Source: a virus | Taxonomy: Duplodnaviria; Caudoviricetes | Virus record (IMG/VR): IMGVR_UViG_3300031152_000004 | Location: 1 to 55,611 of that record | Direction: 5' to 3' (one strand) | DNA length: 55,611 bases | In this document: positions 1-55,611 of the stretch, one piece after another | How the letters are laid out: each line of letters begins with the position of its first letter | How positions within the stretch are numbered: the first letter of the stretch is position 1 | The notes under the pieces: model-generated | Database searches by the model: none | Seen by the model: only the letters and a program-made list of their open reading frames with translations | Told to the model about the DNA's origin: nothing | Position numbers and translations under genes: made by a program

Positions 1-2
1 CC

Positions 3-233
3 GACGGCTCCTACAAGGGCCGGCGGCTGTGGACCAACACCAGCCTGGCCCCCCAGGCGGGGTTCCGGATCCGGGAGGTGTTCGACGCCCTGGGCTACAC
101 CCTGGACTCGGACACCAAGGAGATGATCGGGGACCGCTGCACCGCGTACGTGTCGCAGCAGGTCCAGGAGAAGGGCAAGAACGCGGGGAAGCTGCAGAAC
201 GTGATCGACTCGCTGGCCCCGATCGAGCCCTAG
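3..233 (+). CDS. C-terminal part of DUF669-like ssDNA-binding protein (N-terminus at window end)
   Basis: Frame 3 reads DGSYKGRRLWTNTSLAPQAGFRIREVFDALG...NVIDSLAPIEP*, which fits as the continuation of the ORF starting at 55460; lies between the AAA_24 ATPase region and the primase. Confidence 0.7.
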   Translation, partial: DGSYKGRRLWTNTSLAPQAGFRIREVFDALGYTLDSDTKEMIGDRCTAYVSQQVQEKGKNAGKLQNVIDSLAPIEP

Positions 234-249
234 CCGCCTGTCCCGCTCT

Positions 250-288
250 GTACCGGCCCGTCCCGCATGTCCGGGGGCGGGCCGGTAC
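250..288 (+). terminator. GC-rich hairpin, possible terminator without U-tract
   Basis: GTACCGGCCCGTCCC...GGGGCGGGCCGGTAC inverted repeat right after the stop at 233. Confidence 0.45.
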
Positions 289-313
289 CCGTCCGAACGA
301 GAGGGGGTGGCTG

Positions 314-2938
314 GTGCCGATACTACCTTCGGGCTGGCCGCTGGCCGGCGCCGCCGACCAGTATCTACGGGCGGGCCTGCGGGTCCTGCCGCTGCACGAC
401 CGGCAGAAGGCGCCGACGCTGAACTGGTCGAAGCTGCGCGACCGGCCGCTGTGGGACCTGGCGCAGCTGCAGGCCTGGGACCTGGCCACCGCTACCGGCC
501 TGTGGGTCCTGGTACAGGACCCCTGGGTGGTGCTGGACCTGGACTCCGATTCCAGCGTCGCCTTCTGGAAGAACCGCCTGGGCGCGCTGTACGGGCAGGC
601 GGGGGTCGCCCGTACAGCGCACGGGCAGCACCGCTGGTACCGGCTACCGGCCGGGGAGGGTGGGGACCACTGGACGGTCAAGGGCTACGGGTTCCACGTC
701 CGCGGGGCGGGTAAGGGCGGGGTAGTGGTACCGCCGTCGGTGCACGAGACGGGCTGGTGCTACCGCTGGGAGGTGCCGCTTCCCTCGGTCCCGGCGCTGC
801 CGGCCGGGTCCTGTGAAAGGTTCCACAAGGACAAGGACCGGTCGAACGTATCGACCCGGCTGGCGGACCGGTACAGCAACAAGGCCCTGGCCCAGGAGGT
901 CGCCGCGGTACTGGCGGCCGAACAGGGCGACCGCAACAACCAGCTGAACGCCAGCGCGTTCAACCTGGGCGGGATCGCCGGGATCGACCTGGCGCAAGTG
1001 CGGTCGGCGCTGTCCACGGCGGGCCTGCAAGTCGGGCTGGACCCTTTCGAGGTGGACAAGACCATCGACTCTGGTTTCGCTGCGGCGGTGGCGAAACCGC
1101 GGGCACCGCGGCGCCGCGCCGCAGCGGCACAGGACGGTTCCGGGCCGGCGGGGCTGACCGCCCCGGACGGGGTGCTGATGCACGGGGACAAGCGCTGGGC
1201 GGATTTCGACCTGGCCGCCACCGGGACGGTGCGGGACGCGGACGGGCGGGTCGCCGGCTACGAGGTGCGGATCGAGCCGTCCGGGGTAACGGACCTGCTG
1301 TCGGCTGAGCAGCTGGCGGACCGCAAGAAGCTGCTGACCTGGGAGGTCCGTAACCAGGTGACGATTCACGGGGAGCGGTCGGTGGGCAGCCGGCTGGCCG
1401 CCTACCTGGCCGGGCAGGACGCCCCGGGGGTGCGGGTGGTACCGCGGCTGGGCTGGGACGACACCGCCCAGGCGTACATCACCTTCGAGGGTCAGATCAC
1501 CGCCGCGGGCCTGTCGGAGGCCACCTCGGTGCGCCCGGACCCGGACCTACGCCGGCGTAACCAGGTGCAGTTCAGTTACGGGTTCGGTGACCTGCCCGTG
1601 GCTGTCTCGGTCCTGCGGCAGGTGCTGACCTTCCAGGACCCGACGGTCACGTCCGTCGTCGGCGCCTGGTACATGGCGGCCCACCTGAAGGGTCAGCTGA
1701 TGCAGAGGTCTGCGTTGTTCCCGGTGTTGGCCCTGGTCGCGCCGTCCGGGCACGGCAAGACCACCGGGTTCCCCCAGCTGATGCACCAGCTGGCCGGGTC
1801 CACCCGCGGGCAGGGGGTGGACACGATGGCGGCGTTCCGGGACCGGCTGGCGTCGCACCGCAACGGCCCGGCGTGGCTGGACGACCTGAACACCCTGGAG
1901 CACCTGGCGGAGGTCCTGCGGGCGGCGACCGCGGAGGGCACTTACTCCAAGAAGGACTCGGACGCCCGCGGGAACGTGGACGCGAAGCTGACCGCCCCGG
2001 TCATCCTGTCCGGGGAGGGCGGGGTGACCGACGACCAGAAGGCGCTGCTGGACCGCACCATCCAGATAGAGCTGCCGAATCCGCAGGGCAGACTGTCGGT
2101 GACCGGGTCGGGGCGGCCTCAGTGGGATGACATCCTGGACCTGGCCGCCCAGTACCCGGCCGGGCTGCACGTGTTCGCCGGGACGCTGGTAGCGGCGGCG
2201 CTGGGCCACGCCCCGGTGGTCGGGCAGCTGGCGTCGCTGCGGCCGTCGTCGGGGGGCCGGCATGCGGACAAGCTGGCCGTCCTGCGGGTCGGCGCCCGGG
2301 TCCTGGCGCAGGTCGTCCAGGACGACTCCCACATCGCCCGGGTGGACGCGTGGGTAGCCGGGCAGGTGGACCTGGGGGCGGAGAACACATTGACGCTGCG
2401 GGTCATACCGGCCTGCCTGCGGGTGTACGGGCCGGTGCTCGAGCCGGTCAGGGCAGACCCCGCCCCTTACTACGGGTTACCGACTCCGGTGCTGGTGCGC
2501 CCTGGCCCGGACGGCCGGCCGGCCCTGTGGGTGAACATCCCGGCGCTGGCCGCGTGGTGGTCGAAGTGGACTGGCGGGCGGGTGCAGGCCCGGACCGAGA
2601 CCGAGTCGGCGCTAGCCGACCAGGCCCGGGCGCTGGGTATGAAGGGAGAGCGTTCGGGGGTCATCGGGGCGGACTTCCAGAAGATCCGGCTGGGTGGTCG
2701 GAAGTCCGAGCGGCCGACCTACCAGATGGTTCCGGCAGATGTCAGCGCGCGGCTGCTCGTGGACTTCTCAGATGTGGTCGACGGGGGTGTCGACCACACC
2801 CTATTTGCGCTAGAGTCACGGGCACCCCTACCCGGGGCAGATGTACCCCAGGTTTCATCTACAGGGCAGACCTACCCTAGGCTATCGGTGTCCCAACAGG
2901 ATAGGGCTGCCCGCTCAACCCCCCGGAAGAGGTCCTAG
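314..2938 (+). CDS. Bifunctional primase/polymerase (Prim-Pol) fused to a P-loop helicase-like domain, 874 aa
   Basis: N-terminal VLPL..KAP, VVLDLD, RTAHGQHRWY and VVVPPSVH Prim-Pol motifs; RNNQLN helical domain; Walker A APSGHGKTT and WLDD; GTG start at 314 after GAGGGG. Confidence 0.85.
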   Translation: MPILPSGWPLAGAADQYLRAGLRVLPLHDRQKAPTLNWSKLRDRPLWDLAQLQAWDLATATGLWVLVQDPWVVLDLDSDSSVAFWKNRLGALYGQAGVARTAHGQHRWYRLPAGEGGDHWTVKGYGFHVRGAGKGGVVVPPSVHETGWCYRWEVPLPSVPALPAGSCERFHKDKDRSNVSTRLADRYSNKALAQEVAAVLAAEQGDRNNQLNASAFNLGGIAGIDLAQVRSALSTAGLQVGLDPFEVDKTIDSGFAAAVAKPRAPRRRAAAAQDGSGPAGLTAPDGVLMHGDKRWADFDLAATGTVRDADGRVAGYEVRIEPSGVTDLLSAEQLADRKKLLTWEVRNQVTIHGERSVGSRLAAYLAGQDAPGVRVVPRLGWDDTAQAYITFEGQITAAGLSEATSVRPDPDLRRRNQVQFSYGFGDLPVAVSVLRQVLTFQDPTVTSVVGAWYMAAHLKGQLMQRSALFPVLALVAPSGHGKTTGFPQLMHQLAGSTRGQGVDTMAAFRDRLASHRNGPAWLDDLNTLEHLAEVLRAATAEGTYSKKDSDARGNVDAKLTAPVILSGEGGVTDDQKALLDRTIQIELPNPQGRLSVTGSGRPQWDDILDLAAQYPAGLHVFAGTLVAAALGHAPVVGQLASLRPSSGGRHADKLAVLRVGARVLAQVVQDDSHIARVDAWVAGQVDLGAENTLTLRVIPACLRVYGPVLEPVRADPAPYYGLPTPVLVRPGPDGRPALWVNIPALAAWWSKWTGGRVQARTETESALADQARALGMKGERSGVIGADFQKIRLGGRKSERPTYQMVPADVSARLLVDFSDVVDGGVDHTLFALESRAPLPGADVPQVSSTGQTYPRLSVSQQDRAARSTPRKRS

Positions 2939-3138
2939 TGGTCTGCGTGGTCGACATGTGGTCGACGGGGATGTCGACCACAAGACGGGCCGGTCAGAGG
3001 GGGTGTTAATGGGTGGGTCGACTATTGGTGCCGAAAGACCCATATACGACGCGGTGCAACGGAGTCGCCTCGCGCGTGGGCGCGCTACGCGCGGGCAACA
3101 CACCGGGGGGGGTCTTTCTCCGGGGGATGTCGACCACA
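2772..3138. repeat. Cluster of palindromic GTGGTCGAC/GTCGACCAC repeats, candidate replication origin
   Basis: ATGTGGTCGACGGGG(G/A)TGTCGACCACA at 2772-2798 and 2956-2982; partial copies at 2947-2955 and 3122-3138. Confidence 0.55.
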
Positions 3139-3164
3139 TGGAGTAAATCGACGAGAGGACTACG

Positions 3165-3362
3165 GTGACTAAGAGTAAAGAAGCACTGCGGCTGGCGGCC
3201 CAGTCGACCTGGCTGGACCGGCGGATCAGCTACGCCCAGGAGCAGGTCGAGGCGCACCAGCGGCGGATCGCCGGCTGGCAGGCGGAGAAGGAGGAGACCG
3301 ACCGGCGGATCCGGGAGCTTGACGAAGAGACAAATACTACGGAAGGATCGTCGGGTGCCTAA
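3165..3362 (+). CDS. Hypothetical coiled-coil protein, 65 aa
   Basis: GAGAGGA RBS; overlaps the polymerase start. Confidence 0.6.
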   Translation: MTKSKEALRLAAQSTWLDRRISYAQEQVEAHQRRIAGWQAEKEETDRRIRELDEETNTTEGSSGA

Positions 3363-5394
3363 GACGCGGAGCGAGGTGGTCCAGTTGGCTCAGCGGGGCT
3401 GGCTGCCCTCGTCGTTACCGGACGTGATGGGTGAGGTGTCGTGTGACACGGAGACGTCGGGGCTGTTCGCCGACGACGGGGCGCGGACCTCGACCGTCTC
3501 GGTCGCCTGGTGGGACCACGCCTGCTCGCTGTCGGTGTTCCGCGGGTCGGGGACGCCCTGGGGTGACGCCCTGGACGCCGGAGGCTCGCCCGACTGGGTG
3601 TTCTGTGAGTCGGACGACTGCGTCCGGTCCGCGGCGTTCCCGTTCGATCAGGGGACCGAAGGGAAGCCGGAGGACAACGGGCAGGGCTCGCTGTTCGACT
3701 CGGACGTGAACCTGCCCCGGGCCGAGTGGGACACGCTCCTGTCGTGGCTATCGGCCCGGCCGCTGGTGTTCCACAACGCCCCGTTCGACCTGGAGAAGCT
3801 ACGGGTCGGGACCCGACTGTGGCCCGGGCGGGAGCTGGAGCACGCGTTCTGGTGGGACACCCAGACCGGCTGCAAGGAGCTGTGGCCCCTGTCGGGTACG
3901 ACCTCACTGAAGCCGACCGCCGAGCGGCTGTGGCCCGGAACCGGCATGCGCGAGTACGAACAGCGGATCAAGACCTACCTGACCCGCAACAAGCTACCGG
4001 CGGGCCGCTACGACCTGATCCCGTGGGACATCCTGGGGCCCTACGCTGACATGGACGCCCGGCAGACCCTACGTCTACGCGCCAGGCAGGCTCGAGTTCT
4101 TTGGGAGGGCAGCGGAGTACCGTCATGGTGCCATCGGGAGTTCGCCCTGGGCAAGATCCTGTACCGGATGACGCGCCGCGGGGTGCCGTACGACGCCCCA
4201 GCATCCCTGGCTGCAGCCGCCCAGATCCAGCAGGTCCGGGCCAAGATCGCCGCCGGACTGCCATTCGTCCCCAACACCCCGGCGGCCAAGAAATACTTCT
4301 TCGGGGTGGGTCGCACCGCTAAGGGGCAGCCCTGCCTAAACTTGCCCCCCTATGCCGTCACCGAGAAGAACAGGGAACCCCAGCTGACCGCTGAGATCCT
4401 CGACCGGATGGTCAAAGTCCAGGTTCCATACGCCGGGGAGTACGCCTCCTGGTCCCAGCTGGAGACCGCCGAGTCGATGTGGTACCGCGGCTACGCCGAG
4501 AAGATCGGGACCGACGGCCGGCTACGCGCCTCCTTCCGGCAGGTCAAGGTCGTATCCGGGCGTTACTCGGCCGAACGGGTGCAGCTGCACGCCATCCCAC
4601 ACGACTACCGCCTGACCTCCTACTCGCTGCTGGAAGGGATCCCCACCCCCCGGGCGATGATCTGCTCGGCGGTCGCCCGGCTGACCGGCTGGAGCCTGTG
4701 GGAGCTGGACTGGGCCCAGGCGGAACTGCGCGCCGCCGCGGTCACCGCCGGCTGCACCCGGATGCTCGAGGCTTTCTCCCTGGGGACGGACCTGCACGGG
4801 TACACCGCGACCGAGCTGTTCCACACCGACCCCTCGTCCGTCCGGTGGCCGCTGATCCGGCAGGTCGGCAAGCGGGCGAACTTCACGCTGTGTTTCGGGG
4901 CCGGCTGGCCCACCTTCCAGGCGATGGTCCGCAAGGAGACCGGGGTCCTGATCGAGGACGAGGAAGCCGAGCGGGTCGTCACCGACTGGAACGGGCTATA
5001 CCCCGAGTATGAGCGGGCCAGCCGCAGGTGGGCACGCAGGGCCGACATCGACCGGCGGGTGCGGCTGATCAACGGCCGCCAGCGGTGGTTCCGAGAGGAC
5101 GAGTACACCCACAAGGCGTTCAACCAGTACATTCAGGCGTCCCTGGCCGAACTCGGTAAGGACCTGATGCTGGAGGTCGAGGAGCGGATGCAGGACGCCG
5201 GCATACCCCAACTCGGAATCTCATCCGGGATCGGGGAGGCCGGGATGCTGCTGACCGTGCACGACTCGGTCCTACTGCTGCTGCCGGACGACCGGGCTCC
5301 CTCGATCGTCGCCGGCATTTGCGCCTGGGGGTCGGACTACGGTACCCGGATGTTCAAGGTCCCGATGCTGCTAGAGGCGAAGAGGTGGTCATGA
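3355..5394 (+). CDS. Family A DNA polymerase with 3'-5' exonuclease and no 5'-3' exonuclease (DpoZ candidate), 679 aa
   Basis: ExoI CDTETSG, ExoII FHNAPFD, ExoIII YADMDA; motif A LDWAQAELR, motif B RQVGKRANFTLCFG, motif C TVHDS; close to purZ. Confidence 0.9.
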   Translation: MPKTRSEVVQLAQRGWLPSSLPDVMGEVSCDTETSGLFADDGARTSTVSVAWWDHACSLSVFRGSGTPWGDALDAGGSPDWVFCESDDCVRSAAFPFDQGTEGKPEDNGQGSLFDSDVNLPRAEWDTLLSWLSARPLVFHNAPFDLEKLRVGTRLWPGRELEHAFWWDTQTGCKELWPLSGTTSLKPTAERLWPGTGMREYEQRIKTYLTRNKLPAGRYDLIPWDILGPYADMDARQTLRLRARQARVLWEGSGVPSWCHREFALGKILYRMTRRGVPYDAPASLAAAAQIQQVRAKIAAGLPFVPNTPAAKKYFFGVGRTAKGQPCLNLPPYAVTEKNREPQLTAEILDRMVKVQVPYAGEYASWSQLETAESMWYRGYAEKIGTDGRLRASFRQVKVVSGRYSAERVQLHAIPHDYRLTSYSLLEGIPTPRAMICSAVARLTGWSLWELDWAQAELRAAAVTAGCTRMLEAFSLGTDLHGYTATELFHTDPSSVRWPLIRQVGKRANFTLCFGAGWPTFQAMVRKETGVLIEDEEAERVVTDWNGLYPEYERASRRWARRADIDRRVRLINGRQRWFREDEYTHKAFNQYIQASLAELGKDLMLEVEERMQDAGIPQLGISSGIGEAGMLLTVHDSVLLLLPDDRAPSIVAGICAWGSDYGTRMFKVPMLLEAKRWS

Positions 5395-5552
5395 AGCTAC
5401 GATTGCAGCTGATCCCGGACGACGGGACGACCGTGTATCAGAAAGTGCTGGAACCGGTCGACCCGCAGGACCCGGGACTAGAGTACGACCTGCCCCAGGC
5501 GGTCGCTGACCTGGACCGGCAGTACCAACGAGACAAGGAGAAGCGCGGATGA
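5391..5552 (+). CDS. Hypothetical protein, 53 aa
   Basis: ATGA overlaps with both neighbours (MKLRLQLIPDDG...). Confidence 0.6.
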   Translation: MKLRLQLIPDDGTTVYQKVLEPVDPQDPGLEYDLPQAVADLDRQYQRDKEKRG

Positions 5553-6634
5553 AGCTGAGCGTCGTAGTCGGAGGGCAGTACGGGTCCGAGGGGAAAGGCG
5601 CTGTCGCCGGGCACCTCGCCGCGCGGTCCGAACAGCCCGTAGTCGCAATCCGGGTCGCCGGGCCGAACGCTGGGCACACCGTCTACGGCCGATGCCCCGG
5701 ACAGGTGTGTGGCCTCCAGGACGGCCACCTGGACTCGCTTCCGGTCGGTGAGGGACACCCCTGGAAGCTGCGGCAGGTGCCGGTCGCCGCGGTGACCCGA
5801 CCTGATGCGGTCCTGGTCATCGCCGCCGGGTCCGAGGTCGACCTGGCCGTACTGGAAGCGGAAGTAGCGGCCCTGGACTCGGCCGGGTACGACGCCTCCT
5901 CACGGCTGATGGTCGACTTCCAGGCATCGGTGATCGACCCCGGCTTCCTGGAATCGGAAGCTGAGCTGGTCGCCCGGATCGGGTCCACCGGGAAAGGCGT
6001 CGGCAAGACCCGGGCCGCCCGTATCATGAGGACCTGCGACCTGTACGGGACCAGGAGACGTTGGGCGGTACGTGACGCCTGGCAGGCCATCGCCGGCCCG
6101 GTTCACGTCATCGTCGAAGGGACCCAGGGCTACGCACTCGGGTTGCACGCCGGCTGGTACCCGTACTGTACCTCCAGCGACTGCCGCGCCATCGACTTCA
6201 TGTCCATGGCGGGGATCCCGCCCCAGGCAGCCGACGTGTGGGTCGTACTGCGGACCTGGCCCATCCGCGTCGCCGGTACCAGCGGGCCCATGCACCAGGA
6301 GGTCACCTGGGACGTCGTCGGACAGCCAGTCGAAAGAACGACCGTGACCAACAAGGTCCGCCGGGTCGGGCGCTGGGACCGCGACCTCGCCCGCGCTGCC
6401 GTCAAAGCCAACGGCCGGTGCAAGGTCGCGCTGACCATGGTCGACTACGACCTGCCGTTCCTGGCTGGGGAAACCGGAAGCTACGGCGCCTGGGCCGCTG
6501 CCGCCGGGATGACCTACGGGCCCGGCATCGACCCGGTGGTCCTGGCCGAGAAGTACCTCGCCACCGTCGAATCGGACTGCGGCGCACCTATCCGGCTGGT
6601 CGGTACCGGCCCCGACACGATCCTGGAGCGGTGA
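5549..6634 (+). CDS. purZ: Diaminopurine (2-aminoadenine) synthetase PurZ, PurZ0-like, 361 aa
   Basis: PurA-fold motifs GGQYGSEGKG (Ser in place of the PurA catalytic Asp), GPNAGHT, IGSTGKG, EGTQG, YPYCTS, PIRVAG.SGP, TTVTNKVRR, LTMVD, GTGP; short archaeal-type length; near a family A polymerase. Confidence 0.88.
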   Translation: MKLSVVVGGQYGSEGKGAVAGHLAARSEQPVVAIRVAGPNAGHTVYGRCPGQVCGLQDGHLDSLPVGEGHPWKLRQVPVAAVTRPDAVLVIAAGSEVDLAVLEAEVAALDSAGYDASSRLMVDFQASVIDPGFLESEAELVARIGSTGKGVGKTRAARIMRTCDLYGTRRRWAVRDAWQAIAGPVHVIVEGTQGYALGLHAGWYPYCTSSDCRAIDFMSMAGIPPQAADVWVVLRTWPIRVAGTSGPMHQEVTWDVVGQPVERTTVTNKVRRVGRWDRDLARAAVKANGRCKVALTMVDYDLPFLAGETGSYGAWAAAAGMTYGPGIDPVVLAEKYLATVESDCGAPIRLVGTGPDTILER

Positions 6635-6635
6635 C

Positions 6636-7004
6636 GTGCAGGAGAACCCGAACGCCACCGACCTGGTGGAGGCCATCAACCGGCTGACCGAGTGGTGGGA
6701 GAAGCTGGCCCAGCAGGACATCAACGCGACTGTCCCCAAGGCTGTCGAATACGGCGCCTACGACCTGGACATCATGGGGCAGGCCATGGTCGCCCTGGCC
6801 GACGGCATGTGGACCGGCGCCACCCAGGAGGAGCGCCTCGCGATCGGGCGGGAAATGGCCTGCGCGTTCTACCTGCTCGGAAAGACCGCCCGGATCTTCT
6901 CCGCCTTCCAGCGGGGCGAACGGCCTTCGGACGACACCTGGCTGGACGTCACCGTCTACTCGGTGATGGCCCGGCGGATCCGCCAGACCGGGATGTGGCC
7001 GTGA
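6636..7004 (+). CDS. All-alpha NTP pyrophosphohydrolase-like protein (DUF1599/Nmad1-like; possible MazZ analogue), 122 aa
   Basis: K..EYG, GK.AR and DDTWLD...Y pattern resembles DUF1599/MazG-superfamily motifs; directly downstream of purZ. Confidence 0.55.
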   Translation: MQENPNATDLVEAINRLTEWWEKLAQQDINATVPKAVEYGAYDLDIMGQAMVALADGMWTGATQEERLAIGREMACAFYLLGKTARIFSAFQRGERPSDDTWLDVTVYSVMARRIRQTGMWP

Positions 7005-7234
7005 AGATCACCATCTACCGGACCGCGGCCGTCGACCCCGCCATCCTCGCCGAGATCCCCAGCGCCGTCATCGAACACGAGCACGACAGCCTGACCTGGC
7101 GGGTAGAAGCCGGGGTACTGTTGGTGACCCGGCCGCCCGTCGGCTACGGTGACGGGCAATACCCCGCCCTCAAGCTGACCTGGGGGTACCCGACAAACGC
7201 CATCGACCGGTTCGAGATACGGGAGCGACCATGA
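7001..7234 (+). CDS. Hypothetical protein, 77 aa
   Basis: GTGA/ATGA coupled overlaps; MKITIYRTAAVD... Confidence 0.6.
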   Translation: MKITIYRTAAVDPAILAEIPSAVIEHEHDSLTWRVEAGVLLVTRPPVGYGDGQYPALKLTWGYPTNAIDRFEIRERP

Positions 7235-7485
7235 CCGTACTGACCCAGACGACCGACCTGCTGAAGCACGACGGGTGGACCTTCCACCGCGAAGGCGAAC
7301 TCATCTCGCCCGACGCGAAATGGATCGTCAAGACGGGTTACGCTAGCTTCGAGTCATACTTGCAAATACAAAAACCTGGCCACCCGCCCGTCCTGATCGA
7401 ACACCTGCGCCTGCGAGAAGACCACGACGGGTTGCCCGCGGTGCTGACCTGGCTGGCCGGCTGGGGGATCTACCTTGGCCCGTAA
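7231..7485 (+). CDS. Hypothetical protein, 84 aa
   Basis: Coupled start with GGGAG RBS. Confidence 0.6.
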   Translation: MTVLTQTTDLLKHDGWTFHREGELISPDAKWIVKTGYASFESYLQIQKPGHPPVLIEHLRLREDHDGLPAVLTWLAGWGIYLGP

Positions 7486-7687
7486 GCCGGCGCCACGCGG
7501 GATGGCCGGGTGGACCACCGAGGTTGCCCAGCGCGGGGCCGGCTGCCAATACCGGGCCGGCCCCTACACCTGCTGGCGCCGGAACCCCGTCCACCAAGGG
7601 GCGCACTACGACCTGGACCGGCACGAGTGGTTCGGCAAGGTTGGCAGGACCGTGGAACACTACCCAGCCGGGAAGGAAACCAAGTGA
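7475..7687 (+). CDS. Small Cys/His protein, 70 aa
   Basis: C-x8-C-x5-H-x3-H pattern; stop overlaps the next GTG. Confidence 0.5.
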   Translation: MARKPAPRGMAGWTTEVAQRGAGCQYRAGPYTCWRRNPVHQGAHYDLDRHEWFGKVGRTVEHYPAGKETK

Positions 7688-8544
7688 GATTCGTCTACCT
7701 CGCCCAGCCGATCGACCTGGTAGGAGCCGACGACCCGACCCAGCTGACCTGGCTGGCCCAGGACGTCAAGGCCGCCCTGGTTAAAACCGGCATCGGCTGG
7801 TACGACCCGCAAGCAGCCTGGCGCACCCCGGCCGGCCTCCAGGTCGGGCGGGAGGTCCGGCAGGTCAACCTGTGGGCACAGGGCCGTTGCGAGGGAATGA
7901 TCGCCCTCCTGCCCGACAACGTCCCCAGTGCCGGTGTTCCGATCGAGATCGAACGCGCGATGGTCCAATGGGACCAGCCCGTGGCCATCCTCGGCGGGAC
8001 CCAGCGCTGGGCGCTGCCCCCGAACGGGCGCCGCGCCTACTTCAACCTGGACGCCGTCGCCGCGGTCGAGTGGCTGGCCGACCAGCAGGTGCCGCAGATC
8101 CCCCGCCCGGACCCGTTCAGCGTCAAGCTCCTGAGCCCCGCCGGGAAGCTCCCGACCAAGACCCACGCTGACGACGCCGGGTACGACCTGTACGTCTCCG
8201 AACGGGTCACCATCCCCGCCGGCCAGTTCCGCGACGTCCCGTGCGGAATCGCCATCCAGCTGCCGGACCGCTGCTGGGGGATGATCGTCGGCAGGAGCAG
8301 CACCATCCGCAAGCGGGGCCTGCTGGTCCAGCCCGGCGTGATCGACACCGGCTGGCGCGGCGAGCTGTTCGCCGCCGTCCAGCACTTGGGGGGTGGGCCG
8401 CCCACGGTGATCGAGGCCGGCGACCGAATCGCCCAGCTGCTGATATTCGACAACACGTCGATGCGACTCGGCCCACCCCAGGAGGTCAACGAGCTGGAGG
8501 CCCACGCCCGCGGCATCAACGGATTCGGGTCCAGCGGCCTGTAG
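7684..8544 (+). CDS. Fusion of a nucleoside 2-deoxyribosyltransferase/DNPH1(RCL)-like N-glycosidase domain and a trimeric dUTPase-like domain, 286 aa
   Basis: N-terminal VYLAQPI...SAGVPIEIERA (S-x-G-x3-E); C-terminal AGYDL, GRSS, GVIDTGWRG, GDRIAQL and RG.NGFGSSG; GTG start after GGAAGGA. Confidence 0.8.
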   Translation: MRFVYLAQPIDLVGADDPTQLTWLAQDVKAALVKTGIGWYDPQAAWRTPAGLQVGREVRQVNLWAQGRCEGMIALLPDNVPSAGVPIEIERAMVQWDQPVAILGGTQRWALPPNGRRAYFNLDAVAAVEWLADQQVPQIPRPDPFSVKLLSPAGKLPTKTHADDAGYDLYVSERVTIPAGQFRDVPCGIAIQLPDRCWGMIVGRSSTIRKRGLLVQPGVIDTGWRGELFAAVQHLGGGPPTVIEAGDRIAQLLIFDNTSMRLGPPQEVNELEAHARGINGFGSSGL

Positions 8545-8571
8545 ACACCCCGGGGAAATCTGGGGTACGCT
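8542..8571 (+). promoter_or_regulatory. SigA-type promoter for the packaging genes
   Basis: TAGACA-N18-TACGCT, then GGGAGG RBS and ATG at 8591. Confidence 0.5.
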
Positions 8572-8590
8572 TTGCCTGGGAGGCAAGCGA

Positions 8591-9286
8591 ATGCCGAAGG
8601 CTACGCCGGACCGCGGCGCAGATGGGAATATCCGACCTGAGCTGAAGGCTGTCAAGCAGAGGTTCTGCGGGGGGAGGAAGGCCAACCGCGGGCCGGAGGC
8701 ACCGACCTGCAAGCAGCCAGCCGGTTACGGCACCGACCACCCTGGCTGGGGTCACTGCGCCTGGCACTTCGGGCAGTCCCCCAGCGGGAAGCAGTACGCC
8801 GAGAAGGTCCGGACCGAGGCCCACGCCTGGCGCGCCGCGCTGGACCTGGGCATCTCGGTCGACACCACGCCGGAACGTGCGCTGGCGGACGAGATCAACC
8901 GGTCGGCCGGGCTGGTCGCCTGGATCCAGGACCAGATCCAGCACGCCTGGCCCACCGATGACGACGGCCTGGTCGAGGTCGAATACTTCGACGCACTGGG
9001 CGTCCCGCGCAAGGCTAAGGTTACGCCGCTGGCGGCACTAACCTCCCACCCGGCGACCCGGGCCGTGATGGAGGCGTACCGGGACGAGCGCGCCCACCTC
9101 GCCCGGGTCGCCAAGATGGGCGTCGATGCCAACCTGGTCGACCGCCAGCTGAAGCTGGACGGCCAGCGCGTCGACCTGATGTCCGGCCTGATCGCAGCGA
9201 TCATCACAGACCTCGGTCACGACCCGAACGACAACCAGGTGCGGGCAGTCGTGTCCCGCCGGCTGCTCGCCATTACTGCATCTTGA
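8591..9286 (+). CDS. terS: Terminase small subunit (putative)
   Basis: CGG...C...AG.GTDHPG.G.C..H Zn-binding N-terminus plus helical C-terminus; upstream of the large terminase. Confidence 0.65.
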   Translation: MPKATPDRGADGNIRPELKAVKQRFCGGRKANRGPEAPTCKQPAGYGTDHPGWGHCAWHFGQSPSGKQYAEKVRTEAHAWRAALDLGISVDTTPERALADEINRSAGLVAWIQDQIQHAWPTDDDGLVEVEYFDALGVPRKAKVTPLAALTSHPATRAVMEAYRDERAHLARVAKMGVDANLVDRQLKLDGQRVDLMSGLIAAIITDLGHDPNDNQVRAVVSRRLLAITAS

Positions 9287-9295
9287 GGAGAGCGG

Positions 9296-9568
9296 ATGTT
9301 GCTGACGCTGGCGGTGTGGTCCGCAGCTGCGGACGGTGGTTTAGGCGACTACGGGCCGCTGCTGAACCTGGGCGCGGTTGGCGTTATTTGCGGCGTGTTG
9401 ATCGCTTTCGCCAGGACGACCGTGGCCGACCTGAAGGCTCAGCGCGACAAGGCGCAGGAGGACGCGGAGGCTTTGAACAGGGAGATCCGAGAGAGTTTCG
9501 TCCCGGCAATGGTGGAGTCCAACCGGGTGTTGAACCGCGTGGTTACGATCCTGGACGATCGTAGGTGA
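9296..9568 (+). CDS. Membrane protein with coiled coil (holin-like), 90 aa
   Basis: Hydrophobic LLNLGAVGVICGVLIAF followed by a heptad-rich tail; GAGGAG RBS. Confidence 0.6.
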   Translation: MLLTLAVWSAAADGGLGDYGPLLNLGAVGVICGVLIAFARTTVADLKAQRDKAQEDAEALNREIRESFVPAMVESNRVLNRVVTILDDRR

Positions 9569-9753
9569 GCAGCAGCATGGTATCCCGGAGGGAACTGGAG
9601 AACACGAGGATAGACCTGCGGAGGTGGTCCAAGCAGTTACTCGAGCTGTCCGCCGAGGTGGCGGAACGCGCGAACGAGCTGGAGACGGCAGGGCAGAAGG
9701 GGGAGACAGGTGGAGCCGAACCGGAAGGTACCGCTGGCAACCGCGATAGATGA
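9565..9753 (+). CDS. Hypothetical coiled-coil protein, 62 aa
   Basis: GTGA overlap with the previous gene. Confidence 0.5.
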   Translation: MSSSMVSRRELENTRIDLRRWSKQLLELSAEVAERANELETAGQKGETGGAEPEGTAGNRDR

Positions 9754-10129
9754 ACTGGTCGAGGTCGGCGAACGGGTGGACCTGCGGTTGAGGCGCCGCA
9801 GCCGGTGGTTCTTCGCCACGATCGCCCTCGTCGTGCTGGTCGGGGGGGTAGCGCTGGCCTACCAGTCCCAGGAGACAGCCCGCCTGCACCGGATCATCGA
9901 CAAGGACTGCGGGTCGTTCGAGGCGCTGGCCACCATCCCACTGCCGGCCGACCCCAACCGCGTCCTGGTGAAGATTGTGAACGCGAATAGGCAGGCGTAC
10001 AACAACCGCTGCACCGGGGTCAACGGCCCGCTGCCACCCATCCAGACCGCGTCGACCACGCCGACCCTGACCCCGCCTTCGACACGACCGGTTCCAACCC
10101 CGACACCAGCAGGGAGCACGGGAGGATGA
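9710..10129 (+). CDS. Membrane protein with Pro/Thr-rich tail, 139 aa
   Basis: RRRSR then TM helix, two Cys residues, PT-rich C-terminus. Confidence 0.6.
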   Translation: MEPNRKVPLATAIDELVEVGERVDLRLRRRSRWFFATIALVVLVGGVALAYQSQETARLHRIIDKDCGSFEALATIPLPADPNRVLVKIVNANRQAYNNRCTGVNGPLPPIQTASTTPTLTPPSTRPVPTPTPAGSTGG

Positions 10130-10380
10130 CGAGAATGGGACCTAGCCGAACCCGGAAGGTGCTGCGGTTCCGTAGCCGGGTCGAGCGGGTCGTGCAGTAC
10201 GGCCGGCCCGAAGACGACTTCGCGACCCACCTCACCGTCGCAGACTGGGAGGACCTGGGACGCCCGGACGAGATTACCGTCACAGTAGAACCCGGGGACC
10301 AGCTGAATAACGAGGCGCGGCTGGACAGTGAGGCCATAGCCCTGGCCAAGGTGTGGCAGGATGCCGTCGACGGTAAGTAA
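10126..10380 (+). CDS. Hypothetical protein, 84 aa
   Basis: GGGAGG RBS; W..LG.P..I.VTVEPG motif. Confidence 0.6.
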   Translation: MTRMGPSRTRKVLRFRSRVERVVQYGRPEDDFATHLTVADWEDLGRPDEITVTVEPGDQLNNEARLDSEAIALAKVWQDAVDGK

Positions 10381-11827
10381 GGACTTGACCGCCCTGGCAG
10401 GCCTGTGGGGTCCGCGGGTCGACTACGCCGCGGACCCCACCCGCTGGGTCACCGAGCGGATCGGCGCGTTCCTGTGGTCGGTCCAGCGTCGGGTCATGGA
10501 GCTGGTCCGGGACCACCGGTACGTGGCCGTCCCGTCCTGTCACGACGCCGGCAAGAGCTACCTGGCCGCTGCGATCGCCTGTTGGTGGCTGGACTCCCAC
10601 ACGGTCGGCGAGGCGTTCGTGGTGACCACCGCCCCCACCGACGCCCAGGTTAAGGCCATCCTGTGGCGCGAGATCGGCAAGATGCAGCGCGCCGGGGGGC
10701 TGGCGGGGAAGGTGACCAAGCAGGCCCACTGGTATATGGGCCCGGACAACGTCGAGCTGGTCGCCTACGGCCGGAAGCCCGCCGACCACGTCTCCCACGA
10801 GGAAGCCGCTGCGTCGTTCTCCGGGATCCACGCCAGGTACGTCCTGATCATCCTGGACGAGGCCGGCGGCATCCCGGTCTGGCTGTACAACGCGGTGGAC
10901 ACCCTCGCCACGAACGTACACTGTCGGGTGCTGGCGATCGGCAACCCGGACGACCCCGGTAGCCAGTTCGCTAAGGTGTGCGCGCCCGGGTCCGGGTGGA
11001 CCGTCCAGCCGATCTCCGCCTTCGATACCCCGAACTTCACGGACGAGGCCGTCCCGGAGTACCTGAACGACCTGCTGATCTCCAAGGTCTGGGTGCAGGA
11101 GCGCAAGAAGCGCTGGGGCGAGAAGAACCCGCTGTATCAGTCGAAGGTGCTGGGCCTGTTCCCGGAGGTCGGAGACCACAACCTGATTCAACCCGCCTGG
11201 GTCCTGGCCGCACAGAACCGCTCCATTGTGCCCAACCAGTTCGACTCGGTCCTGGGGGTAGACGTCGCCAGGTTCGGGTCGGACGAGACCTGCGGCTACC
11301 TGCGGCAGGGCAACCACATCCGGCGGGTGTTCTCCGGGCACGGCTGGCCGACCACCGAGACCACCGGCAAGGTCAAACAGTTCATCTTCGGCAACACCCA
11401 CCCGGTGCGCGCCCAGGTGGACGACGTCGGGGTCGGCGGGGGGGTGCTGGACCAGCTGGTGGAGGACGGGTTCGACGCGGTCGGATTGAACGGCGGGTCC
11501 ACCTGCAAGCAGAAGCTTAAGGACGGTCGCAACCGCTTCGTCAACGCCCGGTCGGAGTGGTACTGGGAGCTGCGCGGGAAGCTACAGGACGGCGAGATCG
11601 ACCTGGACCCTGAGGACGACGACCTGGCCGCCCAGCTGGTGGACATCCGCTGGGGGACGAACTCGAAAGGCCAGATCTGGGTCGAGGCCAAAGAGGACAT
11701 GAAGGCGCGCGGGGTGGACTCGCCGGACCGGGCGGACGCCGTGGTCTACTCCAACGCGACAGCGCACCAGGCGCAGCCGGTCGCCCGGACCCAGATCCGG
11801 GACCGGCGCCTGGCCGGCCGGCGCTGA
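10361..11827 (+). CDS. terL: Terminase large subunit
   Basis: Walker A SCHDAGKS, Walker B LIILDEA, IGNP coupling motif, RNase H-like GVDVARFGSD and SPDRADA. Confidence 0.93.
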   Translation: MPSTVSKDLTALAGLWGPRVDYAADPTRWVTERIGAFLWSVQRRVMELVRDHRYVAVPSCHDAGKSYLAAAIACWWLDSHTVGEAFVVTTAPTDAQVKAILWREIGKMQRAGGLAGKVTKQAHWYMGPDNVELVAYGRKPADHVSHEEAAASFSGIHARYVLIILDEAGGIPVWLYNAVDTLATNVHCRVLAIGNPDDPGSQFAKVCAPGSGWTVQPISAFDTPNFTDEAVPEYLNDLLISKVWVQERKKRWGEKNPLYQSKVLGLFPEVGDHNLIQPAWVLAAQNRSIVPNQFDSVLGVDVARFGSDETCGYLRQGNHIRRVFSGHGWPTTETTGKVKQFIFGNTHPVRAQVDDVGVGGGVLDQLVEDGFDAVGLNGGSTCKQKLKDGRNRFVNARSEWYWELRGKLQDGEIDLDPEDDDLAAQLVDIRWGTNSKGQIWVEAKEDMKARGVDSPDRADAVVYSNATAHQAQPVARTQIRDRRLAGRR

Positions 11828-11845
11828 CCCGGGTAGAATCGCCGC

Positions 11846-11926
11846 ATGCGGAGCGTGGTCAACGTGCTGATCACCCTGACCTGCCTGTACGGGCTGGTCG
11901 CCGACCTGGTGACCCTGTGGACCTAG
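11846..11926 (+). CDS. Leaderless membrane micropeptide, 26 aa
   Basis: TAGAAT-6 nt-ATG; MRSVVNVLITLTCLYGLVADLVTLWT. Confidence 0.45.
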   Translation: MRSVVNVLITLTCLYGLVADLVTLWT

Positions 11927-12093
11927 TGCGGTTGCAGGCCGAGTTGCAGGCGGCGCCCGTGCGCTGCCGGGCCTGCCACCGTTGTGGGGCGACCGCTGCC
12001 GGACTGGAACGCTACGGCGACAAGTGGCGGTGCGTGTCCGAACGCGGCTGCAAGCGCAGGCGGCAGTTGCGCAGGAGACAAACTCCTGGGTAG
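11926..12093 (+). CDS. Small Zn-finger-like basic protein, 55 aa
   Basis: TAGTG overlap; CRACHRC...WRC...GC. Confidence 0.45.
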   Translation: MRLQAELQAAPVRCRACHRCGATAAGLERYGDKWRCVSERGCKRRRQLRRRQTPG

Positions 12094-12102
12094 GATCAGG
12101 TC

Positions 12103-12235
12103 AGTCCCCCGGGCGGCCGTGCACATACGGGTAGGCCGAGTCGACACGAGGTGCGGATTACCCGCTCCGTACCGTCGGCGATCCGGGGCGGGAGGTCGGA
12201 AGCACCGATACCGCCGCCCCGGTCCCGGGGGGAAC
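12103..12235 (+). ncRNA. Candidate structured RNA or 5' leader
   Basis: Promoter TTGCGC-N18-TAGGAT (12067-12096); closing stem 12105-12113/12224-12232 enclosing hairpins 12128-12164 and 12183-12222. Confidence 0.35.
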
Positions 12236-12288
12236 AAGCGCCGGTTGCAATGTCGGGCCGGCCGGGCGTCGGGGAGGGGGCAACTGTG

Positions 12289-12774
12289 ATGAGTCAAGCC
12301 GTTCGGCTGCCGGGGCTCCCCCCCGATCCCAACTGCACCGCCATCCGGCACGGAACCAACACTGCCCACATCCACTACCGGTGCAAATGCGAGTCTGCCC
12401 GGCGCGCTCGGGCCACCTACGAATCCCTCCGGATCCTGGACCAGATGCACGGGCGCCCGCGCCTGGTCCCGTCGATCGGGGTAAGACGGCGGATCCAGGC
12501 CCTGTACGCGATCGGCTGGTCCGCCGAGGCGATCGGCGCGGAGGCAGGCCGGACCAAGCGTTGGGTGCAGGAGCGTGTCGGGCGGGCGCACCCGTACTGC
12601 CACCGCAGCTCCGTCGAACTGGTCGACGCGGTCTACCGGCGGCTTTCCACCCGGCGTGGGCCGTCCAATCTCACGGCCGGGCAGGCGAGGCGCCGCGGGT
12701 ACGCCCCGCCGATCGCCTGGGACTACTGCGACATCGACGACCCGAAGTCCCGGCCCTGGCGCGGGTTCGCATGA
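12289..12774 (+). CDS. HTH DNA-binding protein with N-terminal HG..CxC motif, 161 aa
   Basis: RHGT...RCKC, RRRIQALYAIGWSAEAIGAEAG (HTH), APPIAWD..DIDDP. Confidence 0.7.
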   Translation: MSQAVRLPGLPPDPNCTAIRHGTNTAHIHYRCKCESARRARATYESLRILDQMHGRPRLVPSIGVRRRIQALYAIGWSAEAIGAEAGRTKRWVQERVGRAHPYCHRSSVELVDAVYRRLSTRRGPSNLTAGQARRRGYAPPIAWDYCDIDDPKSRPWRGFA

Positions 12775-12843
12775 GCCGCTGCGGGTTCTGCGGACGCCGG
12801 TCGACCTTGCGCGCCTGGTGGGCCTGGGTCCGGTTACGGTACC

Positions 12844-14553
12844 ATGGCGTCCATGGGCTTTAGAGCGTTCATCCAGGACAACTGGACCCCGCTGTCCTAC
12901 AAGCGGACGATGGGCAATACGGCCTCCCCCGGGTCGACCTTCACTCAGCCGATCTGGGTCGGGGAGCACCAGCGCAGGTTGACCGCTTACCAGCTGCTGC
13001 AGGCGTACCTGGACAACGCCGCCCGCTACTACCTGCCCGACGCGGACGCTGACGCCAAACAGCTACACCGCGAGTACGGTGACCCTGCGTTGTTGCGTGA
13101 CACCATCCTGGACGCCCTGCTGGGGCAGTCTCAGCAGATCGAGGTGGACGGCGCCGCGGACGCCGGCAAGGACGGCGCCGGGCCCGACGCCCAACCCGCC
13201 GCGGACCTGCAGGAGTGGCTGCGGCAGCTGTGGGGCGACGAGCGCGGGCAGCTGAAGCTGATCGAGGTCGAGCGGGACGCGGTCGGGCTGGGGGACGGCG
13301 TCTACACCCTGGGCTGGTCCGCCGAGAAGGGACGCCCGCGGATCCGCGTCTGGGACCCCGGGTTCTACTTCCCTGTGCTGACCGACGGGAACGAGGACGA
13401 CTTCCCGGAGCGAGTCCACATCGCCTGGGAGATCGACCGCACCGGGGTCGCCAACCCCCCGGACGGCAAGGTAGTGGTCCGCCGGCTGACCTGGGAGCTG
13501 GTCGACCTGGAGATCCCGGTCACCCACCCCTGGAACGACGCCCCCTCGACCAAGACCTGCGTGTACACGGACGCGACCTGGTTCTACGACCCCGGCCAGA
13601 CCAGCACCATCGACCAGCTGGACACTTCCGCGGCGCGGTACGCCGTCGGCGAGGACGGGCTGGAGATCCGCCAGGTCGACATGCAGATCGACTTCGTGCC
13701 GGTAGTGCACGTCCCGAATACCGTATCGGTGAAGGAGCACTACGGGCGCTCGTCCATCGCCACGATCCTGCAGCTGCTGGATGACATCGCCTCGGCCGAC
13801 ACCGACCTGGCCGCCGCAGGGGTAACCGTAGCCAGCCCGACCATGACCCTGGAGAAGGGCACGCTGGGTCAGACCGAGCCGACCTACCGGCCCGGTGAGG
13901 TGTGGGAGACCGGAGACGGGAAGCTGTCCCTGTTGGACAACTCCCGCGGCCTGGACGCCCTGCTGAAGCTGGTTGAACACCTGCTGGCGCGGCTATCGGT
14001 GAACGCCCGGGTGCCCGAGTCCATCATGGGCAGGGTGAAGCCGTCGGAGGTCCCCAGCGGAATCGCGCTGGCACTTTCGTTCGGCCCCCTGGCCGGCATG
14101 ATCACGAAGATGCGACTGGCCCGGGAGGACAAGTACCCGATCCTGTTCCGGTTCATGTGGCGGATGGGCCTGGCCGGGAAGATGCCGGACGTCCCGGCGA
14201 CCTGGTACCCGACCAGCCTGGCGTTCGGGTCGTACCTGCCCAGCGACCTGGCCTCAGTAGTCGAACTGGTGGTGAAGCTGCGCGCGTCCAGCCCGCCCGT
14301 GATCTCCGCGGAGACCGCCATCGACGTGCTGGTGTCAGCTGGGATGAACGTGGACGACGCGGAGCAGGAGGTCGCCCGGATCGAATCCAGGGACTTCGCC
14401 GGGGCCGCGGAGCTGCACAACGCCACCGGCTCGGCGCAACTCGCCGCCGACTACCTGCAGGTCGACCTGCCGGAGCCGCCACCGACGCCGGTCCTACCGG
14501 TGCCGGGCGGGCCGGAGGTCGTACCCCCGATCCCGCCCGGCCCACCGGCCTAG
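12844..14553 (+). CDS. Portal protein
   Basis: 569 aa downstream of TerL; GDG, FVPVVHVPN, YGRS and SG.AL motifs typical of actinophage portals. Confidence 0.85.
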   Translation: MASMGFRAFIQDNWTPLSYKRTMGNTASPGSTFTQPIWVGEHQRRLTAYQLLQAYLDNAARYYLPDADADAKQLHREYGDPALLRDTILDALLGQSQQIEVDGAADAGKDGAGPDAQPAADLQEWLRQLWGDERGQLKLIEVERDAVGLGDGVYTLGWSAEKGRPRIRVWDPGFYFPVLTDGNEDDFPERVHIAWEIDRTGVANPPDGKVVVRRLTWELVDLEIPVTHPWNDAPSTKTCVYTDATWFYDPGQTSTIDQLDTSAARYAVGEDGLEIRQVDMQIDFVPVVHVPNTVSVKEHYGRSSIATILQLLDDIASADTDLAAAGVTVASPTMTLEKGTLGQTEPTYRPGEVWETGDGKLSLLDNSRGLDALLKLVEHLLARLSVNARVPESIMGRVKPSEVPSGIALALSFGPLAGMITKMRLAREDKYPILFRFMWRMGLAGKMPDVPATWYPTSLAFGSYLPSDLASVVELVVKLRASSPPVISAETAIDVLVSAGMNVDDAEQEVARIESRDFAGAAELHNATGSAQLAADYLQVDLPEPPPTPVLPVPGGPEVVPPIPPGPPA

Positions 14554-14634
14554 CTACTTCTTCCTGTCCCAAGACAGGAGCAGCCCGACTAGCAGGACAC
14601 CTACTGCGATCAACGCGGCGATACCTGGGTTCAT
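14554..14634 (-). CDS. Membrane micropeptide, 26 aa
   Basis: MNPGIAALIAVGVLLVGLLLSWDRKK; GAAAGG RBS. Confidence 0.55.
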   Translation of the reverse strand: MNPGIAALIAVGVLLVGLLLSWDRKK

Positions 14635-14642
14635 AACGCCTT

Positions 14643-14735
14643 TCACCAACCTCTCTTGTCCTTGCGGTCCAGCCACCAACAGATGGCCAGGATGGTCAGG
14701 CCCACCCCGATTAGGCCCCAGTCGGACGGGCGCAC
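14643..14735 (-). CDS. Membrane micropeptide, 30 aa
   Basis: MRPSDWGLIGVGLTILAICWWLDRKDKRGW (GTG start); follows the 14737-14949 gene. Confidence 0.5.
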   Translation of the reverse strand: MRPSDWGLIGVGLTILAICWWLDRKDKRGW

Positions 14736-14736
14736 G

Positions 14737-14949
14737 TCAGGGGCCCCTGGTACCGGCCGGTCCGACCGGGGACCGCAGCTGGGTGTTGGTGCCGTGCAGC
14801 TGGTGCGCCCAGCTGACGATCTGGTTAGTCATCCCGACCAGCAGCTGTTCGGCGCCGGGCAGGTAGGCCACGGCTACGACGACGATGCCGATCAGAATGG
14901 CCAGGCCCAGGGCCAGGCCGATGGCACCTTTTGCGATAGTTGCACCCAT
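14737..14949 (-). CDS. Membrane protein, 70 aa
   Basis: TAAGGAGG RBS; N-terminal TM helix. Confidence 0.7.
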   Translation of the reverse strand: MGATIAKGAIGLALGLAILIGIVVVAVAYLPGAEQLLVGMTNQIVSWAHQLHGTNTQLRSPVGPAGTRGP

Positions 14950-14995
14950 CCGGGCGCTCCTCCTTAACCTAGTGGGATGTGAGCCGACGGATCCT

Positions 14996-15025
14996 ACCGT
15001 ACCCGGCCGTTTGACTACGGGTCAA
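14996..15025 (-). promoter_or_regulatory. Promoter with TTGAC-N5-GTCAA palindrome
   Basis: Minus strand TTGACC-N18-TACGGT; palindrome at 15011-15025. Confidence 0.65.
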
Positions 15026-15026
15026 C

Positions 15027-15887
15027 CTACTCCTCCCCCAGGATCTCCAGAGCCTCCGCCCGGGTCGGGTACCAATAACCGTGATTGGAAGCGCACTTCT
15101 CGCCGTAGCCGGCCGCGCGGGACTGCGGGTCGGACAGGTCCGCACCGCAGCTGCCGCAGCTCTTGGTCTTCTCCCCGTACAGCCGCGCCGAGTCCTCGAC
15201 CCCGGCCACCCGGATCCGCTCCAGCAGGGTCGCAGTGGCGGCTTTCGAGAGCCGCTGCTCGGCGAAGTCGCCCGGAGCGCCGATCAGCAGCGAGGCGAAC
15301 ACGAACCCGGCCCACCTGCCACTGCCGTGGTCGACCTTGTAGAAGTCCACCGTCCGGTCGCTGCCCTGGACCGCGTACCGCCCGGCTGGGACACCAGCCT
15401 GCAACGACGGGCCGACCACCGTCGGGGCCTGCCGGGGCAGGTACACCTGCGGGTCACCGATGAACCGGGCGCCGCGGTCGTGCTCCAGCTTCTCGACCTG
15501 CGCCAGGGTCTTCTCAATCAGCGCCGACGCCGCCCGCTTGGACAGCTTCGCCCGCTCGTCCGCGGTCGCATCGACCAGGTTCGATCCGGCCAGCTGGTCG
15601 ACCTTCGACAGCAGGACGGCCAGGTAGCGCAGCTGCGCATCGGTCGCGCCGTCGGGCCGGTGCGTCGCGACCTCGGCTTCGGGGGTGGGTCGCCGCTGCG
15701 GCTCCGGCTCCACTGCCTGCCTGCCCGGCGTGGCCAGCCAGGTCCAGTCGCCGGCCTGCGCCAGCACCAGCAGGTGGTCCTGGCGGGTGTCGGGGCGACC
15801 GTGCTCGTCGCGGCTGGCCTTCGCCTCAAGCATCATCGCGAGGGTGGCGCTGCGGTCGGCTTTCGAGTCGATCAGGATGTTAGCCAT
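15027..15887 (-). CDS. Hypothetical protein with C-terminal DUF6011-like Zn finger, 286 aa
   Basis: ATDAQLRYL motif; VPAGRYAV; CGSCGADLSDPQSRAAGYGEKCA; GGAGG RBS. Confidence 0.7.
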   Translation of the reverse strand: MANILIDSKADRSATLAMMLEAKASRDEHGRPDTRQDHLLVLAQAGDWTWLATPGRQAVEPEPQRRPTPEAEVATHRPDGATDAQLRYLAVLLSKVDQLAGSNLVDATADERAKLSKRAASALIEKTLAQVEKLEHDRGARFIGDPQVYLPRQAPTVVGPSLQAGVPAGRYAVQGSDRTVDFYKVDHGSGRWAGFVFASLLIGAPGDFAEQRLSKAATATLLERIRVAGVEDSARLYGEKTKSCGSCGADLSDPQSRAAGYGEKCASNHGYWYPTRAEALEILGEE

Positions 15888-16321
15888 TAGGAGTGCCTCC
15901 GGTTGATGTCGTGGCGGCTCATGCCCATTGCAGTCGCGACGACTGCGATCCACCAAACGGAGGCGCAGTCACCGGGCAGGGCGTCCGGGTCGACGGCGTA
16001 GATGTCGCGGGTCGGGCGGAGATCTGCCTGCCAAACGGGGTCGTTCATCCGCGAGACGACTGGTCGCATGTCCTTGCTTCTGGCTAGCCGGTACATCCGA
16101 CGACGATACTTGGTTCGCAGAGCGTCGGTCGGCAAGGTCCTGATTGCCCGCTGCCAGACCTGCTCGGTCTTGTACATCGGGTACTCGGTCGTCCAGGCGG
16201 TCAGGGTCTGGCGAACCAGGTTTGCGACGTGGCGGGCGTCGTGGCCGGGAGCGTAGTTGCGGGTGGTCCAGGCGCGGCAACCGCAGAGGCATTGCTGGCC
16301 TTGGCTCACGGTTTCCGTCAT
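15887..16321 (-). CDS. Leaderless CxCGC...PGHD-motif protein, 144 aa
   Basis: MTETVSQGQQCLCGCRAWTTRNYAPGHDARH; ATG 6 nt after the -10 box. Confidence 0.7.
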   Translation of the reverse strand: MTETVSQGQQCLCGCRAWTTRNYAPGHDARHVANLVRQTLTAWTTEYPMYKTEQVWQRAIRTLPTDALRTKYRRRMYRLARSKDMRPVVSRMNDPVWQADLRPTRDIYAVDPDALPGDCASVWWIAVVATAMGMSRHDINRRHS

Positions 16322-16327
16322 GGGATA

Positions 16328-16374
16328 AGTAAAGCACGTCATTTGACCAAGAGTCAAGCTTGCCCGTTGGTCAA
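16328..16374 (-). promoter_or_regulatory. Promoter with tandem palindromic operators
   Basis: Minus strand TTGACT-N18-TTTACT-N6-ATG; palindromes at 16343-16357 and 16360-16374. Confidence 0.7.
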
Positions 16375-16488
16375 ACTGTGGTCGACCTGATCGGCCGGGT
16401 GGTACGCTGTCCGCAAAGCGACCGGCTGCTACAACGCCGGGTGCCGGACCCGGCCGGCTACGCCGGGGCAACGAACAGGGAGAACACC

Positions 16489-17142
16489 GTGACTGAGCCG
16501 ACACCACCGGCCCCGCCAGCGACCTTCACTCAGGAGCAGCTAAACGCCATCATCGCCCGTGAATCTGCCAAGGAGCGGGACAAGGGCAAGGCCGATGGCA
16601 TCGCAGCCGCACAGACCGAACTCGAGAAGAGCCTCGGCATGTCGGTGACCGACGTCGCTGCTTTCATCAAGGAGAAGAAGGACGCCGAGGACGCGGTCAA
16701 GACCGAGGCGCAGAAGGCCCTGGACAAGGCCAACCGGGACGCTGCGGCAGCCGCACAGACCAGCGCGGAGGCCAAGTTCGAGGTGTTTTCCACCCGCGCC
16801 GAGCGGTACCTACTGCGCGCCGGCCTGGCCATCCCGGCCGAGGCAAAGCCCGAAGTAGTCGCCGCCACCCTCGGACGGGTCCGCGGGATGCTGACCGTCG
16901 GGGCCGACGCGGACGAGGCAGCCATCGCCGCCGACGTCGAGACGCTCAAAGCCGCCTTTCCCGCCCTGTTCACCCCAGCTACCACCGGCCCACCCCCACC
17001 CCCCGGCACCGACCCCAAGCGCAAGCCCGGCACCCCCGGCACCGCACCGACCACCGGCCTGGCCGCCGGAGTCGCCCGGGCCAAGGCCGAGACCGCCGCT
17101 GCGGGCGGAGTCAGCGGCGCCTGGGGACGCAGACCCTCCTAG
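16489..17142 (+). CDS. Capsid scaffolding protein, 217 aa
   Basis: FTQEQLNAII motif, Ala/Lys/Glu coiled coil, P.LF near the C-terminus; precedes decoration and capsid genes. Confidence 0.8.
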   Translation: MTEPTPPAPPATFTQEQLNAIIARESAKERDKGKADGIAAAQTELEKSLGMSVTDVAAFIKEKKDAEDAVKTEAQKALDKANRDAAAAAQTSAEAKFEVFSTRAERYLLRAGLAIPAEAKPEVVAATLGRVRGMLTVGADADEAAIAADVETLKAAFPALFTPATTGPPPPPGTDPKRKPGTPGTAPTTGLAAGVARAKAETAAAGGVSGAWGRRPS

Positions 17143-17153
17143 AAGGGCACAGG

Positions 17154-17633
17154 ATGAACCTGACGATCAAGACCCAGACCTTCGCCACCCCTGAAGACCA
17201 GTCGTGGCTGGGCTCCAAGCACGGAACCGACTGCGCCGACCCAATCACGCTGGACTCGACCCTGTTCACCAATACCCCGTTCCCGAACGGGATCGTCAAG
17301 AGCGGGACAGTGCTGGCCAAGGTTACCGCCACCGGCAAGTACGGCCCGTTCGTCTCCAACCTGTCCAACGGACAGGAACTGCCCGTCGGGTTCCTGTTCA
17401 CCACCATCGACTTGACCGGCGGCATCTTCGGTCAGGCCGTCTCCGACTCCCCTGGCGCGCTGCTATGGCACGGCGAGATCGTCGCTGCCAAGGTCCCCCA
17501 GGGTACCGGCGTCTCCACCACCACCCCCGGCGCCCTGGACACCGTCGCCACCACGTTCCCCGTGGACTTGACCGCCGTTTCCGCCCAGGAAGCCGCGATT
17601 ATCAAGTTCCTGGCCCGCTTCTACATCGTCTAG
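17154..17633 (+). CDS. Head decoration protein
   Basis: DQSWLGS.HG, ITLD, SGTVLAK.TATGKYGP, GFL; lies between scaffold and capsid genes. Confidence 0.8.
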   Translation: MNLTIKTQTFATPEDQSWLGSKHGTDCADPITLDSTLFTNTPFPNGIVKSGTVLAKVTATGKYGPFVSNLSNGQELPVGFLFTTIDLTGGIFGQAVSDSPGALLWHGEIVAAKVPQGTGVSTTTPGALDTVATTFPVDLTAVSAQEAAIIKFLARFYIV

Positions 17634-17646
17634 GGAGGAGGACCCG

Positions 17647-18681
17647 ATGCCACTCGTCACCGATCTGTTCGACCCCTCGGAACTCGTCGGATACGTCCGC
17701 GGGCTCACCATCGAAGAGCAGCGCAACCGGTTCACCCTCTCGCAGTACCTGCCGGACAAGCTGCAGAACTCCCTGGAGTGGAAGCTCACCAACGCCGTCC
17801 TGCGCGACGAGGACGCCGCGGTAGTCCGCTCCTGGGACACCGAAGCGCCGATCGGCGGCCGTCAGGGCGCCAGCCGAATCTTCGGCGAGCTGCTGCCGGC
17901 CTCCAAGAAGATCCGCCTGGGCGAGGAGGAGCGGCTCAAGCAGGAGTCGCTGATCACTGGCAACACCGACGCCATCGTCGCGGAGATCTACAACGACGCC
18001 CGCCGGATGACCCGCGCCGTCCTGGCCCGGGTCGAGATGGCCCGCGGTGAGGTCCTGTTCAACGCCTCCATCGCCTTCAACGAGAACGGCGTCACCCAGA
18101 CCGTCACCTTCACCCGCAACGGCGCGCTCACCGTCAGCGCGGGAACGAAGTGGGACGTCGTCGCCACTGCGGACCCGATCGCCGACATGACCACCTGGGT
18201 CCAGACCTACATCGACATCAACGGCGTGGCCCCCGCGTTCGCCATCGGCTCGACCTCGATCATCGGGTTCCTGCTGCAGAACGCAAAGATCCGGGCGTTG
18301 GCGTCCGGCCTGTCCGGCACCCCGTCGCTGGTCACCCTGGACACCGTCGCCGCGGTGTTCTCCGCGTTCGGCCTCCCGCCGATCGTCCCCTACGACACCA
18401 CCACCCGGGTCAACGGCACCAGCACCCGCATCACCAACATCAAGAAGCTGGTTCTGATGCCGCCGTCGGACGAGCCCCTGGGGGAGACTCGCTGGGGGCC
18501 GACCGCCGAGGCACTGGAACTGGCCGGCCAGGGCCTGCTAGGGGTCTCTGACGCCCCCGGTGTCGCCGCCGTCGCCATGAAGACCACCGACCCGGTGTCC
18601 ACCTGGACGCTGGCCACCGGGACGTTCCTGCCGATCCTGGGCAACCCCGACCTGACCATGACCGCGACGGTCCTGACCTAG
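17647..18681 (+). CDS. Major capsid protein (lambda gpE-like)
   Basis: 344 aa; R.WDTEAPIG, ARVE..RGEVL, W.....DP.AD, T.WGPTAEA. Confidence 0.88.
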   Translation: MPLVTDLFDPSELVGYVRGLTIEEQRNRFTLSQYLPDKLQNSLEWKLTNAVLRDEDAAVVRSWDTEAPIGGRQGASRIFGELLPASKKIRLGEEERLKQESLITGNTDAIVAEIYNDARRMTRAVLARVEMARGEVLFNASIAFNENGVTQTVTFTRNGALTVSAGTKWDVVATADPIADMTTWVQTYIDINGVAPAFAIGSTSIIGFLLQNAKIRALASGLSGTPSLVTLDTVAAVFSAFGLPPIVPYDTTTRVNGTSTRITNIKKLVLMPPSDEPLGETRWGPTAEALELAGQGLLGVSDAPGVAAVAMKTTDPVSTWTLATGTFLPILGNPDLTMTATVLT

Positions 18682-18693
18682 GAGGTATGGCAG

Positions 18694-19122
18694 ATGCGAG
18701 TCAACACCAGCGATGCGTACGTCCACGCGCACACCGACCAGGGGACCAAGGTCGTCGCCCCCGGCCAGGAGTTCCCCGACGGGGAGTACCTGGATAATCT
18801 CGACCCGGCGCTGTACGACGAGTCCGAAGACGAGCAGCTGCAGGCCGGCGTCCGGACTCCGGGACCCGGCCAGCGGGTCGCCTACGACCCGGCGGTCGAC
18901 GGCGACCTGGACCCGGTGGGGGAGCCTGCGCCGCCGCGGTCGGTCGGGCCGAACGAGCCGCAGTACGACCCGAACAAGCCGCTGAGCCGGTACAACAAGG
19001 CGCAGCTGCAGGCATGGCTGGAGCAGCGCAGCGTCTCGTACGACCCGGACGCCAGCCGCAACCAGCTAGCGGCTCTGGCGGCCGACCGGCAGAAGCAGGA
19101 GGAGGCCAGCGATGGCGCGTAG
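18694..19122 (+). CDS. Acidic protein with C-terminal HeH/LEM-like domain
   Basis: YNKAQLQAWLEQRSVSYDPDASRNQL; AGGAGG RBS. Confidence 0.6.
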   Translation: MRVNTSDAYVHAHTDQGTKVVAPGQEFPDGEYLDNLDPALYDESEDEQLQAGVRTPGPGQRVAYDPAVDGDLDPVGEPAPPRSVGPNEPQYDPNKPLSRYNKAQLQAWLEQRSVSYDPDASRNQLAALAADRQKQEEASDGA

Positions 19123-19324
19123 GACGAATGCGATCTACTACCCCGGCGCCGCGCCGCGGATCCGCGGGCGGGTGCTGCTGCCAATCGGCAGCGCGGTCGC
19201 GGTGCAGTGGGCGGCTCCGGCCAGTCAGCCGCACCTGGGGTTGCTGATGGCGACCAGCTCGACCCGCGGTGCGGTCGGGGTCAACGCCCGGCCGGTGCGC
19301 ACCCGGCGGATGACGCTGGGCTAG
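19112..19324 (+). CDS. Basic hypothetical protein, 70 aa
   Basis: GGAGG RBS; Arg-rich with no acidic residues. Confidence 0.5.
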   Translation: MARRTNAIYYPGAAPRIRGRVLLPIGSAVAVQWAAPASQPHLGLLMATSSTRGAVGVNARPVRTRRMTLG

Positions 19325-19372
19325 GGACGGGTATCCGGCCGGTAGCGCAAAGAAGCGACCCGGCCGGGTTCC

Positions 19373-19402
19373 TTGTCTCTAAGTCAAGCAGAGGGGTAGG
19401 CT
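19373..19402 (+). promoter_or_regulatory. Palindrome promoter, leaderless
   Basis: TTGTCT-N18-TAGGCT-N6-ATG(19409); TTGTC-N5-GTCAA; preceded by a CCGGCCGG hairpin. Confidence 0.65.
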
Positions 19403-19408
19403 CAGCTG

Positions 19409-19723
19409 ATGGCCCTGACCGACGTCCAGACGGCGTTCTTCCGCTCGAAGCTCGGGTCGTCCGTGGACCTAACCGACGTCGAGACCCGGCTAACCCGGCT
19501 GGCCGACCAGTTCAAGGTTGTGTTGGAGATCCTGGAGGAGCGCCGCTCCACCCTCCTGAGTCGTCCCCTAAGCTTTACCGTCCCGGACTACACCGAGAAC
19601 AGCGCCGCGAACGTCGCCGCGCTGAACAAGGCGATCGAGCAGGCACAGCAGGACGTCGCGGCCGGCGTGGACATCCCCGAGTCCGGCGTCCGGATCGTCG
19701 TCCCCACTATCAGGTTCAGGTAG
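19409..19723 (+). CDS. Head-to-tail adaptor (putative)
   Basis: 104 aa helical protein after the capsid gene. Confidence 0.5.
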   Translation: MALTDVQTAFFRSKLGSSVDLTDVETRLTRLADQFKVVLEILEERRSTLLSRPLSFTVPDYTENSAANVAALNKAIEQAQQDVAAGVDIPESGVRIVVPTIRFR

Positions 19724-19732
19724 GGGCAGGAA

Positions 19733-20047
19733 ATGCCAATCAAGCGGGACTCTAAAGGCAGGTTCTCGGGTGGTGGGGGTGGTGGCGGTGGACGCAGCCA
19801 TGCATTCGTCGCCCGCGTCGGGTCCGGGAAGTCCGTAGCCGGCGGTCGCGTGGCCAACCTTAACAAGGCATTCAAGCGGGTGAAGACGCGCCGCAACGGT
19901 ACGATTACTGCGGGCGCCGCCCGACACGGATTGAACTCCACTACCCGTAACAGCACCCATGCCAAGTACGGGTCCAAAGCCGTCTCCCGTCGCGGCGCTG
20001 GCCGCGGTCGGCTGAAGGCCGCGAACGCTCGCCGCAAGAAGAAGTAG
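19733..20047 (+). CDS. Highly basic Gly/Arg/Lys-rich protein with RDxxGRF motif
   Basis: MPIKRDSKGRF; about 28 K/R against one Asp. Confidence 0.65.
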   Translation: MPIKRDSKGRFSGGGGGGGGRSHAFVARVGSGKSVAGGRVANLNKAFKRVKTRRNGTITAGAARHGLNSTTRNSTHAKYGSKAVSRRGAGRGRLKAANARRKKK

Positions 20048-21879
20048 TGACCGCTGCCGACGCGCACGCACTGGCCGACCCTCTGGCGCAGGCGTACGCG
20101 AAGGCCTGGGCCGAGGTAGAGTCGTGGGAGCGGAAGCTCGTCAACAACCCGAAGCAGGAAGCCCGCAGGCGCAGGCTCGAGGCCACCCGCCGGCAGATCG
20201 AGGCCGATATGGGGGACCTGGACGAGCAGTCCATCGAATGGCTGTCCAACGAGCTCCCGAAGGTGTACCTCGCCGGGGGCACCGCAGCCGGCGACGACCT
20301 CATCTGGAACCAGGTACACCAGCACGCCGCCCAGCGCCTGGCGAACGGCCTGCACACAGACCTGCTGCACGCTACTCAGAACGTTGTCCGGTCAACCAAG
20401 GACCTGGTCCGCACCGTCGCGAAGGACGAGCAGCTGCGCTTGGCCCTGTCCGGACAGGAGACCGCCGTTTCCGCCGGCCGGCGGATGGCGCAGATCCTTA
20501 AGGCCAAGGGGGTAACCGCCCTGGTCTACGAGGACGGCTCCCGGCACGGGCTGGCCGAGTACTCCCAGATGGCCATCCGCACCACCACCGCCAGCGCCTA
20601 CAACCTCGGCACCCTGAACGCCACGCCGGGGGTGGGTCGCTACGAGGTATTCGACGGTCCGAACTGCGGCTGGTCCACCCACAACGACCCCCAGCGGGCG
20701 CACGGGCTGATCGTCACCCGGGAGGAGGCCGAAGCGCACCTGATCAGCCATCCGAACTGCCGCCGCGCCTTTGGCCCCCGCCCCGACCTGGAGCCAAAGA
20801 AGCCCGAGTCGTCTGAGTCTGAACGCTGGTCGGAAGGCCGCGACGTCGACGTTAAGAAGGCGTCCCTGTGGAACAAATCGGAGCTGGAGGCCAGCCGCCA
20901 GGCGCTCGGCAGTTGGCAACGGCAAGTAGAACAGTACGAGGCCGACCTGGACAGGTGGCAAGGCCGTATCGACGCCCGCAAGAAGGAACTGCGGGACGTC
21001 TACGGGATTACCGGGTCGAAAGCCGCCGCTGCGATGCGGCGCGAGACCAATATGAGGTGGGCACGGGAGTCGGTAGATAGCGCCAAGCAGAGCCTGGACA
21101 AGATCCGTGCGGAGCTGGCCACCTATGAGCAGGCGGTCAAGGACGCAGAGAAACGCGTAGTCGAGCTCCTGCCCGAGTACGACCCGGACAACCCGCTGCG
21201 GTTCTACGGGAACCGGGTCACGATCTACGACGATCACCCGAGTACGTTGGAGAACGTTCGGCAATTCGAGGCGCTGCCGCAGAGACTGCACCAGGCGTTG
21301 CGCGACTACTACGCCGAGCGGGACGGCGGAGGTATATTCTTCGCGGACCGGGACAGCGTCGTGGACATGGACGGGCTGGGTCGGCTGCGTGGGGTCGCCA
21401 CCCGGGAGTCCGGGCATGGCAGAAGCAGTACCCGGCTGTGGGACGAGGTTCCAGGGGTCCATAGCCCGAGGGATCGGGTCACAGCAGTAGGGAATGGTGC
21501 TCATGGTTCGCACTCGGTGGCGCGACACGAGGCGTCGCACGCTTTGGACGACGCTCTGGGACGCGGTCAGCGTCCGCTGACCGACCTGACGGGGGAGGGC
21601 AGCTTCCAGGAGCTACTGGATACGCTAGACCTCGATAGCGTCAGGCCGATGAACCCGTATTACACCGCTCTTAGCAACCCTACCGGGTGGCGCTCCGAGC
21701 TGTTCGCAGAAGCCTTCAGCACCTGGCTGGACGCCCGGTCCAAGGGCCGGGTCGTCGCCAGCCACGAGATCGCCAAGCAGCTCGGCATCAGGCTGGGTGG
21801 CGTGCCGACCGGGTCCGGCGTGAAGGTAGGCCTTGCGTTGGGTAAGTGGTTCGAGACTCTCATGAAGGACCTGACGTGA
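20047..21879 (+). CDS. Minor capsid (MuF-like) protein fused to a coiled coil and a zincin metallopeptidase domain, 610 aa
   Basis: Y..M..RT and HPNCRR minor-capsid motifs; C-terminal RHEASHALD and ELFAEAF. Confidence 0.75.
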   Translation: MTAADAHALADPLAQAYAKAWAEVESWERKLVNNPKQEARRRRLEATRRQIEADMGDLDEQSIEWLSNELPKVYLAGGTAAGDDLIWNQVHQHAAQRLANGLHTDLLHATQNVVRSTKDLVRTVAKDEQLRLALSGQETAVSAGRRMAQILKAKGVTALVYEDGSRHGLAEYSQMAIRTTTASAYNLGTLNATPGVGRYEVFDGPNCGWSTHNDPQRAHGLIVTREEAEAHLISHPNCRRAFGPRPDLEPKKPESSESERWSEGRDVDVKKASLWNKSELEASRQALGSWQRQVEQYEADLDRWQGRIDARKKELRDVYGITGSKAAAAMRRETNMRWARESVDSAKQSLDKIRAELATYEQAVKDAEKRVVELLPEYDPDNPLRFYGNRVTIYDDHPSTLENVRQFEALPQRLHQALRDYYAERDGGGIFFADRDSVVDMDGLGRLRGVATRESGHGRSSTRLWDEVPGVHSPRDRVTAVGNGAHGSHSVARHEASHALDDALGRGQRPLTDLTGEGSFQELLDTLDLDSVRPMNPYYTALSNPTGWRSELFAEAFSTWLDARSKGRVVASHEIAKQLGIRLGGVPTGSGVKVGLALGKWFETLMKDLT

Positions 21880-22064
21880 GCGGCATAGCCAAGGACGGGC
21901 AAAACTACATCGTCCCGGCGCGGCTGGACGGGCCGGACGGTGAGATCGGGGAGATCATGACTACGGTCACCCCGGATGATCCGGACTGGGTGCTATGGGA
22001 CGAGTGGTGGGCCGCGACCCACCCACGGCTGGTCAGCGTCAAGCCTCGACTCGGACGCAAGTAG
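21876..22064 (+). CDS. Small protein coupled to the MuF-peptidase gene, 62 aa
   Basis: GTGA overlap; acidic and Trp-rich. Confidence 0.55.
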   Translation: MSGIAKDGQNYIVPARLDGPDGEIGEIMTTVTPDDPDWVLWDEWWAATHPRLVSVKPRLGRK

Positions 22065-22083
22065 GGCGGTAGACTCCCCAGCC

Positions 22084-22446
22084 ATGGACCACACCTTCCG
22101 AATTGACTCCAAAGCCGACGGCTCCGGGCGTATCTTCGTCGACGGCGATGACCTGTCCGCCCTGATCACCGGCTACGTGCTGGAATCCGGCACAGCTGAC
22201 GGGCACGGCACCGTCCTGGCCCTGCAGACCGTCCCTGGCCAAGCTCTGGTGACCGGCGAGGGCCGGGTGTTCCAGTTGACCGACGGCGTCCCCGCGACCG
22301 TGCTGGTCGAGGGTCTCGACCCGACCATCCTCGAGCGTGGTGTCAACGAGTGGATGGAGGCCAACGGCGGGACTGTAGGGCAGGCGATGATCGGCGTTCT
22401 GTCAACCATTACTGAGGTTGCGAATAAGGAGCTGGACGAGGAGTGA
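22084..22446 (+). CDS. Hypothetical protein, 120 aa
   Basis: MDHTFRIDS; upstream TCGACT-N18-TAGACT promoter-like site. Confidence 0.6.
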   Translation: MDHTFRIDSKADGSGRIFVDGDDLSALITGYVLESGTADGHGTVLALQTVPGQALVTGEGRVFQLTDGVPATVLVEGLDPTILERGVNEWMEANGGTVGQAMIGVLSTITEVANKELDEE

Positions 22447-23069
22447 GTACCCGGGCGGGCCTATACGGGCCGGAAGCGATCCTGCAGACCGACGGGACCC
22501 CCGCCCGGCTGGTTGACGCCCTGGTGTTCGACGTCGGTGGGGTAACCCCGTCGGTGCTATACACCGACCAGAACCGCTCCAGCACTCTGGCCCAGCCGAT
22601 CCAGACCGACGTTAACGGCAACCTGTCGTTCTACGCTGAACCCGGCGTCCACTCCCTGACCATTCGCGGCGCCTCGGTCGCCATCCAGGTCCCGGTCAAC
22701 CCGGTGGACGACCTCTCCCTGTACCCGCTGGTGTTCTCAGTCCCGGGGGTCCAGGCCGTGATCGCCGGCAGTGCCCGGCTGTACCTGTTCGAAGCCTGTA
22801 CCCTGGCTGGCGCGGTTCTGGTATCGGCCGGGGTCGCGCCGACCGGCCAGCCGATCATCGTGGATGTTAACTACAACGGCGTTACAGTCTACCCGACCCA
22901 GGGCAATCGCCCCCAGGTGGCTGCTGGTACGAACTTCGGGTCTGGCGGAGCGGCCGGGGTTACCACCTTCGCCGCGGGTGGACGCCTGCAGGTCGATGTG
23001 GACCAGGTCGGGTCTGGCGTGCCCGGTTCGGACCTGGTAGTCGTGGTACCGTTGCAACGAGCCGGCTAA
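22443..23069 (+). CDS. Virion accessory protein (putative)
   Basis: LYTD...P.QTD.NG.LSFYAEPG domain plus C-terminal APTG...VDVDQVGS..PG.DL domain seen in phage virion proteins. Confidence 0.55.
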   Translation: MSTRAGLYGPEAILQTDGTPARLVDALVFDVGGVTPSVLYTDQNRSSTLAQPIQTDVNGNLSFYAEPGVHSLTIRGASVAIQVPVNPVDDLSLYPLVFSVPGVQAVIAGSARLYLFEACTLAGAVLVSAGVAPTGQPIIVDVNYNGVTVYPTQGNRPQVAAGTNFGSGGAAGVTTFAAGGRLQVDVDQVGSGVPGSDLVVVVPLQRAG

Positions 23070-23084
23070 CGAGAGGGATAGACA

Positions 23085-24422
23085 ATGCGGAAGAGCACGA
23101 GGCGAGAGAAGACCGTCGGGTTATCCTGCCTGGGCATCGTCGGGGTAGTGATCGCCGCGCTGGCCGTCCTGCCGGCTCCGGCGGGGTCGGTCACCCCGTC
23201 CGCGGTGGACGCCGGCACGCTGACCTGCACCACGAACGCGCAGGCGTACTGCACCGCCCAGCCACACAGTCTCGGGGCTGCCCCGGTGGCCGTCGTGGTC
23301 ACTGCGAAGGCGCCGATCACCGGGTCGCCCATCGCCGGGACCGTTGATGCCGACAGCTTCACTGCTACGACCTTCCGGATCCGCGTCTGGACGCCAACAG
23401 GCGTCGGCTACGCCAACCGGTCAGTTACCTACTCGTACGCCGCCTACGCCGGGACGGCTACGCCACCCCCGACCACGACCACCGCGGCACCCCCGACGAC
23501 CACGCCACCGCCGGCCACCACCTGGCCCGCACCCGGGACTGTCGGGTTGAAGGTCGCAACCACGCACACCCTCGCGGGCGGCCGGTTCGCCGAGCCCGGC
23601 GACTTCACCGCCCCGAACTGGACCGGGACTGGTACCCAGGCCGACCCCTACACCCTGGACCGGGCGACGGTCACCGACATCTTGCGGCTGGGCTGCGCCT
23701 GCGGGTCCAACGCGCTGGACAGCGTCTGGGTGCGGATCAGCAACTCCTGGCTGCAGGGATTCACTGGCAACCCGACCCCGGGAGACTCCCGGATGTTGGT
23801 GGTCGAGAACGACGGGCCACACCTGACCGTTACCGGGTCGGACCTGCAACCGGCCGGTACTCTGGACGCCGCCGGGATCCGCACCGACAATCATTGTGCA
23901 GACAAGGGCCTGCTGGCCTACCGGCCGTTTACCCTGCTCGACAGCCGGGTGTCCGGGCAGAACGTCCCGGTCGCGCTCGAACTCGAGCGCGACGAGACTG
24001 GGACGGTCGTGCAACACAACCAGCTCGGCGGGATCTGCTCCAACCCCGGCGACCACACCGACGTCTACAACGAGAACGGCCACGGCTCCAACACCCTGGT
24101 CGCAGACAACTACATCGACGGCACCCGGTCCGGCGGCAGCGTCGTGAACAACGGGCTGGGGCTGTACAACGACAACATCGGGCAGTGCGACGCCTGCGCC
24201 ACGACCGAGAACCACACGATCGTCGGCAACCGGTTCGTGCACTACAACATCGGCGTGCTGTCCTCGACCAACACGACCCTGACCCTGGGGCCCTGGGTCG
24301 TTCAGGACAACACTTTCGACGCGCCGACGCCGCTCGGGCCCAGTGGTGGGTCGCCCTACCAGGCGCGCACGCCGACTGCCCAGTCCGGTAATACCGTCAA
24401 CGGAGTGCCTACTACGTTCTAG
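23085..24422 (+). CDS. Secreted or membrane-anchored protein with Pro/Thr linker and parallel beta-helix-like domain
   Basis: Signal-like N-terminus, PPTTTTAAPPTTTPP linker, Asn-rich repeats (HNQL, DNYI, GNRF, DNTF), H.D motif. Confidence 0.6.
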   Translation: MRKSTRREKTVGLSCLGIVGVVIAALAVLPAPAGSVTPSAVDAGTLTCTTNAQAYCTAQPHSLGAAPVAVVVTAKAPITGSPIAGTVDADSFTATTFRIRVWTPTGVGYANRSVTYSYAAYAGTATPPPTTTTAAPPTTTPPPATTWPAPGTVGLKVATTHTLAGGRFAEPGDFTAPNWTGTGTQADPYTLDRATVTDILRLGCACGSNALDSVWVRISNSWLQGFTGNPTPGDSRMLVVENDGPHLTVTGSDLQPAGTLDAAGIRTDNHCADKGLLAYRPFTLLDSRVSGQNVPVALELERDETGTVVQHNQLGGICSNPGDHTDVYNENGHGSNTLVADNYIDGTRSGGSVVNNGLGLYNDNIGQCDACATTENHTIVGNRFVHYNIGVLSSTNTTLTLGPWVVQDNTFDAPTPLGPSGGSPYQARTPTAQSGNTVNGVPTTF

Positions 24423-24435
24423 AACCGGAGGATCG

Positions 24436-24900
24436 GTGGCCGACTTCACGTTCAACATCGCCAAAGGGCGGGTGGCGGAGCTGTACAACCGGGTCGACCT
24501 CAACGACCCGGCGGCAGCGACGCTGGTAATCATCCCGGTCGACGTCGCGGCGGTCTCCGACGCGACCCTTCGTGACCTGGATGACTTCGCCGCCATCATC
24601 ACGGCGGGAGTGACCGAGCGGGCCGCTACCGGCTGGAACCGTAAGACGCTCACCGACACGGACATCACCGTGCTGACCATCGACGACACCAACGACCGGG
24701 TAGACCTGGACATCGCGGACCAGACCTGGACCGCTGTCACCGCGGGTGCGGTCACCGACCTGATCATCTGCTACGCCTCCGTCGGGTCCCCGACCAACGC
24801 CCAGCTGATGCCGCTTACCCAGCACGACTTCCCGATCACCCCGGACGGGTCAGACGTACAGGCGGTTATCGCCGCCGCCGGGTTCTGGCGGGCGTCGTGA
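24436..24900 (+). CDS. Virion structural protein (putative), 154 aa
   Basis: GGAGG RBS; MADFTFNIAKGR...TPDGSD. Confidence 0.6.
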   Translation: MADFTFNIAKGRVAELYNRVDLNDPAAATLVIIPVDVAAVSDATLRDLDDFAAIITAGVTERAATGWNRKTLTDTDITVLTIDDTNDRVDLDIADQTWTAVTAGAVTDLIICYASVGSPTNAQLMPLTQHDFPITPDGSDVQAVIAAAGFWRAS

Positions 24901-25130
24901 GCGTCGACCGCAGCCCCCTCGAAGAGCAGCTACTCGAGGACCTGTTCGAGAAGTGGGGTGAGCATTTCGTCATGCCCGACCCGCTGGAGCACAAGCGCTA
25001 CCGGGAGCCGCGCTGGGCCGACATCAAGCCGCCGCCCGACCCGTTCGACCCGTCGGTATTTGGGGGGCGCACGCCGCCGGCCAGACGGTCGTTTAATCTA
25101 GTCAAGGGGCGGACGGAGGAGATCCGATGA
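24897..25130 (+). CDS. Hypothetical protein, 77 aa
   Basis: Coupled overlaps on both sides. Confidence 0.55.
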   Translation: MSVDRSPLEEQLLEDLFEKWGEHFVMPDPLEHKRYREPRWADIKPPPDPFDPSVFGGRTPPARRSFNLVKGRTEEIR

Positions 25131-25675
25131 GCCTACAGACCTGGGGTGAGACCCTGATCTCGGCGCAGGTCGACGGGACCGCGCTCAACACCTCCACCAC
25201 CGCCACGTCGATCCTGCCGCCGGCCGCGAAGTTCACCCTCCCGGCGAACTTCTTCAGCATCGGCAAGGTCATCCGGGTCAGCGCCTTTGGCCGGATCTCC
25301 ACCACCACCGGCCCGCCGACCATCACCTACGACGTTCGGCTGGGCTCGGTCGTCGTATTCAACGGGGCCGCGGTGACCACAGTCGCCTCAGTCACCAACA
25401 AGACCTGGGAGCTGGTCGCGCTGCTGACCTGCCGCGCCATCGGCGCCAGCACCTCGGCGAACCTGATCGGGGTCGGCCGGCTGACCAGCTCCGCCGTGGT
25501 CGGATCCACAGGCGGGGCTGCCAATACGGCGATGCTACCGGACAGCGCACCCGCCGTCGGTACCGGTTTCGACTCTACCGCCGCGCAGGCGGTGGACCTG
25601 TTCGCCACCTGGTCCGCGTCGTCCGCGTCCAACTCCGTCCAGCTGCACGGGTACACCCTGGAAGCGATGAACTAA
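25127..25675 (+). CDS. Virion structural protein (putative), 182 aa
   Basis: Thr/Ala/Ser-rich beta protein; GGAGGAG RBS. Confidence 0.6.
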   Translation: MSLQTWGETLISAQVDGTALNTSTTATSILPPAAKFTLPANFFSIGKVIRVSAFGRISTTTGPPTITYDVRLGSVVVFNGAAVTTVASVTNKTWELVALLTCRAIGASTSANLIGVGRLTSSAVVGSTGGAANTAMLPDSAPAVGTGFDSTAAQAVDLFATWSASSASNSVQLHGYTLEAMN

Positions 25676-27106
25676 GTGGCCCGCTCGTTCAACGGAACGT
25701 CCGACGTCATCACCTGTACCATGTCGACGTCCGTTGCCAACTGGCTGTTCGGGACGATGGTCGCGGTGGTCAAGCGGGCCAACAACACCAACTGGAACGG
25801 CCCGCTATGCCGGGTCCAATCCGGCGGGGCAGCCGAGTCGTTCTTGGACGTCGCCCCGTCCGGCCACGCCTCGGTCAACGCGCTGTGGTGCGACTATGCT
25901 TCCTCCGCCACGACCGCCAGTAACACCCCGAAAGTCCTGGCCGCCGACGGCTGGGTACTGGTCGGGACCACGAAGGCGACCGGTTCGGTCGCCCCGACCT
26001 TCTACTACTACGTGTTCAACACCGGGGTCTGGACTCGGGTTGCCGGCGTGGCCCAGGGCGACTCGATCGGCGCCGCCGGGGGCAGCATCACCCTGGGGAA
26101 CACCGTCGGGGACTTCTTCGCCGGGGATATCGACGTCCTGGCATTCTTCCCCACTGCCCTGTCCCAGGCGCAGATGGACACTCTCCCGACCAGCCTCGCA
26201 GCCTGGGATGCGCTGACCCCGAATGCCATGTGGGTCCTGAATCAGGCCAGCATCGCTACCCCGGTGCCGGACCGGACGGGGAACGGCGCGAACCAGTCCG
26301 CCATCTCCGGCACCACGATCGCCGCGACCTCCTCCCCGCTGACGATCGACTCGGGCTACGGCCGGACCGGAACGGCGCTTCACCCCGGCCGCGGGCCGTC
26401 CAGGTACGCCCGGTTCCTGCAGTCCGCCCGACACACGGTCGCCGCCGTCTCCGGTACTACCCAGGTAGCGGTCGGGCAAGCCAGTGAGGTCGACACGACG
26501 CAGGCAGTCGCCCGGTTGAAGTCGAAAGCGGTCGGCCAGCCAGCCGAGACCGACACGACGCAGCCGGCCGGCCGGCTGAAGGTCCGGGCACTGGGCCAGC
26601 CCGCCGACACCGGCACGGCACAGCCGATCCGTGCGCTGAAACTCCGGGTCGCTGGCCAGGCGCTCGAGGTCGACGTCGCCCAGCAGGTGGGTCGCCGGAA
26701 GGCCCGGACAGTCGGGCAGGGCACAGAGACCGGCCTGACCCAGCCAGTGTCCCGGTTGAAGTCCCGGGTACTGGGACAGCCCAGTGAGAGCGACCTGGCG
26801 CAGCCGATCAGCCGGCAGGGCACTCACCAGCAGGCCGTGGGGCAGGCCGCGGAGGTCGATACCGCCCAGTCGATCCGGGCGATAAAGATCCGCGCGCTGG
26901 GTCAAGCTCTGGAATCCGACCTGGCCCAGGCAATCAACCGGCGGCGCAGCCGAACAATCGGGGAGCCCCTCGAGGTCGACCTGGCGCAGGCGATCGCCCG
27001 ACGAAAGGTTAGGGTGCTGGGGCAGGTCGTCGAGACCGACTCGGCGCAGGCGGTCGGACACGGGGGGGCTGTTACCCGGCGGGAGTTCTGGGGTATGGTG
27101 GTCTGA
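25676..27106 (+). CDS. LamG/ConA-like domain plus ten 20-aa tandem repeats (fibre-like virion protein)
   Basis: MARSFNGTSD, F.GDID...F..ALS, D..GNG; repeats GQ..E.D.AQ.I.R.K.R. Confidence 0.65.
   Translation: MARSFNGTSDVITCTMSTSVANWLFGTMVAVVKRANNTNWNGPLCRVQSGGAAESFLDVAPSGHASVNALWCDYASSATTASNTPKVLAADGWVLVGTTKATGSVAPTFYYYVFNTGVWTRVAGVAQGDSIGAAGGSITLGNTVGDFFAGDIDVLAFFPTALSQAQMDTLPTSLAAWDALTPNAMWVLNQASIATPVPDRTGNGANQSAISGTTIAATSSPLTIDSGYGRTGTALHPGRGPSRYARFLQSARHTVAAVSGTTQVAVGQASEVDTTQAVARLKSKAVGQPAETDTTQPAGRLKVRALGQPADTGTAQPIRALKLRVAGQALEVDVAQQVGRRKARTVGQGTETGLTQPVSRLKSRVLGQPSESDLAQPISRQGTHQQAVGQAAEVDTAQSIRAIKIRALGQALESDLAQAINRRRSRTIGEPLEVDLAQAIARRKVRVLGQVVETDSAQAVGHGGAVTRREFWGMVV
26468..27060 (+). 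repeat. Coding tandem repeat, about ten 60-bp units
   Basis: AVGQASEVDTTQAVARLKSK / AVGQPAETDTTQPAGRLKVR / ... / VLGQVVETDSAQAVG. Confidence 0.8.
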
Positions 27107-27564
27107 TGCCTATTTTTGTTCCACCGCCCACGCCGGGCCCATTGGCTACCGGTCCAGACGTCTCGGCCGGCGAGGAAGCCTTCGAACGGATCATGGACGA
27201 CGGATGTGACGTAACCCGCGACATCGGCGGGACGGCAGATGCGCTGCTGGACGCCGTTACCGGCACGCTGGTGCAGGTCGGCAGGGTAACCGTATACTCT
27301 GGGCGTTGCCTGGTACGTGGTGCTACCGGGTCCATCGCCGAGCGCGGGGGGGCGTACCCCGTCCAGTCCAACCCGACACTCTACCTACCGCTGTCATTCC
27401 TGCGGCTGGCTCCCGGATCCGAACCCGCCCGCGGCGACCTGGTTACTGTGACGTCCAGCCGTCGCGACCCGAACATGGTTGGGCAGACCTACGAAATCCT
27501 GGACATCCCCTCTTCGACCATCGCCGTAGCCCGCCGCTGCATCCTGATCTTCCGGGGGTTCTGA
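27106..27564 (+). CDS. Head-to-tail stopper (DUF6093-like)
   Basis: M.D.C.VTR, VYSG.C.V, L.LP, GD.V.VT.S..DP...G. Confidence 0.7.
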   Translation: MPIFVPPPTPGPLATGPDVSAGEEAFERIMDDGCDVTRDIGGTADALLDAVTGTLVQVGRVTVYSGRCLVRGATGSIAERGGAYPVQSNPTLYLPLSFLRLAPGSEPARGDLVTVTSSRRDPNMVGQTYEILDIPSSTIAVARRCILIFRGF

Positions 27565-27974
27565 TGGACGTCAATGTTACGTTGAAGAACGCCGCTCTAG
27601 TGGCGAGCCGGCTTGACCTGATCGGGGACGCGGCTTTCAAGGCCGTTGCCGCGACGATAATCGACTCCGGACAGCTGCTGGAGTCCGCCGTCAAGCGGCA
27701 CGCCTCCGGGCGGCCAGGACCAAATGCCCCCACCGGGGACTACCGCAGGTCCTGGAGTACCCGGGTCCGGTTCACCGCGGACACAGTCACCAGCATCACC
27801 GGGACCAACCGGCCGCAGGCGGCCCGCCTGGAATACGGGTTCCACGGGATGGACTCGCTGGGGCGCAACTACAACCAGCCGCCGTTCCCGCACGCCGGCC
27901 CGGCCATGGATGAGGTGCGTCCCCTCGCCGTCGTCGCCGCAAAGACCGCCCTGGCCCGGGTGGCGAGGATCTGA
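27564..27974 (+). CDS. HK97 gp10-like neck/tail completion protein
   Basis: ASGRPGPN..TGDYRRSW, RLEYGF, P...PA. Confidence 0.8.
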   Translation: MDVNVTLKNAALVASRLDLIGDAAFKAVAATIIDSGQLLESAVKRHASGRPGPNAPTGDYRRSWSTRVRFTADTVTSITGTNRPQAARLEYGFHGMDSLGRNYNQPPFPHAGPAMDEVRPLAVVAAKTALARVARI

Positions 27975-28450
27975 TGATCCAGCTGCTAACCAACGCCGTC
28001 CTGGACCTGTACCGGGTCTACATCAACCTGTCGGCGGTGCTGGGGCCAGCCGGCGTGCACGACAACAGCGGGGGCGGCGCGAAGGTGTACGACCACGAGG
28101 TACCCGCGTCCGTGTCCTACCCGTACTCGTGCCTGTACCAGGTCCCGGGTGGCAGCTACAGCGGCCCACCTCTGACCGGCCCAGAAGCCGACCTGACCGC
28201 GATATTCCAGGTGGACGCGGTCGGGACCCGCCGTGACCAGGCACAGTGGCTGGCCGACAAAATCAAGGAGGTCACCCTAGGGAGGGGCCCCAGCGGGCAG
28301 CTGCTGTGCTCGTTGAACGCCCCGACGGGCTGGCGCGAATGTGCTAGACTGGCCGCGGATACACCCCCTGGCGTCATCCGCGATTCCACTGCACCGACTC
28401 CGCTCTACTCCGTACCGCAACGCTTCGCCGTCGTAATCACGCCGATCTGA
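27974..28450 (+). CDS. Tail terminator
   Basis: VYD..VP...YPY and QVDAVG..R.QA..LAD; position in the neck module. Confidence 0.7.
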   Translation: MIQLLTNAVLDLYRVYINLSAVLGPAGVHDNSGGGAKVYDHEVPASVSYPYSCLYQVPGGSYSGPPLTGPEADLTAIFQVDAVGTRRDQAQWLADKIKEVTLGRGPSGQLLCSLNAPTGWRECARLAADTPPGVIRDSTAPTPLYSVPQRFAVVITPI

Positions 28451-28464
28451 GAGGGAGTGCGCCC

Positions 28465-28797
28465 ATGGCCGTTCTCGTCGCGGTCGTACCCGGCCCCGCC
28501 GGGGCCGCTGCGTCGTTCGTCTCCGCCGCTGGCGGAGGAGACCGCGCGCCGTGCGGACCGAAGACCTACCTGCACGTGAAGAACGCCTCCGGCGCGCCCA
28601 TCACCGTTACGGTGGACTCGGTCGTCCCGTGCAACTACGGGTCGGACCACGACCTGGTGGTGTCGGTGCCGGCCACGACCGGCGAGCGGCTGATCGGGCC
28701 GCTGTCGCCGGAACGCTACGCCTCCACCTCGGACGGGCTGGCCGCGGTCACCTACTCAGGTGTGACCTCCCTGACCGTCATGGTGGTGTCGCTGTGA
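28465..28797 (+). CDS. Small virion protein (putative), 110 aa
   Basis: LHVKN....ITVT...VPA...R.IGP...V.YS.VTS.TV. Confidence 0.6.
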   Translation: MAVLVAVVPGPAGAAASFVSAAGGGDRAPCGPKTYLHVKNASGAPITVTVDSVVPCNYGSDHDLVVSVPATTGERLIGPLSPERYASTSDGLAAVTYSGVTSLTVMVVSL

Positions 28798-29345
28798 CGG
28801 GCGACCCCAACGCCTGGGTGGACCTGTACCACCTGGACTTGAAGGCGTCGCACCGGTCGACCGAGGCTGCGTATGAGGAGATCTGGAAGTACAAGGGCTG
28901 GATCCTACGTGACGCGGCGGCCGTTCCGGTGCTGGCGCGGGTCATGCAGGACCCGGACGCAGCTTCCGACGACGAGCTGCGGCTGGCCTCCTCGGCGATC
29001 ACCCCGGACGCCGACGCACTGGCGCTGACCCGCGACGAGATGATCGCGACCATCCGGATCCTGCCTCAGCACGTCGGCGCGGACACTCCTGTCGGTCGCC
29101 GGCTGGCGCAGCTGCAGGCCGACCTGCCGGACGAGGCACTGCAGGAGGCCGGGATCATTCCGGATACTGGCAGCTACAACCCCGACGAGCATTCGAACAT
29201 GGCCGTCAACGAGTACCTGCAGGCGCAGCTGGACGCCGGCAATCTGGCCGAGGTCGATCGGGTGCTGGCGCTGGAGGAGCAGGGTCAGAACCGCAAGGGG
29301 ATCGTCACCGACGGTCCGGCCGTCAAGCAGCGAAAGGACTCGTGA
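28794..29345 (+). CDS. Hypothetical protein, 183 aa
   Basis: GTGA overlap; C-terminal V..YL...RVL..E..G.NRK.I motif. Confidence 0.6.
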   Translation: MTGDPNAWVDLYHLDLKASHRSTEAAYEEIWKYKGWILRDAAAVPVLARVMQDPDAASDDELRLASSAITPDADALALTRDEMIATIRILPQHVGADTPVGRRLAQLQADLPDEALQEAGIIPDTGSYNPDEHSNMAVNEYLQAQLDAGNLAEVDRVLALEEQGQNRKGIVTDGPAVKQRKDS

Positions 29346-29348
29346 TCG

Positions 29349-29804
29349 ATGGCCCGCTTCTTCCGTAGGGGTAAGTCCCTTATCAAGTTCCTGCCGGCAG
29401 TCGCCGGTACCAGCCCGACCGGCCCGGAGTTCGCCGCCGGCACGGACCTGTCGCCCCAGATCGGCGGCATCGGCGGGTTCCAGCTGCAGAACAACCCGAT
29501 CGAGACCCCGGATCTGGCCACCTCGTTCACCAGCCAGATCAACGGGCCGGACACCACCGACGCCAGCACGCTGACCATCTACGACGACGACTCGGCCTCT
29601 ACCATCCGGAACCTGCTGGCGAAGGGCACCGTCGGAGTCATCGTGCTGGAGCCGTACGGGCATGTCTCGGGCAAGCGCTGCGAGGTGTGGCGGGTGACCT
29701 CGACCGGGGTCAACGACCAGTGGAGCCTGGACGCCACCGCGGCCCAGTTCATGGTCGGCCTGGCCGTCAACTCGGTCCCGACTCAGGCCGGTACGATCCC
29801 GTAG
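29349..29804 (+). CDS. Major tail (tube) protein
   Basis: PT..E..AGTDLS, PDL...F...I.G, G..CEVW; precedes the chaperones and TMP. Confidence 0.8.
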   Translation: MARFFRRGKSLIKFLPAVAGTSPTGPEFAAGTDLSPQIGGIGGFQLQNNPIETPDLATSFTSQINGPDTTDASTLTIYDDDSASTIRNLLAKGTVGVIVLEPYGHVSGKRCEVWRVTSTGVNDQWSLDATAAQFMVGLAVNSVPTQAGTIP

Positions 29805-29807
29805 CAG

Positions 29808-29984
29808 CTGGTGGGGGAGGACGCCCGGCGACGGGTTGACAGCCTCGAGCGTCCTCCCCAAGGTCACCAGTGCACGCTCAGGCTTTACCCGGGGGCAATA
29901 CCTCGGCGCTCGCAGGGGTGGCGGTTCCGACCGCCCCCAAGGCTACAACGCCACTCCTGCGAGGCGCCTCCTGACTACAGGAGG
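29808..29984 (+). ncRNA. Candidate multi-hairpin cis-regulatory RNA
   Basis: Four successive hairpins; the last, CCTCCTG-ACTA-CAGGAGG, sequesters the RBS of the next gene. Confidence 0.4.
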
Positions 29985-29991
29985 AAAGCCC

Positions 29992-30522
29992 GTGAGCAAG
30001 ACTGGACGCCCCCGCCGGATCCCTCAGACCACCTTCGCCCGGCTGGCGCGCAAGGAGCGGATCGAGATCGTCGAGATCATCCCGTTGACCGCCGACGCCA
30101 GCCGCCTGTACGAGAAGGCCAAGAACGACCTGGCCACCGCGGAGATGGTCGGAGACCCGGACCGGATCCAGGACACGCGCGCCGCCCTGAACGAGACCAA
30201 GGATCTGATCGCTGATGACCTGGCCGAGGTCACCTTCCGAGCACTGCCCGGTAGCGAGTACAAGGAGCTGGTCCGGGCGCACCCGCCGAACGAGGCAGAC
30301 CAGGCCGAACACCAGAAGCTGCACGGCGTACCAGCCGAGTTCGACGTGGAGACGTTCGCCCCGGCGTTGATCTCCGCGTCCTGCGTCGAACCGAAGATGA
30401 CCGAGGCGGAAGCGTCCTCGCTGCCGTCGCTGGGCTGGTCCGGCGCCGAGTTCAACCGGCTGTTCCAGCTCGCCCTGATGGTCAACTCCTCGGTCCGGTC
30501 GATCTCGGACCCGGATTTCTGA
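29992..30522 (+). CDS. Tail assembly chaperone G, 176 aa
   Basis: GTG after AGGAGG; FRAL...Y..L...HPP, F...F.PALI.AS..EP; lies between tail tube and TMP genes. Confidence 0.75.
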   Translation: MSKTGRPRRIPQTTFARLARKERIEIVEIIPLTADASRLYEKAKNDLATAEMVGDPDRIQDTRAALNETKDLIADDLAEVTFRALPGSEYKELVRAHPPNEADQAEHQKLHGVPAEFDVETFAPALISASCVEPKMTEAEASSLPSLGWSGAEFNRLFQLALMVNSSVRSISDPDF

Positions 30523-30869
30523 TCGGGGCCGACCCCGAATTGGAAGCGGACCTGGCCTACTGCGTCCCGCTGGGGATTCCGCTTTCCAGCTTCCAGGGCA
30601 GGCCAGCCCTGCGCGCCGGGGTCGACCCCGAATGGACCGATCAGGACCGGGTCCTGGCACTGGCGTACCGGCGCCGATCGGCGGCCGTCTGCCCGGACTG
30701 CGGCACCCACCCGCGGGAGTGGGCCGCTGACAGGTTCGCCTACGTCGCGGTGAACCATTACTGCCCTGGTTGCGACCTGGTGGCCCAGGCGCGTGACCAG
30801 GTCCCTGAACAGGCTAAGGGCGTGCATGTCGTCCTGCAGGTCAACGACGGGTCGGGTGACGACGAGTGA
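30513..30869 (+). CDS. Tail assembly chaperone GT extension (-1 frameshift frame)
   Basis: The -1 frame is open from G-GAT-TTC (30513-30519) to 30869; W...DR..ALA..., CPDCG and CPGC. Confidence 0.65.
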   Translation, partial: GFLIGADPELEADLAYCVPLGIPLSSFQGRPALRAGVDPEWTDQDRVLALAYRRRSAAVCPDCGTHPREWAADRFAYVAVNHYCPGCDLVAQARDQVPEQAKGVHVVLQVNDGSGDDE

Positions 30870-33800
30870 GCACGCCCCTGAACCTGACCCTCAGCGCGAC
30901 TGGCGGGTCCGCGGTCCGGTCGGAACTCGCCGCCACCGCTGCCGGCGTCCGGAAGCTGCACAGCCAGGTCGAAGCGGACTCGAAGCGGTCGGTCCGGGCG
31001 AACCAAGGCCTGGTCACGTCCTTCCGCGGGGTACAGAACGCGGTTGGCGGGTTGCCGTTCGGGCTGACCCGGGTCGCCACGGGCCTGTCCCAGATCAAGG
31101 CCGCTGGTTCGGGCGTGAACGTCGCGGCCTTCGGGCTGGTAGCTCTGGGCGCCGCCACCGCAGCTGCCGTCGGGATCATGACCGTTCGCGCGCTGGCCTT
31201 CGACAAGGCGATGCGCAACGTCAACTCGATCACCGGGCTGTCCGAGAGCGCATTCCAGGCGATGGAGAAGTCGGTCCTGGACTTGTCCAAGCGGCTGCCG
31301 CAGTCCGCGACGACCCTGGCCGAAGGCCTGTACTCGATCGCCTCGTCCGGGTTCCAAGGCGCGGACGGGCTGAAGATTCTGACCGCGTCCGCGACGGCCG
31401 CGTCAGCGGGACTGACCACTACCGAGGTATCCGCCAGGGCGATCACGTCGGTACTGAACTCGTACGGGCTGACAGCGGCGTCCGCGGCGGACGTTTCTGA
31501 CGTGCTGTTCCAGACGGTCAACCTGGGTGTCCTGTCGTTCGATGAGCTGGCGAACAACCTAGGCGACGTGGTTGGGATCGCCGCGACCGCAAAGATCGGG
31601 ATCGACCAGGTCGGGTCGGCTCTGGCGACCATGACCCTGTCCGGTCTGAACGGCGCTCTGGCCGCCAACAGCCTGCAGAACCTGTTGCAGAAGACGATCA
31701 AGCCCAGCGAGGCGCTGGGCAAGGAGCTGAAGCGGCTGGGCTACGAGTCCGGCGCTCAGGCCCTGGCGGCCGATGGCCTGCGCGGGGTCATGGAGAAGCT
31801 GCGGGTCGCCACTGGCGGGAACATCACCGAGCTGCTCAAGCTGTTCCCGGACATCCAGGCCGCGCGCGGGGCGCTGGCCCTGATGGCGAACGAGGGAAAG
31901 AACTACACGAAGGTTGCCGGTCAGATTGAGTCCGCGGACAAGCGGCGCGGCGCTACCCAGCGGACCCTGAACGAGCAAATGAAGTCCGCGTCGAACCAGC
32001 TAGCGCTGATGCGGAACCGGCTGGACGCGGTAGCGATCACAGGCGGGACCAAGCTGCTGCCGATCCTGATCGGCCTGCTGGGTGCGATCAACCAGCTCGG
32101 CGGGCAGGCCGGTCGCGGAGTGGCGGAGCTGTCCCAGCGGCTCGCCCCGGCCTGGCACGCCCTGTCCGACACCGGGCACGACCTGGTAACCATCATGCAC
32201 GACCTGGGAAACAACCTGGGGCCGGTAGTCGCGGGCCTGGCGAAGCTGGGGGCCGGTGCTGGGATCGGCGCGCTGAACGCCCTGGCGGTGAGCCTGTCGG
32301 CGCTGACCGGCTTCCTGTCCAGCAACTCCACCCTGGTAACAGTCCTGGTGGTCGCCCTCGGAATCAGCCTCGTGCAGTCGGCGCTGGCCGCCCGCGGCGG
32401 CCTGATCGCCCTGATGACCACCATGAAGGTGGGCACGGTAAACGCCTTTGTGGACGCCCTGCTGCGGATGGACCTGGCGTTCTCCAGCGGCGCGATGTCG
32501 GCCAAGGCGTTCCAACTCGGGCTGGCCGGCGTGGTCGCCTACGGCCTGGTCTCGGTCATCAGCGACATGCAGAAGACCAAGCATGCCGGCGAGGACACCG
32601 CGGCCGCAATCAAGAGCGTGTTCGACACTCTGGGCACTCAGCCGAACCTGACCGGGCTGGACGCGGCCCGCCAGGCGCTGAACAAGATCGGCGCGGACGT
32701 AGAGGCGAAGAAGCCGGACCACGGGATCATACCGAGCGGTCCCAATGCCGGCAAGGCGATCGGGGCCCCAGACTACAACAAGTCCCTGGACCTGCTGGAA
32801 GCGGCCCAGAAGAAGGTGTCCGCGCAGACCGCCATTCTACGTAACAACATGTCGCTCCTGTCGCTGACTACCGGGATGTCTACTGCCGGCATCCAGAAGC
32901 TGGCGAAAGCCGCCGGGGTGGACCTGACCGGCTCGTGGCAGGATGTCGCCCAGGGCATCGCCGCCTACCGGGCGGCCCAGGCCGGGACCACGGTCGGACA
33001 GCAGAGCCTCATCAAGGCCATGGGGGACCTATCGGAGTCGGCTGGCGACGCTGGCGCGAAGGTTAAGGCGCTGAAAGAGGCCCTGGACGCGCTGATGGGG
33101 CCGCAGTTGGGCGTGAACGAGGCGACCCGTAGCTGGCTGGGCGGATTGAAGGACCTGACCGACGAGCTGGAGAAGACCCAGAAGGCGGCCAAGGGGCACA
33201 AGAACACCCTGGACCTGAACACCGAGGCTGGTCGGGCCAACAGCGAAGCGATCGACAGGCAGGCCAAGGCCCTGTCCGACCTGGTGGTGGCCCAGGCGAA
33301 TAACGGGGCTACCTCCGCCAGCCTGACCAAGACCTGGGACGGCGGAGTCGGCGCGTTGCGCCGGGTGATGGAGCAGGCTGGGTTTACCAAAGCCCAGATT
33401 GACACCTACACTAGCGCGCTGGGCCTGGTGCCGGGCAACGTCCAGACGATCGTCGCGGCGGCCGGCGCGGACGCCTCGGCCCGGCAGGTGGCGGAGCTTC
33501 GCCGGCAGATCGCCCTGCTGCAGAACAAGACCGTCCACGTTACGTCGGAGACCATCTACAAGACGATCGGATCGCCCCCCGGTACCGTCCACAAGGGCGT
33601 CGGGATGAACGCCTACGGGAACGTCTACGTGGAGCAGTACGCGGGGGGTGGGTCGCGGCTGCCGAAGTCGGCGATGATTGCGCGGAATGGCGCCAACCTG
33701 GTCCAGTGGGCGGAGCCCGGGACCGGCGGCGAGGCGTTTATCCCGCTGGCGCCGAGCCGTCGTGACCGGTCGGTGGCGATCCTGGGGACCGTCGCCGACA

Positions 33801-34909
33801 TGTTCGGGTTGAAGCTGGTGGAGGCCGCCCGCGGCGGGCTGTTGAAGGCAGCCACCGGGATGGTCACCTCTTCCCCGTTCGACCCCGGCTCGCTGCTGCC
33901 GACCGCACCGGACCCGACCCACCCCGTGAGCCTGGCGGCTTACGCGAAGGCGCTGGCCGCGGGGGTTGCCACAACCAACCGCTGGCGGGCGGAGCTGGCC
34001 AAGATCGCGAAGTACGCCGGGGAGGACGTCGCGGCGCAGCTGGCCGCGATGGGCGAGCAGGGAGTCGGGCTGGTCCACAAGATGGCCACCGGTACCGGCG
34101 CCCAGATGCGGTCGATCGCTAAGTCGCTGCGGGCTCTCGGGCCGGCCGGCGACGCTGCGATGAACGACTTCGCGGCCAGCCTACGGATGGGCACCAAAGA
34201 GGCCAGCGACTTCCAGAAGAACCTGCTGACGCTGATCGGGCGGGGGCAGACCGGGCTGGCCTCCAGGATCGCCGCGATGGGGTCGGAGGCCGGCGGGACC
34301 CTAGCGGCGCAGGCGGCGCACGCCACCAACGCACAGCTGGGCACGCTATCGTCGGCCCTGGCTGCGAACACGGCCGCGACCGATGAGAGGCTGATGGACG
34401 CGTTGAACCTGGCCGGGCTGCTGCAGGCCAGCGGGGGGAAGCTGGGGATCGCCGGCCTGTCGGACCGTTCGGGGATGAGCGTCGCGGACGTCTATGGGCT
34501 ATTGACCCGGTATGGTACTCAGGTGTTCAGTAAGATCGGCAAGGCGATGGCGCAGGTAGACCGCGACCAGGCGCTGATCGCCGCCGGGAAGCCCATCTCC
34601 GGGATGCGGTACGGCGGGATTATGCCGGACGGCGCCAACGCCGTCCGGTTCGCTGAGCGGGGGACCGGCGGGGAAGCGTACATCCCGCTGGGGGCGTACA
34701 ACCGGCACCGGTCCCGGGAGGTCTGGGCCAAGACCGGCCGGCTGCTGGGGATGGGAGGGGGCGGTGTGATGATCGCACCGGGGGCGGTTGCGCTGTCGGT
34801 CACCGTCCCAGCCGGGCTGTCAGAGGCCGCCGCTACCCGGATCGCCCGCAACGCCGCCGACCAGGCGATGTCATCGCTGGTCCGAGAGCTTAAGACAGGG
34901 AACCGCTGA
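30866..34909 (+). CDS. Tape measure protein (TP901-type), 1347 aa
   Basis: FDKAM.NV..., A.GLY.IAS.G, Ala/Gly-rich helices; two AE.GTGGEA.IPL motifs. Confidence 0.92.
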   Translation: MSTPLNLTLSATGGSAVRSELAATAAGVRKLHSQVEADSKRSVRANQGLVTSFRGVQNAVGGLPFGLTRVATGLSQIKAAGSGVNVAAFGLVALGAATAAAVGIMTVRALAFDKAMRNVNSITGLSESAFQAMEKSVLDLSKRLPQSATTLAEGLYSIASSGFQGADGLKILTASATAASAGLTTTEVSARAITSVLNSYGLTAASAADVSDVLFQTVNLGVLSFDELANNLGDVVGIAATAKIGIDQVGSALATMTLSGLNGALAANSLQNLLQKTIKPSEALGKELKRLGYESGAQALAADGLRGVMEKLRVATGGNITELLKLFPDIQAARGALALMANEGKNYTKVAGQIESADKRRGATQRTLNEQMKSASNQLALMRNRLDAVAITGGTKLLPILIGLLGAINQLGGQAGRGVAELSQRLAPAWHALSDTGHDLVTIMHDLGNNLGPVVAGLAKLGAGAGIGALNALAVSLSALTGFLSSNSTLVTVLVVALGISLVQSALAARGGLIALMTTMKVGTVNAFVDALLRMDLAFSSGAMSAKAFQLGLAGVVAYGLVSVISDMQKTKHAGEDTAAAIKSVFDTLGTQPNLTGLDAARQALNKIGADVEAKKPDHGIIPSGPNAGKAIGAPDYNKSLDLLEAAQKKVSAQTAILRNNMSLLSLTTGMSTAGIQKLAKAAGVDLTGSWQDVAQGIAAYRAAQAGTTVGQQSLIKAMGDLSESAGDAGAKVKALKEALDALMGPQLGVNEATRSWLGGLKDLTDELEKTQKAAKGHKNTLDLNTEAGRANSEAIDRQAKALSDLVVAQANNGATSASLTKTWDGGVGALRRVMEQAGFTKAQIDTYTSALGLVPGNVQTIVAAAGADASARQVAELRRQIALLQNKTVHVTSETIYKTIGSPPGTVHKGVGMNAYGNVYVEQYAGGGSRLPKSAMIARNGANLVQWAEPGTGGEAFIPLAPSRRDRSVAILGTVADMFGLKLVEAARGGLLKAATGMVTSSPFDPGSLLPTAPDPTHPVSLAAYAKALAAGVATTNRWRAELAKIAKYAGEDVAAQLAAMGEQGVGLVHKMATGTGAQMRSIAKSLRALGPAGDAAMNDFAASLRMGTKEASDFQKNLLTLIGRGQTGLASRIAAMGSEAGGTLAAQAAHATNAQLGTLSSALAANTAATDERLMDALNLAGLLQASGGKLGIAGLSDRSGMSVADVYGLLTRYGTQVFSKIGKAMAQVDRDQALIAAGKPISGMRYGGIMPDGANAVRFAERGTGGEAYIPLGAYNRHRSREVWAKTGRLLGMGGGGVMIAPGAVALSVTVPAGLSEAAATRIARNAADQAMSSLVRELKTGNR

Positions 34910-37089
34910 TGGCCACCGTCGACGTTTTCCCGGACGCCACCGTCTCAATCGCCGGCTATTCGGTGGTCGGGGCCGCGACCGCCCACGCCGCCCTGTCGGA
35001 CGCCTCCGACGCTACTTACATCACCGACAACGTCACCGGGGCGCACTCGGTGAAGGTGAACTTCGCTACTACGACACTGCCGTCGGGCGCGGTGATCAAG
35101 AAGGTCACGCCGAAGTTCCGGGCCAGCCAGGCGACCGGGAACCAGCGGGTCGGGCCGCAGCTGCGGGTCTACTGGCCGACCGATGCCAGCAAGCTGCTGT
35201 ACGGCCCGGCCGACACCTGGCAACGCCCGACCTCCTCCATCGCCGACATCGTCAACAACGCCGCGGGCCCGGCGTACCTGGCCTCCCCCGACCCGGCGCA
35301 CCCGAACTGGACCCCGCAGTTCCTGGTCGACAACCTCCAGGCCAGCTTCGTCACCTCGACTATCGACGTCCCGACGTCGTCCACCGACGATCACCGGGTC
35401 TACCGGTTCTGGCTATCGGTCGAGTACAACGAGCAGCCGGTCGCAACCAGCCTGGCGCTGGACCCGGCTGGGTCGAACACGACTACTACCCGGCCGGGCT
35501 TCACCTGGGTCTGCTCGGACCCGGAGGGTGACCCGCAGGCTGGACGGCGGGTGGTCCTGTGGACCACCGCGGATTTCAACGACCTGAACTGCCCTGACGC
35601 GAATGCGGTAAGCTTCGTTGCCACCGATGGCAGTACCCGCACCTCGGTCGCCCACACCGGCACCGCGACCGACCCGACCGAGTACTCCTCCTCCGCGTCC
35701 TGGTCCTGTCCGGTCGACCTGGGCGCCACCACCGCGTACACGTTGTGCGTTCAGCTGGCCGACCAGGTCGGAGACCAGGTCCGGTTCGCCAACGCGGCCG
35801 GTACGGGGACCTTCGCCTTCACCATGGCGATCACACCGCCGTCCACCCCGGTCCTGTCGGGAGTCAGCTGGGACCAGTTCAACTACCGGACCCAGCTGAC
35901 CATCGCAGCCGCGAACAACCTGCTGGACGCGGACACGGCGGACAACGAGGTCGGTACCGCCGGGTCCTGGCTGGCGAACTTCAACGCCGGGGGTGGGGCG
36001 GTTGTCACCGTCTCCAGCCCGACCGCGTTCAACGGGACCTTCGAGCGCAGGTGGATCTCTGGCGGGGTCGGCGCGACCGATTCCAGCATCGTTACCGGGG
36101 TGTTCTACAAGTGCATCGGGTCGACCGCCTACTCGTTCCACTACCGGGGCAGGTCCTCGGCTGCCGCCCGGAACCATCAGGTGATCGTGCAGTGGTATGA
36201 CGCTGCCCAGGCGGCTATCGGCGGGACGGTGGCAGGATCGGCAACTGGCGTCAACAACAGCGGCTGGACTGAGGTCAAGCTGAACAACGCCGTCTCGCCC
36301 TCCAACGCCCGGTATTTCAAGATGTTTTGCAACGCCATCTCTACCGGAGCGGCCGAGTCGAACTACTGCGACGCCGCGGGGGCCTACCCCGGTACGGTCG
36401 TCCCGACCTGGACCCGCGGGGGCCTGGTCGACTCGCAGCGGATCATCGTCGAACGGTCGACCGACGTCGGGGTGACCTGGTGGGGCCTGCCCCAGTGCAC
36501 CACGCTGACCCCGGGGGTCGCGGCGGACGGCTCGGTCAACCAGACCCTGACCCTGTACGACCTGGCCAACCGGCACAACGTCGCGGCGCGGTACCGGGCC
36601 CGGACCGTCCACAACGACGGCACGTTCACCTACGCGTCGGCCAACACCGCGACTGCCGGGCCAGTCACCCCGTCATTCGATATCTTCGTCATCCGGGACC
36701 CGACCGATTCCAACCTGACCATGCCGTGCCGGGTCATGGGGCCGATCGAGAGCAGCTCGACCGAGCGGGTCGGAGTGTTCGAGATCCTGTACGTCGCCGC
36801 CCCGGTGTTCGTCTCGCAGGTGGTCGGCACTGAGCGTATGCAGGTCCCGATCCGGCTGGTCGGTGAGCCGGAATGGGTAACCCTGCAGCTGATGCGGGCG
36901 AAGATGGCCAGCCTGGTCCTGCAGTCGGACATGGACGGAGTGGCGTGGTGGGTCAGGCTGGGCCCGGTCGTCAGTCACCAGCTAGCCTACACGACCCTGC
37001 GAAAATCCGCTTCCACCCGCTCCCGGTTCGTTACCCTGGAGCTGATCGTGGGTAACGGGCCGGCCGGGCAACCGACGGTGGTGCCGTAA
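34909..37089 (+). CDS. Minor tail protein with CBM-like domain, 726 aa
   Basis: Follows TMP; P.F.W...DPEGDPQ Fn3-like segment, carbohydrate-binding-like module, Dit-like C-terminus. Confidence 0.7.
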   Translation: MATVDVFPDATVSIAGYSVVGAATAHAALSDASDATYITDNVTGAHSVKVNFATTTLPSGAVIKKVTPKFRASQATGNQRVGPQLRVYWPTDASKLLYGPADTWQRPTSSIADIVNNAAGPAYLASPDPAHPNWTPQFLVDNLQASFVTSTIDVPTSSTDDHRVYRFWLSVEYNEQPVATSLALDPAGSNTTTTRPGFTWVCSDPEGDPQAGRRVVLWTTADFNDLNCPDANAVSFVATDGSTRTSVAHTGTATDPTEYSSSASWSCPVDLGATTAYTLCVQLADQVGDQVRFANAAGTGTFAFTMAITPPSTPVLSGVSWDQFNYRTQLTIAAANNLLDADTADNEVGTAGSWLANFNAGGGAVVTVSSPTAFNGTFERRWISGGVGATDSSIVTGVFYKCIGSTAYSFHYRGRSSAAARNHQVIVQWYDAAQAAIGGTVAGSATGVNNSGWTEVKLNNAVSPSNARYFKMFCNAISTGAAESNYCDAAGAYPGTVVPTWTRGGLVDSQRIIVERSTDVGVTWWGLPQCTTLTPGVAADGSVNQTLTLYDLANRHNVAARYRARTVHNDGTFTYASANTATAGPVTPSFDIFVIRDPTDSNLTMPCRVMGPIESSSTERVGVFEILYVAAPVFVSQVVGTERMQVPIRLVGEPEWVTLQLMRAKMASLVLQSDMDGVAWWVRLGPVVSHQLAYTTLRKSASTRSRFVTLELIVGNGPAGQPTVVP

Positions 37090-38249
37090 TGCAGGACCGC
37101 CCGGCCGGCTGGGAGGCCAACCTCATGTCGGACCACGGCGCGGTGGTCCTGGGCAGCCTGTTTACCGCGGACGACATGACGTCGGTCCGGTACTTCGGCC
37201 TGCCGATCGAATCCGGGTCGGTTACCGTCGACCTGGACTCGACCAGTCGTCGCAGCTGCGAGATGACCCTGGTCGACGACGACGGCCGGTTCAACGACGC
37301 ACTCGGGCGACTCACGCCCCGTGAGCCCGGGGACCTGCTGACCCCGTACGGGACGGTGGTCCTACTGCAGTACGGGATTACTGTTCCGGGGTTCGTGAAC
37401 TTCTTCGGGAATAACGTGATGTTCGTCAACCTGGGGATGTTCTGGATCGACTCGGTCAACCCGACTGGCGATGGGAAGCTGTCAGTCGCCGGGATCGACT
37501 TCTCCTTCCCGGTCAGCGTCGCCGAGTACACCACCCCGTACATCATCCCGGCCGGAACCCTGGCCACCCAGGCGATCACCGACGGGCTGGCCGGCCGGCT
37601 GCCGGTCGGGATAGCCGCCCTGCAGCCGAACGTGGTGGCCAGCCCGGAGGTTACCGGGCTGATCACGCTGGACGTCAACCAGGACCCGTGGGCGCAGTAC
37701 GTCCGAATGGCCGAGACCATCGGCTACGAGCTGTACTACGGGGTCGACGGGGCACCAGCCCTGGCCCCGAAGATAGACCCGATCGACCGGACCGTGCAGT
37801 ACTCGTACGTCGACGGGACTAACGCGCTGGTCGCTCGGCAGCGCCGACTGGACACCTCCCCCGGGTACAACGGGATTGTCGGCACGTCGGAGGCTTCCAC
37901 TATCGTGGCGCCGCTGCGGTCGGAGGTCTGGGACAACAACCCGTCCAGCCCGACCTACTACCTGGGTCGGTACGGGATGCGCCCGAAGTTCGTGTCGTAC
38001 CCGTACGCCGCCACCCAGGCCCAGTTGGACGCGGCCGTAGCGGCGGACCTGGTTCGGGTGCTGGGGGGAACCGAGCAGGTCGAGCTGGCCGTCCTGCCGG
38101 ACCCGACAGTGGACGTCGAGGACGTCTTCGGCCTGCGCTGTCCTCGGCTGCTGATCGACGGGGTCTACCAGGTCCGGCGGATCGTCGTGCCGTTCGAGGT
38201 GGACCAGGCCATGGCGATCTCGGCCACCCGGGTTAGGAGTTCAGCGTGA
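37089..38249 (+). CDS. Minor tail protein (baseplate hub, DUF5047-like)
   Basis: GSVTVD....RRSC..., LG.F.I, D..P.SPTY..G.YG. Confidence 0.75.
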   Translation: MQDRPAGWEANLMSDHGAVVLGSLFTADDMTSVRYFGLPIESGSVTVDLDSTSRRSCEMTLVDDDGRFNDALGRLTPREPGDLLTPYGTVVLLQYGITVPGFVNFFGNNVMFVNLGMFWIDSVNPTGDGKLSVAGIDFSFPVSVAEYTTPYIIPAGTLATQAITDGLAGRLPVGIAALQPNVVASPEVTGLITLDVNQDPWAQYVRMAETIGYELYYGVDGAPALAPKIDPIDRTVQYSYVDGTNALVARQRRLDTSPGYNGIVGTSEASTIVAPLRSEVWDNNPSSPTYYLGRYGMRPKFVSYPYAATQAQLDAAVAADLVRVLGGTEQVELAVLPDPTVDVEDVFGLRCPRLLIDGVYQVRRIVVPFEVDQAMAISATRVRSSA

Positions 38250-38797
38250 CGACACCTGTAGCCCGCCCGGTCCCCCACCTGGAAAAGCTGAACCAGGGGG
38301 CGACGCTACGCCGGCTGAGTGCGGCACTGCAGGGGCGCCCGGACGGGGTGGCGGACCCGTTCGAACTGCGAATGGGCGTGATCGTCTCGCCTCTGATCGA
38401 CGTCAGCAGTTACAACGTCCAGCTGACCAGCGACGGGATTACCCGGACGATGCCGTCGGCCGCCGGCTACGCGCCGGTCGTGGGGGACCCGGTCTGGGTC
38501 GCACAGCTGGGCCCGTCCTACCTGATCCTGGGGATGCGCGCAGGCCCCTACCGCCAGCAGGGGAGCGCCGCAGCCGTGTTCACCGCGGCTGCCCGGATAT
38601 CGGTCGTGGTCACCTGGCCAGTCCAGTTCACGGCCGCTCCGGTCGTACTGCACTCGGTCCTGATCGGGTCCAACTTCGACGTCCTTTCGAACGCACAGGC
38701 GATCAGTGCAACCCAGGCCACGTTCACCCTGTGGCGGCCGGCCGGCACCAACATCACCGGCACGGGTGCCCTGCACTGGCAAGCGATCGGAGCTTGA
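38246..38797 (+). CDS. Minor tail protein
   Basis: Y.P.VGD.VWV OB-like N-terminus; H-lectin-like C-terminus (F.AAP.V...W.AIG). Confidence 0.65.
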   Translation: MTTPVARPVPHLEKLNQGATLRRLSAALQGRPDGVADPFELRMGVIVSPLIDVSSYNVQLTSDGITRTMPSAAGYAPVVGDPVWVAQLGPSYLILGMRAGPYRQQGSAAAVFTAAARISVVVTWPVQFTAAPVVLHSVLIGSNFDVLSNAQAISATQATFTLWRPAGTNITGTGALHWQAIGA

Positions 38798-38822
38798 CCC
38801 GGCGGAAAGCCGGGTCTACTCT
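38794..38822 (+). promoter_or_regulatory. Lysis-cassette promoter overlapping a hairpin
   Basis: TTGACC-N17-TACTCT-N6-ATG(38829); GACCCGGC-GGAAA-GCCGGGTC inverted repeat. Confidence 0.55.
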
Positions 38823-38828
38823 GTATCC

Positions 38829-38999
38829 ATGGAGTTTGATGCGATGCTACCACCCGACGAGCACCCGCTGGCCCGAGCGGAGGCGAACCTCCACTCAGTG
38901 ACTGACGACGAGTTCTTCGCCGCACTGCTGGAGCCGAAGCTGACCGACCAGGACGGCGTCGCGGTCGACCCCACGGAGGGCGTGGTGGACGACCGGTGA
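38829..38999 (+). CDS. Acidic leaderless protein, 56 aa
   Basis: MEFDAMLPP...; coupled to the endolysin gene. Confidence 0.55.
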   Translation: MEFDAMLPPDEHPLARAEANLHSVTDDEFFAALLEPKLTDQDGVAVDPTEGVVDDR

Positions 39000-39889
39000 C
39001 CATTACCCAGGCGAACCTGAACCAGACCCGGGCGCTACTGGCGCGGTTGACCAGGGACGGCGTGCAGGTCGTATACCAGGCCGGCTGGGACCGCCGGGAC
39101 GCGGGCGGGCTGTTCGGCCCGTTCGTCGGCGGGATCATCCACCACGACGCCTCCTCGGTCAGGTCCGGCACCTGGGGCGCGCTGGGCATTATCGTCGCCG
39201 GCCGCGGAGGGGCGAACCCGGTATCCGGGCCGCTCGCACAGTTCCAGATCGCCCGCGGGGTCGTCCCACGGATTACCGTGGTGACCGCGGGGCGGGGGAA
39301 CCACGCCGGAGTTGGCGGCCCGTACCTGAACGTCCCGAAGGATTCGGGGAATCGCTGGCTAGTCGGCACCGAGGTGGCCAACGACGGGGTCTCGGAGCCC
39401 TATTCGGAGGCGACTACCTGGGCGATCGAGTCGTGGGGGCGGGCCGTCTACGACCTGACCGGGCAGAACCCGGTACGGGTGATCGGCCACAATGAGTGGG
39501 CCGCCAGCCCGTCAGCCCACCTGGATACGGCCCTGCACAAGGCAACCGGCCGCAAGTCCGACCCGCGCTATAGCATGGTCTGGATGCGTGGGCGGATCGT
39601 CCGCCACAGCACACCGACCGGACAGGAGTTCACTATGGACGCGGCAGCTACCAGGGCCTTCACCGACCTGAATGCCAAGCTGGACGGCATCCACCGGGTG
39701 GAGACGGTCGGAGACGGCCCGACCGTCCCGGCGAGCAAGGACACCCACGGCTGGAACTTCAAGGGCACCTACGAGCGGATCGCAAACCTGCAGGACCAGC
39801 TCAAGGCCCTGCAGGAGGCCGTGAAGCAGACCAATGTCAAGATCGACCAGGTCCTGGCCGCACTGACGCCGAAGGAGCCGACCCCGTGA
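38996..39889 (+). CDS. Endolysin, N-acetylmuramoyl-L-alanine amidase (Amidase_2-like)
   Basis: IIHHD, NHAG.G, G.EVAN, IGHNEW, K.DP; coiled-coil C-terminus. Confidence 0.85.
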   Translation: MTITQANLNQTRALLARLTRDGVQVVYQAGWDRRDAGGLFGPFVGGIIHHDASSVRSGTWGALGIIVAGRGGANPVSGPLAQFQIARGVVPRITVVTAGRGNHAGVGGPYLNVPKDSGNRWLVGTEVANDGVSEPYSEATTWAIESWGRAVYDLTGQNPVRVIGHNEWAASPSAHLDTALHKATGRKSDPRYSMVWMRGRIVRHSTPTGQEFTMDAAATRAFTDLNAKLDGIHRVETVGDGPTVPASKDTHGWNFKGTYERIANLQDQLKALQEAVKQTNVKIDQVLAALTPKEPTP

Positions 39890-40251
39890 AGAAGTACTCG
39901 AGCCTGCTGTTCGCAATCGCGGGCGCTGTCGCGATGTGGCTGGTCACCGCCAACAGCGACAACGTCCTGACCGTGGTGGAGAAGGTCCAGGTCGTGGTGG
40001 CCGCCGCAACCGCGGCGTCGGTGTGGCTGGCTGCGAACGTCCCGGCGCTGACCTGGGCCAAGACCGCCACCGCGGTGGTCCTGGGTGGGGCGAACTTCCT
40101 GGCGGGTGCGATCGCCGACGGCTTGACCACCTCGGACTGGTACGGGCTGGTGGTGGTGGTACTGACCGCTGCCGGCGTGCTGGTCGCGCCTGCGCCGCAG
40201 TGGACCGGAGCGGTGTCAGCGGTGCGGTCCGGCGTCCAGCGCGTCGCTTGA
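39886..40251 (+). CDS. Holin (4 TM)
   Basis: Duplicated K....AV.....D..T..W/E TM hairpin; coupled to the endolysin gene. Confidence 0.75.
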   Translation: MKKYSSLLFAIAGAVAMWLVTANSDNVLTVVEKVQVVVAAATAASVWLAANVPALTWAKTATAVVLGGANFLAGAIADGLTTSDWYGLVVVVLTAAGVLVAPAPQWTGAVSAVRSGVQRVA

Positions 40252-40270
40252 CTCTGTACCCCCTTGAGCA

Positions 40271-40309
40271 GACCGGCCCGGCACCGTCGCCGGGCCGGTC
40301 TTGTCTTTG
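40271..40309 (+). terminator. Intrinsic terminator
   Basis: GACCGGCCCGGC-accgtc-GCCGGGCCGGTC followed by TTGTCTTT. Confidence 0.7.
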
Positions 40310-40336
40310 AGTAAAATCATGGGTTTGACTCGCAGT

Positions 40337-41359
40337 ATGAAGCTCCTGCTCGCACTGCTGCTACTGGCCCCCGGACCGAAGGTGACTTCCCACATGACGA
40401 CTACTCCCACCTGCGGCCCACCCACCGCGGCAGCCTGGCGTGCCGTGTTCGACGCGCAGCCGATCCTGGGTGACGGGATGATTTCGGTGCCCGGCATGTG
40501 CGCGTTCCTGACCGGCGACGGCGTGCCGCGTCAGCCCGGCCCCTGGGCGCACTCGACCATCACCCTGGTCAAGGCGGGGAAGGGCCACGTCGTCACGCCG
40601 AACAACCCCGGCAGCCAGTCCCCGTACCAGTTCATCCCGGACAGCGCCGACGGCTCGTACCACTGGTTCGGCCCGGGGGTTTTCGCGGACAACACGCTGT
40701 GGTCGCTGGCGCCGCACAATCGGGTCAGCGACATCTGGCCGTACTTCGTCCCGCTGGGCACCGACCTGGTCCGGGCGAACGCCGCGCCGGGACAGGACCC
40801 GACCTATGCCGGTACCTACGCCACGCCCAACCCGCCGGCCGGGGTGACCTGGGGCGCGGCGATGTGGTACGACGCCACCTCCAAGTTCGTGTACATCTTC
40901 GGACGCAGCTCCGCGGTTACCGACGGCTGGACCGGCTACGACGCCTACCTGGCCCGGGTACCGGTCGCCGGGATCGCCAATCCGTTCGCCTGGCGTTACT
41001 GGGGCCAGATGGCGCCGAACTGGCACGGCTGGACGGCCAACCCCGCCCAGTCCACCGCAATCCTGAAGGCTCCCCGCGACGGCGGGGTCGAGTCCACCTT
41101 CACCGCCTGGAAGGACGCGGGCGGGTGGCACCTGGCCGCGCGGCTGGGCGGAGCCTGGGGGCATAACGCGGCCGGCGTCCCGGTGGTGTCCAAATGGACC
41201 TCCACGAACCTGCTGACCGGCTGGAACCGGCAGGAGTTGGCCCAGGTCCCGGAGGACGCCTACCTGGCGCAGGCACATCCGGAACTGCCGCTGGCGTCCG
41301 GCAAGCTGCTGGTGACCTACAACCAGGCCGGCCAGGAGAGCACCTTCCTGGAGGTCTGA
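40337..41359 (+). CDS. Secreted beta-propeller protein, DUF5005/DUF4185-like, 340 aa
   Basis: Signal-like MKLLLALLLLA; GDG..SV, FVYIFG, YLARVP, WRYW, Y....HPEL...LLVTYN. Confidence 0.55.
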   Translation: MKLLLALLLLAPGPKVTSHMTTTPTCGPPTAAAWRAVFDAQPILGDGMISVPGMCAFLTGDGVPRQPGPWAHSTITLVKAGKGHVVTPNNPGSQSPYQFIPDSADGSYHWFGPGVFADNTLWSLAPHNRVSDIWPYFVPLGTDLVRANAAPGQDPTYAGTYATPNPPAGVTWGAAMWYDATSKFVYIFGRSSAVTDGWTGYDAYLARVPVAGIANPFAWRYWGQMAPNWHGWTANPAQSTAILKAPRDGGVESTFTAWKDAGGWHLAARLGGAWGHNAAGVPVVSKWTSTNLLTGWNRQELAQVPEDAYLAQAHPELPLASGKLLVTYNQAGQESTFLEV

Positions 41360-41389
41360 CCCTCGAGCGGGTCCCCCGTTCCCGCTCCG

Positions 41390-41430
41390 GACCGCCCCCG
41401 CGCCTTCCCCACGGGGGCGGCTCCGTATGC
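41390..41430 (+). terminator. Hairpin with conserved CTCCGTATGC tail (copy 1)
   Basis: GACCGCCC...GGGCGGCTCCGTATGC; second copy at 41667-41704. Confidence 0.5.
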
Positions 41431-41450
41431 CGGCCCTTTTGACCGGGGAC

Positions 41451-41480
41451 TTGACTACGAGTCAAGTCCCGTGATAAGAT
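41451..41480 (+). promoter_or_regulatory. Palindrome promoter, leaderless
   Basis: TTGACT-N18-TAAGAT-N6-ATG; TTGACTACGAGTCAA. Confidence 0.75.
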
Positions 41481-41486
41481 TTTCCT

Positions 41487-41660
41487 ATGACAGAGACAGG
41501 AACCAGCCGGATCCGCCCCAGCCGCGCCACCAAGGCCACCATCGGCCGGGAGATCTCCGCCGAGCAGGGCCAGACCGAGATCGACAACGTGATCGAAGAG
41601 GGCCAGGCGCGGGCACAGGAGCTGCGCGAGCGCCTACGCAGCCTTCGCGCCGCCGACTGA
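41487..41660 (+). CDS. Leaderless hypothetical protein, 57 aa
   Basis: MTETGTSRIRPSRATKATIGREISAEQG...LRAAD. Confidence 0.6.
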   Translation: MTETGTSRIRPSRATKATIGREISAEQGQTEIDNVIEEGQARAQELRERLRSLRAAD

Positions 41661-41666
41661 CGACAC

Positions 41667-41704
41667 GACCGCCCGGGTCGTTTGACCCGGGCGGCTCCGT
41701 ATGC
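41667..41704 (+). terminator. Hairpin with conserved CTCCGTATGC tail (copy 2)
   Basis: GACCGCCCGGGTC-GTTT-GACCCGGGCGG-CTCCGTATGC. Confidence 0.5.
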
Positions 41705-41730
41705 GACGACACGACCGAGGAGACTGCGTC

Positions 41731-42039
41731 ATGACCGAGACCCACGCGCTGGACGCCTACCGCGAAGACGGCGAGATCGCCCTGTTCGAGATGGCCCTTT
41801 ACGACACGTCCGGCCAGCCGATCACCGACCCGCGGGTCGCCGCGGAGGCCGTGAGCTTCCTGTTTAACCTGTCCATGGAAGACGCAAAACTGGTGGAGGA
41901 ACTGCCCGGCATGACCATCCCGATCTGGCTGGCCCCGATGGATGGGGTCAACGGGCATAGCGTCGCAGCGGGGGTAGACGTGGGGGTCACCGATGGGTTC
42001 AGCGGATACCGGGCGTGGGTTCCCGGGCGTTCGGCATGA
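41731..42039 (+). CDS. Hypothetical protein, 102 aa
   Basis: GAGGAG RBS; MTETHALD. Confidence 0.6.
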   Translation: MTETHALDAYREDGEIALFEMALYDTSGQPITDPRVAAEAVSFLFNLSMEDAKLVEELPGMTIPIWLAPMDGVNGHSVAAGVDVGVTDGFSGYRAWVPGRSA

Positions 42040-42122
42040 CCGGCGCGGCTGTGGCGATCCTGGTCGTCGCCCTAGCAGGGGCGGCTGGGGTCCTGTGGGC
42101 CATGCGCTGGCTGGACCGATGA
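42036..42122 (+). CDS. Membrane micropeptide, 28 aa
   Basis: MTGAAVAILVVALAGAAGVLWAMRWLDR; ATGA overlaps. Confidence 0.5.
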   Translation: MTGAAVAILVVALAGAAGVLWAMRWLDR

Positions 42123-42181
42123 GCCTGTTCACCGGCCTGTGCCTGGCGTTCCTGGCCTGGTTCCCAGTGCTGCCGCTGGCG

Positions 42182-42994
42182 CTAGAACGGCGCCGGGTCC
42201 GCCCCCGCCACGTCCGGGCTCCACCGCCCCGACGTCGGCGGGTTGCGCAGGTAGTAGACCGCCGACTCGAGGATCCGCAGCGAGTCGTACGCGGCGCCCA
42301 GTAGGTCGTGGTTGCACCGGTCGCACAGTAACCCGCGAGTCACCTTGGTCTTGTGGTCGTGGTCGGTCGCCAGGCGCTTACTGACCTGCCGGTTACGGCA
42401 GATCCCGCACAGTCCCCCCTGCAGCTGGAACAGCCGGTCATACTCGTCCGCCCCTCCGGCGTACGTACGGTCCTGCCGGGAGCGGTGGGCCGCATCCGAT
42501 ACGCACGGGCGGCACCTCGTCGCCCCGGGGCCGAAGTCCTGATGCAGCCGGGGACTCTGGCACGCGGCGCACCAGCGGCGCCCTTCCGGGACGTCGGGGA
42601 CCTTGGGACGGTGGTCCTCGATCGGCACCCGGGACAGCCTGCGCCGAGACTCCGCCACCTGGACCGAGATGGGTTGCCGGCGTAGCCAGCACTCCGGGCA
42701 CCACAACGGGTGGCCGTCCTTCTTCGGGGACAGGGTGCAATCGGCGCACACCTTCGGGGCCTTCTTGGCCTTCCGGTGTTCCGGGTGATAGCCGGCGATG
42801 ACCCGGCCGGGACCCGTACTCACCTCCGGTCGCGGTTCCGAGAGGCTTTCCATGATCCCGGTCGGATGGTGGCCCCGGCCCGGCTCGCTAGCTGGTATGC
42901 CGGTTGCGACGGGTTGTCCGCCGGACGAGGCAGGGACCGGCTCCGCTAACCGGGCCGGGGTGCTAGCGGGCAGCCGGCTGGGTAGCTTCGGCAT
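42182..42994 (-). CDS. Recombination endonuclease VII-like protein
   Basis: YDRL...QGG.CGIC, LATDHDH....RGLLC..CN..LG; extra CxxC pairs upstream. Confidence 0.85.
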   Translation of the reverse strand: MPKLPSRLPASTPARLAEPVPASSGGQPVATGIPASEPGRGHHPTGIMESLSEPRPEVSTGPGRVIAGYHPEHRKAKKAPKVCADCTLSPKKDGHPLWCPECWLRRQPISVQVAESRRRLSRVPIEDHRPKVPDVPEGRRWCAACQSPRLHQDFGPGATRCRPCVSDAAHRSRQDRTYAGGADEYDRLFQLQGGLCGICRNRQVSKRLATDHDHKTKVTRGLLCDRCNHDLLGAAYDSLRILESAVYYLRNPPTSGRWSPDVAGADPAPF

Positions 42995-43217
42995 CCTCGG
43001 CCCCGACTGCCTGTTCGAACGCCAGTACGTACGCCTGGCTGGCCGGGTCGGCCATCTGCTGCGCCCGGGCGGTGACCTGGTCGGCCAGCGTCCAGCCGTA
43101 CTCCCGTTCGATCACCACCATCACGTCGACCGACGGGATGCGCTCACCTGCCCGGATACGACTGACCGACGAGTGAGACAGCCCGATCCGGTCTCCTACC
43201 TGTCGGTTTGTCGCCAT
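42963..43217 (-). CDS. XRE-family HTH regulator, leaderless, 84 aa
   Basis: TNRQVGDRIGLSHSSVSRIRAGERIPS. Confidence 0.85.
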   Translation of the reverse strand: MATNRQVGDRIGLSHSSVSRIRAGERIPSVDVMVVIEREYGWTLADQVTARAQQMADPASQAYVLAFEQAVGAEDAEATQPAAR

Positions 43218-43224
43218 GAAAACC

Positions 43225-43278
43225 AGGGTAGTCGATGGCTTGCCTCCGGCGCAAGCCTGCTGTTTGACTCCGGGTCAT
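43225..43278. promoter_or_regulatory. Divergent promoters sharing one palindrome
   Basis: TTGCCTCCGGCGCAA (43240-43254): leftward TTGCGC-N18-TACCCT-N7-ATG, rightward TTGCCT-N18-TTGACT-N7-ATG. Confidence 0.6.
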
Positions 43279-43588
43279 GACAACCCTAGCGGAACACCTG
43301 GACGCGGCGCGGCTGCGGGCGGTCGCGGTCCAGCGGGAACTCGACCAGGTCCGGACCTCCCAGGTGCCTGTCGCCGAATCCCCGGCCCCCTGCCTGCGGA
43401 TCAAGCTGGTCGAGACCGAGCGGCTGATCGCCATCCTGTCGGACCCGGACATCGCCGACGGGTACCAGAAGGGCAGGTCGGACTGCGCCCGGCACCTGCG
43501 GACGGAATTCGGCCTGGACCGGCCGGACGACACTCCGGTTCTGAACCTGATGCGCCGGCTGGCCGACCTGTGGGACCGGCGTGCCTAA
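43277..43588 (+). CDS. Hypothetical protein, 103 aa
   Basis: Leaderless start; coupled to the next gene. Confidence 0.6.
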   Translation: MTTLAEHLDAARLRAVAVQRELDQVRTSQVPVAESPAPCLRIKLVETERLIAILSDPDIADGYQKGRSDCARHLRTEFGLDRPDDTPVLNLMRRLADLWDRRA

Positions 43589-44054
43589 GATCCGGCAGGC
43601 TGCGGCCAGCGGCACCCCGCAGGCGGTCAGCTACCCGGACGGCCGCCGGATCGACCTGACCTGGATGTATCCGCCGCTGGAGCGCGGAGTGGCCGTCGAC
43701 TGGACCGGCTGCCAGGTCGCGCAGTTCGAGAGGTCCACCGGGATCGGGGCGCCGTGGCAGTGCACCCGGGCGTTCGACATGGGTGACCGGGACGAGGTAG
43801 CGGACCTGCTCGCACTGTGGCTTTACGACGGGTGCCTGGGGTGGGTCGCCATGCACGTTAGCTCCCCCGAGTGCACCGACGTCCCGCGCTACCTGGTCCG
43901 GGTGAACAACCGCGGCGCCTCCAGGGGCGCCCGGCCGCAGCTGCGGCACGTGCGCTGGATCGAGGTGGACGACGATGGGCCAGAATCCGAGTACGTCTCC
44001 GAAGACGCCCAGGGCGCCGAGCGGGCCGGCTGGGCTGCAATCCGCAGCGAGTGA
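43581..44054 (+). CDS. Hypothetical protein, 157 aa
   Basis: GTG-CCT-AAG start overlapping the previous stop. Confidence 0.6.
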   Translation: MPKIRQAAASGTPQAVSYPDGRRIDLTWMYPPLERGVAVDWTGCQVAQFERSTGIGAPWQCTRAFDMGDRDEVADLLALWLYDGCLGWVAMHVSSPECTDVPRYLVRVNNRGASRGARPQLRHVRWIEVDDDGPESEYVSEDAQGAERAGWAAIRSE

Positions 44055-44184
44055 GGTCGCCTGGGCCCTGGGCCTGTTCCCGGAGGACGACTGGCGGCAC
44101 TGGGAGCTGCGCGCGTTCCTGTTCCAGCGGCTGGCCTACCGGGCGTTCGAGCACGCCGAGCGCCTCCGGAAGCGGAACGCTTGA
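43975..44184 (+). CDS. Hypothetical protein, up to 69 aa
   Basis: Fills the gap before the promoter at 44181; start uncertain. Confidence 0.4.
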   Translation: MGQNPSTSPKTPRAPSGPAGLQSAASEVAWALGLFPEDDWRHWELRAFLFQRLAYRAFEHAERLRKRNA

Positions 44185-44210
44185 CTCCGAGACAAGCCAT
44201 ATGTTTTACT
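44181..44210 (+). promoter_or_regulatory. Palindrome promoter
   Basis: TTGACT-N18-TTTACT; TTGACTCCGAGACAA. Confidence 0.65.
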
Positions 44211-44258
44211 TGTAGTAGAGAGGCCGGGGGGACCGGCCCACCCGCCCGAGGAGTCAAG

Positions 44259-44810
44259 ATGACCGAATACGACGCCCGCAAGGACAGCTCCGCCGGCACC
44301 GACGACCTGCGGGCCGACGCCCCCGGGGCGGACCTGGACGAGACCGGCCGGCCGATCGGCGTAGACGGCGTCATCCTGGTCACGGACGACGGCAAGGGCA
44401 ACCGGACCTGCTCCTGCGGCTGCGGCCGCCGGATCGCCGGCAAGGTGCACTTCGTCCAGGGCCACGACCAGCGCCTGATCGGGATCCTGACCCGCGCGGC
44501 CCGCAATGGCCAGGAGGTCACCGAGCGCAGCGGCGGCGTAATGACCCACGGCTCCGCCGAGACCTACGCCCGCCGGGTCCTGACCGGCGCGGGCGTGGCG
44601 AAGCTGATCGCCGCGGTCAAGCGCCCGGTCGCCGCACCTCGCACCCGCGAAGTCGCTCCGGTCGAGCAGCGCACCGAGCACGGCCAGGTCAAGATCGGTC
44701 GCTGGACTTACCTGGCCACCCGGGTCGGGGACCGCGTGGTCTGGACCGACAAGAAGGACCAGCACCACGAGGCCGACGCGAAGGCCGCCGCGACCTTCAA
44801 GGCCGTCTGA
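44259..44810 (+). CDS. CxCGC...GHD-motif protein, 183 aa
   Basis: CSCGCGRRIAGKVHFVQGHDQRL; GAGGAG RBS. Confidence 0.7.
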   Translation: MTEYDARKDSSAGTDDLRADAPGADLDETGRPIGVDGVILVTDDGKGNRTCSCGCGRRIAGKVHFVQGHDQRLIGILTRAARNGQEVTERSGGVMTHGSAETYARRVLTGAGVAKLIAAVKRPVAAPRTREVAPVEQRTEHGQVKIGRWTYLATRVGDRVVWTDKKDQHHEADAKAAATFKAV

Positions 44811-44875
44811 ACCCCCACCGATCGCCGGCCCCCGGACTCCCGGGGGCCGGCCCTATGGAAGGAGCACCCCCCCAG

Positions 44876-45343
44876 ATGACCACTAAGACCCGGTCGCCCT
44901 GGGCCTCGATTCTGGTGATGGGCGGGGCGGTCGCCGCCGCAGGCGTCCTCATCTTCGGGGTCATGCCCGGGTTCCGGACCGACCCCGGTGGACGGACCCA
45001 GTCGAAGGTGTACGAGCTGGTCGTCAACTACCAGAACATCCCGGGTGGTGTCCGCGTCAGGTACACCCGGGCGGAGACCGGCGGAGTGGCGTCCGCCGGC
45101 CTGCTCCTGCGGGACCGTAGCGGCTCGTTGACACCGCCGGTCTACCTGGCCTCCCGCGGGCCGGTCACTCTCGAGGCGATACCGAACCGGCCCAGTGAGG
45201 GCGGGACGGCGGTCGGCCAGTACCAGCTGATCGTTACCATCACCCTGTACCAACACGGGCAGATCGTCAACGTCTGGGAGGACAGCGCCAGCGTCCGCAA
45301 CCAGTCGGCCAAGGTCGACACCGCCAACCCCCCGACTGGTTGA
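44876..45343 (+). CDS. Membrane-anchored beta-rich protein, 155 aa
   Basis: GAAGGAG RBS; N-terminal TM; preceded by a CCGGCCCCCGG hairpin. Confidence 0.6.
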   Translation: MTTKTRSPWASILVMGGAVAAAGVLIFGVMPGFRTDPGGRTQSKVYELVVNYQNIPGGVRVRYTRAETGGVASAGLLLRDRSGSLTPPVYLASRGPVTLEAIPNRPSEGGTAVGQYQLIVTITLYQHGQIVNVWEDSASVRNQSAKVDTANPPTG

Positions 45344-45369
45344 CTCTGAGTCAAGTAGCGTGGTAGGGT
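45340..45369 (+). promoter_or_regulatory. Palindrome promoter, leaderless
   Basis: TTGACT-N18-TAGGGT-N6-ATG; TTGACTCTGAGTCAA. Confidence 0.75.
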
Positions 45370-45375
45370 GTTCCC

Positions 45376-45459
45376 ATGCCCTTCTTCGTCGCCCTCGTCT
45401 CGTTCGCCGTCGTCTTCGGGCTGGTCTTCTCCGCGCTGACGCGCAGGAACGCCCGGTAG
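45376..45459 (+). CDS. Leaderless membrane micropeptide, 27 aa
   Basis: MPFFVALVSFAVVFGLVFSALTRRNAR. Confidence 0.6.
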   Translation: MPFFVALVSFAVVFGLVFSALTRRNAR

Positions 45460-45469
45460 TCCCGCACCT

Positions 45470-45489
45470 CTCTCCCATCCAAACGGAGG
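45470..45489 (+). repeat. 20-bp start-associated repeat (copy 1)
   Basis: CTCTCCCATCCAAACGGAGG, identical at 46460-46479. Confidence 0.8.
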
Positions 45490-45494
45490 TCCCA

Positions 45495-46199
45495 GTGAAG
45501 ATCCCGACCGAGGTCGCGGCAGCTGTCGCCGAGCCGAAGAAGAAGGCCAAGCCGCCCACCCAGATCCTGTTCGGCCGCTGCCGCGACGAGGACGCGAACC
45601 ACGCCGCCTGCCGCGGGGCGATCCGGCAGGGCCGGCCGCCGGTCGTGATCACCTGCAGCTGCCCGAACCACGAGGGCGAGCCGCCGAAGTGCATCGACTG
45701 CGGTGGGGTCGGTGTGGTTGACTCCGTCACCCGGACCTGCACCGACGTCGAGGGTTGCCTCGAAGCGGTCCGGGCCAAGCAGCGGGACAACCCGCTGCAC
45801 CAGATGCTCCAGGAGGCAGTTGTGGCAGGCCAGGCGACACGCGCGGCGAAGAAGGCCCCAGCCGGCAGCAGTACCCCCCGCCCGCCGCGGGCGAACGGCT
45901 CCGCCCCGCGGTCCAAGGAGGGGCGTTGCCAGCACTGCGGCGACCCGACCAAGGGCGGGCTGTTCGCCCCGGGCCACGACGCGAAGCTGAAGGGCCAGTT
46001 GGCGAAGGTGGTTGAGGACGTCCAGGGCACCCGCAAGGCCGACCGGGTGGTGGCGGCGGCGGAGATGATCGCCCGCGGCTGGGTCAAGAAGGCCCTGCCG
46101 GACGACCTGCTGGCGGACGCGACCGCGATGGTCGAAAAGGCGAAGTCGCCGGCCGAGTTCGCGGCGAAGGTGGCCGCGAAGCGGATCCCGGCACAGTGA
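45495..46199 (+). CDS. Cys-rich protein with CxxCG...FAPGHDAK motif, 234 aa
   Basis: Multiple Cys/His clusters; GTG after GGAGG. Confidence 0.7.
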   Translation: MKIPTEVAAAVAEPKKKAKPPTQILFGRCRDEDANHAACRGAIRQGRPPVVITCSCPNHEGEPPKCIDCGGVGVVDSVTRTCTDVEGCLEAVRAKQRDNPLHQMLQEAVVAGQATRAAKKAPAGSSTPRPPRANGSAPRSKEGRCQHCGDPTKGGLFAPGHDAKLKGQLAKVVEDVQGTRKADRVVAAAEMIARGWVKKALPDDLLADATAMVEKAKSPAEFAAKVAAKRIPAQ

Positions 46200-46294
46200 T
46201 CTGGGCGCTGGTCGCCACCCTGCTGGCATTCGTGCCAGTCGGGGTGGCGTCCTACGCCGATCTGTTGCAGGACCGGCGCGACGCCCGGGCTTGA
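46196..46294 (+). CDS. Membrane micropeptide, 32 aa
   Basis: MIWALVATLLAFVPVGVASYADLLQDRRDARA (GTG start); GTGA overlap. Confidence 0.5.
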   Translation: MIWALVATLLAFVPVGVASYADLLQDRRDARA

Positions 46295-46320
46295 CTCACA
46301 GTCAAGGTGCATGTTAAGAT
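46291..46320 (+). promoter_or_regulatory. Palindrome promoter, leaderless
   Basis: TTGACT-N18-TAAGAT-N6-ATG; TTGACTCACAGTCAA. Confidence 0.75.
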
Positions 46321-46326
46321 TTTCAT

Positions 46327-46449
46327 ATGACAACGAACGAGGCCCGCGACATCGTCAGTGCCAGCAAGTACGCCGCCTGCACCATCCCGGCTGCGACCGT
46401 CAGGTTCGCCAAGGGCGTCCTGATCGCCCGCACCCGCACCGTTCGCTAG
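46327..46449 (+). CDS. Leaderless peptide, 40 aa
   Basis: MTTNEARDIVSASKYAACTIPAATVRFAKGVLIARTRTVR. Confidence 0.55.
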   Translation: MTTNEARDIVSASKYAACTIPAATVRFAKGVLIARTRTVR

Positions 46450-46459
46450 CCGCCCCGCC

Positions 46460-46479
46460 CTCTCCCATCCAAACGGAGG
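46460..46479 (+). repeat. 20-bp start-associated repeat (copy 2)
   Basis: CTCTCCCATCCAAACGGAGG. Confidence 0.8.
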
Positions 46480-46487
46480 CCCCCGAA

Positions 46488-47081
46488 GTGAACGACTCCC
46501 CGCTGGTCGCGACCGGCACCTACACCCCCGGCATCGTCACCTACCACCCTCGCAATGCCTCCCTGCCCGATTCGTTCCGCGTGAAGAAGCTGGCGGACGG
46601 CTCAATCTGGTGCCAGACCGGCCTCGATCTGGCCCTAGGCTGGACCCGCCTGGACCAGGACCACGCGGACGTCGTCGCCCTGGTTGCCTGGGACACCCCC
46701 AGGCGGGAGATCACCGCCCGGTACACCAGTCACATCACCCTGACCGGCCAGCTGGCCGAACCCGAGTACGAGTCGGCGATGGTCGAGGAGGCCCTGAACC
46801 TCGCCGTCATTGGCGTGAACGGCGGTCACGTCTGGGTGGTCCTGCCGATCGAGGGCGGCGATCCGGTCACCCGGAACTCGGAAGACTATCCGACCCCGGA
46901 CGGCCCGGACGAGGTCGGCGACGTCCTGGTCGCCCGCGCGGAGTTCTTCGCCACCAACCCGTCCTTCGAGATCATCCAGACACCGACGCTGTGCCGCTGC
47001 GGCGCAGCCAAGGACTCGACCATCCACACCTCCGGCTACGTCTCGGGCCTGCCCGGGCACACGTACAGCCCGGCATCATGA
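46488..47081 (+). CDS. Hypothetical protein, 197 aa
   Basis: GTG after GGAGG; C-terminal CRCG...H. Confidence 0.65.
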   Translation: MNDSPLVATGTYTPGIVTYHPRNASLPDSFRVKKLADGSIWCQTGLDLALGWTRLDQDHADVVALVAWDTPRREITARYTSHITLTGQLAEPEYESAMVEEALNLAVIGVNGGHVWVVLPIEGGDPVTRNSEDYPTPDGPDEVGDVLVARAEFFATNPSFEIIQTPTLCRCGAAKDSTIHTSGYVSGLPGHTYSPAS

Positions 47082-47269
47082 CGCTAACCGTCGTCGCCCG
47101 GGGGCGGGTCACTTCCGCCACCTGGGCGCCCGTCCCTGACTTGACTGACATCCCCGCGGAGGTCCGGCCGGCGATCGAGCGGCAGGTCGCCCAGCTGAAC
47201 GCTGCCGTCGGCTGGCACCAGTACCAGGTCCGCGAGAACCTCCTGTCGTTCCATGGATGCCTGACATGA
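47078..47269 (+). CDS. Hypothetical protein, 63 aa
   Basis: ATGA overlaps. Confidence 0.5.
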   Translation: MTLTVVARGRVTSATWAPVPDLTDIPAEVRPAIERQVAQLNAAVGWHQYQVRENLLSFHGCLT

Positions 47270-47442
47270 GGCTGGACCTGAAGGAAGCCACCCGCGACGG
47301 TATCTTCGTGCCAGCGGGAGCGGTCAGAGAGATCCTGCGGGCCGCGTACACCGCCGGACACGTCGACGGCTCCGGGTACGACGGGGAACTGCCGCAGGAG
47401 ATGATCGACTGGGACTTCGAGAGGTGGGTCAACCGTGCCTGA
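47266..47442 (+). CDS. Hypothetical protein, 58 aa
   Basis: ATGA overlap; MRLDLKEATRDG. Confidence 0.5.
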   Translation: MRLDLKEATRDGIFVPAGAVREILRAAYTAGHVDGSGYDGELPQEMIDWDFERWVNRA

Positions 47443-47707
47443 AACGCCAATCGACCAATCCGGGCTGATGGCGGCGCAGGACGCCTGCCTGATCGCCATC
47501 AGCGACGACCGCCCCGTACCCGACCGGGAACTACGACAGCTGCCACCCTGGCGAGCCGTCCTGATCGGCCGGGTGGCCAGCCGAGCCGGAGTCCCGCTGG
47601 AATGGGGAACACTGGCCGAATTGGTTGAAGAGGCCACTACCGCTGGCGGGGCCGGCCGACTCGCCCCCCAATACCCCGCCCACCCGAAGAGGGCCACCGA
47701 TGCCTAA
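47435..47707 (+). CDS. Hypothetical protein, 90 aa
   Basis: Overlapping neighbours on both sides. Confidence 0.5.
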   Translation: MPETPIDQSGLMAAQDACLIAISDDRPVPDRELRQLPPWRAVLIGRVASRAGVPLEWGTLAELVEEATTAGGAGRLAPQYPAHPKRATDA

Positions 47708-48596
47708 GATCGCCTACGAGGCGTGCGTCCTGAACCCGGCCAACCTAGCCGTTGCCGAGCAGGCCGCCCAGATCTGCACCGCCTACGCCGCCGACGGGTA
47801 CGACATGTCGCTGCGGCAGCTGTACTACCAGTTCGTATCGCGCGGCCTGCTGGCGAATCGGCAGCAGAACTATGACCGGCTGGGGCGGATCGTCTCGGAC
47901 GCCCGGCTGTGCGGGATCATCGACTGGAACCACATTAGCGACCGTACCCGCTCCCCCGTCATTTGGAACACCTCCGGGACCCCGCAGGAGGAGATTGAGT
48001 CCCTGTCCTCCTCGTACTTCCTGGACCGCTGGCGCGACACCGCGCACCGGGTCGAGATCTGGGTCGAGAAGGAAGCCCTGGCCGGGGTGGTCCAACGCCC
48101 CGCGTCCAACCTGATGGTCTCGTACTTCCCCTGCAAAGGCTACGTCTCCCAGTCGGAGATGTGGCGCGCTGGGCAGCGGCTGCAGCGTTACGCCGCGGGC
48201 GGGCAGGTGCCGGTCGTACTGCACCTGGGGGACCACGACCCGTCCGGGATCGACATGAGCCGGGATATCCAGGACCGGCTACGGACCTTCATGGCCGGGC
48301 ACGCGGACAGCCTGGAGTTCAAGCGGATAGCGCTAAACATGGAGCAGGTCCGGGAGCTGAACCCCCCGCCGAACCCGGCGAAGGTCACGGACTCCCGCTA
48401 CGCGGACTACGTGGCCGAGTACGGCTACGAGTCGTGGGAGCTGGACGCCCTGGACCCGGCTGCTCTTGCAGCGCTGGTCCGCCGGGAGGTCGAGCCGTAC
48501 CGGGACCGGGACGCGGAGGACCTGGTCCTGGCCGAGCAGGCTTCCACCCGCGAACGACTGCGGGACGTCGCGCAGCGCTGGGAGGAGATCGCATAA
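47700..48596 (+). CDS. TopoVI-A/Spo11-like winged-helix plus TOPRIM protein, 298 aa
   Basis: SLRQLYY, EIWVEKEAL, LGDHDPSG, RIAL, WELDAL. Confidence 0.75.
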   Translation: MPKIAYEACVLNPANLAVAEQAAQICTAYAADGYDMSLRQLYYQFVSRGLLANRQQNYDRLGRIVSDARLCGIIDWNHISDRTRSPVIWNTSGTPQEEIESLSSSYFLDRWRDTAHRVEIWVEKEALAGVVQRPASNLMVSYFPCKGYVSQSEMWRAGQRLQRYAAGGQVPVVLHLGDHDPSGIDMSRDIQDRLRTFMAGHADSLEFKRIALNMEQVRELNPPPNPAKVTDSRYADYVAEYGYESWELDALDPAALAALVRREVEPYRDRDAEDLVLAEQASTRERLRDVAQRWEEIA

Positions 48597-49390
48597 TGCC
48601 TAAGCTGCCGGAGAGTGCGGTCCGGTTCTCGGATGCGCAGATGCGGGACGAGCCGGAACTGGTCGCCGCAGCAGTCCGCTACGCCCGGGCGTATGTCGGG
48701 GACTGGGACGTCATGCGCGCGGCCCGGATCCTGGTCGAGCGGACCGGGACGCTACCGGTCGCGGTCGCCCGGACGGTAGCGAACTGCGCCCGCTCGGACC
48801 CCCGGTACGTCCTGAGCGTGGTCGACGTCCAGGCTGGCGTCCAGGACCTGTACGGCAACGTCGTGCCGATCCGGGGCGGCGCCTGCCCGCACCTGCCGCA
48901 CCACCTGAACGACTGCTGCCAGAAGGGCGGGGAGGCTGAAGTGCCGGATTTCCCGTTCCCGTTCCAGTGGCCTCCGACCGACCCACGCCACCAACACGAC
49001 TACAACGCGGCCGGGTACTGCCGCAACCGGACCTGCCACGACGAACCGGAAGGACAGACCCTTCGGGAGCCGTTCCGGCGGATGCGGCGGCTGCGGTTCA
49101 AGCACCGGTACTACTGGTCCACCCACCCCGGAGCCTACCGGGTACACATCCTGGACCCGCGCGAGTCGTACGGGGTCTGGTCGCCCCGCGGCCAGGTCGC
49201 CTCTTACCGGATCTACGGCTGGTGCCACGCGACGGTCAGCCACTGGACCACCGGCAACGAGCCGCCGGCCGGCCGCAGCACCTGCCTGGGGTGCGAGAAG
49301 GCCGAAGCACGGGCGATCTACGAAGTCGCAGCCCAGGTGTTTGTCCCGCAGTCAAACGACGTGGTTAACTCGTCTGGACAGGAGGACTGA
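48596..49390 (+). CDS. Hypothetical Cys/His-rich protein, 264 aa
   Basis: TAATG overlap; MPKLPES. Confidence 0.6.
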   Translation: MPKLPESAVRFSDAQMRDEPELVAAAVRYARAYVGDWDVMRAARILVERTGTLPVAVARTVANCARSDPRYVLSVVDVQAGVQDLYGNVVPIRGGACPHLPHHLNDCCQKGGEAEVPDFPFPFQWPPTDPRHQHDYNAAGYCRNRTCHDEPEGQTLREPFRRMRRLRFKHRYYWSTHPGAYRVHILDPRESYGVWSPRGQVASYRIYGWCHATVSHWTTGNEPPAGRSTCLGCEKAEARAIYEVAAQVFVPQSNDVVNSSGQED

Positions 49391-49471
49391 ATGGGCTGGG
49401 ACCAGCGGCTGGCCATCGTGATGATCGTGGTCGGCCTGGGCTTACTGGCCCTGCTGGCGTGTCGGAAGTGA
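49391..49471 (+). CDS. Membrane micropeptide, 26 aa
   Basis: MGWDQRLAIVMIVVGLGLLALLACRK; AGGAGG RBS. Confidence 0.6.
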   Translation: MGWDQRLAIVMIVVGLGLLALLACRK

Positions 49472-49554
49472 CCATGACCGGGGTGTGCGTGGCCCTGGCC
49501 GCGACCGCCGTGATCTGGGTCATCCTGGACCTGATCGAGAGGAGAAGGAAGTGA
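49468..49554 (+). CDS. Membrane micropeptide, 28 aa
   Basis: MTMTGVCVALAATAVIWVILDLIERRRK; GTGA overlaps on both sides. Confidence 0.55.
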   Translation: MTMTGVCVALAATAVIWVILDLIERRRK

Positions 49555-49913
49555 GCGAGAGCGAAGCGGAGTACGAGGACGGCGGCGTTCCGTCGCCAGT
49601 CCCGCCGTACCTGGAGCGGGAGCACGCGCGGCTGTTGAAGTCGCTGGACCGGCTGGAGGCTCGGATCGAGCGGGTCACCCAGTACGGGCCGGACGTGTTC
49701 GACGACGGCGAGGTCCTGTGGTTCAGGAAGCAGTTCAACCCGCCGTACGGCGCCACCTACACCTACGCGGTCGTGAAGGCCGGCGGGTTCTGGTACACGT
49801 CCGGGCCGAAGGGTGGCGGGGAGCCGCGCAGCTGGACCGACCTGGTCCAGTTCATGTCCGACGGCGTTGAGGCCGTCTACTGGGCGAACGGGTACGAGCA
49901 GGTGCTGCCGTGA
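49551..49913 (+). CDS. Hypothetical protein, 120 aa
   Basis: F.KQF....YTYA..KAG..WY.SG...W..L motif. Confidence 0.65.
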   Translation: MSESEAEYEDGGVPSPVPPYLEREHARLLKSLDRLEARIERVTQYGPDVFDDGEVLWFRKQFNPPYGATYTYAVVKAGGFWYTSGPKGGGEPRSWTDLVQFMSDGVEAVYWANGYEQVLP

Positions 49914-50092
49914 GTCGGTCGAGCTGTTCGGGCCGTGGAATCAGCCGGCTGACCGGGAAGGCCGCGTCGGACCACCCGGGCGTGAACGTCCTGCGGCCGG
50001 TCATCGTCGAACTGAACCCGTGGGAGCCGCGGGCTCGCAGGCGCGGGAAGCGGCGCGGCTACAAGCGGACGCTGCGGTCCAGCCGTGGGTAG
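49910..50092 (+). CDS. Basic hypothetical protein, 60 aa
   Basis: GTGA overlap. Confidence 0.4.
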   Translation: MSRSSCSGRGISRLTGKAASDHPGVNVLRPVIVELNPWEPRARRRGKRRGYKRTLRSSRG

Positions 50093-50249
50093 CTGGCTGC
50101 GCCGTCCGGTCGGTAGGCGTCAGAAGCGCGCCTACCGCAAGCGGACGCTGTCAGGCAGGGCCCAGCCGAACCGGTACCCGCGGCTGGCCCTGCTGTTCGG
50201 GGTCGTGTTCATCGCCCTGCTGATCGGCCGTTCGAAGGGGTGGTGGTAA
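50085..50249 (+). CDS. Basic membrane peptide, 54 aa
   Basis: Arg-rich N-terminus followed by LALLFGVVFIALLIG. Confidence 0.5.
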   Translation: MGSWLRRPVGRRQKRAYRKRTLSGRAQPNRYPRLALLFGVVFIALLIGRSKGWW

Positions 50250-50440
50250 CCGTGGCGATCAAGAGGCTGCCGCAGCAGTTCCGGCTTACCATCGACCTGA
50301 CCCGGGAGGAGGCAGCGGCGCTCGTAGGCGAATTGTGCCCGAACAGCGAGGGCCTGTCCCGCCCCCCAGTGGTGCACCGCCTGTTGGATGAGCTGGAAGA
50401 GATCGCCGTGTTCGACCGGCCCGGAGAGGGAGACGAGTGA
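50240..50440 (+). CDS. Hypothetical protein, about 62-66 aa
   Basis: L.IDLT.EEA.AL motif. Confidence 0.55.
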   Translation: MVVTVAIKRLPQQFRLTIDLTREEAAALVGELCPNSEGLSRPPVVHRLLDELEEIAVFDRPGEGDE

Positions 50441-50616
50441 TGGCCGCTGTCCCAGTACGCCTGGATACCTCCGACGGGTCGGTGGACCTGTACCTGGCCG
50501 CCGTCCCCCGGGTCGGCGAGCACGTCCACTGGAAGGGCGCGGACCACACCGTCCAGCGGGTCATCCACGTAGTTTCCGAACACCCCGCGCACGTCCGGGT
50601 GGTGCTGTCCCCATGA
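50440..50616 (+). CDS. Small beta protein with VPRVG motif, 58 aa
   Basis: MAAVPVRLD...VPRVGEHVHWKG. Confidence 0.55.
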   Translation: MAAVPVRLDTSDGSVDLYLAAVPRVGEHVHWKGADHTVQRVIHVVSEHPAHVRVVLSP

Positions 50617-50801
50617 AGGCCGTATTCACCCAGCCGGGAAACCCTGAGTACGAGCAGACCCGCGGCCTGCGACATGTTCCGCGGGTCGGTGACCTGGTCG
50701 AGCTACTCGGCCGGGTGTACCGGGTCACCGAGGTCCTGTGGACCCCGGACCTGGCCGCGACCGCCGACGCCCGGATCCAGCTGGGGAAGGAGATCAAGTG
50801 A
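50613..50801 (+). CDS. Small beta protein with VPRVG motif, 62 aa
   Basis: MKAVF...VPRVGDLVELLG. Confidence 0.55.
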   Translation: MKAVFTQPGNPEYEQTRGLRHVPRVGDLVELLGRVYRVTEVLWTPDLAATADARIQLGKEIK

Positions 50802-51109
50802 AGGACCACGAGCGCCGCTGGCAGCAGACCGACAACGGCCGGTGGGAGGCCACGCCCGGACCGTCCAAAACCCGCGTGTACGTCATGTCCGACGGGGCGA
50901 TCACGGTCAGCGTAAAGCGGCACGTCCTGGGCGTCGGGGCGGCGCGATGGCTATCGCTGCGGCTGGCCGAGGCCGCAGCCATCGCCGAAACCCTCGCCCC
51001 CACCGAGACCCGACCGCAGCCCACCTACGAGGCCAGCAACCCGGACCCGCCGTCCTCGTTCTACGAGGCCCGGCGGCGACAGTCGGACGCGGGAGGGGAC
51101 CCGGAATGA
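50798..51109 (+). CDS. Hypothetical protein, 103 aa
   Basis: AAGGAG RBS; GTGA overlap. Confidence 0.55.
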   Translation: MKDHERRWQQTDNGRWEATPGPSKTRVYVMSDGAITVSVKRHVLGVGAARWLSLRLAEAAAIAETLAPTETRPQPTYEASNPDPPSSFYEARRRQSDAGGDPE

Positions 51110-51198
51110 AAGACGACTGGATGCTATGGCTGGCGGCCTTCCTGATCTCCGTGGTACTGGTCCTGTGGGTCTGGTCCGCGGTCGGGGGCGGGTTCTGA
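51106..51198 (+). CDS. Membrane micropeptide, 30 aa
   Basis: MKDDWMLWLAAFLISVVLVLWVWSAVGGGF; GGAGG RBS. Confidence 0.6.
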   Translation: MKDDWMLWLAAFLISVVLVLWVWSAVGGGF

Positions 51199-52079
51199 TG
51201 ACCTCCAAGATCGTGACCGTGTCCTACTCGGAACTGTCCACCGGCCGCGACTGCCCGCTGAAACACCACCTGTCCTACCGGCAGCGCTGGACCCGCCCGC
51301 CGGAGGCCGGGTCGCCGCGGGACATCGGCACCACCTGGCACCTGGCCCTGCAGGCGCACTACGAGTCGCTAATGGCCACCCAGGACAGCGACCTGTCCGC
51401 GGGTGAGCGGCTGGCCCTGGCCGTCGATGCAGTCGCACCCGTACTGGGGTCCGGGGGTGGGCCGCAGACCGAGACCCAGGAGTTGGCCGACTGGATGTAC
51501 GCCGGCTACGTCAACCACTACGGGGTCGACCCGAACTGGCGGATCCTGGCGGTTGAGTACGCCCCGGTCGTACCGCTGCTGAACGAGGCCGGGCGACCCA
51601 CCCGCTTCCGGCTGAAGGCCAAGATCGACCTGGTCGTACAGGACCTGTTCACCCGGACCATCGACCTGGTCGACCACAAGGGCAACCAGAACCTGAAGCG
51701 GGAGAAGGAAGTAGACCTGGACGACCAGTTCGGCCTGTACACCTGGATGATGCGGCAGCTGGGCAAGAAGGTCCAGAAGAGCATCTACTCGGGTGCCCGG
51801 ACCCAGCGCAACAAGACCGGCGTGCAGCCCCTGGATACCAGGTTCAAGCGGCTACCGATGTACCGCACCGACGCGGAGCTTACCAACCTGGCGCTGGACG
51901 CCTGGCGCGCAGCGGTGGCCCTGTACCGCAAGGAGATACCGTACTCGTCGCCGGACCCGCTGCAGTGTGGTTGGAAGTGCGACTTCCGGGACGCCCACCT
52001 GCTGATGCGCAAGGGCGTCGCCGCGCCGGAGCGGATCCTGACCGACCTGGGGTTCACCCAAGATTTTACGAGGCACTGA
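51198..52079 (+). CDS. Cas4/RecB-like PD-(D/E)xK exonuclease, 293 aa
   Basis: SYS.L....CP, G...H, E, KIDL, DHK, Q..LY, C..C near the C-terminus. Confidence 0.85.
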   Translation: MTSKIVTVSYSELSTGRDCPLKHHLSYRQRWTRPPEAGSPRDIGTTWHLALQAHYESLMATQDSDLSAGERLALAVDAVAPVLGSGGGPQTETQELADWMYAGYVNHYGVDPNWRILAVEYAPVVPLLNEAGRPTRFRLKAKIDLVVQDLFTRTIDLVDHKGNQNLKREKEVDLDDQFGLYTWMMRQLGKKVQKSIYSGARTQRNKTGVQPLDTRFKRLPMYRTDAELTNLALDAWRAAVALYRKEIPYSSPDPLQCGWKCDFRDAHLLMRKGVAAPERILTDLGFTQDFTRH

Positions 52080-52216
52080 TGTGGATCTCGATAGCGGGTG
52101 CGATCGGCGGCCTACTGGCGTACCTGTCCCTGGACGACCCGACGTGGCGGTTCCTGGGGCTGGCCTGCTGCCTGGCCTGCCTGGGGGTCCTGCTGGCCCT
52201 GTCGGAGCGCAAGTGA
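52079..52216 (+). CDS. Two-TM micropeptide, 45 aa
   Basis: MWISIAGAIGGLLAYL...FLGLACCLACLGVLLALSERK. Confidence 0.55.
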   Translation: MWISIAGAIGGLLAYLSLDDPTWRFLGLACCLACLGVLLALSERK

Positions 52217-52389
52217 TTCGCCCGACCACGCCGATGCTGTCGGAGGTCCGGCGGATTCCGACCGACGAGCTGAACCGGCTGTTAACCACCTGGGCCCGGC
52301 TGACCAGCCCGGCGTTCGCCCGGATCATGGTCTGCCTGGCCCTGGAAGCGGAGAGGAGGAAGTGGAGATATGGCGAAACACCGCGGTAA
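52213..52389 (+). CDS. Hypothetical protein, 58 aa
   Basis: GTGA overlap. Confidence 0.45.
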   Translation: MIRPTTPMLSEVRRIPTDELNRLLTTWARLTSPAFARIMVCLALEAERRKWRYGETPR

Positions 52390-52477
52390 GCGCGGCCCCG
52401 ACTTCTGGTTCTGGGCCGTGGTGCTGGTCGTGTTCGCTCTGGCCCTGGCCGTGGCGGTCGTCGGGAGCCGGGCGTGA
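52370..52477 (+). CDS. Membrane micropeptide, 35 aa
   Basis: MAKHRGKRGPDFWFWAVVLVVFALALAVAVVGSRA. Confidence 0.55.
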   Translation: MAKHRGKRGPDFWFWAVVLVVFALALAVAVVGSRA

Positions 52478-52576
52478 AGCGCGCCAGCGGGGCACAGCGG
52501 CGTAAGCGCGCGAAGATGCGGGTCCGGGTAGAGCAGGCGCGGCAGTGGCTGGCCCGGGTCGCCTGGAGGGGGTTCG

Positions 52577-53023
52577 ATGCCTAAGCAGCCGGGGCGGGTG
52601 TCGAACAAGCCGCAGCCGGTCGACCTGTCGCTGTACCTGGTCGACTCGTGGCAGCTGCCCACCCGCGACGGGGGGCTGTGCGCCGCCGGCTGCGGCCGGA
52701 CGGTCGCCGCTATCTCCCGGTGCAGCGCCATCGTCCCGGCTTCCACCGCCCTGCACCCTTACGGGGACCCGCCGGACGTACCCCGGCCGGCCTGCGTCCT
52801 GTGCGCCTCCCGGGAGAAGGAACACCTGGCCGGCCTGCTGGCGACCTACCTGTCGCCGGTCTGCGCGCACTGCACCCTGGTGGTGGAGACCGGCCGCGGG
52901 CCGCTGTGCCTGGCCGACCGGCCGGTCGCGGTCTACCAGGAGGCGTTCGGGGAGAACGCCTGCAGCCGGCCGCCGGGGCATGGCGGGTCACACCGGAACG
53001 AGCGAGGGGAGGACTGGGAGTGA
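52577..53023 (+). CDS. Cys-rich putative Zn-binding protein, 148 aa
   Basis: CAAGC, CVLC, CAHC, C.RPPGH.GSH; GGAGG RBS. Confidence 0.6.
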   Translation: MPKQPGRVSNKPQPVDLSLYLVDSWQLPTRDGGLCAAGCGRTVAAISRCSAIVPASTALHPYGDPPDVPRPACVLCASREKEHLAGLLATYLSPVCAHCTLVVETGRGPLCLADRPVAVYQEAFGENACSRPPGHGGSHRNERGEDWE

Positions 53024-53193
53024 TCATGGGTGCGACGCGGCTGGGACAGCTGCAGCAGGTCCTGGTCACCTTGGACAAGCTGGAAGCAGAACTGGAGATC
53101 CACGTGACCGGAATCGTCTGGGTCGGGACGGAGCCGATCACCCTGACCCACGACGACCAGCGGCACGTCCTGCTGATGTCCGGGGACTCCTGA
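53020..53193 (+). CDS. Hypothetical protein, 57 aa
   Basis: GTGA overlap; GGAGG RBS. Confidence 0.5.
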   Translation: MIMGATRLGQLQQVLVTLDKLEAELEIHVTGIVWVGTEPITLTHDDQRHVLLMSGDS

Positions 53194-53300
53194 TGGGCGC
53201 CCGGCTGGGCGGCTCGGACCCGGACCCGCAGTGGTGGCTGGCCGTCGCCCTCCTGGCAATATTCACGATCGTGGTCTGGGCGGTATACCTCCGTGCCTAG
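53193..53300 (+). CDS. Membrane micropeptide, 35 aa
   Basis: MGARLGGSDPDPQWWLAVALLAIFTIVVWAVYLRA. Confidence 0.55.
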   Translation: MGARLGGSDPDPQWWLAVALLAIFTIVVWAVYLRA

Positions 53301-53505
53301 GCTGGTCTACCGTCCGACGGTCGGCGGCCGGACGGTTCTGGCGATGACCTGCTCCGGCTGCGGCGTCCTGCTGCCGGGAGACCATTTCGACCGCCGGTCG
53401 CGACTACCCGGCGGGGTCCGGTACATCGACCGGCGGTGCCGGGCCCGGTGCCGTTGGAAGCACATGGAGGGCAACGAGATGGGGAGGCACAGCAACCATG
53501 GATAA
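53293..53505 (+). CDS. Small Zn-finger-like protein, 70 aa
   Basis: CSGCG...F...CRARC. Confidence 0.55.
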   Translation: MPRLVYRPTVGGRTVLAMTCSGCGVLLPGDHFDRRSRLPGGVRYIDRRCRARCRWKHMEGNEMGRHSNHG

Positions 53506-53578
53506 GGCGGGCCTGATCCTGGTCGTCACCGCAGCCGTCCTGCTGTGGGCGGGTACGACCCTGAAGCGCAGGAAGTAA
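53498..53578 (+). CDS. Membrane micropeptide, 26 aa
   Basis: MDKAGLILVVTAAVLLWAGTTLKRRK; GGAGG RBS. Confidence 0.55.
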   Translation: MDKAGLILVVTAAVLLWAGTTLKRRK

Positions 53579-53919
53579 TGACCCTGCAGCAGTGGGCGCT
53601 GTTCAACGCCGCGGGGGAGCTGCTGTGCTCCTACCCGTCGGAGGCCGCCGCGTACAACGACCCGGCGTCCCAGTGGGCGCACGTCCGGGTGAGGTCGACC
53701 GGCTGGGCCGAGGCCGGGCCGGACAGCCACTACGTCGGGGTGGGCCCGTGGCTGGCGACCAGCCCGGACGACCCGCTGTGGGGGCCGCGGGACACGCCGG
53801 GGTACACCGGTCCGACACCGGCCGGCCTGGACCTGCTGCGCCTGCTGGCGCTGGTCTGCGTCCTGGTCGCCGCCGGGGCGGGCGGGGGGTGGGTCGCCTG
53901 GCACTTGCTTGCTAGGTAG
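53578..53919 (+). CDS. Protein with C-terminal TM helix, 113 aa
   Basis: TAATG overlap; MTLQQWALFN. Confidence 0.55.
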   Translation: MTLQQWALFNAAGELLCSYPSEAAAYNDPASQWAHVRVRSTGWAEAGPDSHYVGVGPWLATSPDDPLWGPRDTPGYTGPTPAGLDLLRLLALVCVLVAAGAGGGWVAWHLLAR

Positions 53920-53938
53920 TCAAACGGCGGCGTAGGCT
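53909..53938 (+). promoter_or_regulatory. Degenerate palindrome promoter of the replication operon
   Basis: TTGCTA-N18-TAGGCT; TTGCT-N5-GTCAA. Confidence 0.55.
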
Positions 53939-53965
53939 GCCAGGTCCGACCGAAGAGGAGACAGT

Positions 53966-55003
53966 ATGCCGAAGGTGAAGGCGGGCGAGCCGGCCCGGCA
54001 GGCGGTGGAGGACCCGTGGGCGAGTGCCGACCCGCCCCCACAGCGCGACGACACGCAGGCGCCGGACACGGGGGCGGACGCGGATTACGGGTTCGTCTCC
54101 CTGGAGGATACGACCGAGTTCGTCAACGGGGTGTGGTACGGGCCGGAGGGCACCGGTAAGACCACCGACGTGCTGACCATGGCGTCGCTGGGCCGGGTGC
54201 TGCTGGTCAACGCCGAGGGCGGCGCGAAGGTGTCGGCGCTGCGCAAGCGCGGGATCGACACCTCCAACATCCAGGTCTGGCCGGACCCCAAGAAGCAGGA
54301 GCGGGCGACCTTCGACGGCCTGGAGGCGCTGTTCTACCAGCTGGAGGCCGAACTATCCCGGGACCCCGGGGCGTGGTTCGGGGTCGCGATGGACTCCGGC
54401 ACGGAGGTCACCCAGCTGTTGCGGGAGAACCAGACCGCGGCGGAGATGCGGTCCAACGCGAAACGCACTAACCGCTGGGAGGTGGACCGTAACGACTGGC
54501 GGGTCATGAGCGACCAGATGCGGGTGCTGATCCGCCGGTTCCGGGACCTGCCGTGCCACTTCGCGCTGACCGCCCTGGAGCGGCAGGACGAGGTAAAGCT
54601 GGATGACGGGGAGGAGGTGCAGGTCTGGGGGCCGGCCGTGAACCCCGGCCTGCAGTCGGACCTGCTGGGGTACGTCGACCTGGTCATCCGGTGTGGATCG
54701 AACGAGCTGGTGACCGACTCGGGGCCGCAGTCGGAGTTCGTCGGGCGGACTCGCAAGACCCGGCAGTACCGGGCCAAGGACAGGTTCGACGCGACCCCGC
54801 GGGAGCTGTTCAACCCCACCTTCCTGCGGGTTCTGTCGTACGTCCGCGGCGAGCTGGAGGAGGCGTCGGACCCGGACCAGAAGGCCGGCTGGGACCGCCG
54901 GGACCTGGCGGGGGCCTACCTGACCGCGCAGGAGCAGGCCAAGTCCGAGGCCAAGACGGCAGCGCGGGCGGCCAACCGCCGGACCGCGAAGGCGACGCCG
55001 TGA
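53966..55003 (+). CDS. AAA_24 (Sak4-like) ATPase
   Basis: YGPEGTGKTT, MDSGTE, AKDR; GAGGAG RBS. Confidence 0.85.
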   Translation: MPKVKAGEPARQAVEDPWASADPPPQRDDTQAPDTGADADYGFVSLEDTTEFVNGVWYGPEGTGKTTDVLTMASLGRVLLVNAEGGAKVSALRKRGIDTSNIQVWPDPKKQERATFDGLEALFYQLEAELSRDPGAWFGVAMDSGTEVTQLLRENQTAAEMRSNAKRTNRWEVDRNDWRVMSDQMRVLIRRFRDLPCHFALTALERQDEVKLDDGEEVQVWGPAVNPGLQSDLLGYVDLVIRCGSNELVTDSGPQSEFVGRTRKTRQYRAKDRFDATPRELFNPTFLRVLSYVRGELEEASDPDQKAGWDRRDLAGAYLTAQEQAKSEAKTAARAANRRTAKATP

Positions 55004-55479
55004 GGTGGGATCCGGACCGGCGAGGTGCGATCCGGCTCGGGCGCAACGAGCTGGAGTACCTGATGGCGCTGCCGGCTGGCTGGACGATCACCGGGATCCA
55101 GGTCAGCCAGGACCCGGTGAGCTTCCGGCTGGTTGTGCACAGCCCGGACTTCCAGAAGGCGCATCCGGACACGGAAGCACCCACGATCGAGGGGTCCTGG
55201 GGCAGGCGGGTCGTGGTCTGGCCGGAGGACAACCGACCGTACTTCCGGTGGGAGTTCCAGCCGGCGTCGGTCGACACCACCCCACTGGCCCGGGCGGTCG
55301 GGGAGGCGATCGGGCAGGGGTCTACCTGCTGGTCGGAACTACGCGGCGCCGGGGTGTTCCAATCCGAGCGGGCAGCCCAGGTCGCCCGTGACCTGACCGC
55401 CTGGATCGAGCAGCACTACCAGCCCCGGCTGGTAACAACCAAGACGAAAGAAGGTACCGATGCCGAAGCTACCGGCTGA
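55000..55479 (+). CDS. Hypothetical protein, 159 aa
   Basis: GTGA overlap; AVGEAIG..S.CW......GVF.SE.A motif. Confidence 0.6.
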   Translation: MRWDPDRRGAIRLGRNELEYLMALPAGWTITGIQVSQDPVSFRLVVHSPDFQKAHPDTEAPTIEGSWGRRVVVWPEDNRPYFRWEFQPASVDTTPLARAVGEAIGQGSTCWSELRGAGVFQSERAAQVARDLTAWIEQHYQPRLVTTKTKEGTDAEATG

Positions 55480-55611
55480 GACGGCCAAGGCCGCCGCCGA
55501 GTCCGAGGGCGGGTTTGACGCCATCCCGGAGGACCGGTACGACCTGGAGCTGGTCTCGTGCAAGCAGTCGGACAAGGAGGGCGAGTCCGGCTTCCACTAC
55601 TGGATCTGGGA
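55460..55611 (+). CDS. N-terminal part of DUF669-like SSB (runs off the window end)
   Basis: MPKLPAETAKAAAESEGGFDAIPEDRY...YWIW. Confidence 0.7.
   Translation, partial: MPKLPAETAKAAAESEGGFDAIPEDRYDLELVSCKQSDKEGESGFHYWIW

Follow-up and report, generated by a model that had tools for sequence, protein, structure and literature searches.

A replication and nucleotide-pool gene block with a predicted PurZ0-type 2-aminoadenine system in an uncultured siphovirus

PurZ0 was reportedly defined by Tong et al. in Nat Microbiol in 2023, and the enzyme is said to use GTP. In a later study (Poubanne et al., NAR, Feb 2026, PMC12884076), DutZ and DmtZ were shown to replace DatZ and MazZ in the PurZ0 phages Wayne and Ghobes. 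According to that paper, DutZ converts dATP and dGTP to dNMP, and DmtZ releases adenine from dAMP and moves the deoxyribose-5-phosphate onto Z; these activities were assayed for the Wayne and Ghobes proteins only. The genome counts given there are 98/98 PurZ0 genomes for dutZ and 85/98 for dmtZ, 77 of the latter being fused, and DatZ is assigned to the PurZ group and not to the PurZ0 group. Since the PurZ0 pathway was characterised in 2026, a non-canonical system is now one of a second known type.

The window analysed here is the whole of a 55.6-kb IMG/VR record, from an uncultured virus of high GC (68%) that is probably an actinobacterial siphovirus; its capsid protein shares at most 38% identity with that of any cultured phage. 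On the + strand, positions 3355-8544 hold a polymerase, a PurA homologue, a 122-aa protein (dom122), three small ORFs and, last, a fusion of NDT-like and dUTPase parts. Four of these genes had been named in an earlier, sequence-only reading, and all four were recovered on this strand by ORF calls and family searches. The tight coupling proposed at that time was also borne out, by five 4-nt junction overlaps and one 1-nt gap. ATGA or GTGA overlaps join the polymerase gene to a 53-aa ORF (5391..5552, +; ATGA at each end) and this ORF to the PurA homologue, dom122 to a 77-aa ORF (7001..7234, +; GTGA and ATGA with its neighbours) and the latter to an 84-aa ORF (7231..7485, +), and a 70-aa ORF (7475..7687, +; GC3 0.86) to the fusion gene; the 1-nt gap separates the PurA homologue from dom122. 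The 53- and 77-aa ORFs were without a family match and the 84-aa ORF without a significant one, and no terminator-like sites were found on the + strand between 2800 and 9400. The upstream neighbour of the block is a PrimPol/helicase-type primase gene (29..2938, +; PF09250 Prim-Pol E 3e-14, residues 110-255; phrog_5177 E 9e-100), which probably starts downstream of position 29 and lies where Wayne and Sergei have their DNA primase/polymerase gene. What was established directly for the block is which genes it contains, their order and coupling, the clades they fall in and the catalytic residues they conserve; we read the block as very probably a phage replication and nucleotide-pool operon carrying a PurZ0-type Z-DNA (2-aminoadenine) system.

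The PurA homologue (5549..6634, +) is a predicted PurZ0-type N6-succino-2-amino-2'-deoxyadenylate synthase of 361 aa (PF00709 E 5e-36; phrog_1211 E 1e-77). Its sequence contains GGQYGSEGKGAV and KVALTMVDYD, so that both motifs noted previously, GSEGKG and LTMVD, are present. The best solved relative is PDB 7VF6 (E 4e-64), followed by archaeal PurA (2d7u, 3e-33), phiVC8 PurZ (2e-27) and S-2L PurZ (7e-20); 7VF6 is the PurZ0 of Gordonia phage Archimedes, as stated in PMC12884076. In a 35-row PurA/PurZ/PurZ0 phylogeny with E. coli PurA as the outgroup, the window protein was placed inside the PurZ0 clade (support 97/95), apart from the ATP-type PurZ (100/99), and shared its own subclade with three metagenomic proteins that are 68-70% identical to it. 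As archaeal PurA was left out of this tree, the PurZ0/PurA boundary is drawn from the E. coli outgroup together with the PDB ranking.

The P-loop of the window protein reads GSEGKG (S13), compared to GSEAKG in 7/7 PurZ0 references, GSTGKG in ATP-type PurZ and GDEGKG in E. coli PurA; the position of the PurA catalytic Asp is occupied by Ser. The segment T296-M-V-D299 is kept and aligns with T-K-L-D of E. coli PurA, which we take to be a guanine-nucleotide pocket motif, whereas ATP-type PurZ is without this segment. At the columns of the ATP-stacking F295 and Y298 the window protein has L305 and E308. The suggestion that the Asp kept in LTMVD is a sign of a GTP-type PurZ0 is in line with all three observations: the position in the PurZ0 clade, the TMxD segment and the absence of F295/Y298. 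Residues Y11, S13 and T264 correspond to F12, S14 and T262, described as residues of the dGMP 2-amino pocket in a preprint (bioRxiv 10.1101/2025.10.22.683976). Taken together, these sequence comparisons support the assignment of the PurA homologue as a putative PurZ of the PurZ0 type.

The last gene of the block most likely starts at GTG 7684 (286 aa) rather than at 7510; the longer ORF begins with 58 Arg/Pro-rich codons, and the stop of the 70-aa ORF meets GTG 7684 in the GTGA overlap. With its start so moved, the gene retains both parts of the proposed N-glycosidase-dUTPase fusion, an NDT-like and a dUTPase domain. The first (7684..8103, +) is DmtZ-like, as judged by alignment to the DmtZ-DutZ proteins of Wayne and Sergei and to Ghobes gp53, and is predicted to be an NDT-fold dAMP N-glycosidase and deoxyribose-5-phosphate transferase. 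Its Y5, D11, P42, N62, E88 and W109 correspond to Ghobes Y6, D12, P57, N77, E103 and W124, and these six key residues are identical across the seven aligned sequences. In PMC12884076, DmtZ has a catalytic triad of Tyr6/Asn77/Glu103 along with Asp12, Pro57 and Trp124 (Ghobes numbering), and the residues and numbering of Ghobes gp53 match those published there exactly. The second domain (8146..8544, +; PF00692 E 1e-23 and, in a second search, 9e-24 at residues 156-286) is a DutZ-like dUTPase, 46-50% identical to those of IndiRoo, Ghobes (gp55) and Archimedes (gp55). Over its full length the fusion protein is 40% identical to the assayed Wayne protein, and of the 859 phage records with a match, 110 span 80% or more of the query. 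These similarities support its being a homologue of the DmtZ-DutZ assayed in vitro, with predicted dATP/dGTP and dAMP activities.

The block opens with a family A DNA polymerase gene (3355..5394, +), as had been claimed (PF00476 E 2e-31), and its product has an N-terminal exonuclease region; the ORF spans 3319-5394, and GTG 3355 is preceded by an SD-like GGAAGGA. The protein is of the Wayne/Ghobes (DpoZ-1-like) type, with full-length identities of 39-40% to the enzymes of Sergei, Wayne and Ghobes (E 1e-134 to 1e-158), 27% to those of Hiyaa/Galactica and 22% to that of Acinetobacter DMU1. In a quick tree it fell in a 15-row clade (SH-aLRT 96) that holds the DpoZ-1 references and takes in the polymerases of Wayne, Sergei, Ghobes and IndiRoo. 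The same clade also includes Streptomyces phages Marky and LazerLemon, which are without a PurZ match, so clade membership is no proof of Z selectivity.

A pathway may be proposed from homology to the assayed enzymes of phages Wayne, Ghobes and Archimedes. PurZ0 would combine dGMP and aspartate, with GTP as phosphate donor, into N6-succino-2-amino-dAMP, which host PurB and host kinases would then convert to dZTP (no PurB is encoded in the record). The DutZ domain would turn dATP, dGTP and dUTP into monophosphates, by which dATP would be removed and dGMP supplied; the DmtZ domain would release adenine from dAMP and could load the deoxyribose-5-phosphate onto free Z base. The Wayne/Ghobes-type polymerase would copy the genome. 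By analogy with these phages we infer each enzyme activity of the block, as well as Z in the virion DNA.

An alternative scenario is that the toolkit is present in a phage whose DNA is partly Z-substituted or without Z, with PurZ0 and DmtZ-DutZ, for instance, mainly reshaping the pools and the polymerase perhaps admitting A. The polymerases of the non-Z phages Marky and LazerLemon are consistent with this, sharing the clade at 37-38% identity to the window protein, as against 39-40% for the DpoZ-1 references. However, PurZ0, DutZ, DmtZ and a polymerase of the Wayne type make up a set as full as that of Wayne and Ghobes, two phages treated as carrying Z-containing DNA in PMC12884076, and destruction of dATP and dAMP by DutZ and DmtZ would be expected to deplete A. 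We therefore regard partial or missing substitution as unlikely, though it is the most serious competitor of a PurZ0-type Z-DNA system.

The sequence-only reading had seen no HD-domain protein, and this was borne out for the 55.6 kb of the record. Six-frame searches of the record with PF01966, PF12917 and PF13023 gave no match at E<=1, the DatZ proteins of S-2L and Vibrio phage QH serving as positive controls that match all three profiles. When the same two proteins were used in tblastn against the record, the best E was only 0.35, and HD families were likewise not found in Pfam and PHROG scans covering 68 called ORFs. For MazZ, tblastn of the record with MazZ, DUF550-fusion and DUF5664 proteins detected none, no block ORF had a Pfam match to the MazZ-type families PF04447/PF18909, and a six-frame search of the record with PF18909 was negative at E<=10. 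Among 80 related IMG/VR PurZ0 loci, DatZ and MazZ were found in 0/80 each, Dut in 72 and DmtZ in 65, of which 37 are fused in one ORF; in the 8 loci that have no Dut, the sequence runs out no more than about 750 nt from the last gene identified. The PurZ0 class has no need of DatZ and MazZ, which makes their absence normal, and a missing DatZ is what one would expect. The earlier proposal of a different nucleotide-pool toolkit is supported by the NDT-dUTPase fusion, a DmtZ-DutZ homologue, and DatZ is absent from the record as well as from 80/80 loci; such a PurZ0-type toolkit is already in print, in PMC12884076.

The description of the record as a near-complete genome was only partly upheld. 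The main modules are all present, and the two ends, with PrimPol at the start and a Sak4-like gene at the end, are adjacent in Wayne-like synteny; however, the CheckV completeness estimate is only 76% and the IMG/VR contig class is linear. There is no end repeat, and the longest word common to both ends is 14 nt. At 76% completeness a gene may lie within the missing part, and if this were a DatZ- or MazZ-type enzyme, the block would be a canonical cluster seen incompletely. This is very improbable, as neither gene occurs in any of the 80 related loci, datZ and mazZ lie beside purZ in S-2L and QH while the purZ0 neighbourhood in the window has been fully read, the contig ends are neighbours in the Wayne-like gene order, and DatZ belongs with PurZ and not PurZ0 in PMC12884076. 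Least probable of all is the reading of the PurA homologue as a plain adenylosuccinate synthetase that boosts AMP synthesis as an auxiliary metabolic gene: the PF00709 match and the second rank of archaeal PurA among solved relatives would suit it, but the replacement of the catalytic Asp by Ser, the PurZ-type dGMP-pocket residues, the place in the PurZ0 clade (97/95) and the flanking DmtZ-DutZ gene all argue against it.

Within the preferred PurZ0-type reading, the dom122 family looks like the one new element of the gene set. The gene (6636..7004, +) had been called all-alpha and NTP-PPase-like. The first half of this description was confirmed by an AlphaFold2 model with four helices (pLDDT 94.3), but the second found no significant sequence or fold match: searches of Pfam, PHROG and PDB gave no match, nor did Foldseek against PDB at E<=1e-3, and hhalign probabilities against MazG, MazZ, DUF550-fusion and DUF5664 proteins were at most 0.5%. 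Structure scores of Z 6.2 over 85 residues for AF_0060 (2p06_B), presumably a member of the all-alpha NTP pyrophosphohydrolase (MazG-like) superfamily, and of Z 5.1 over part of the model for iMazG (2q73_B) were both below the noise bar for helical proteins. The unannotated, purZ0-linked family comprises 927 cluster representatives (E<=1e-3). It stands after purZ0 in 78/80 IMG/VR loci, is found, among 50,697 cultured-phage records, in 31, each from a PurZ0 phage, and follows purZ0 in 31/31 cultured non-Arthrobacter PurZ0 phage records; in Arthrobacter PurZ0 phages its position is occupied by DUF5664-1.

The canonical PurZ/DatZ/MazZ clusters (cyanophage S-2L, the Vibrio phiVC8 group and the Acinetobacter SH-Ab 15497 group) share the overall logic of the window, in which a PurA-derived synthase with a P-loop Ser and enzymes that remove dATP and supply dGMP (in the window, by prediction) are encoded beside replication genes. 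Their PurZ, however, is of the ATP type (GSTGKG, F295/Y298; 27-30% identity to the window PurZ0), and its partners are HD-family DatZ and MazZ, DUF550 or DUF5664-2, none of which the window has. The closest cultured PurZ0 proteins are those of Streptomyces phages Galactica and Hiyaa (Hiyaavirus), at 51% and 48% identity. In these phages dom122 is the C-terminal domain of the gene after purZ0 (gp66, gp68) and a DmtZ-DutZ-like fusion is 34-35% identical to that of the window, but their genomes are 81-83 kb, their polymerase is of another lineage (27% identity) and they carry their own PurB-like lyase, unlike the window. Gordonia phages Ghobes and Archimedes have a dom122-family protein directly after PurZ0 (both gp51; E 2e-16 and 4e-18), which in Ghobes has an additional 85 aa at the N-terminus, and then DmtZ (gp53) and DutZ (gp55) as separate proteins, which are fused in the window. 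Arthrobacter phage Wayne (Korravirus) shares the gene order of primase, small ORF, family A polymerase, PurZ0, helical gene, small ORF(s) and DmtZ-DutZ fusion, and resembles the window also in the fusion architecture, the six DmtZ key residues and having no DatZ. The two are 40% identical in polymerase and in PurZ0, and differ in the gene after purZ0, which in Wayne is DUF5664-1 (PF18909) and in the window is dom122, to all appearances unrelated to it, and in genome size (44 kb, versus at least 55.6 kb). Given the PurZ0 clade, the six DmtZ residues and the Wayne/Ghobes-type polymerase, the locus appears to be a new and divergent member of the known PurZ0 kind, whose identity to cultured phages does not exceed 51%.

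All genes of the block (window positions 3355-8544) lie on the + strand. The first encodes a family A polymerase (PF00476) and is followed by a 53-aa ORF and by a PurA homologue (PF00709; phrog_1211, annotated as a PurZ-type synthetase). Directly after the latter come a 122-aa protein without a family match (6636-7004, +), hereafter dom122, three small ORFs, and the gene of a 286-aa fusion protein, the C-terminal half of which is a dUTPase (PF00692). Neighbouring genes overlap by ATGA or GTGA or stand 1 nt apart, and no + strand terminator-like site was found inside the block. The genes and tight coupling that the sequence-only reading had described were borne out; the one correction concerns the fusion gene, the start of which is most probably a GTG at 7684 rather than 7510.

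Among proteins of solved structure, the PurA homologue was closest to 7VF6 (E 4e-64), which is PurZ0, the GTP-type 2-aminoadenine (Z) synthase, of Gordonia phage Archimedes (Methods of PMC12884076); archaeal PurA 2d7u (3e-33), phiVC8 PurZ (2e-27) and S-2L PurZ (7e-20) ranked lower. Matches in phage records fell into two groups: actinophage proteins, which are 38-51% identical, and the PurZ of proteobacterial phages or cyanophages, with 26-31%. A maximum likelihood tree of 35 rows was built with the window protein, seven PurZ0 references, three ATP-type PurZ, 23 metagenomic proteins from the 120 matches listed, and E. coli PurA as the outgroup, archaeal PurA being absent. A branch with 97/95 support puts the window protein among the PurZ0 sequences; it shares its subclade with three proteins, 68-70% identical to it, that are known from metagenomes alone. 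Its P-loop reads GSEGKG, and residue mapping matched Y11, S13 and T264 to F12, S14 and T262, the reported pocket for the dGMP 2-amino group in the Vibrio enzyme (bioRxiv 10.1101/2025.10.22.683976). Both columns of the ATP-stacking residues F295 and Y298 hold other residues, and a T-M-V-D segment, which ATP-type PurZ lacks, corresponds in the alignment to T-K-L-D in E. coli PurA. The ranking of solved relatives, the tree and the residues agree in marking this protein, as predicted from its sequence, as PurZ0.

The fusion protein aligns end to end with those of Wayne (40% identity) and Sergei (39%), and its N-terminal domain matches gp53 of Ghobes (E 5e-5). Residues Y6, D12, P57, N77, E103 and W124 of Ghobes gp53 are exactly the DmtZ positions given in PMC12884076, and the window protein has kept all six (as Y5, D11, P42, N62, E88 and W109); it is accordingly annotated here as a putative DmtZ-DutZ. 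As reported in PMC12884076, the Wayne fusion turns dATP mainly into adenine, and its Dut domain converts dATP, dGTP and dUTP to monophosphates; the PurZ0 genomes counted there carried dutZ in 98 of 98 cases and dmtZ in 85, fused in 77 of those.

Genuine DatZ proteins match PF12917, PF13023 and PF01966, and these families gave zero six-frame matches in the window; tblastn of the window with S-2L DatZ, QH DatZ and S-2L MazZ returned only noise. Of 350 confirmed PurZ0 loci in IMG/VR, 80 were inspected, up to 6 kb per side. Neither DatZ nor MazZ was present (0/80 each). A dUTPase was found in 72 loci, the remaining eight ending just downstream, and DmtZ in 65, in 37 of them as one ORF with the dUTPase; DUF5664 occurred in two. 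In PMC12884076, DatZ, MazZ-2 and DUF550 are listed with the PurZ group, and the missing DatZ is the rule for the PurZ0 class. Clade placement, the DmtZ-DutZ fusion and the absent HD families thus agree with the DatZ-free Z pathway of PurZ0 type that had been proposed from the sequence. That pathway was already in print in February 2026 (PMC12884076), and the block, judged by its predicted products, is a divergent member of this known PurZ0/DmtZ-DutZ kind.

The polymerase aligns over its full length, at 39-40% identity, with those of Wayne, Sergei and Ghobes, which PMC12884076 places in the DpoZ-1 group; identity was 27% to Hiyaa and Galactica and 22% to a DpoZ-2-type enzyme of an Acinetobacter phage. 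In a quick 45-row tree it fell into one clade with the DpoZ-1 references (SH-aLRT 96), and this clade also contains the Streptomyces phages Marky and LazerLemon. Neither has a PurZ match; in Streptomyces phages such matches were confined to five records (Galactica, Spocter, Keanu and two of Hiyaa). Because the clade also holds these two PurZ-less phages, the label was kept at DpoZ-1-like, with Z selectivity as a possibility. In Marky and LazerLemon (L092:4672-7019 and L093:648-2998) the polymerase is 37-38% identical to that of the window, and its gene is directly preceded by one for a MazG-type pyrophosphohydrolase; the two phages might be used as naturally occurring non-Z references when the selectivity of DpoZ-1 is studied.

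The 55,611-bp IMG/VR record is of the linear class, with a CheckV estimate of 76% and a G+C content of 66-72% along its entire length. Gene calls with Pfam and PHROG scans revealed siphovirus-type virion genes: terminase (10361-11827), portal (12844-14553), major capsid protein (17647-18681), tail tube protein (29349-29804), tape measure protein (30866-34909) and endolysin (38996-39889); no tRNA genes were found in the window. The major capsid protein has at most 38% identity to any cultured phage, its top matches being from Mycobacterium, Streptomyces and Gordonia phages, and megablast with the block matched none of the 50,697 phage records searched, a set from which entries for this same genome may be missing. 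At its start (1-2938) the contig opens just upstream of a PrimPol gene, and at its 3' end (53966-55611) it stops shortly past the gene of a Sak4-like protein (AAA_24); the pair adjoins in Wayne and Sergei. A terminal repeat was not found in the window, the longest word common to both ends being 14 nt. The 76% estimate notwithstanding, the contig may represent an almost complete genome in permuted form.

Several other genes of the window were noted in passing. A 323-aa protein (47625-48596) matches phrog_6247 ('DNA topoisomerase', E 3e-99) and no Pfam family. In the minor head protein (20047-21879) the N-terminus is MuF-like, and the C-terminal part matched a PHROG 'peptidase' family (E 1e-7); in Pfam the protein also matched a metalloprotease domain of lethal-factor type, below threshold (E 1.4e-4; 22 bits, the cut-off being 27). 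Minus-strand genes are few in this otherwise + strand genome: one (15027-15956, -), lying between those for portal and scaffold, encodes a protein with DUF6011, and at 42182-43217 (-) there is one for an endonuclease VII-domain protein, adjoining a small HTH protein.

The strict link between purZ0 and dom122 is the more useful result of this analysis. In Galactica, Hiyaa, Archimedes, Ghobes and IndiRoo, the product of the gene directly behind purZ0 has a C-terminal domain to which residues 15-122 of dom122 are similar (E 6e-23 to 2e-15); no match was obtained with the DUF5664 gene at this position in Wayne and Sergei. An exhaustive HMMER search collected 927 cluster representatives at E<=1e-3. 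Members include, besides window 6636-7004, proteins encoded at L005:8094-8657, L010:4065-4451, L001:9124-10071, L006:10110-11369, L002:7212-7736 and L094:4231-4875 of the comparison loci. Of the 80 IMG/VR loci, 78 have dom122 behind purZ0 and on its strand, the median distance being 13.5 nt (range -145 to +888 nt, from profile envelopes); the other two are Arthrobacter genomes of AK type, in which DUF5664 (DUF5664-1) comes after purZ0. Cultured phages gave the same picture: dom122 was found in 31 of 50,697 records (Microbacterium 18, Gordonia 6, Streptomyces 5, Micrococcus 1, Curtobacterium 1). For the four genera in the PurZ listing, dom122 counts equal those of PurZ-bearing records, and the Micrococcus record was inspected by eye. 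All 31 cultured non-Arthrobacter PurZ0 records thus carry dom122, and none of the 50,697 records has it without PurZ0.

In every one of the 31 cultured records dom122 is annotated as 'hypothetical protein'. The main text of PMC12884076 makes no mention of a gene of this type, which its figures or supplements may show or name; annotation there was by best Pfam hit (Methods), and such a procedure would miss dom122 because it has no Pfam model. Some members hold two copies of the domain (P0121, P0123 and P0129), and many carry variable N-terminal extensions of 20-300 aa; of 44 scanned, 41 contained no Pfam family, and the other three had one weak match each.

The AlphaFold2 model of dom122 consists of four helices (pLDDT 94.3, pTM 0.81). 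Nine residues, mostly charged or aromatic, are invariant in the family (K35, Y39, D43, Y79, K83, R86, D100, D104 and Y108), which suggests a putative active or binding site. Weak leads came from phage DUF1599 and DUF6378 proteins and from AF_0060 and iMazG. In the ESM Atlas the nearest named clusters carry DUF1599 (in 14% of their members; score 0.92) and DUF6378 (10%; 0.89), and a BFVD search with the model, significant for its own family members alone, listed DUF6378 (8 of the 50 rows shown) and DUF1599 below them at E 0.2-0.9. AF_0060 reached Z 6.2 over 85 residues and iMazG Z 5.1, both below the noise bar. These similarities agree in direction and, lying below the noise bars, serve as leads only. 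Pfam models PF07659 and PF19905 had no match in the window at E<=10.

Other searches placed dom122 in no established family. Pfam and PHROG scans of dom122 with 75 or 44 family members gave no recurrent family, the commonest match being DUF4345 (4 of 75, E 0.09 or worse). Against PDB sequences the best E value was 0.11 for the single protein and 0.24 for a 75-row profile. Foldseek found no PDB match at E<=1e-3, its candidates reaching at best Z 6.5 when re-scored, and VIA-align against 48,161 chains gave a best Z of 7.2, over part of the model only and not significant. Profile comparison by hhalign revealed no similarity to DUF5664, DUF5664-DUF550, MazZ or DatZ, with probabilities of at most 0.4% against single-sequence targets (Wayne and Sergei DUF5664, the DMU1 DUF5664-DUF550 fusion, S-2L MazZ, QH gp25 and two DatZ); a 98-row DUF5664 alignment gave 0.4%, and the Marky and LazerLemon MazG proteins at most 0.5%. 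Conversely, the top 50 BFVD rows for a DUF5664-1 model (pLDDT 73.5) were DUF5664 proteins only, with zero dom122 members. Metagenomic DUF5664 (PF18909) proteins were often seen fused to PF06941 (5'-nucleotidase type) or PF14359 (DUF4406), and in a single case to PF05014 (nucleoside deoxyribosyltransferase); examples are P0309, P0322, P0327, P0332 and P0389, among others. These fusions echo DmtZ-DutZ in pairing a dNTP hydrolase with an NDT-type domain. A predicted complex of PurZ0 with dom122 had an uncalibrated score of 0.02, which speaks neither for nor against contact.

With this cluster the PurZ0 class gains an uncultured lineage that branches deeply: its PurZ0 has at most 51% identity to that of any cultured phage, and its nearest relatives are metagenome-only. 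The cluster also confirms the wide occurrence, in high-GC phages, of a route that relies on DutZ and DmtZ in place of DatZ. This bears on how phage DNA that resists restriction is interpreted in metagenomes, and on the supply of enzymes for Z-DNA synthesis. A tentative proposal, which we hold to be possible rather than probable, is that dom122 is an undescribed, near-universal component of the PurZ0 pathway, either a dNTP pyrophosphohydrolase of a new fold family or some other enzyme that helps to supply dZTP. The PurZ0 pathway as published would then be one step short for most of its members.

Compared with known systems, the window differs from Hiyaa and Galactica in that these encode PurB, which is absent from it. 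In every other Z cluster, the position after purZ is held by a dGTP or dATP pyrophosphohydrolase: S-2L has MazZ there, the Acinetobacter phages a DUF5664-DUF550 fusion, and Wayne, after purZ0, DUF5664-1; in the window this place is taken by dom122.

Follow-up and report, generated by a model that had tools for sequence, protein, structure and literature searches.

An uncultured actinophage carries, 1 kb downstream of a purZ gene of the PurZ0 type, a single gene that joins a glycosidase-like half to a dUTPase-like half, and this raises the question of what such a protein does to the nucleotide pool of the infected cell. From the window (the whole stretch of DNA analysed, 55,611 nucleotides) we deduce that the gene product is very probably (at a probability of about 0.85) a DmtZ-DutZ enzyme with two activities, from a PurZ0-type phage whose DNA is made with 2-aminoadenine (Z). 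The system itself is already known from a related phage enzyme, the orthologue gp53 ("DmtZ-DutZ", ALY10777.1) of Arthrobacter phage Wayne (Poubanne et al., NAR 2026, PMC12884076), and the present gene is a further example. The source record (55.6 kb, uncultured actinophage) is estimated to be 76% complete, and all protein comparisons of this phage with GenBank phages gave identities below 60%.

Gene start and domain architecture

7684..8544, plus strand: dmtZ-dutZ fusion gene, intact, 286 codons plus stop, GTG start
7684..8091, plus strand: DmtZ domain (residues 1-136), NDT-superfamily alpha/beta fold in the AF2 model, predicted dAMP N-glycosidase / deoxyribose-5-phosphate transferase
8092..8115, plus strand: Pro-rich linker (residues 137-144), between the NDT-matched residues 1-136 and the dUTPase-matched residues from 142 onward
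8116..8541, plus strand: DutZ domain, dUTPase fold, predicted dNTP diphosphatase (Pfam PF00692, E 8.8e-24, residues 155-285)

The reading frame ending at 8544 stays open from 7510, and the true start is the GTG at 7684. This start was chosen because a Shine-Dalgarno-like stretch (GGGAAGGAAA) lies 5 bases 5' of it, because the in-frame GC3 shifts from 0.53 before 7684 to 0.92 within the fusion gene, and because the N-termini of the homologues coincide with it. In a GTGA sequence the start overlaps with the stop codon of a short ORF that precedes it (7475-7687, GC3 0.86).

The AlphaFold (AF2) model of the fusion protein had a pLDDT of 92.8 and placed two folds on separate halves, with Z scores of 10.7-14.2 to NDTs, MilB and RCL for one half and of 16-19.5 to dUTPases for the other (VIA). 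Residues 137-144 of the linker were without regular secondary structure in this model.

The C-terminal domain and the motif III aromatic

The C-terminal domain matched PDB dUTPases by sequence with E-values down to 1.4e-19 and dUTPase structures with Z scores of 16-19.5 (VIA), and the best Foldseek matches of the model were dUTPases of a phage, of M. tuberculosis and of human. Its identity was 52-56% to Wayne-like DutZ as compared with about 34-36% to solved dUTPases. The first-pass annotation had reported all five dUTPase motifs, and each of them could be located in this Pfam dUTPase domain (E 8.8e-24): DAGYDL at residues 164-169, GRSST at 203-207, GVIDTGWRG at 218-226, GDRIAQL at 246-252 and RGINGFGSSG at 276-285. 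The motif numbers used here (e.g. GVIDTGWRG as motif III) are those that we take to apply.

8335..8361, plus strand: motif III GVIDTGWRG (residues 218-226, motif string match), with Trp224 at a position that is Tyr in most relatives

Motif III had been described as GVIDTGWRG in place of a canonical G.ID.DYRG. The string was found as described, but the canonical form is not uniform, since M. tuberculosis Dut reads IDAGYRG, and only the Tyr-to-Trp change is therefore unusual here. Gly223 was rejected as a marker of DutZ, as the same Gly is found in M. tuberculosis Dut. The canonical trimeric dUTPase of M. tuberculosis has the fold and all motifs in common with the C-terminal domain, including IDxG-aromatic-RG, at about 34-36% identity; the difference is that orthologues of the fusion also take dATP and dGTP.

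A reading of the Tyr-to-Trp change as a signal of purine specificity was not supported. Wayne and Ghobes-type DutZ, which are both assayed types, have Tyr at this position, and among 110 fused homologues position 224 was Tyr in 76, Trp in 25 and Phe in 9, with at least 22 switches of the aromatic on the tree of the 110 fusions. Trp224 was thus rejected as a specificity marker, and the motif III aromatic can be dropped as an explanation of purine acceptance. It is quite unlikely that variants with Trp224 have their preference moved away from dUTP. The word 'motif' is absent from the main text of PMC12884076.

The N-terminal domain and its catalytic residues

Since the N-terminal domain alone gave zero matches against Pfam at E-values up to 10, its assignment to a superfamily required profile and structure comparisons. 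A profile of 34 N-domain sequences matched solved NDTs in the PDB at E 2e-5 and DNPH1 at E 0.006, and residues 1-136 of the AF2 model matched NDTs and MilB with Z scores of 12.6-14.2 (VIA). The individual VIA scores were 14.2 for 7m5h, 13.8 for 6evs, 13.3 for MilB (4ohr) and 10.7 for RCL (2khz). It was the VIA-wide search that yielded the matches of the N-domain; Foldseek with the whole AF2 model returned dUTPases only.

The residues that Poubanne et al. highlighted in DmtZ could be placed on the protein. In Ghobes DmtZ the triad is Tyr6 / Asn77 / Glu103, Asp12 is required for activity and has been proposed to read the 6-amino group of the adenine, and Trp124 is a proposed lid (PMC12884076). 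Ghobes DmtZ mutants corresponding to E88A, Y5A and D11A had lost the release of adenine. The equivalents are:

7696..7716, plus strand: YLAQPID, with triad Tyr Y5 and adenine-specificity Asp D11, which align with Ghobes-type Y6 and D12 via Sapo gp53
7807..7809, plus strand: P42, equivalent of DmtZ Pro57 (water-excluding, transferase-type), in an invariant alignment column
7867..7869, plus strand: N62, triad Asn (Ghobes Asn77), in an invariant alignment column
7927..7959, plus strand: SAGVPIEIERA (residues 82-92), with nucleophile Glu88 (Ghobes Glu103) preceded by G84 and S82
8008..8010, plus strand: W109, corresponding to Trp124 of Ghobes DmtZ (a proposed lid), invariant in the homologue alignment

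In these alignments all six residues highlighted in the paper (Y5, D11, P42, N62, E88 and W109) are conserved here. Among the 110 fused homologues Y5 was kept in 106, P42 in 109 and D11, G84 and E88 in all 110; position 62 was Asn in 104 and Asp in 5, position 82 was Ser in 58 and Thr in 51, and position 109 was Trp in 76 and Phe in 15. The profile search put Glu88 in line with the region of the catalytic Glu in solved NDTs.

The first-pass annotation had quoted two strings from this domain, which are indeed present (YLAQP at residues 5-9 and SAGVPIEIERA at 82-92), and had compared them with DNPH1/RCL/MilB-type glycosidases. Membership of the NDT/DNPH1 superfamily held. Most solved hydrolases have a triad Asp and are without the transferase-type Pro (PMC12884076, section 22), and here Asn62 and Pro42 are found instead. 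The domain has the fold (MilB Z 13.3, RCL Z 10.7) and the Glu nucleophile region in common with DNPH1/Rcl and MilB, which likewise use 5'-monophosphates (PMC12884076), and appears no closer to these enzymes than to true transferases. The ranking of NDT above RCL (Z 13.8-14.2 versus 10.7) and of NDT above DNPH1 (E 2e-5 versus 0.006) is close and rests on representatives only. In contrast to DNPH1/Rcl and MilB, the DmtZ orthologue is dAMP-specific and transfers as well as hydrolyses.

Genomic context and linkage to purZ

3319..5394, plus strand: family A DNA polymerase (DpoZ-1 candidate; Pfam DNA_pol_A, E 2e-31)
5549..6634, plus strand: purZ of the PurZ0 type (Pfam PF00709, phrog_1211)

The fusion gene lies 1 kb downstream of purZ, with the PolA-type polymerase and a PrimPol-helicase also upstream. 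The best PDB match of the purZ product was 7vf6 (E 4.3e-64), and its P-loop reads GGQYGSEGKG as compared with GGQWGDEGKG in archaeal PurA (2d7u), such that Ser replaces the catalytic Asp. Its nearest relatives are the PurZ proteins of Streptomyces, Microbacterium and Arthrobacter phages (40-51% identity, with 51% to that of Streptomyces phage Galactica), and identity to Vibrio phage PurZ was 29%. The polymerase is 39-40% identical to that of Wayne-like loci, where the gene order is identical. Based on sequence, the PurZ with Ser for the catalytic Asp and the family A polymerase would together constitute a PurZ0-type module.

Linkage to purZ had been named in the first-pass annotation as a point to check, and purZ was found beside relatives of the fusion in 74 of 80 IMG/VR viral contigs; in the remaining 6 the contig ends upstream, with less than 1.9 kb of sequence there. 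No match was found in the record, at its estimated 76% completeness, either to DatZ-type HD domains (PF01966, PF12917 and PF13023) or to DUF5664 (PF18909) and DUF550 (PF04447), and given this completeness a DatZ or MazZ may sit on the missing part.

Comparison with the Wayne and Ghobes-type systems

Wayne gp53 has the same two-domain order with a linker and matched the protein over its full length at 40-41% identity (tblastn, E about 1e-54 to 1e-55); the N-domain alone matched the Wayne gene at E 2e-12. The six DmtZ residues and the dUTPase motifs are the same in the two proteins, which differ in length (306-307 amino acids in Wayne versus 286 here) and in the motif III aromatic (Tyr versus Trp). 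The order of the locus is also the same, i.e. PrimPol-helicase, PolA, purZ0, small genes and then the fusion, except for the position after purZ and before the fusion, which is taken by a DUF5664-1 gene in Wayne and by the unrelated orf122 in this phage. The virion module differs from that of Wayne, and the terminase shares about 41% identity with that of Amigo-type Arthrobacter phages. A search with the N-domain alone found 109 phage records, 105 from Arthrobacter, 3 from Streptomyces and 1 from Gordonia phages.

In Ghobes-type Gordonia phages (Sapo gp53 and gp55) the domains are homologous, the catalytic residues are the same and purZ0 is again a neighbour, but DmtZ and DutZ are encoded by separate genes with a small ORF between them and there is no fusion. 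The similarity between the Ghobes-type N-domain and the present one was weak (24% identity, E 7e-3). The analysis as a whole established the domain folds, the conservation of the catalytic residues, the orthology and the purZ synteny of the fusion.

Predicted function

The dUTPase-like domain of Wayne converts dATP, dGTP and dUTP to the monophosphates, and in contrast to E. coli Dut the orthologues are efficient hydrolases of dATP and dGTP (PMC12884076). From dATP the fused Wayne enzyme yields predominantly adenine and the isolated C-domain dAMP, and the only substrate cleaved by the isolated N-domain is dAMP (PMC12884076). Ghobes DmtZ acts on dAMP and also cleaves dZMP, and the orthologous DmtZ is capable of transfer as well as hydrolysis (PMC12884076). 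The activity of the orthologue is thus not strictly on dUTP/dUMP.

By analogy with these orthologues the activities of this particular protein can be predicted. The C-terminal domain, presumably as a trimer, would convert dATP, dGTP and dUTP to monophosphates and pyrophosphate. In the N-terminal domain, presumably a dimer, Glu88 would attack dAMP, with Tyr5 and Asn62 positioning Glu88 and Asp11 reading the adenine 6-amino group, and adenine would be released after the attack. If the deoxyribose-5-phosphate then went to water, the result would be an irreversible sink for dA; if it went to a free Z base, dZMP would be made. Depletion of dATP would let the polymerase insert Z, dGMP would be provided to PurZ0 and dUTP would be held low. 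The first-pass annotation had postulated a two-step sink from dATP via dAMP to adenine that replaces DatZ, or alternatively a base exchange that salvages Z, and both agree with the published biochemistry of the orthologue Wayne gp53 (PMC12884076). Given an identity to Wayne of about 40% for the whole protein and of 31-33% for the N-domain, the substrate preferences could differ, and they vary even between orthologues, as Wayne favours dUTP by kcat and Ghobes DmtZ cleaves dZMP.

The pathway roles are the same as those of DatZ and MazZ / DUF550 in PurZ-type phages, where dATP is removed and dGMP supplied, and the fusion would thus perform the jobs of both. The folds are unrelated, as DatZ and MazZ / DUF550 have an HD domain and an all-alpha NTP-PPase, respectively, and DatZ converts dATP to dA whereas the DmtZ-DutZ system proceeds to the free base.

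The same enzyme could also have an N-domain that acts mainly as a transferase and turns dAMP and free Z base into dZMP, either as an additional route to dZTP or as a salvage. Such a second route via transfer to Z base was proposed in PMC12884076 and the transferase-type Pro is kept at P42 in 109/110 fused homologues, but the P57A variant left transfer unchanged by HPLC, in vitro transfer reached about 20%, and the main product of the fused Wayne enzyme from dATP is adenine (PMC12884076). As the source of free Z base in the infected cell is also hypothetical, we regard predominant transfer as rather doubtful.

It is very improbable that the protein is a housekeeping dUTPase with an accessory N-terminal domain that only excludes uracil from phage DNA. 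The presence of all five motifs, the genuine dUTPases among which its closest solved relatives are found, the GenBank annotation as deoxyuridine triphosphatase and the kcat of the Wayne fusion, which was highest on dUTP (16.4 s-1 versus 5.9 s-1 on dATP; PMC12884076), would all fit such a role. However, it would not account for the efficiency of orthologues on dATP and dGTP, for the conserved catalytic residues of the N-domain, or for the linkage to purZ in every locus with enough upstream sequence.

A classical nucleoside 2-deoxyribosyltransferase acting on deoxynucleosides, e.g. by base exchange on dA, rather than on 5'-monophosphates is equally improbable as a reading of the N-domain: NDTs are its best sequence and structure matches, but its fusion to a dNMP-producing enzyme argues for a dNMP substrate, and S82 (Ser 58, Thr 51 among the 110) stands where the solved NDT 8pqp (PPDEG) has the Asp that in NDTs binds the 5'-OH. 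An NDT recovered from a Z-phage metagenome favoured dA as its donor (bioRxiv 10.1101/2025.10.22.683976), whereas dAMP is the substrate of both the Wayne N-domain and Ghobes DmtZ.

A conserved four-helix family in purZ0 clusters

6636..7004, plus strand: orf122, 122 amino acids, uncharacterised four-helix family of purZ0 clusters

In most non-Arthrobacter lineages the family of orf122 is flanked by purZ0 and dmtZ/dutZ, which is the slot of DUF5664-1 in Wayne-like phages, and the two were mutually exclusive in the loci examined. An alignment of 43 sequences had seven invariant residues (Lys, Tyr, Lys, Arg, Asp, Asp and Tyr), and an orf122-type domain forms the C-terminus of the Ghobes-type protein Sapo gp51. 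Identity of orf122 with DUF5664-1 of Wayne-like phages was rejected (hhalign probability 0.2%).

Searches against Pfam gave no match for the window protein, its 43 relatives or 118 further representatives, and there was no PHROG family. Foldseek against the PDB gave nothing below E 0.5, and the best Z score in the VIA-wide search was 7.1, which was rated uninformative for helical proteins. In the Atlas only viral hypothetical clusters were found, in one of which 14% of the members carried DUF1599, and the 20 longer family members had no informative partner domain. With hhalign there was no match to gp23 or gp25 of Vibrio phage QH and a weak one (18.8%) to QH gp22, over a K-x-A-R ... D-x-W-x-D ... 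Y stretch. The models of DUF6378 and DUF1599 found nothing in the window. As a separate observation, QH gp22 weakly resembles DUF6378 (E 0.0085) and has just 2 database relatives.

We tentatively suggest that the family may be a further conserved component of the purZ0 module that has not been discussed in print, although the odds are somewhat against it. It could be a new nucleotide-pool enzyme, e.g. a dNTP/dNDP (pyro)phosphohydrolase, or could serve PurZ0 as a partner or regulator. The family, which is closely integrated into purZ0 clusters, is a practical new lead.

Implications for PurZ0 phages

With these findings the DmtZ-DutZ system, which had been defined by experiment, extends to a lineage of uncultured actinophages that has no close relative in culture. 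The catalytic residues are shared by over 100 fusion proteins from metagenomes, and this speaks for a two-step dATP sink as a general feature of PurZ0 phages.

A further DmtZ-DutZ fusion in an uncultured actinophage

The 286-residue product of the gene at 7684-8544 (plus strand) was interpreted in the first-pass annotation as a nucleotide glycosidase fused to a variant dUTPase, serving as a two-step dATP sink or, alternatively, exchanging the base for 2-aminoadenine (Z). In a tblastn comparison with 50,697 phage records the fusion matched gp53 of Arthrobacter phage Wayne and its relatives over the full length (40-41% identity, E about 1e-55), and the N-terminal domain alone matched 109 phage records (105 Arthrobacter, 3 Streptomyces and 1 Gordonia). 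Wayne gp53 (ALY10777.1), both its halves and the separate Ghobes proteins have been purified (Poubanne et al., Nucleic Acids Res. 2026, PMC12884076). According to the main text of that paper, the dUTPase-like part (DutZ) converts dATP, dGTP and dUTP to monophosphates, the part resembling nucleoside deoxyribosyltransferases (NDTs), named DmtZ, converts dAMP to adenine, and the fused Wayne protein converts dATP mainly to adenine. Both the sink and the base-exchange reading match this orthologue biochemistry and, by analogy, the earlier interpretation appears correct in substance. Given that the DmtZ-DutZ system was published in February 2026 (PMC12884076), the window fusion is a further member of a known system.

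The C-terminal half matched the Pfam dUTPase family (E 8.8e-24) and solved dUTPases (E as low as 1.4e-19), and the N-terminal half had no Pfam match up to E 10. An AlphaFold2 model of the fusion, built from an input alignment of 110 fused homologues, had a mean pLDDT of 92.8 and a pTM of 0.70. Foldseek with the whole model returned dUTPases only, and an exhaustive VIA-align search resolved the two halves separately, with residues 142-286 matching dUTPases (Z-scores 16-19.5) and residues 1-136 matching nucleoside 2-deoxyribosyltransferases (7m5h, 14.2; 6evs, 13.8; 7o62, 13.1; 1f8x, 12.8; 1s2d, 12.6), MilB (4ohr, 13.3) and RCL/DNPH1 (2khz, 10.7). When a profile of the N-domain (n = 34) was compared with solved structures, the E values were 2e-5 for NDTs, 0.006 for DNPH1 and 0.36 for MilB, and these matches aligned the Tyr, Asn/Asp and Glu positions. 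Based on the Pfam, structure and profile matches to the halves, the two-domain observation is therefore real and far above chance.

Conservation of catalytic residues and of motif III

As described in the main text of PMC12884076, Ghobes DmtZ became inactive when Glu103, Tyr6 or Asp12 was mutated and less active with N77D. The Ghobes residues were mapped to the window protein by way of Sapo gp53, a Ghobes-genus DmtZ with an annotated start two residues longer.

Ghobes DmtZ residues, window counterparts and conservation among 110 fused homologues
Ghobes Y6, window Y5, kept in 106/110
Ghobes D12, window D11, kept in 110/110
Ghobes P57, window P42, kept in 109/110
Ghobes N77, window N62, kept in 104/110
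Ghobes E103, window E88, kept in 110/110
Ghobes W124, window W109, kept in 76/110

At position 82, which holds the Ser of the S-x-G motif, 58 of the 110 fused homologues have Ser and 51 have Thr. In the solved NDT 8pqp the aligned residue is an Asp, which we take to be the one binding the 5'-hydroxyl in the transferases.

All sequence strings quoted in the first-pass annotation were found in place, and the four dUTPase motifs other than motif III are also present. Trp224, stressed in the first-pass annotation as replacing the sugar-stacking Tyr of motif III, was not supported as marking specificity. Tyr is found in Wayne (GIIDAGYRG), in the Ghobes-type DutZ of Sapo (GVVDAGYRG) and in Hiyaa, and the state is variable among the 110 fusions (Y 76, W 25, F 9), with at least 22 changes on a midpoint-rooted FastTree tree. 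Even the nearest relatives of the window protein differ here: those at 85% and 67% identity have W, and those at 65% and 56% have Y. Given the Tyr in the characterised types and this switching, Trp224 appears to be an interchangeable aromatic and not the cause of purine acceptance. The Gly preceding Trp224 is not distinctive, being present in M. tuberculosis Dut too. The main text of PMC12884076 is silent on this question and nowhere uses the word 'motif'.

Genome context and linkage to purZ

The window, an entire IMG/VR virus record (55,611 bases, 68.5% G+C), opens in the replication module and runs directly into the terminase gene (positions 1-11827):
29-2938, PrimPol-helicase, upstream of the fusion
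3319-5394, plus strand, family A polymerase, upstream of the fusion
5549-6634, plus strand, purZ, upstream of the fusion
6636-7004, plus strand, orf122 (122 aa), directly after purZ
7007-7234 and 7231-7485, plus strand, small ORFs (75 and 84 aa) between orf122 and the fusion
7475-7687, plus strand, Cys/His-rich ORF (70 aa, GC3 0.86)
8591-9286, plus strand, 231-aa protein just 3' of the fusion, phrog_3678 (unknown function, E 2e-9)
10361-11827, terminase

Wayne has the same order of PrimPol-helicase, family A polymerase and purZ, but its replication module sits at the genome's right end whereas that of the window lies at the record start; the linear record therefore probably represents the genome in permuted form or in part. 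As the terminase, in the virion module, is about 41% identical to the Amigo-type Arthrobacter phage terminase, the phage is, judged by sequence, an actinophage that lacks close relatives in culture. The P-loop of the window PurZ (GGQYGSEGKG) has Ser at the Asp position of archaeal PurA 2d7u, and its closest solved relative is 7vf6 (E 4.3e-64). The phage PurZ proteins nearest to it are from Streptomyces (51% identity), Microbacterium (about 45%) and Arthrobacter (about 40%) phages, with Vibrio phage PurZ at 29%, which fits the PurZ0 group. Searches of the record, 76% complete by the CheckV estimate, detected neither an HD-type DatZ nor DUF550 or DUF5664.

An IMG/VR pattern scan with the fusion alignment gave 167 relatives, and the 80 best loci were analysed further. 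In 62 of these the match began no later than residue 5 and continued through the dUTPase half, in 17 it covered the dUTPase half only, and in one (L073) it was cut by the contig end. Using local tblastn with the window PurZ, purZ was found in 74/80 loci, with a median gap of 1380 bases to the dUTPase domain. In the other six (L026, L061, L062, L067, L073, L074) the dUTPase-domain match starts 66-1898 bases from the contig end, too close for purZ. Across these 80 loci the fusion is therefore not equally common without purZ, in keeping with the first-pass interpretation. According to the main text of PMC12884076, dutZ is present in 98/98 PurZ0 genomes and dmtZ in 85, fused in 77 of these. L070 (1975-2853, minus strand) is the only one of the 74 loci with purZ downstream of the fusion and on the opposite strand, which may reflect a rearrangement or an assembly artefact.

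The open frame ending at 8544 extends back to 7510. The fusion starts at GTG 7684, because GGGAAGGAAA lies immediately 5' of it, in-frame third-position G+C is 0.92 within the gene versus 0.53 upstream, homologue N-termini coincide with it, and it shares GTGA with the stop codon of the ORF at 7475-7687. This overlap suggests translational coupling. The ORFs at 7007-7234 and 7231-7485 had no Pfam match and no tblastn match in the best 80 of 167 loci, and appear lineage-specific. Nine of these 80 loci (L018, L020, L024, L032, L035, L037, L051, L071 and one more distant) have a relative of the 8591-9286 protein (27-31% identity), placed either at the fusion or downstream of it.

The orf122 family

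The orf122 product had no Pfam or PHROG match, and its predicted four-helix structure (pLDDT 92) had no convincing relative in the PDB. Its sequence shares 34% identity with the C-terminal region of Sapo gp51, the domain of about 100 residues is also found at the end of Hiyaa gp68, and K35, Y39, K83, R86, D100, D104 and Y108 are invariant among 43 aligned relatives. Searching 1.84 billion representatives with a profile gave 951 proteins at E ≤0.001 (926 at E ≤1e-10); among the 150 best-scoring, the domain is mostly C-terminal in proteins of 121-566 aa. No informative Pfam family was found among 118 representatives scanned or among 20 longer ones.

Between purZ and dutZ, the best 80 of 167 fusion-seeded loci carry the orf122 domain in 51 cases, DUF5664-1 (Wayne gp51) in 14, neither in 15 and both in none. 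A comparison by hhalign showed no relationship between the two (probability 0.2%). An orf122-seeded scan gave 25 loci, including six contigs new relative to the fusion-seeded set, with purZ upstream in 24/25 and a dUTPase domain downstream in 25/25; in the single locus without purZ the contig ends 360-414 bases upstream. The main text of PMC12884076 mentions no orf122-type gene, though its figures and supplements may show one, and literature searches on PurZ0, and on PurZ with dUTPase, gave nothing more. A nucleotide-pool role would be a guess from position. In the PurZ/DatZ cluster of Vibrio phage QH, gp22 (9313-9630, a 105-aa hypothetical protein) weakly matched the C-terminal K-x-A-R...D-x-W-x-D...Y part of the family (hhalign probability 18.8%) and DUF6378 (E 0.0085), and gp23, annotated 'DNA helicase', has only 145 aa.

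Proposed mechanism

The folds, residues, orthology and synteny of the fusion are observed in the window, and the enzyme activities are those of orthologues at 24-40% identity only. By analogy with these, we put the probability that the window protein is an active DmtZ-DutZ at roughly 85%; its oligomeric states, and Z in the phage DNA, we infer. The dUTPase-fold domain would yield dAMP, dGMP and dUMP, and Glu88 of the NDT-fold domain would take deoxyribose-5-phosphate off dAMP, releasing adenine, after which the deoxyribose-5-phosphate intermediate would be resolved by water or by the Z base.
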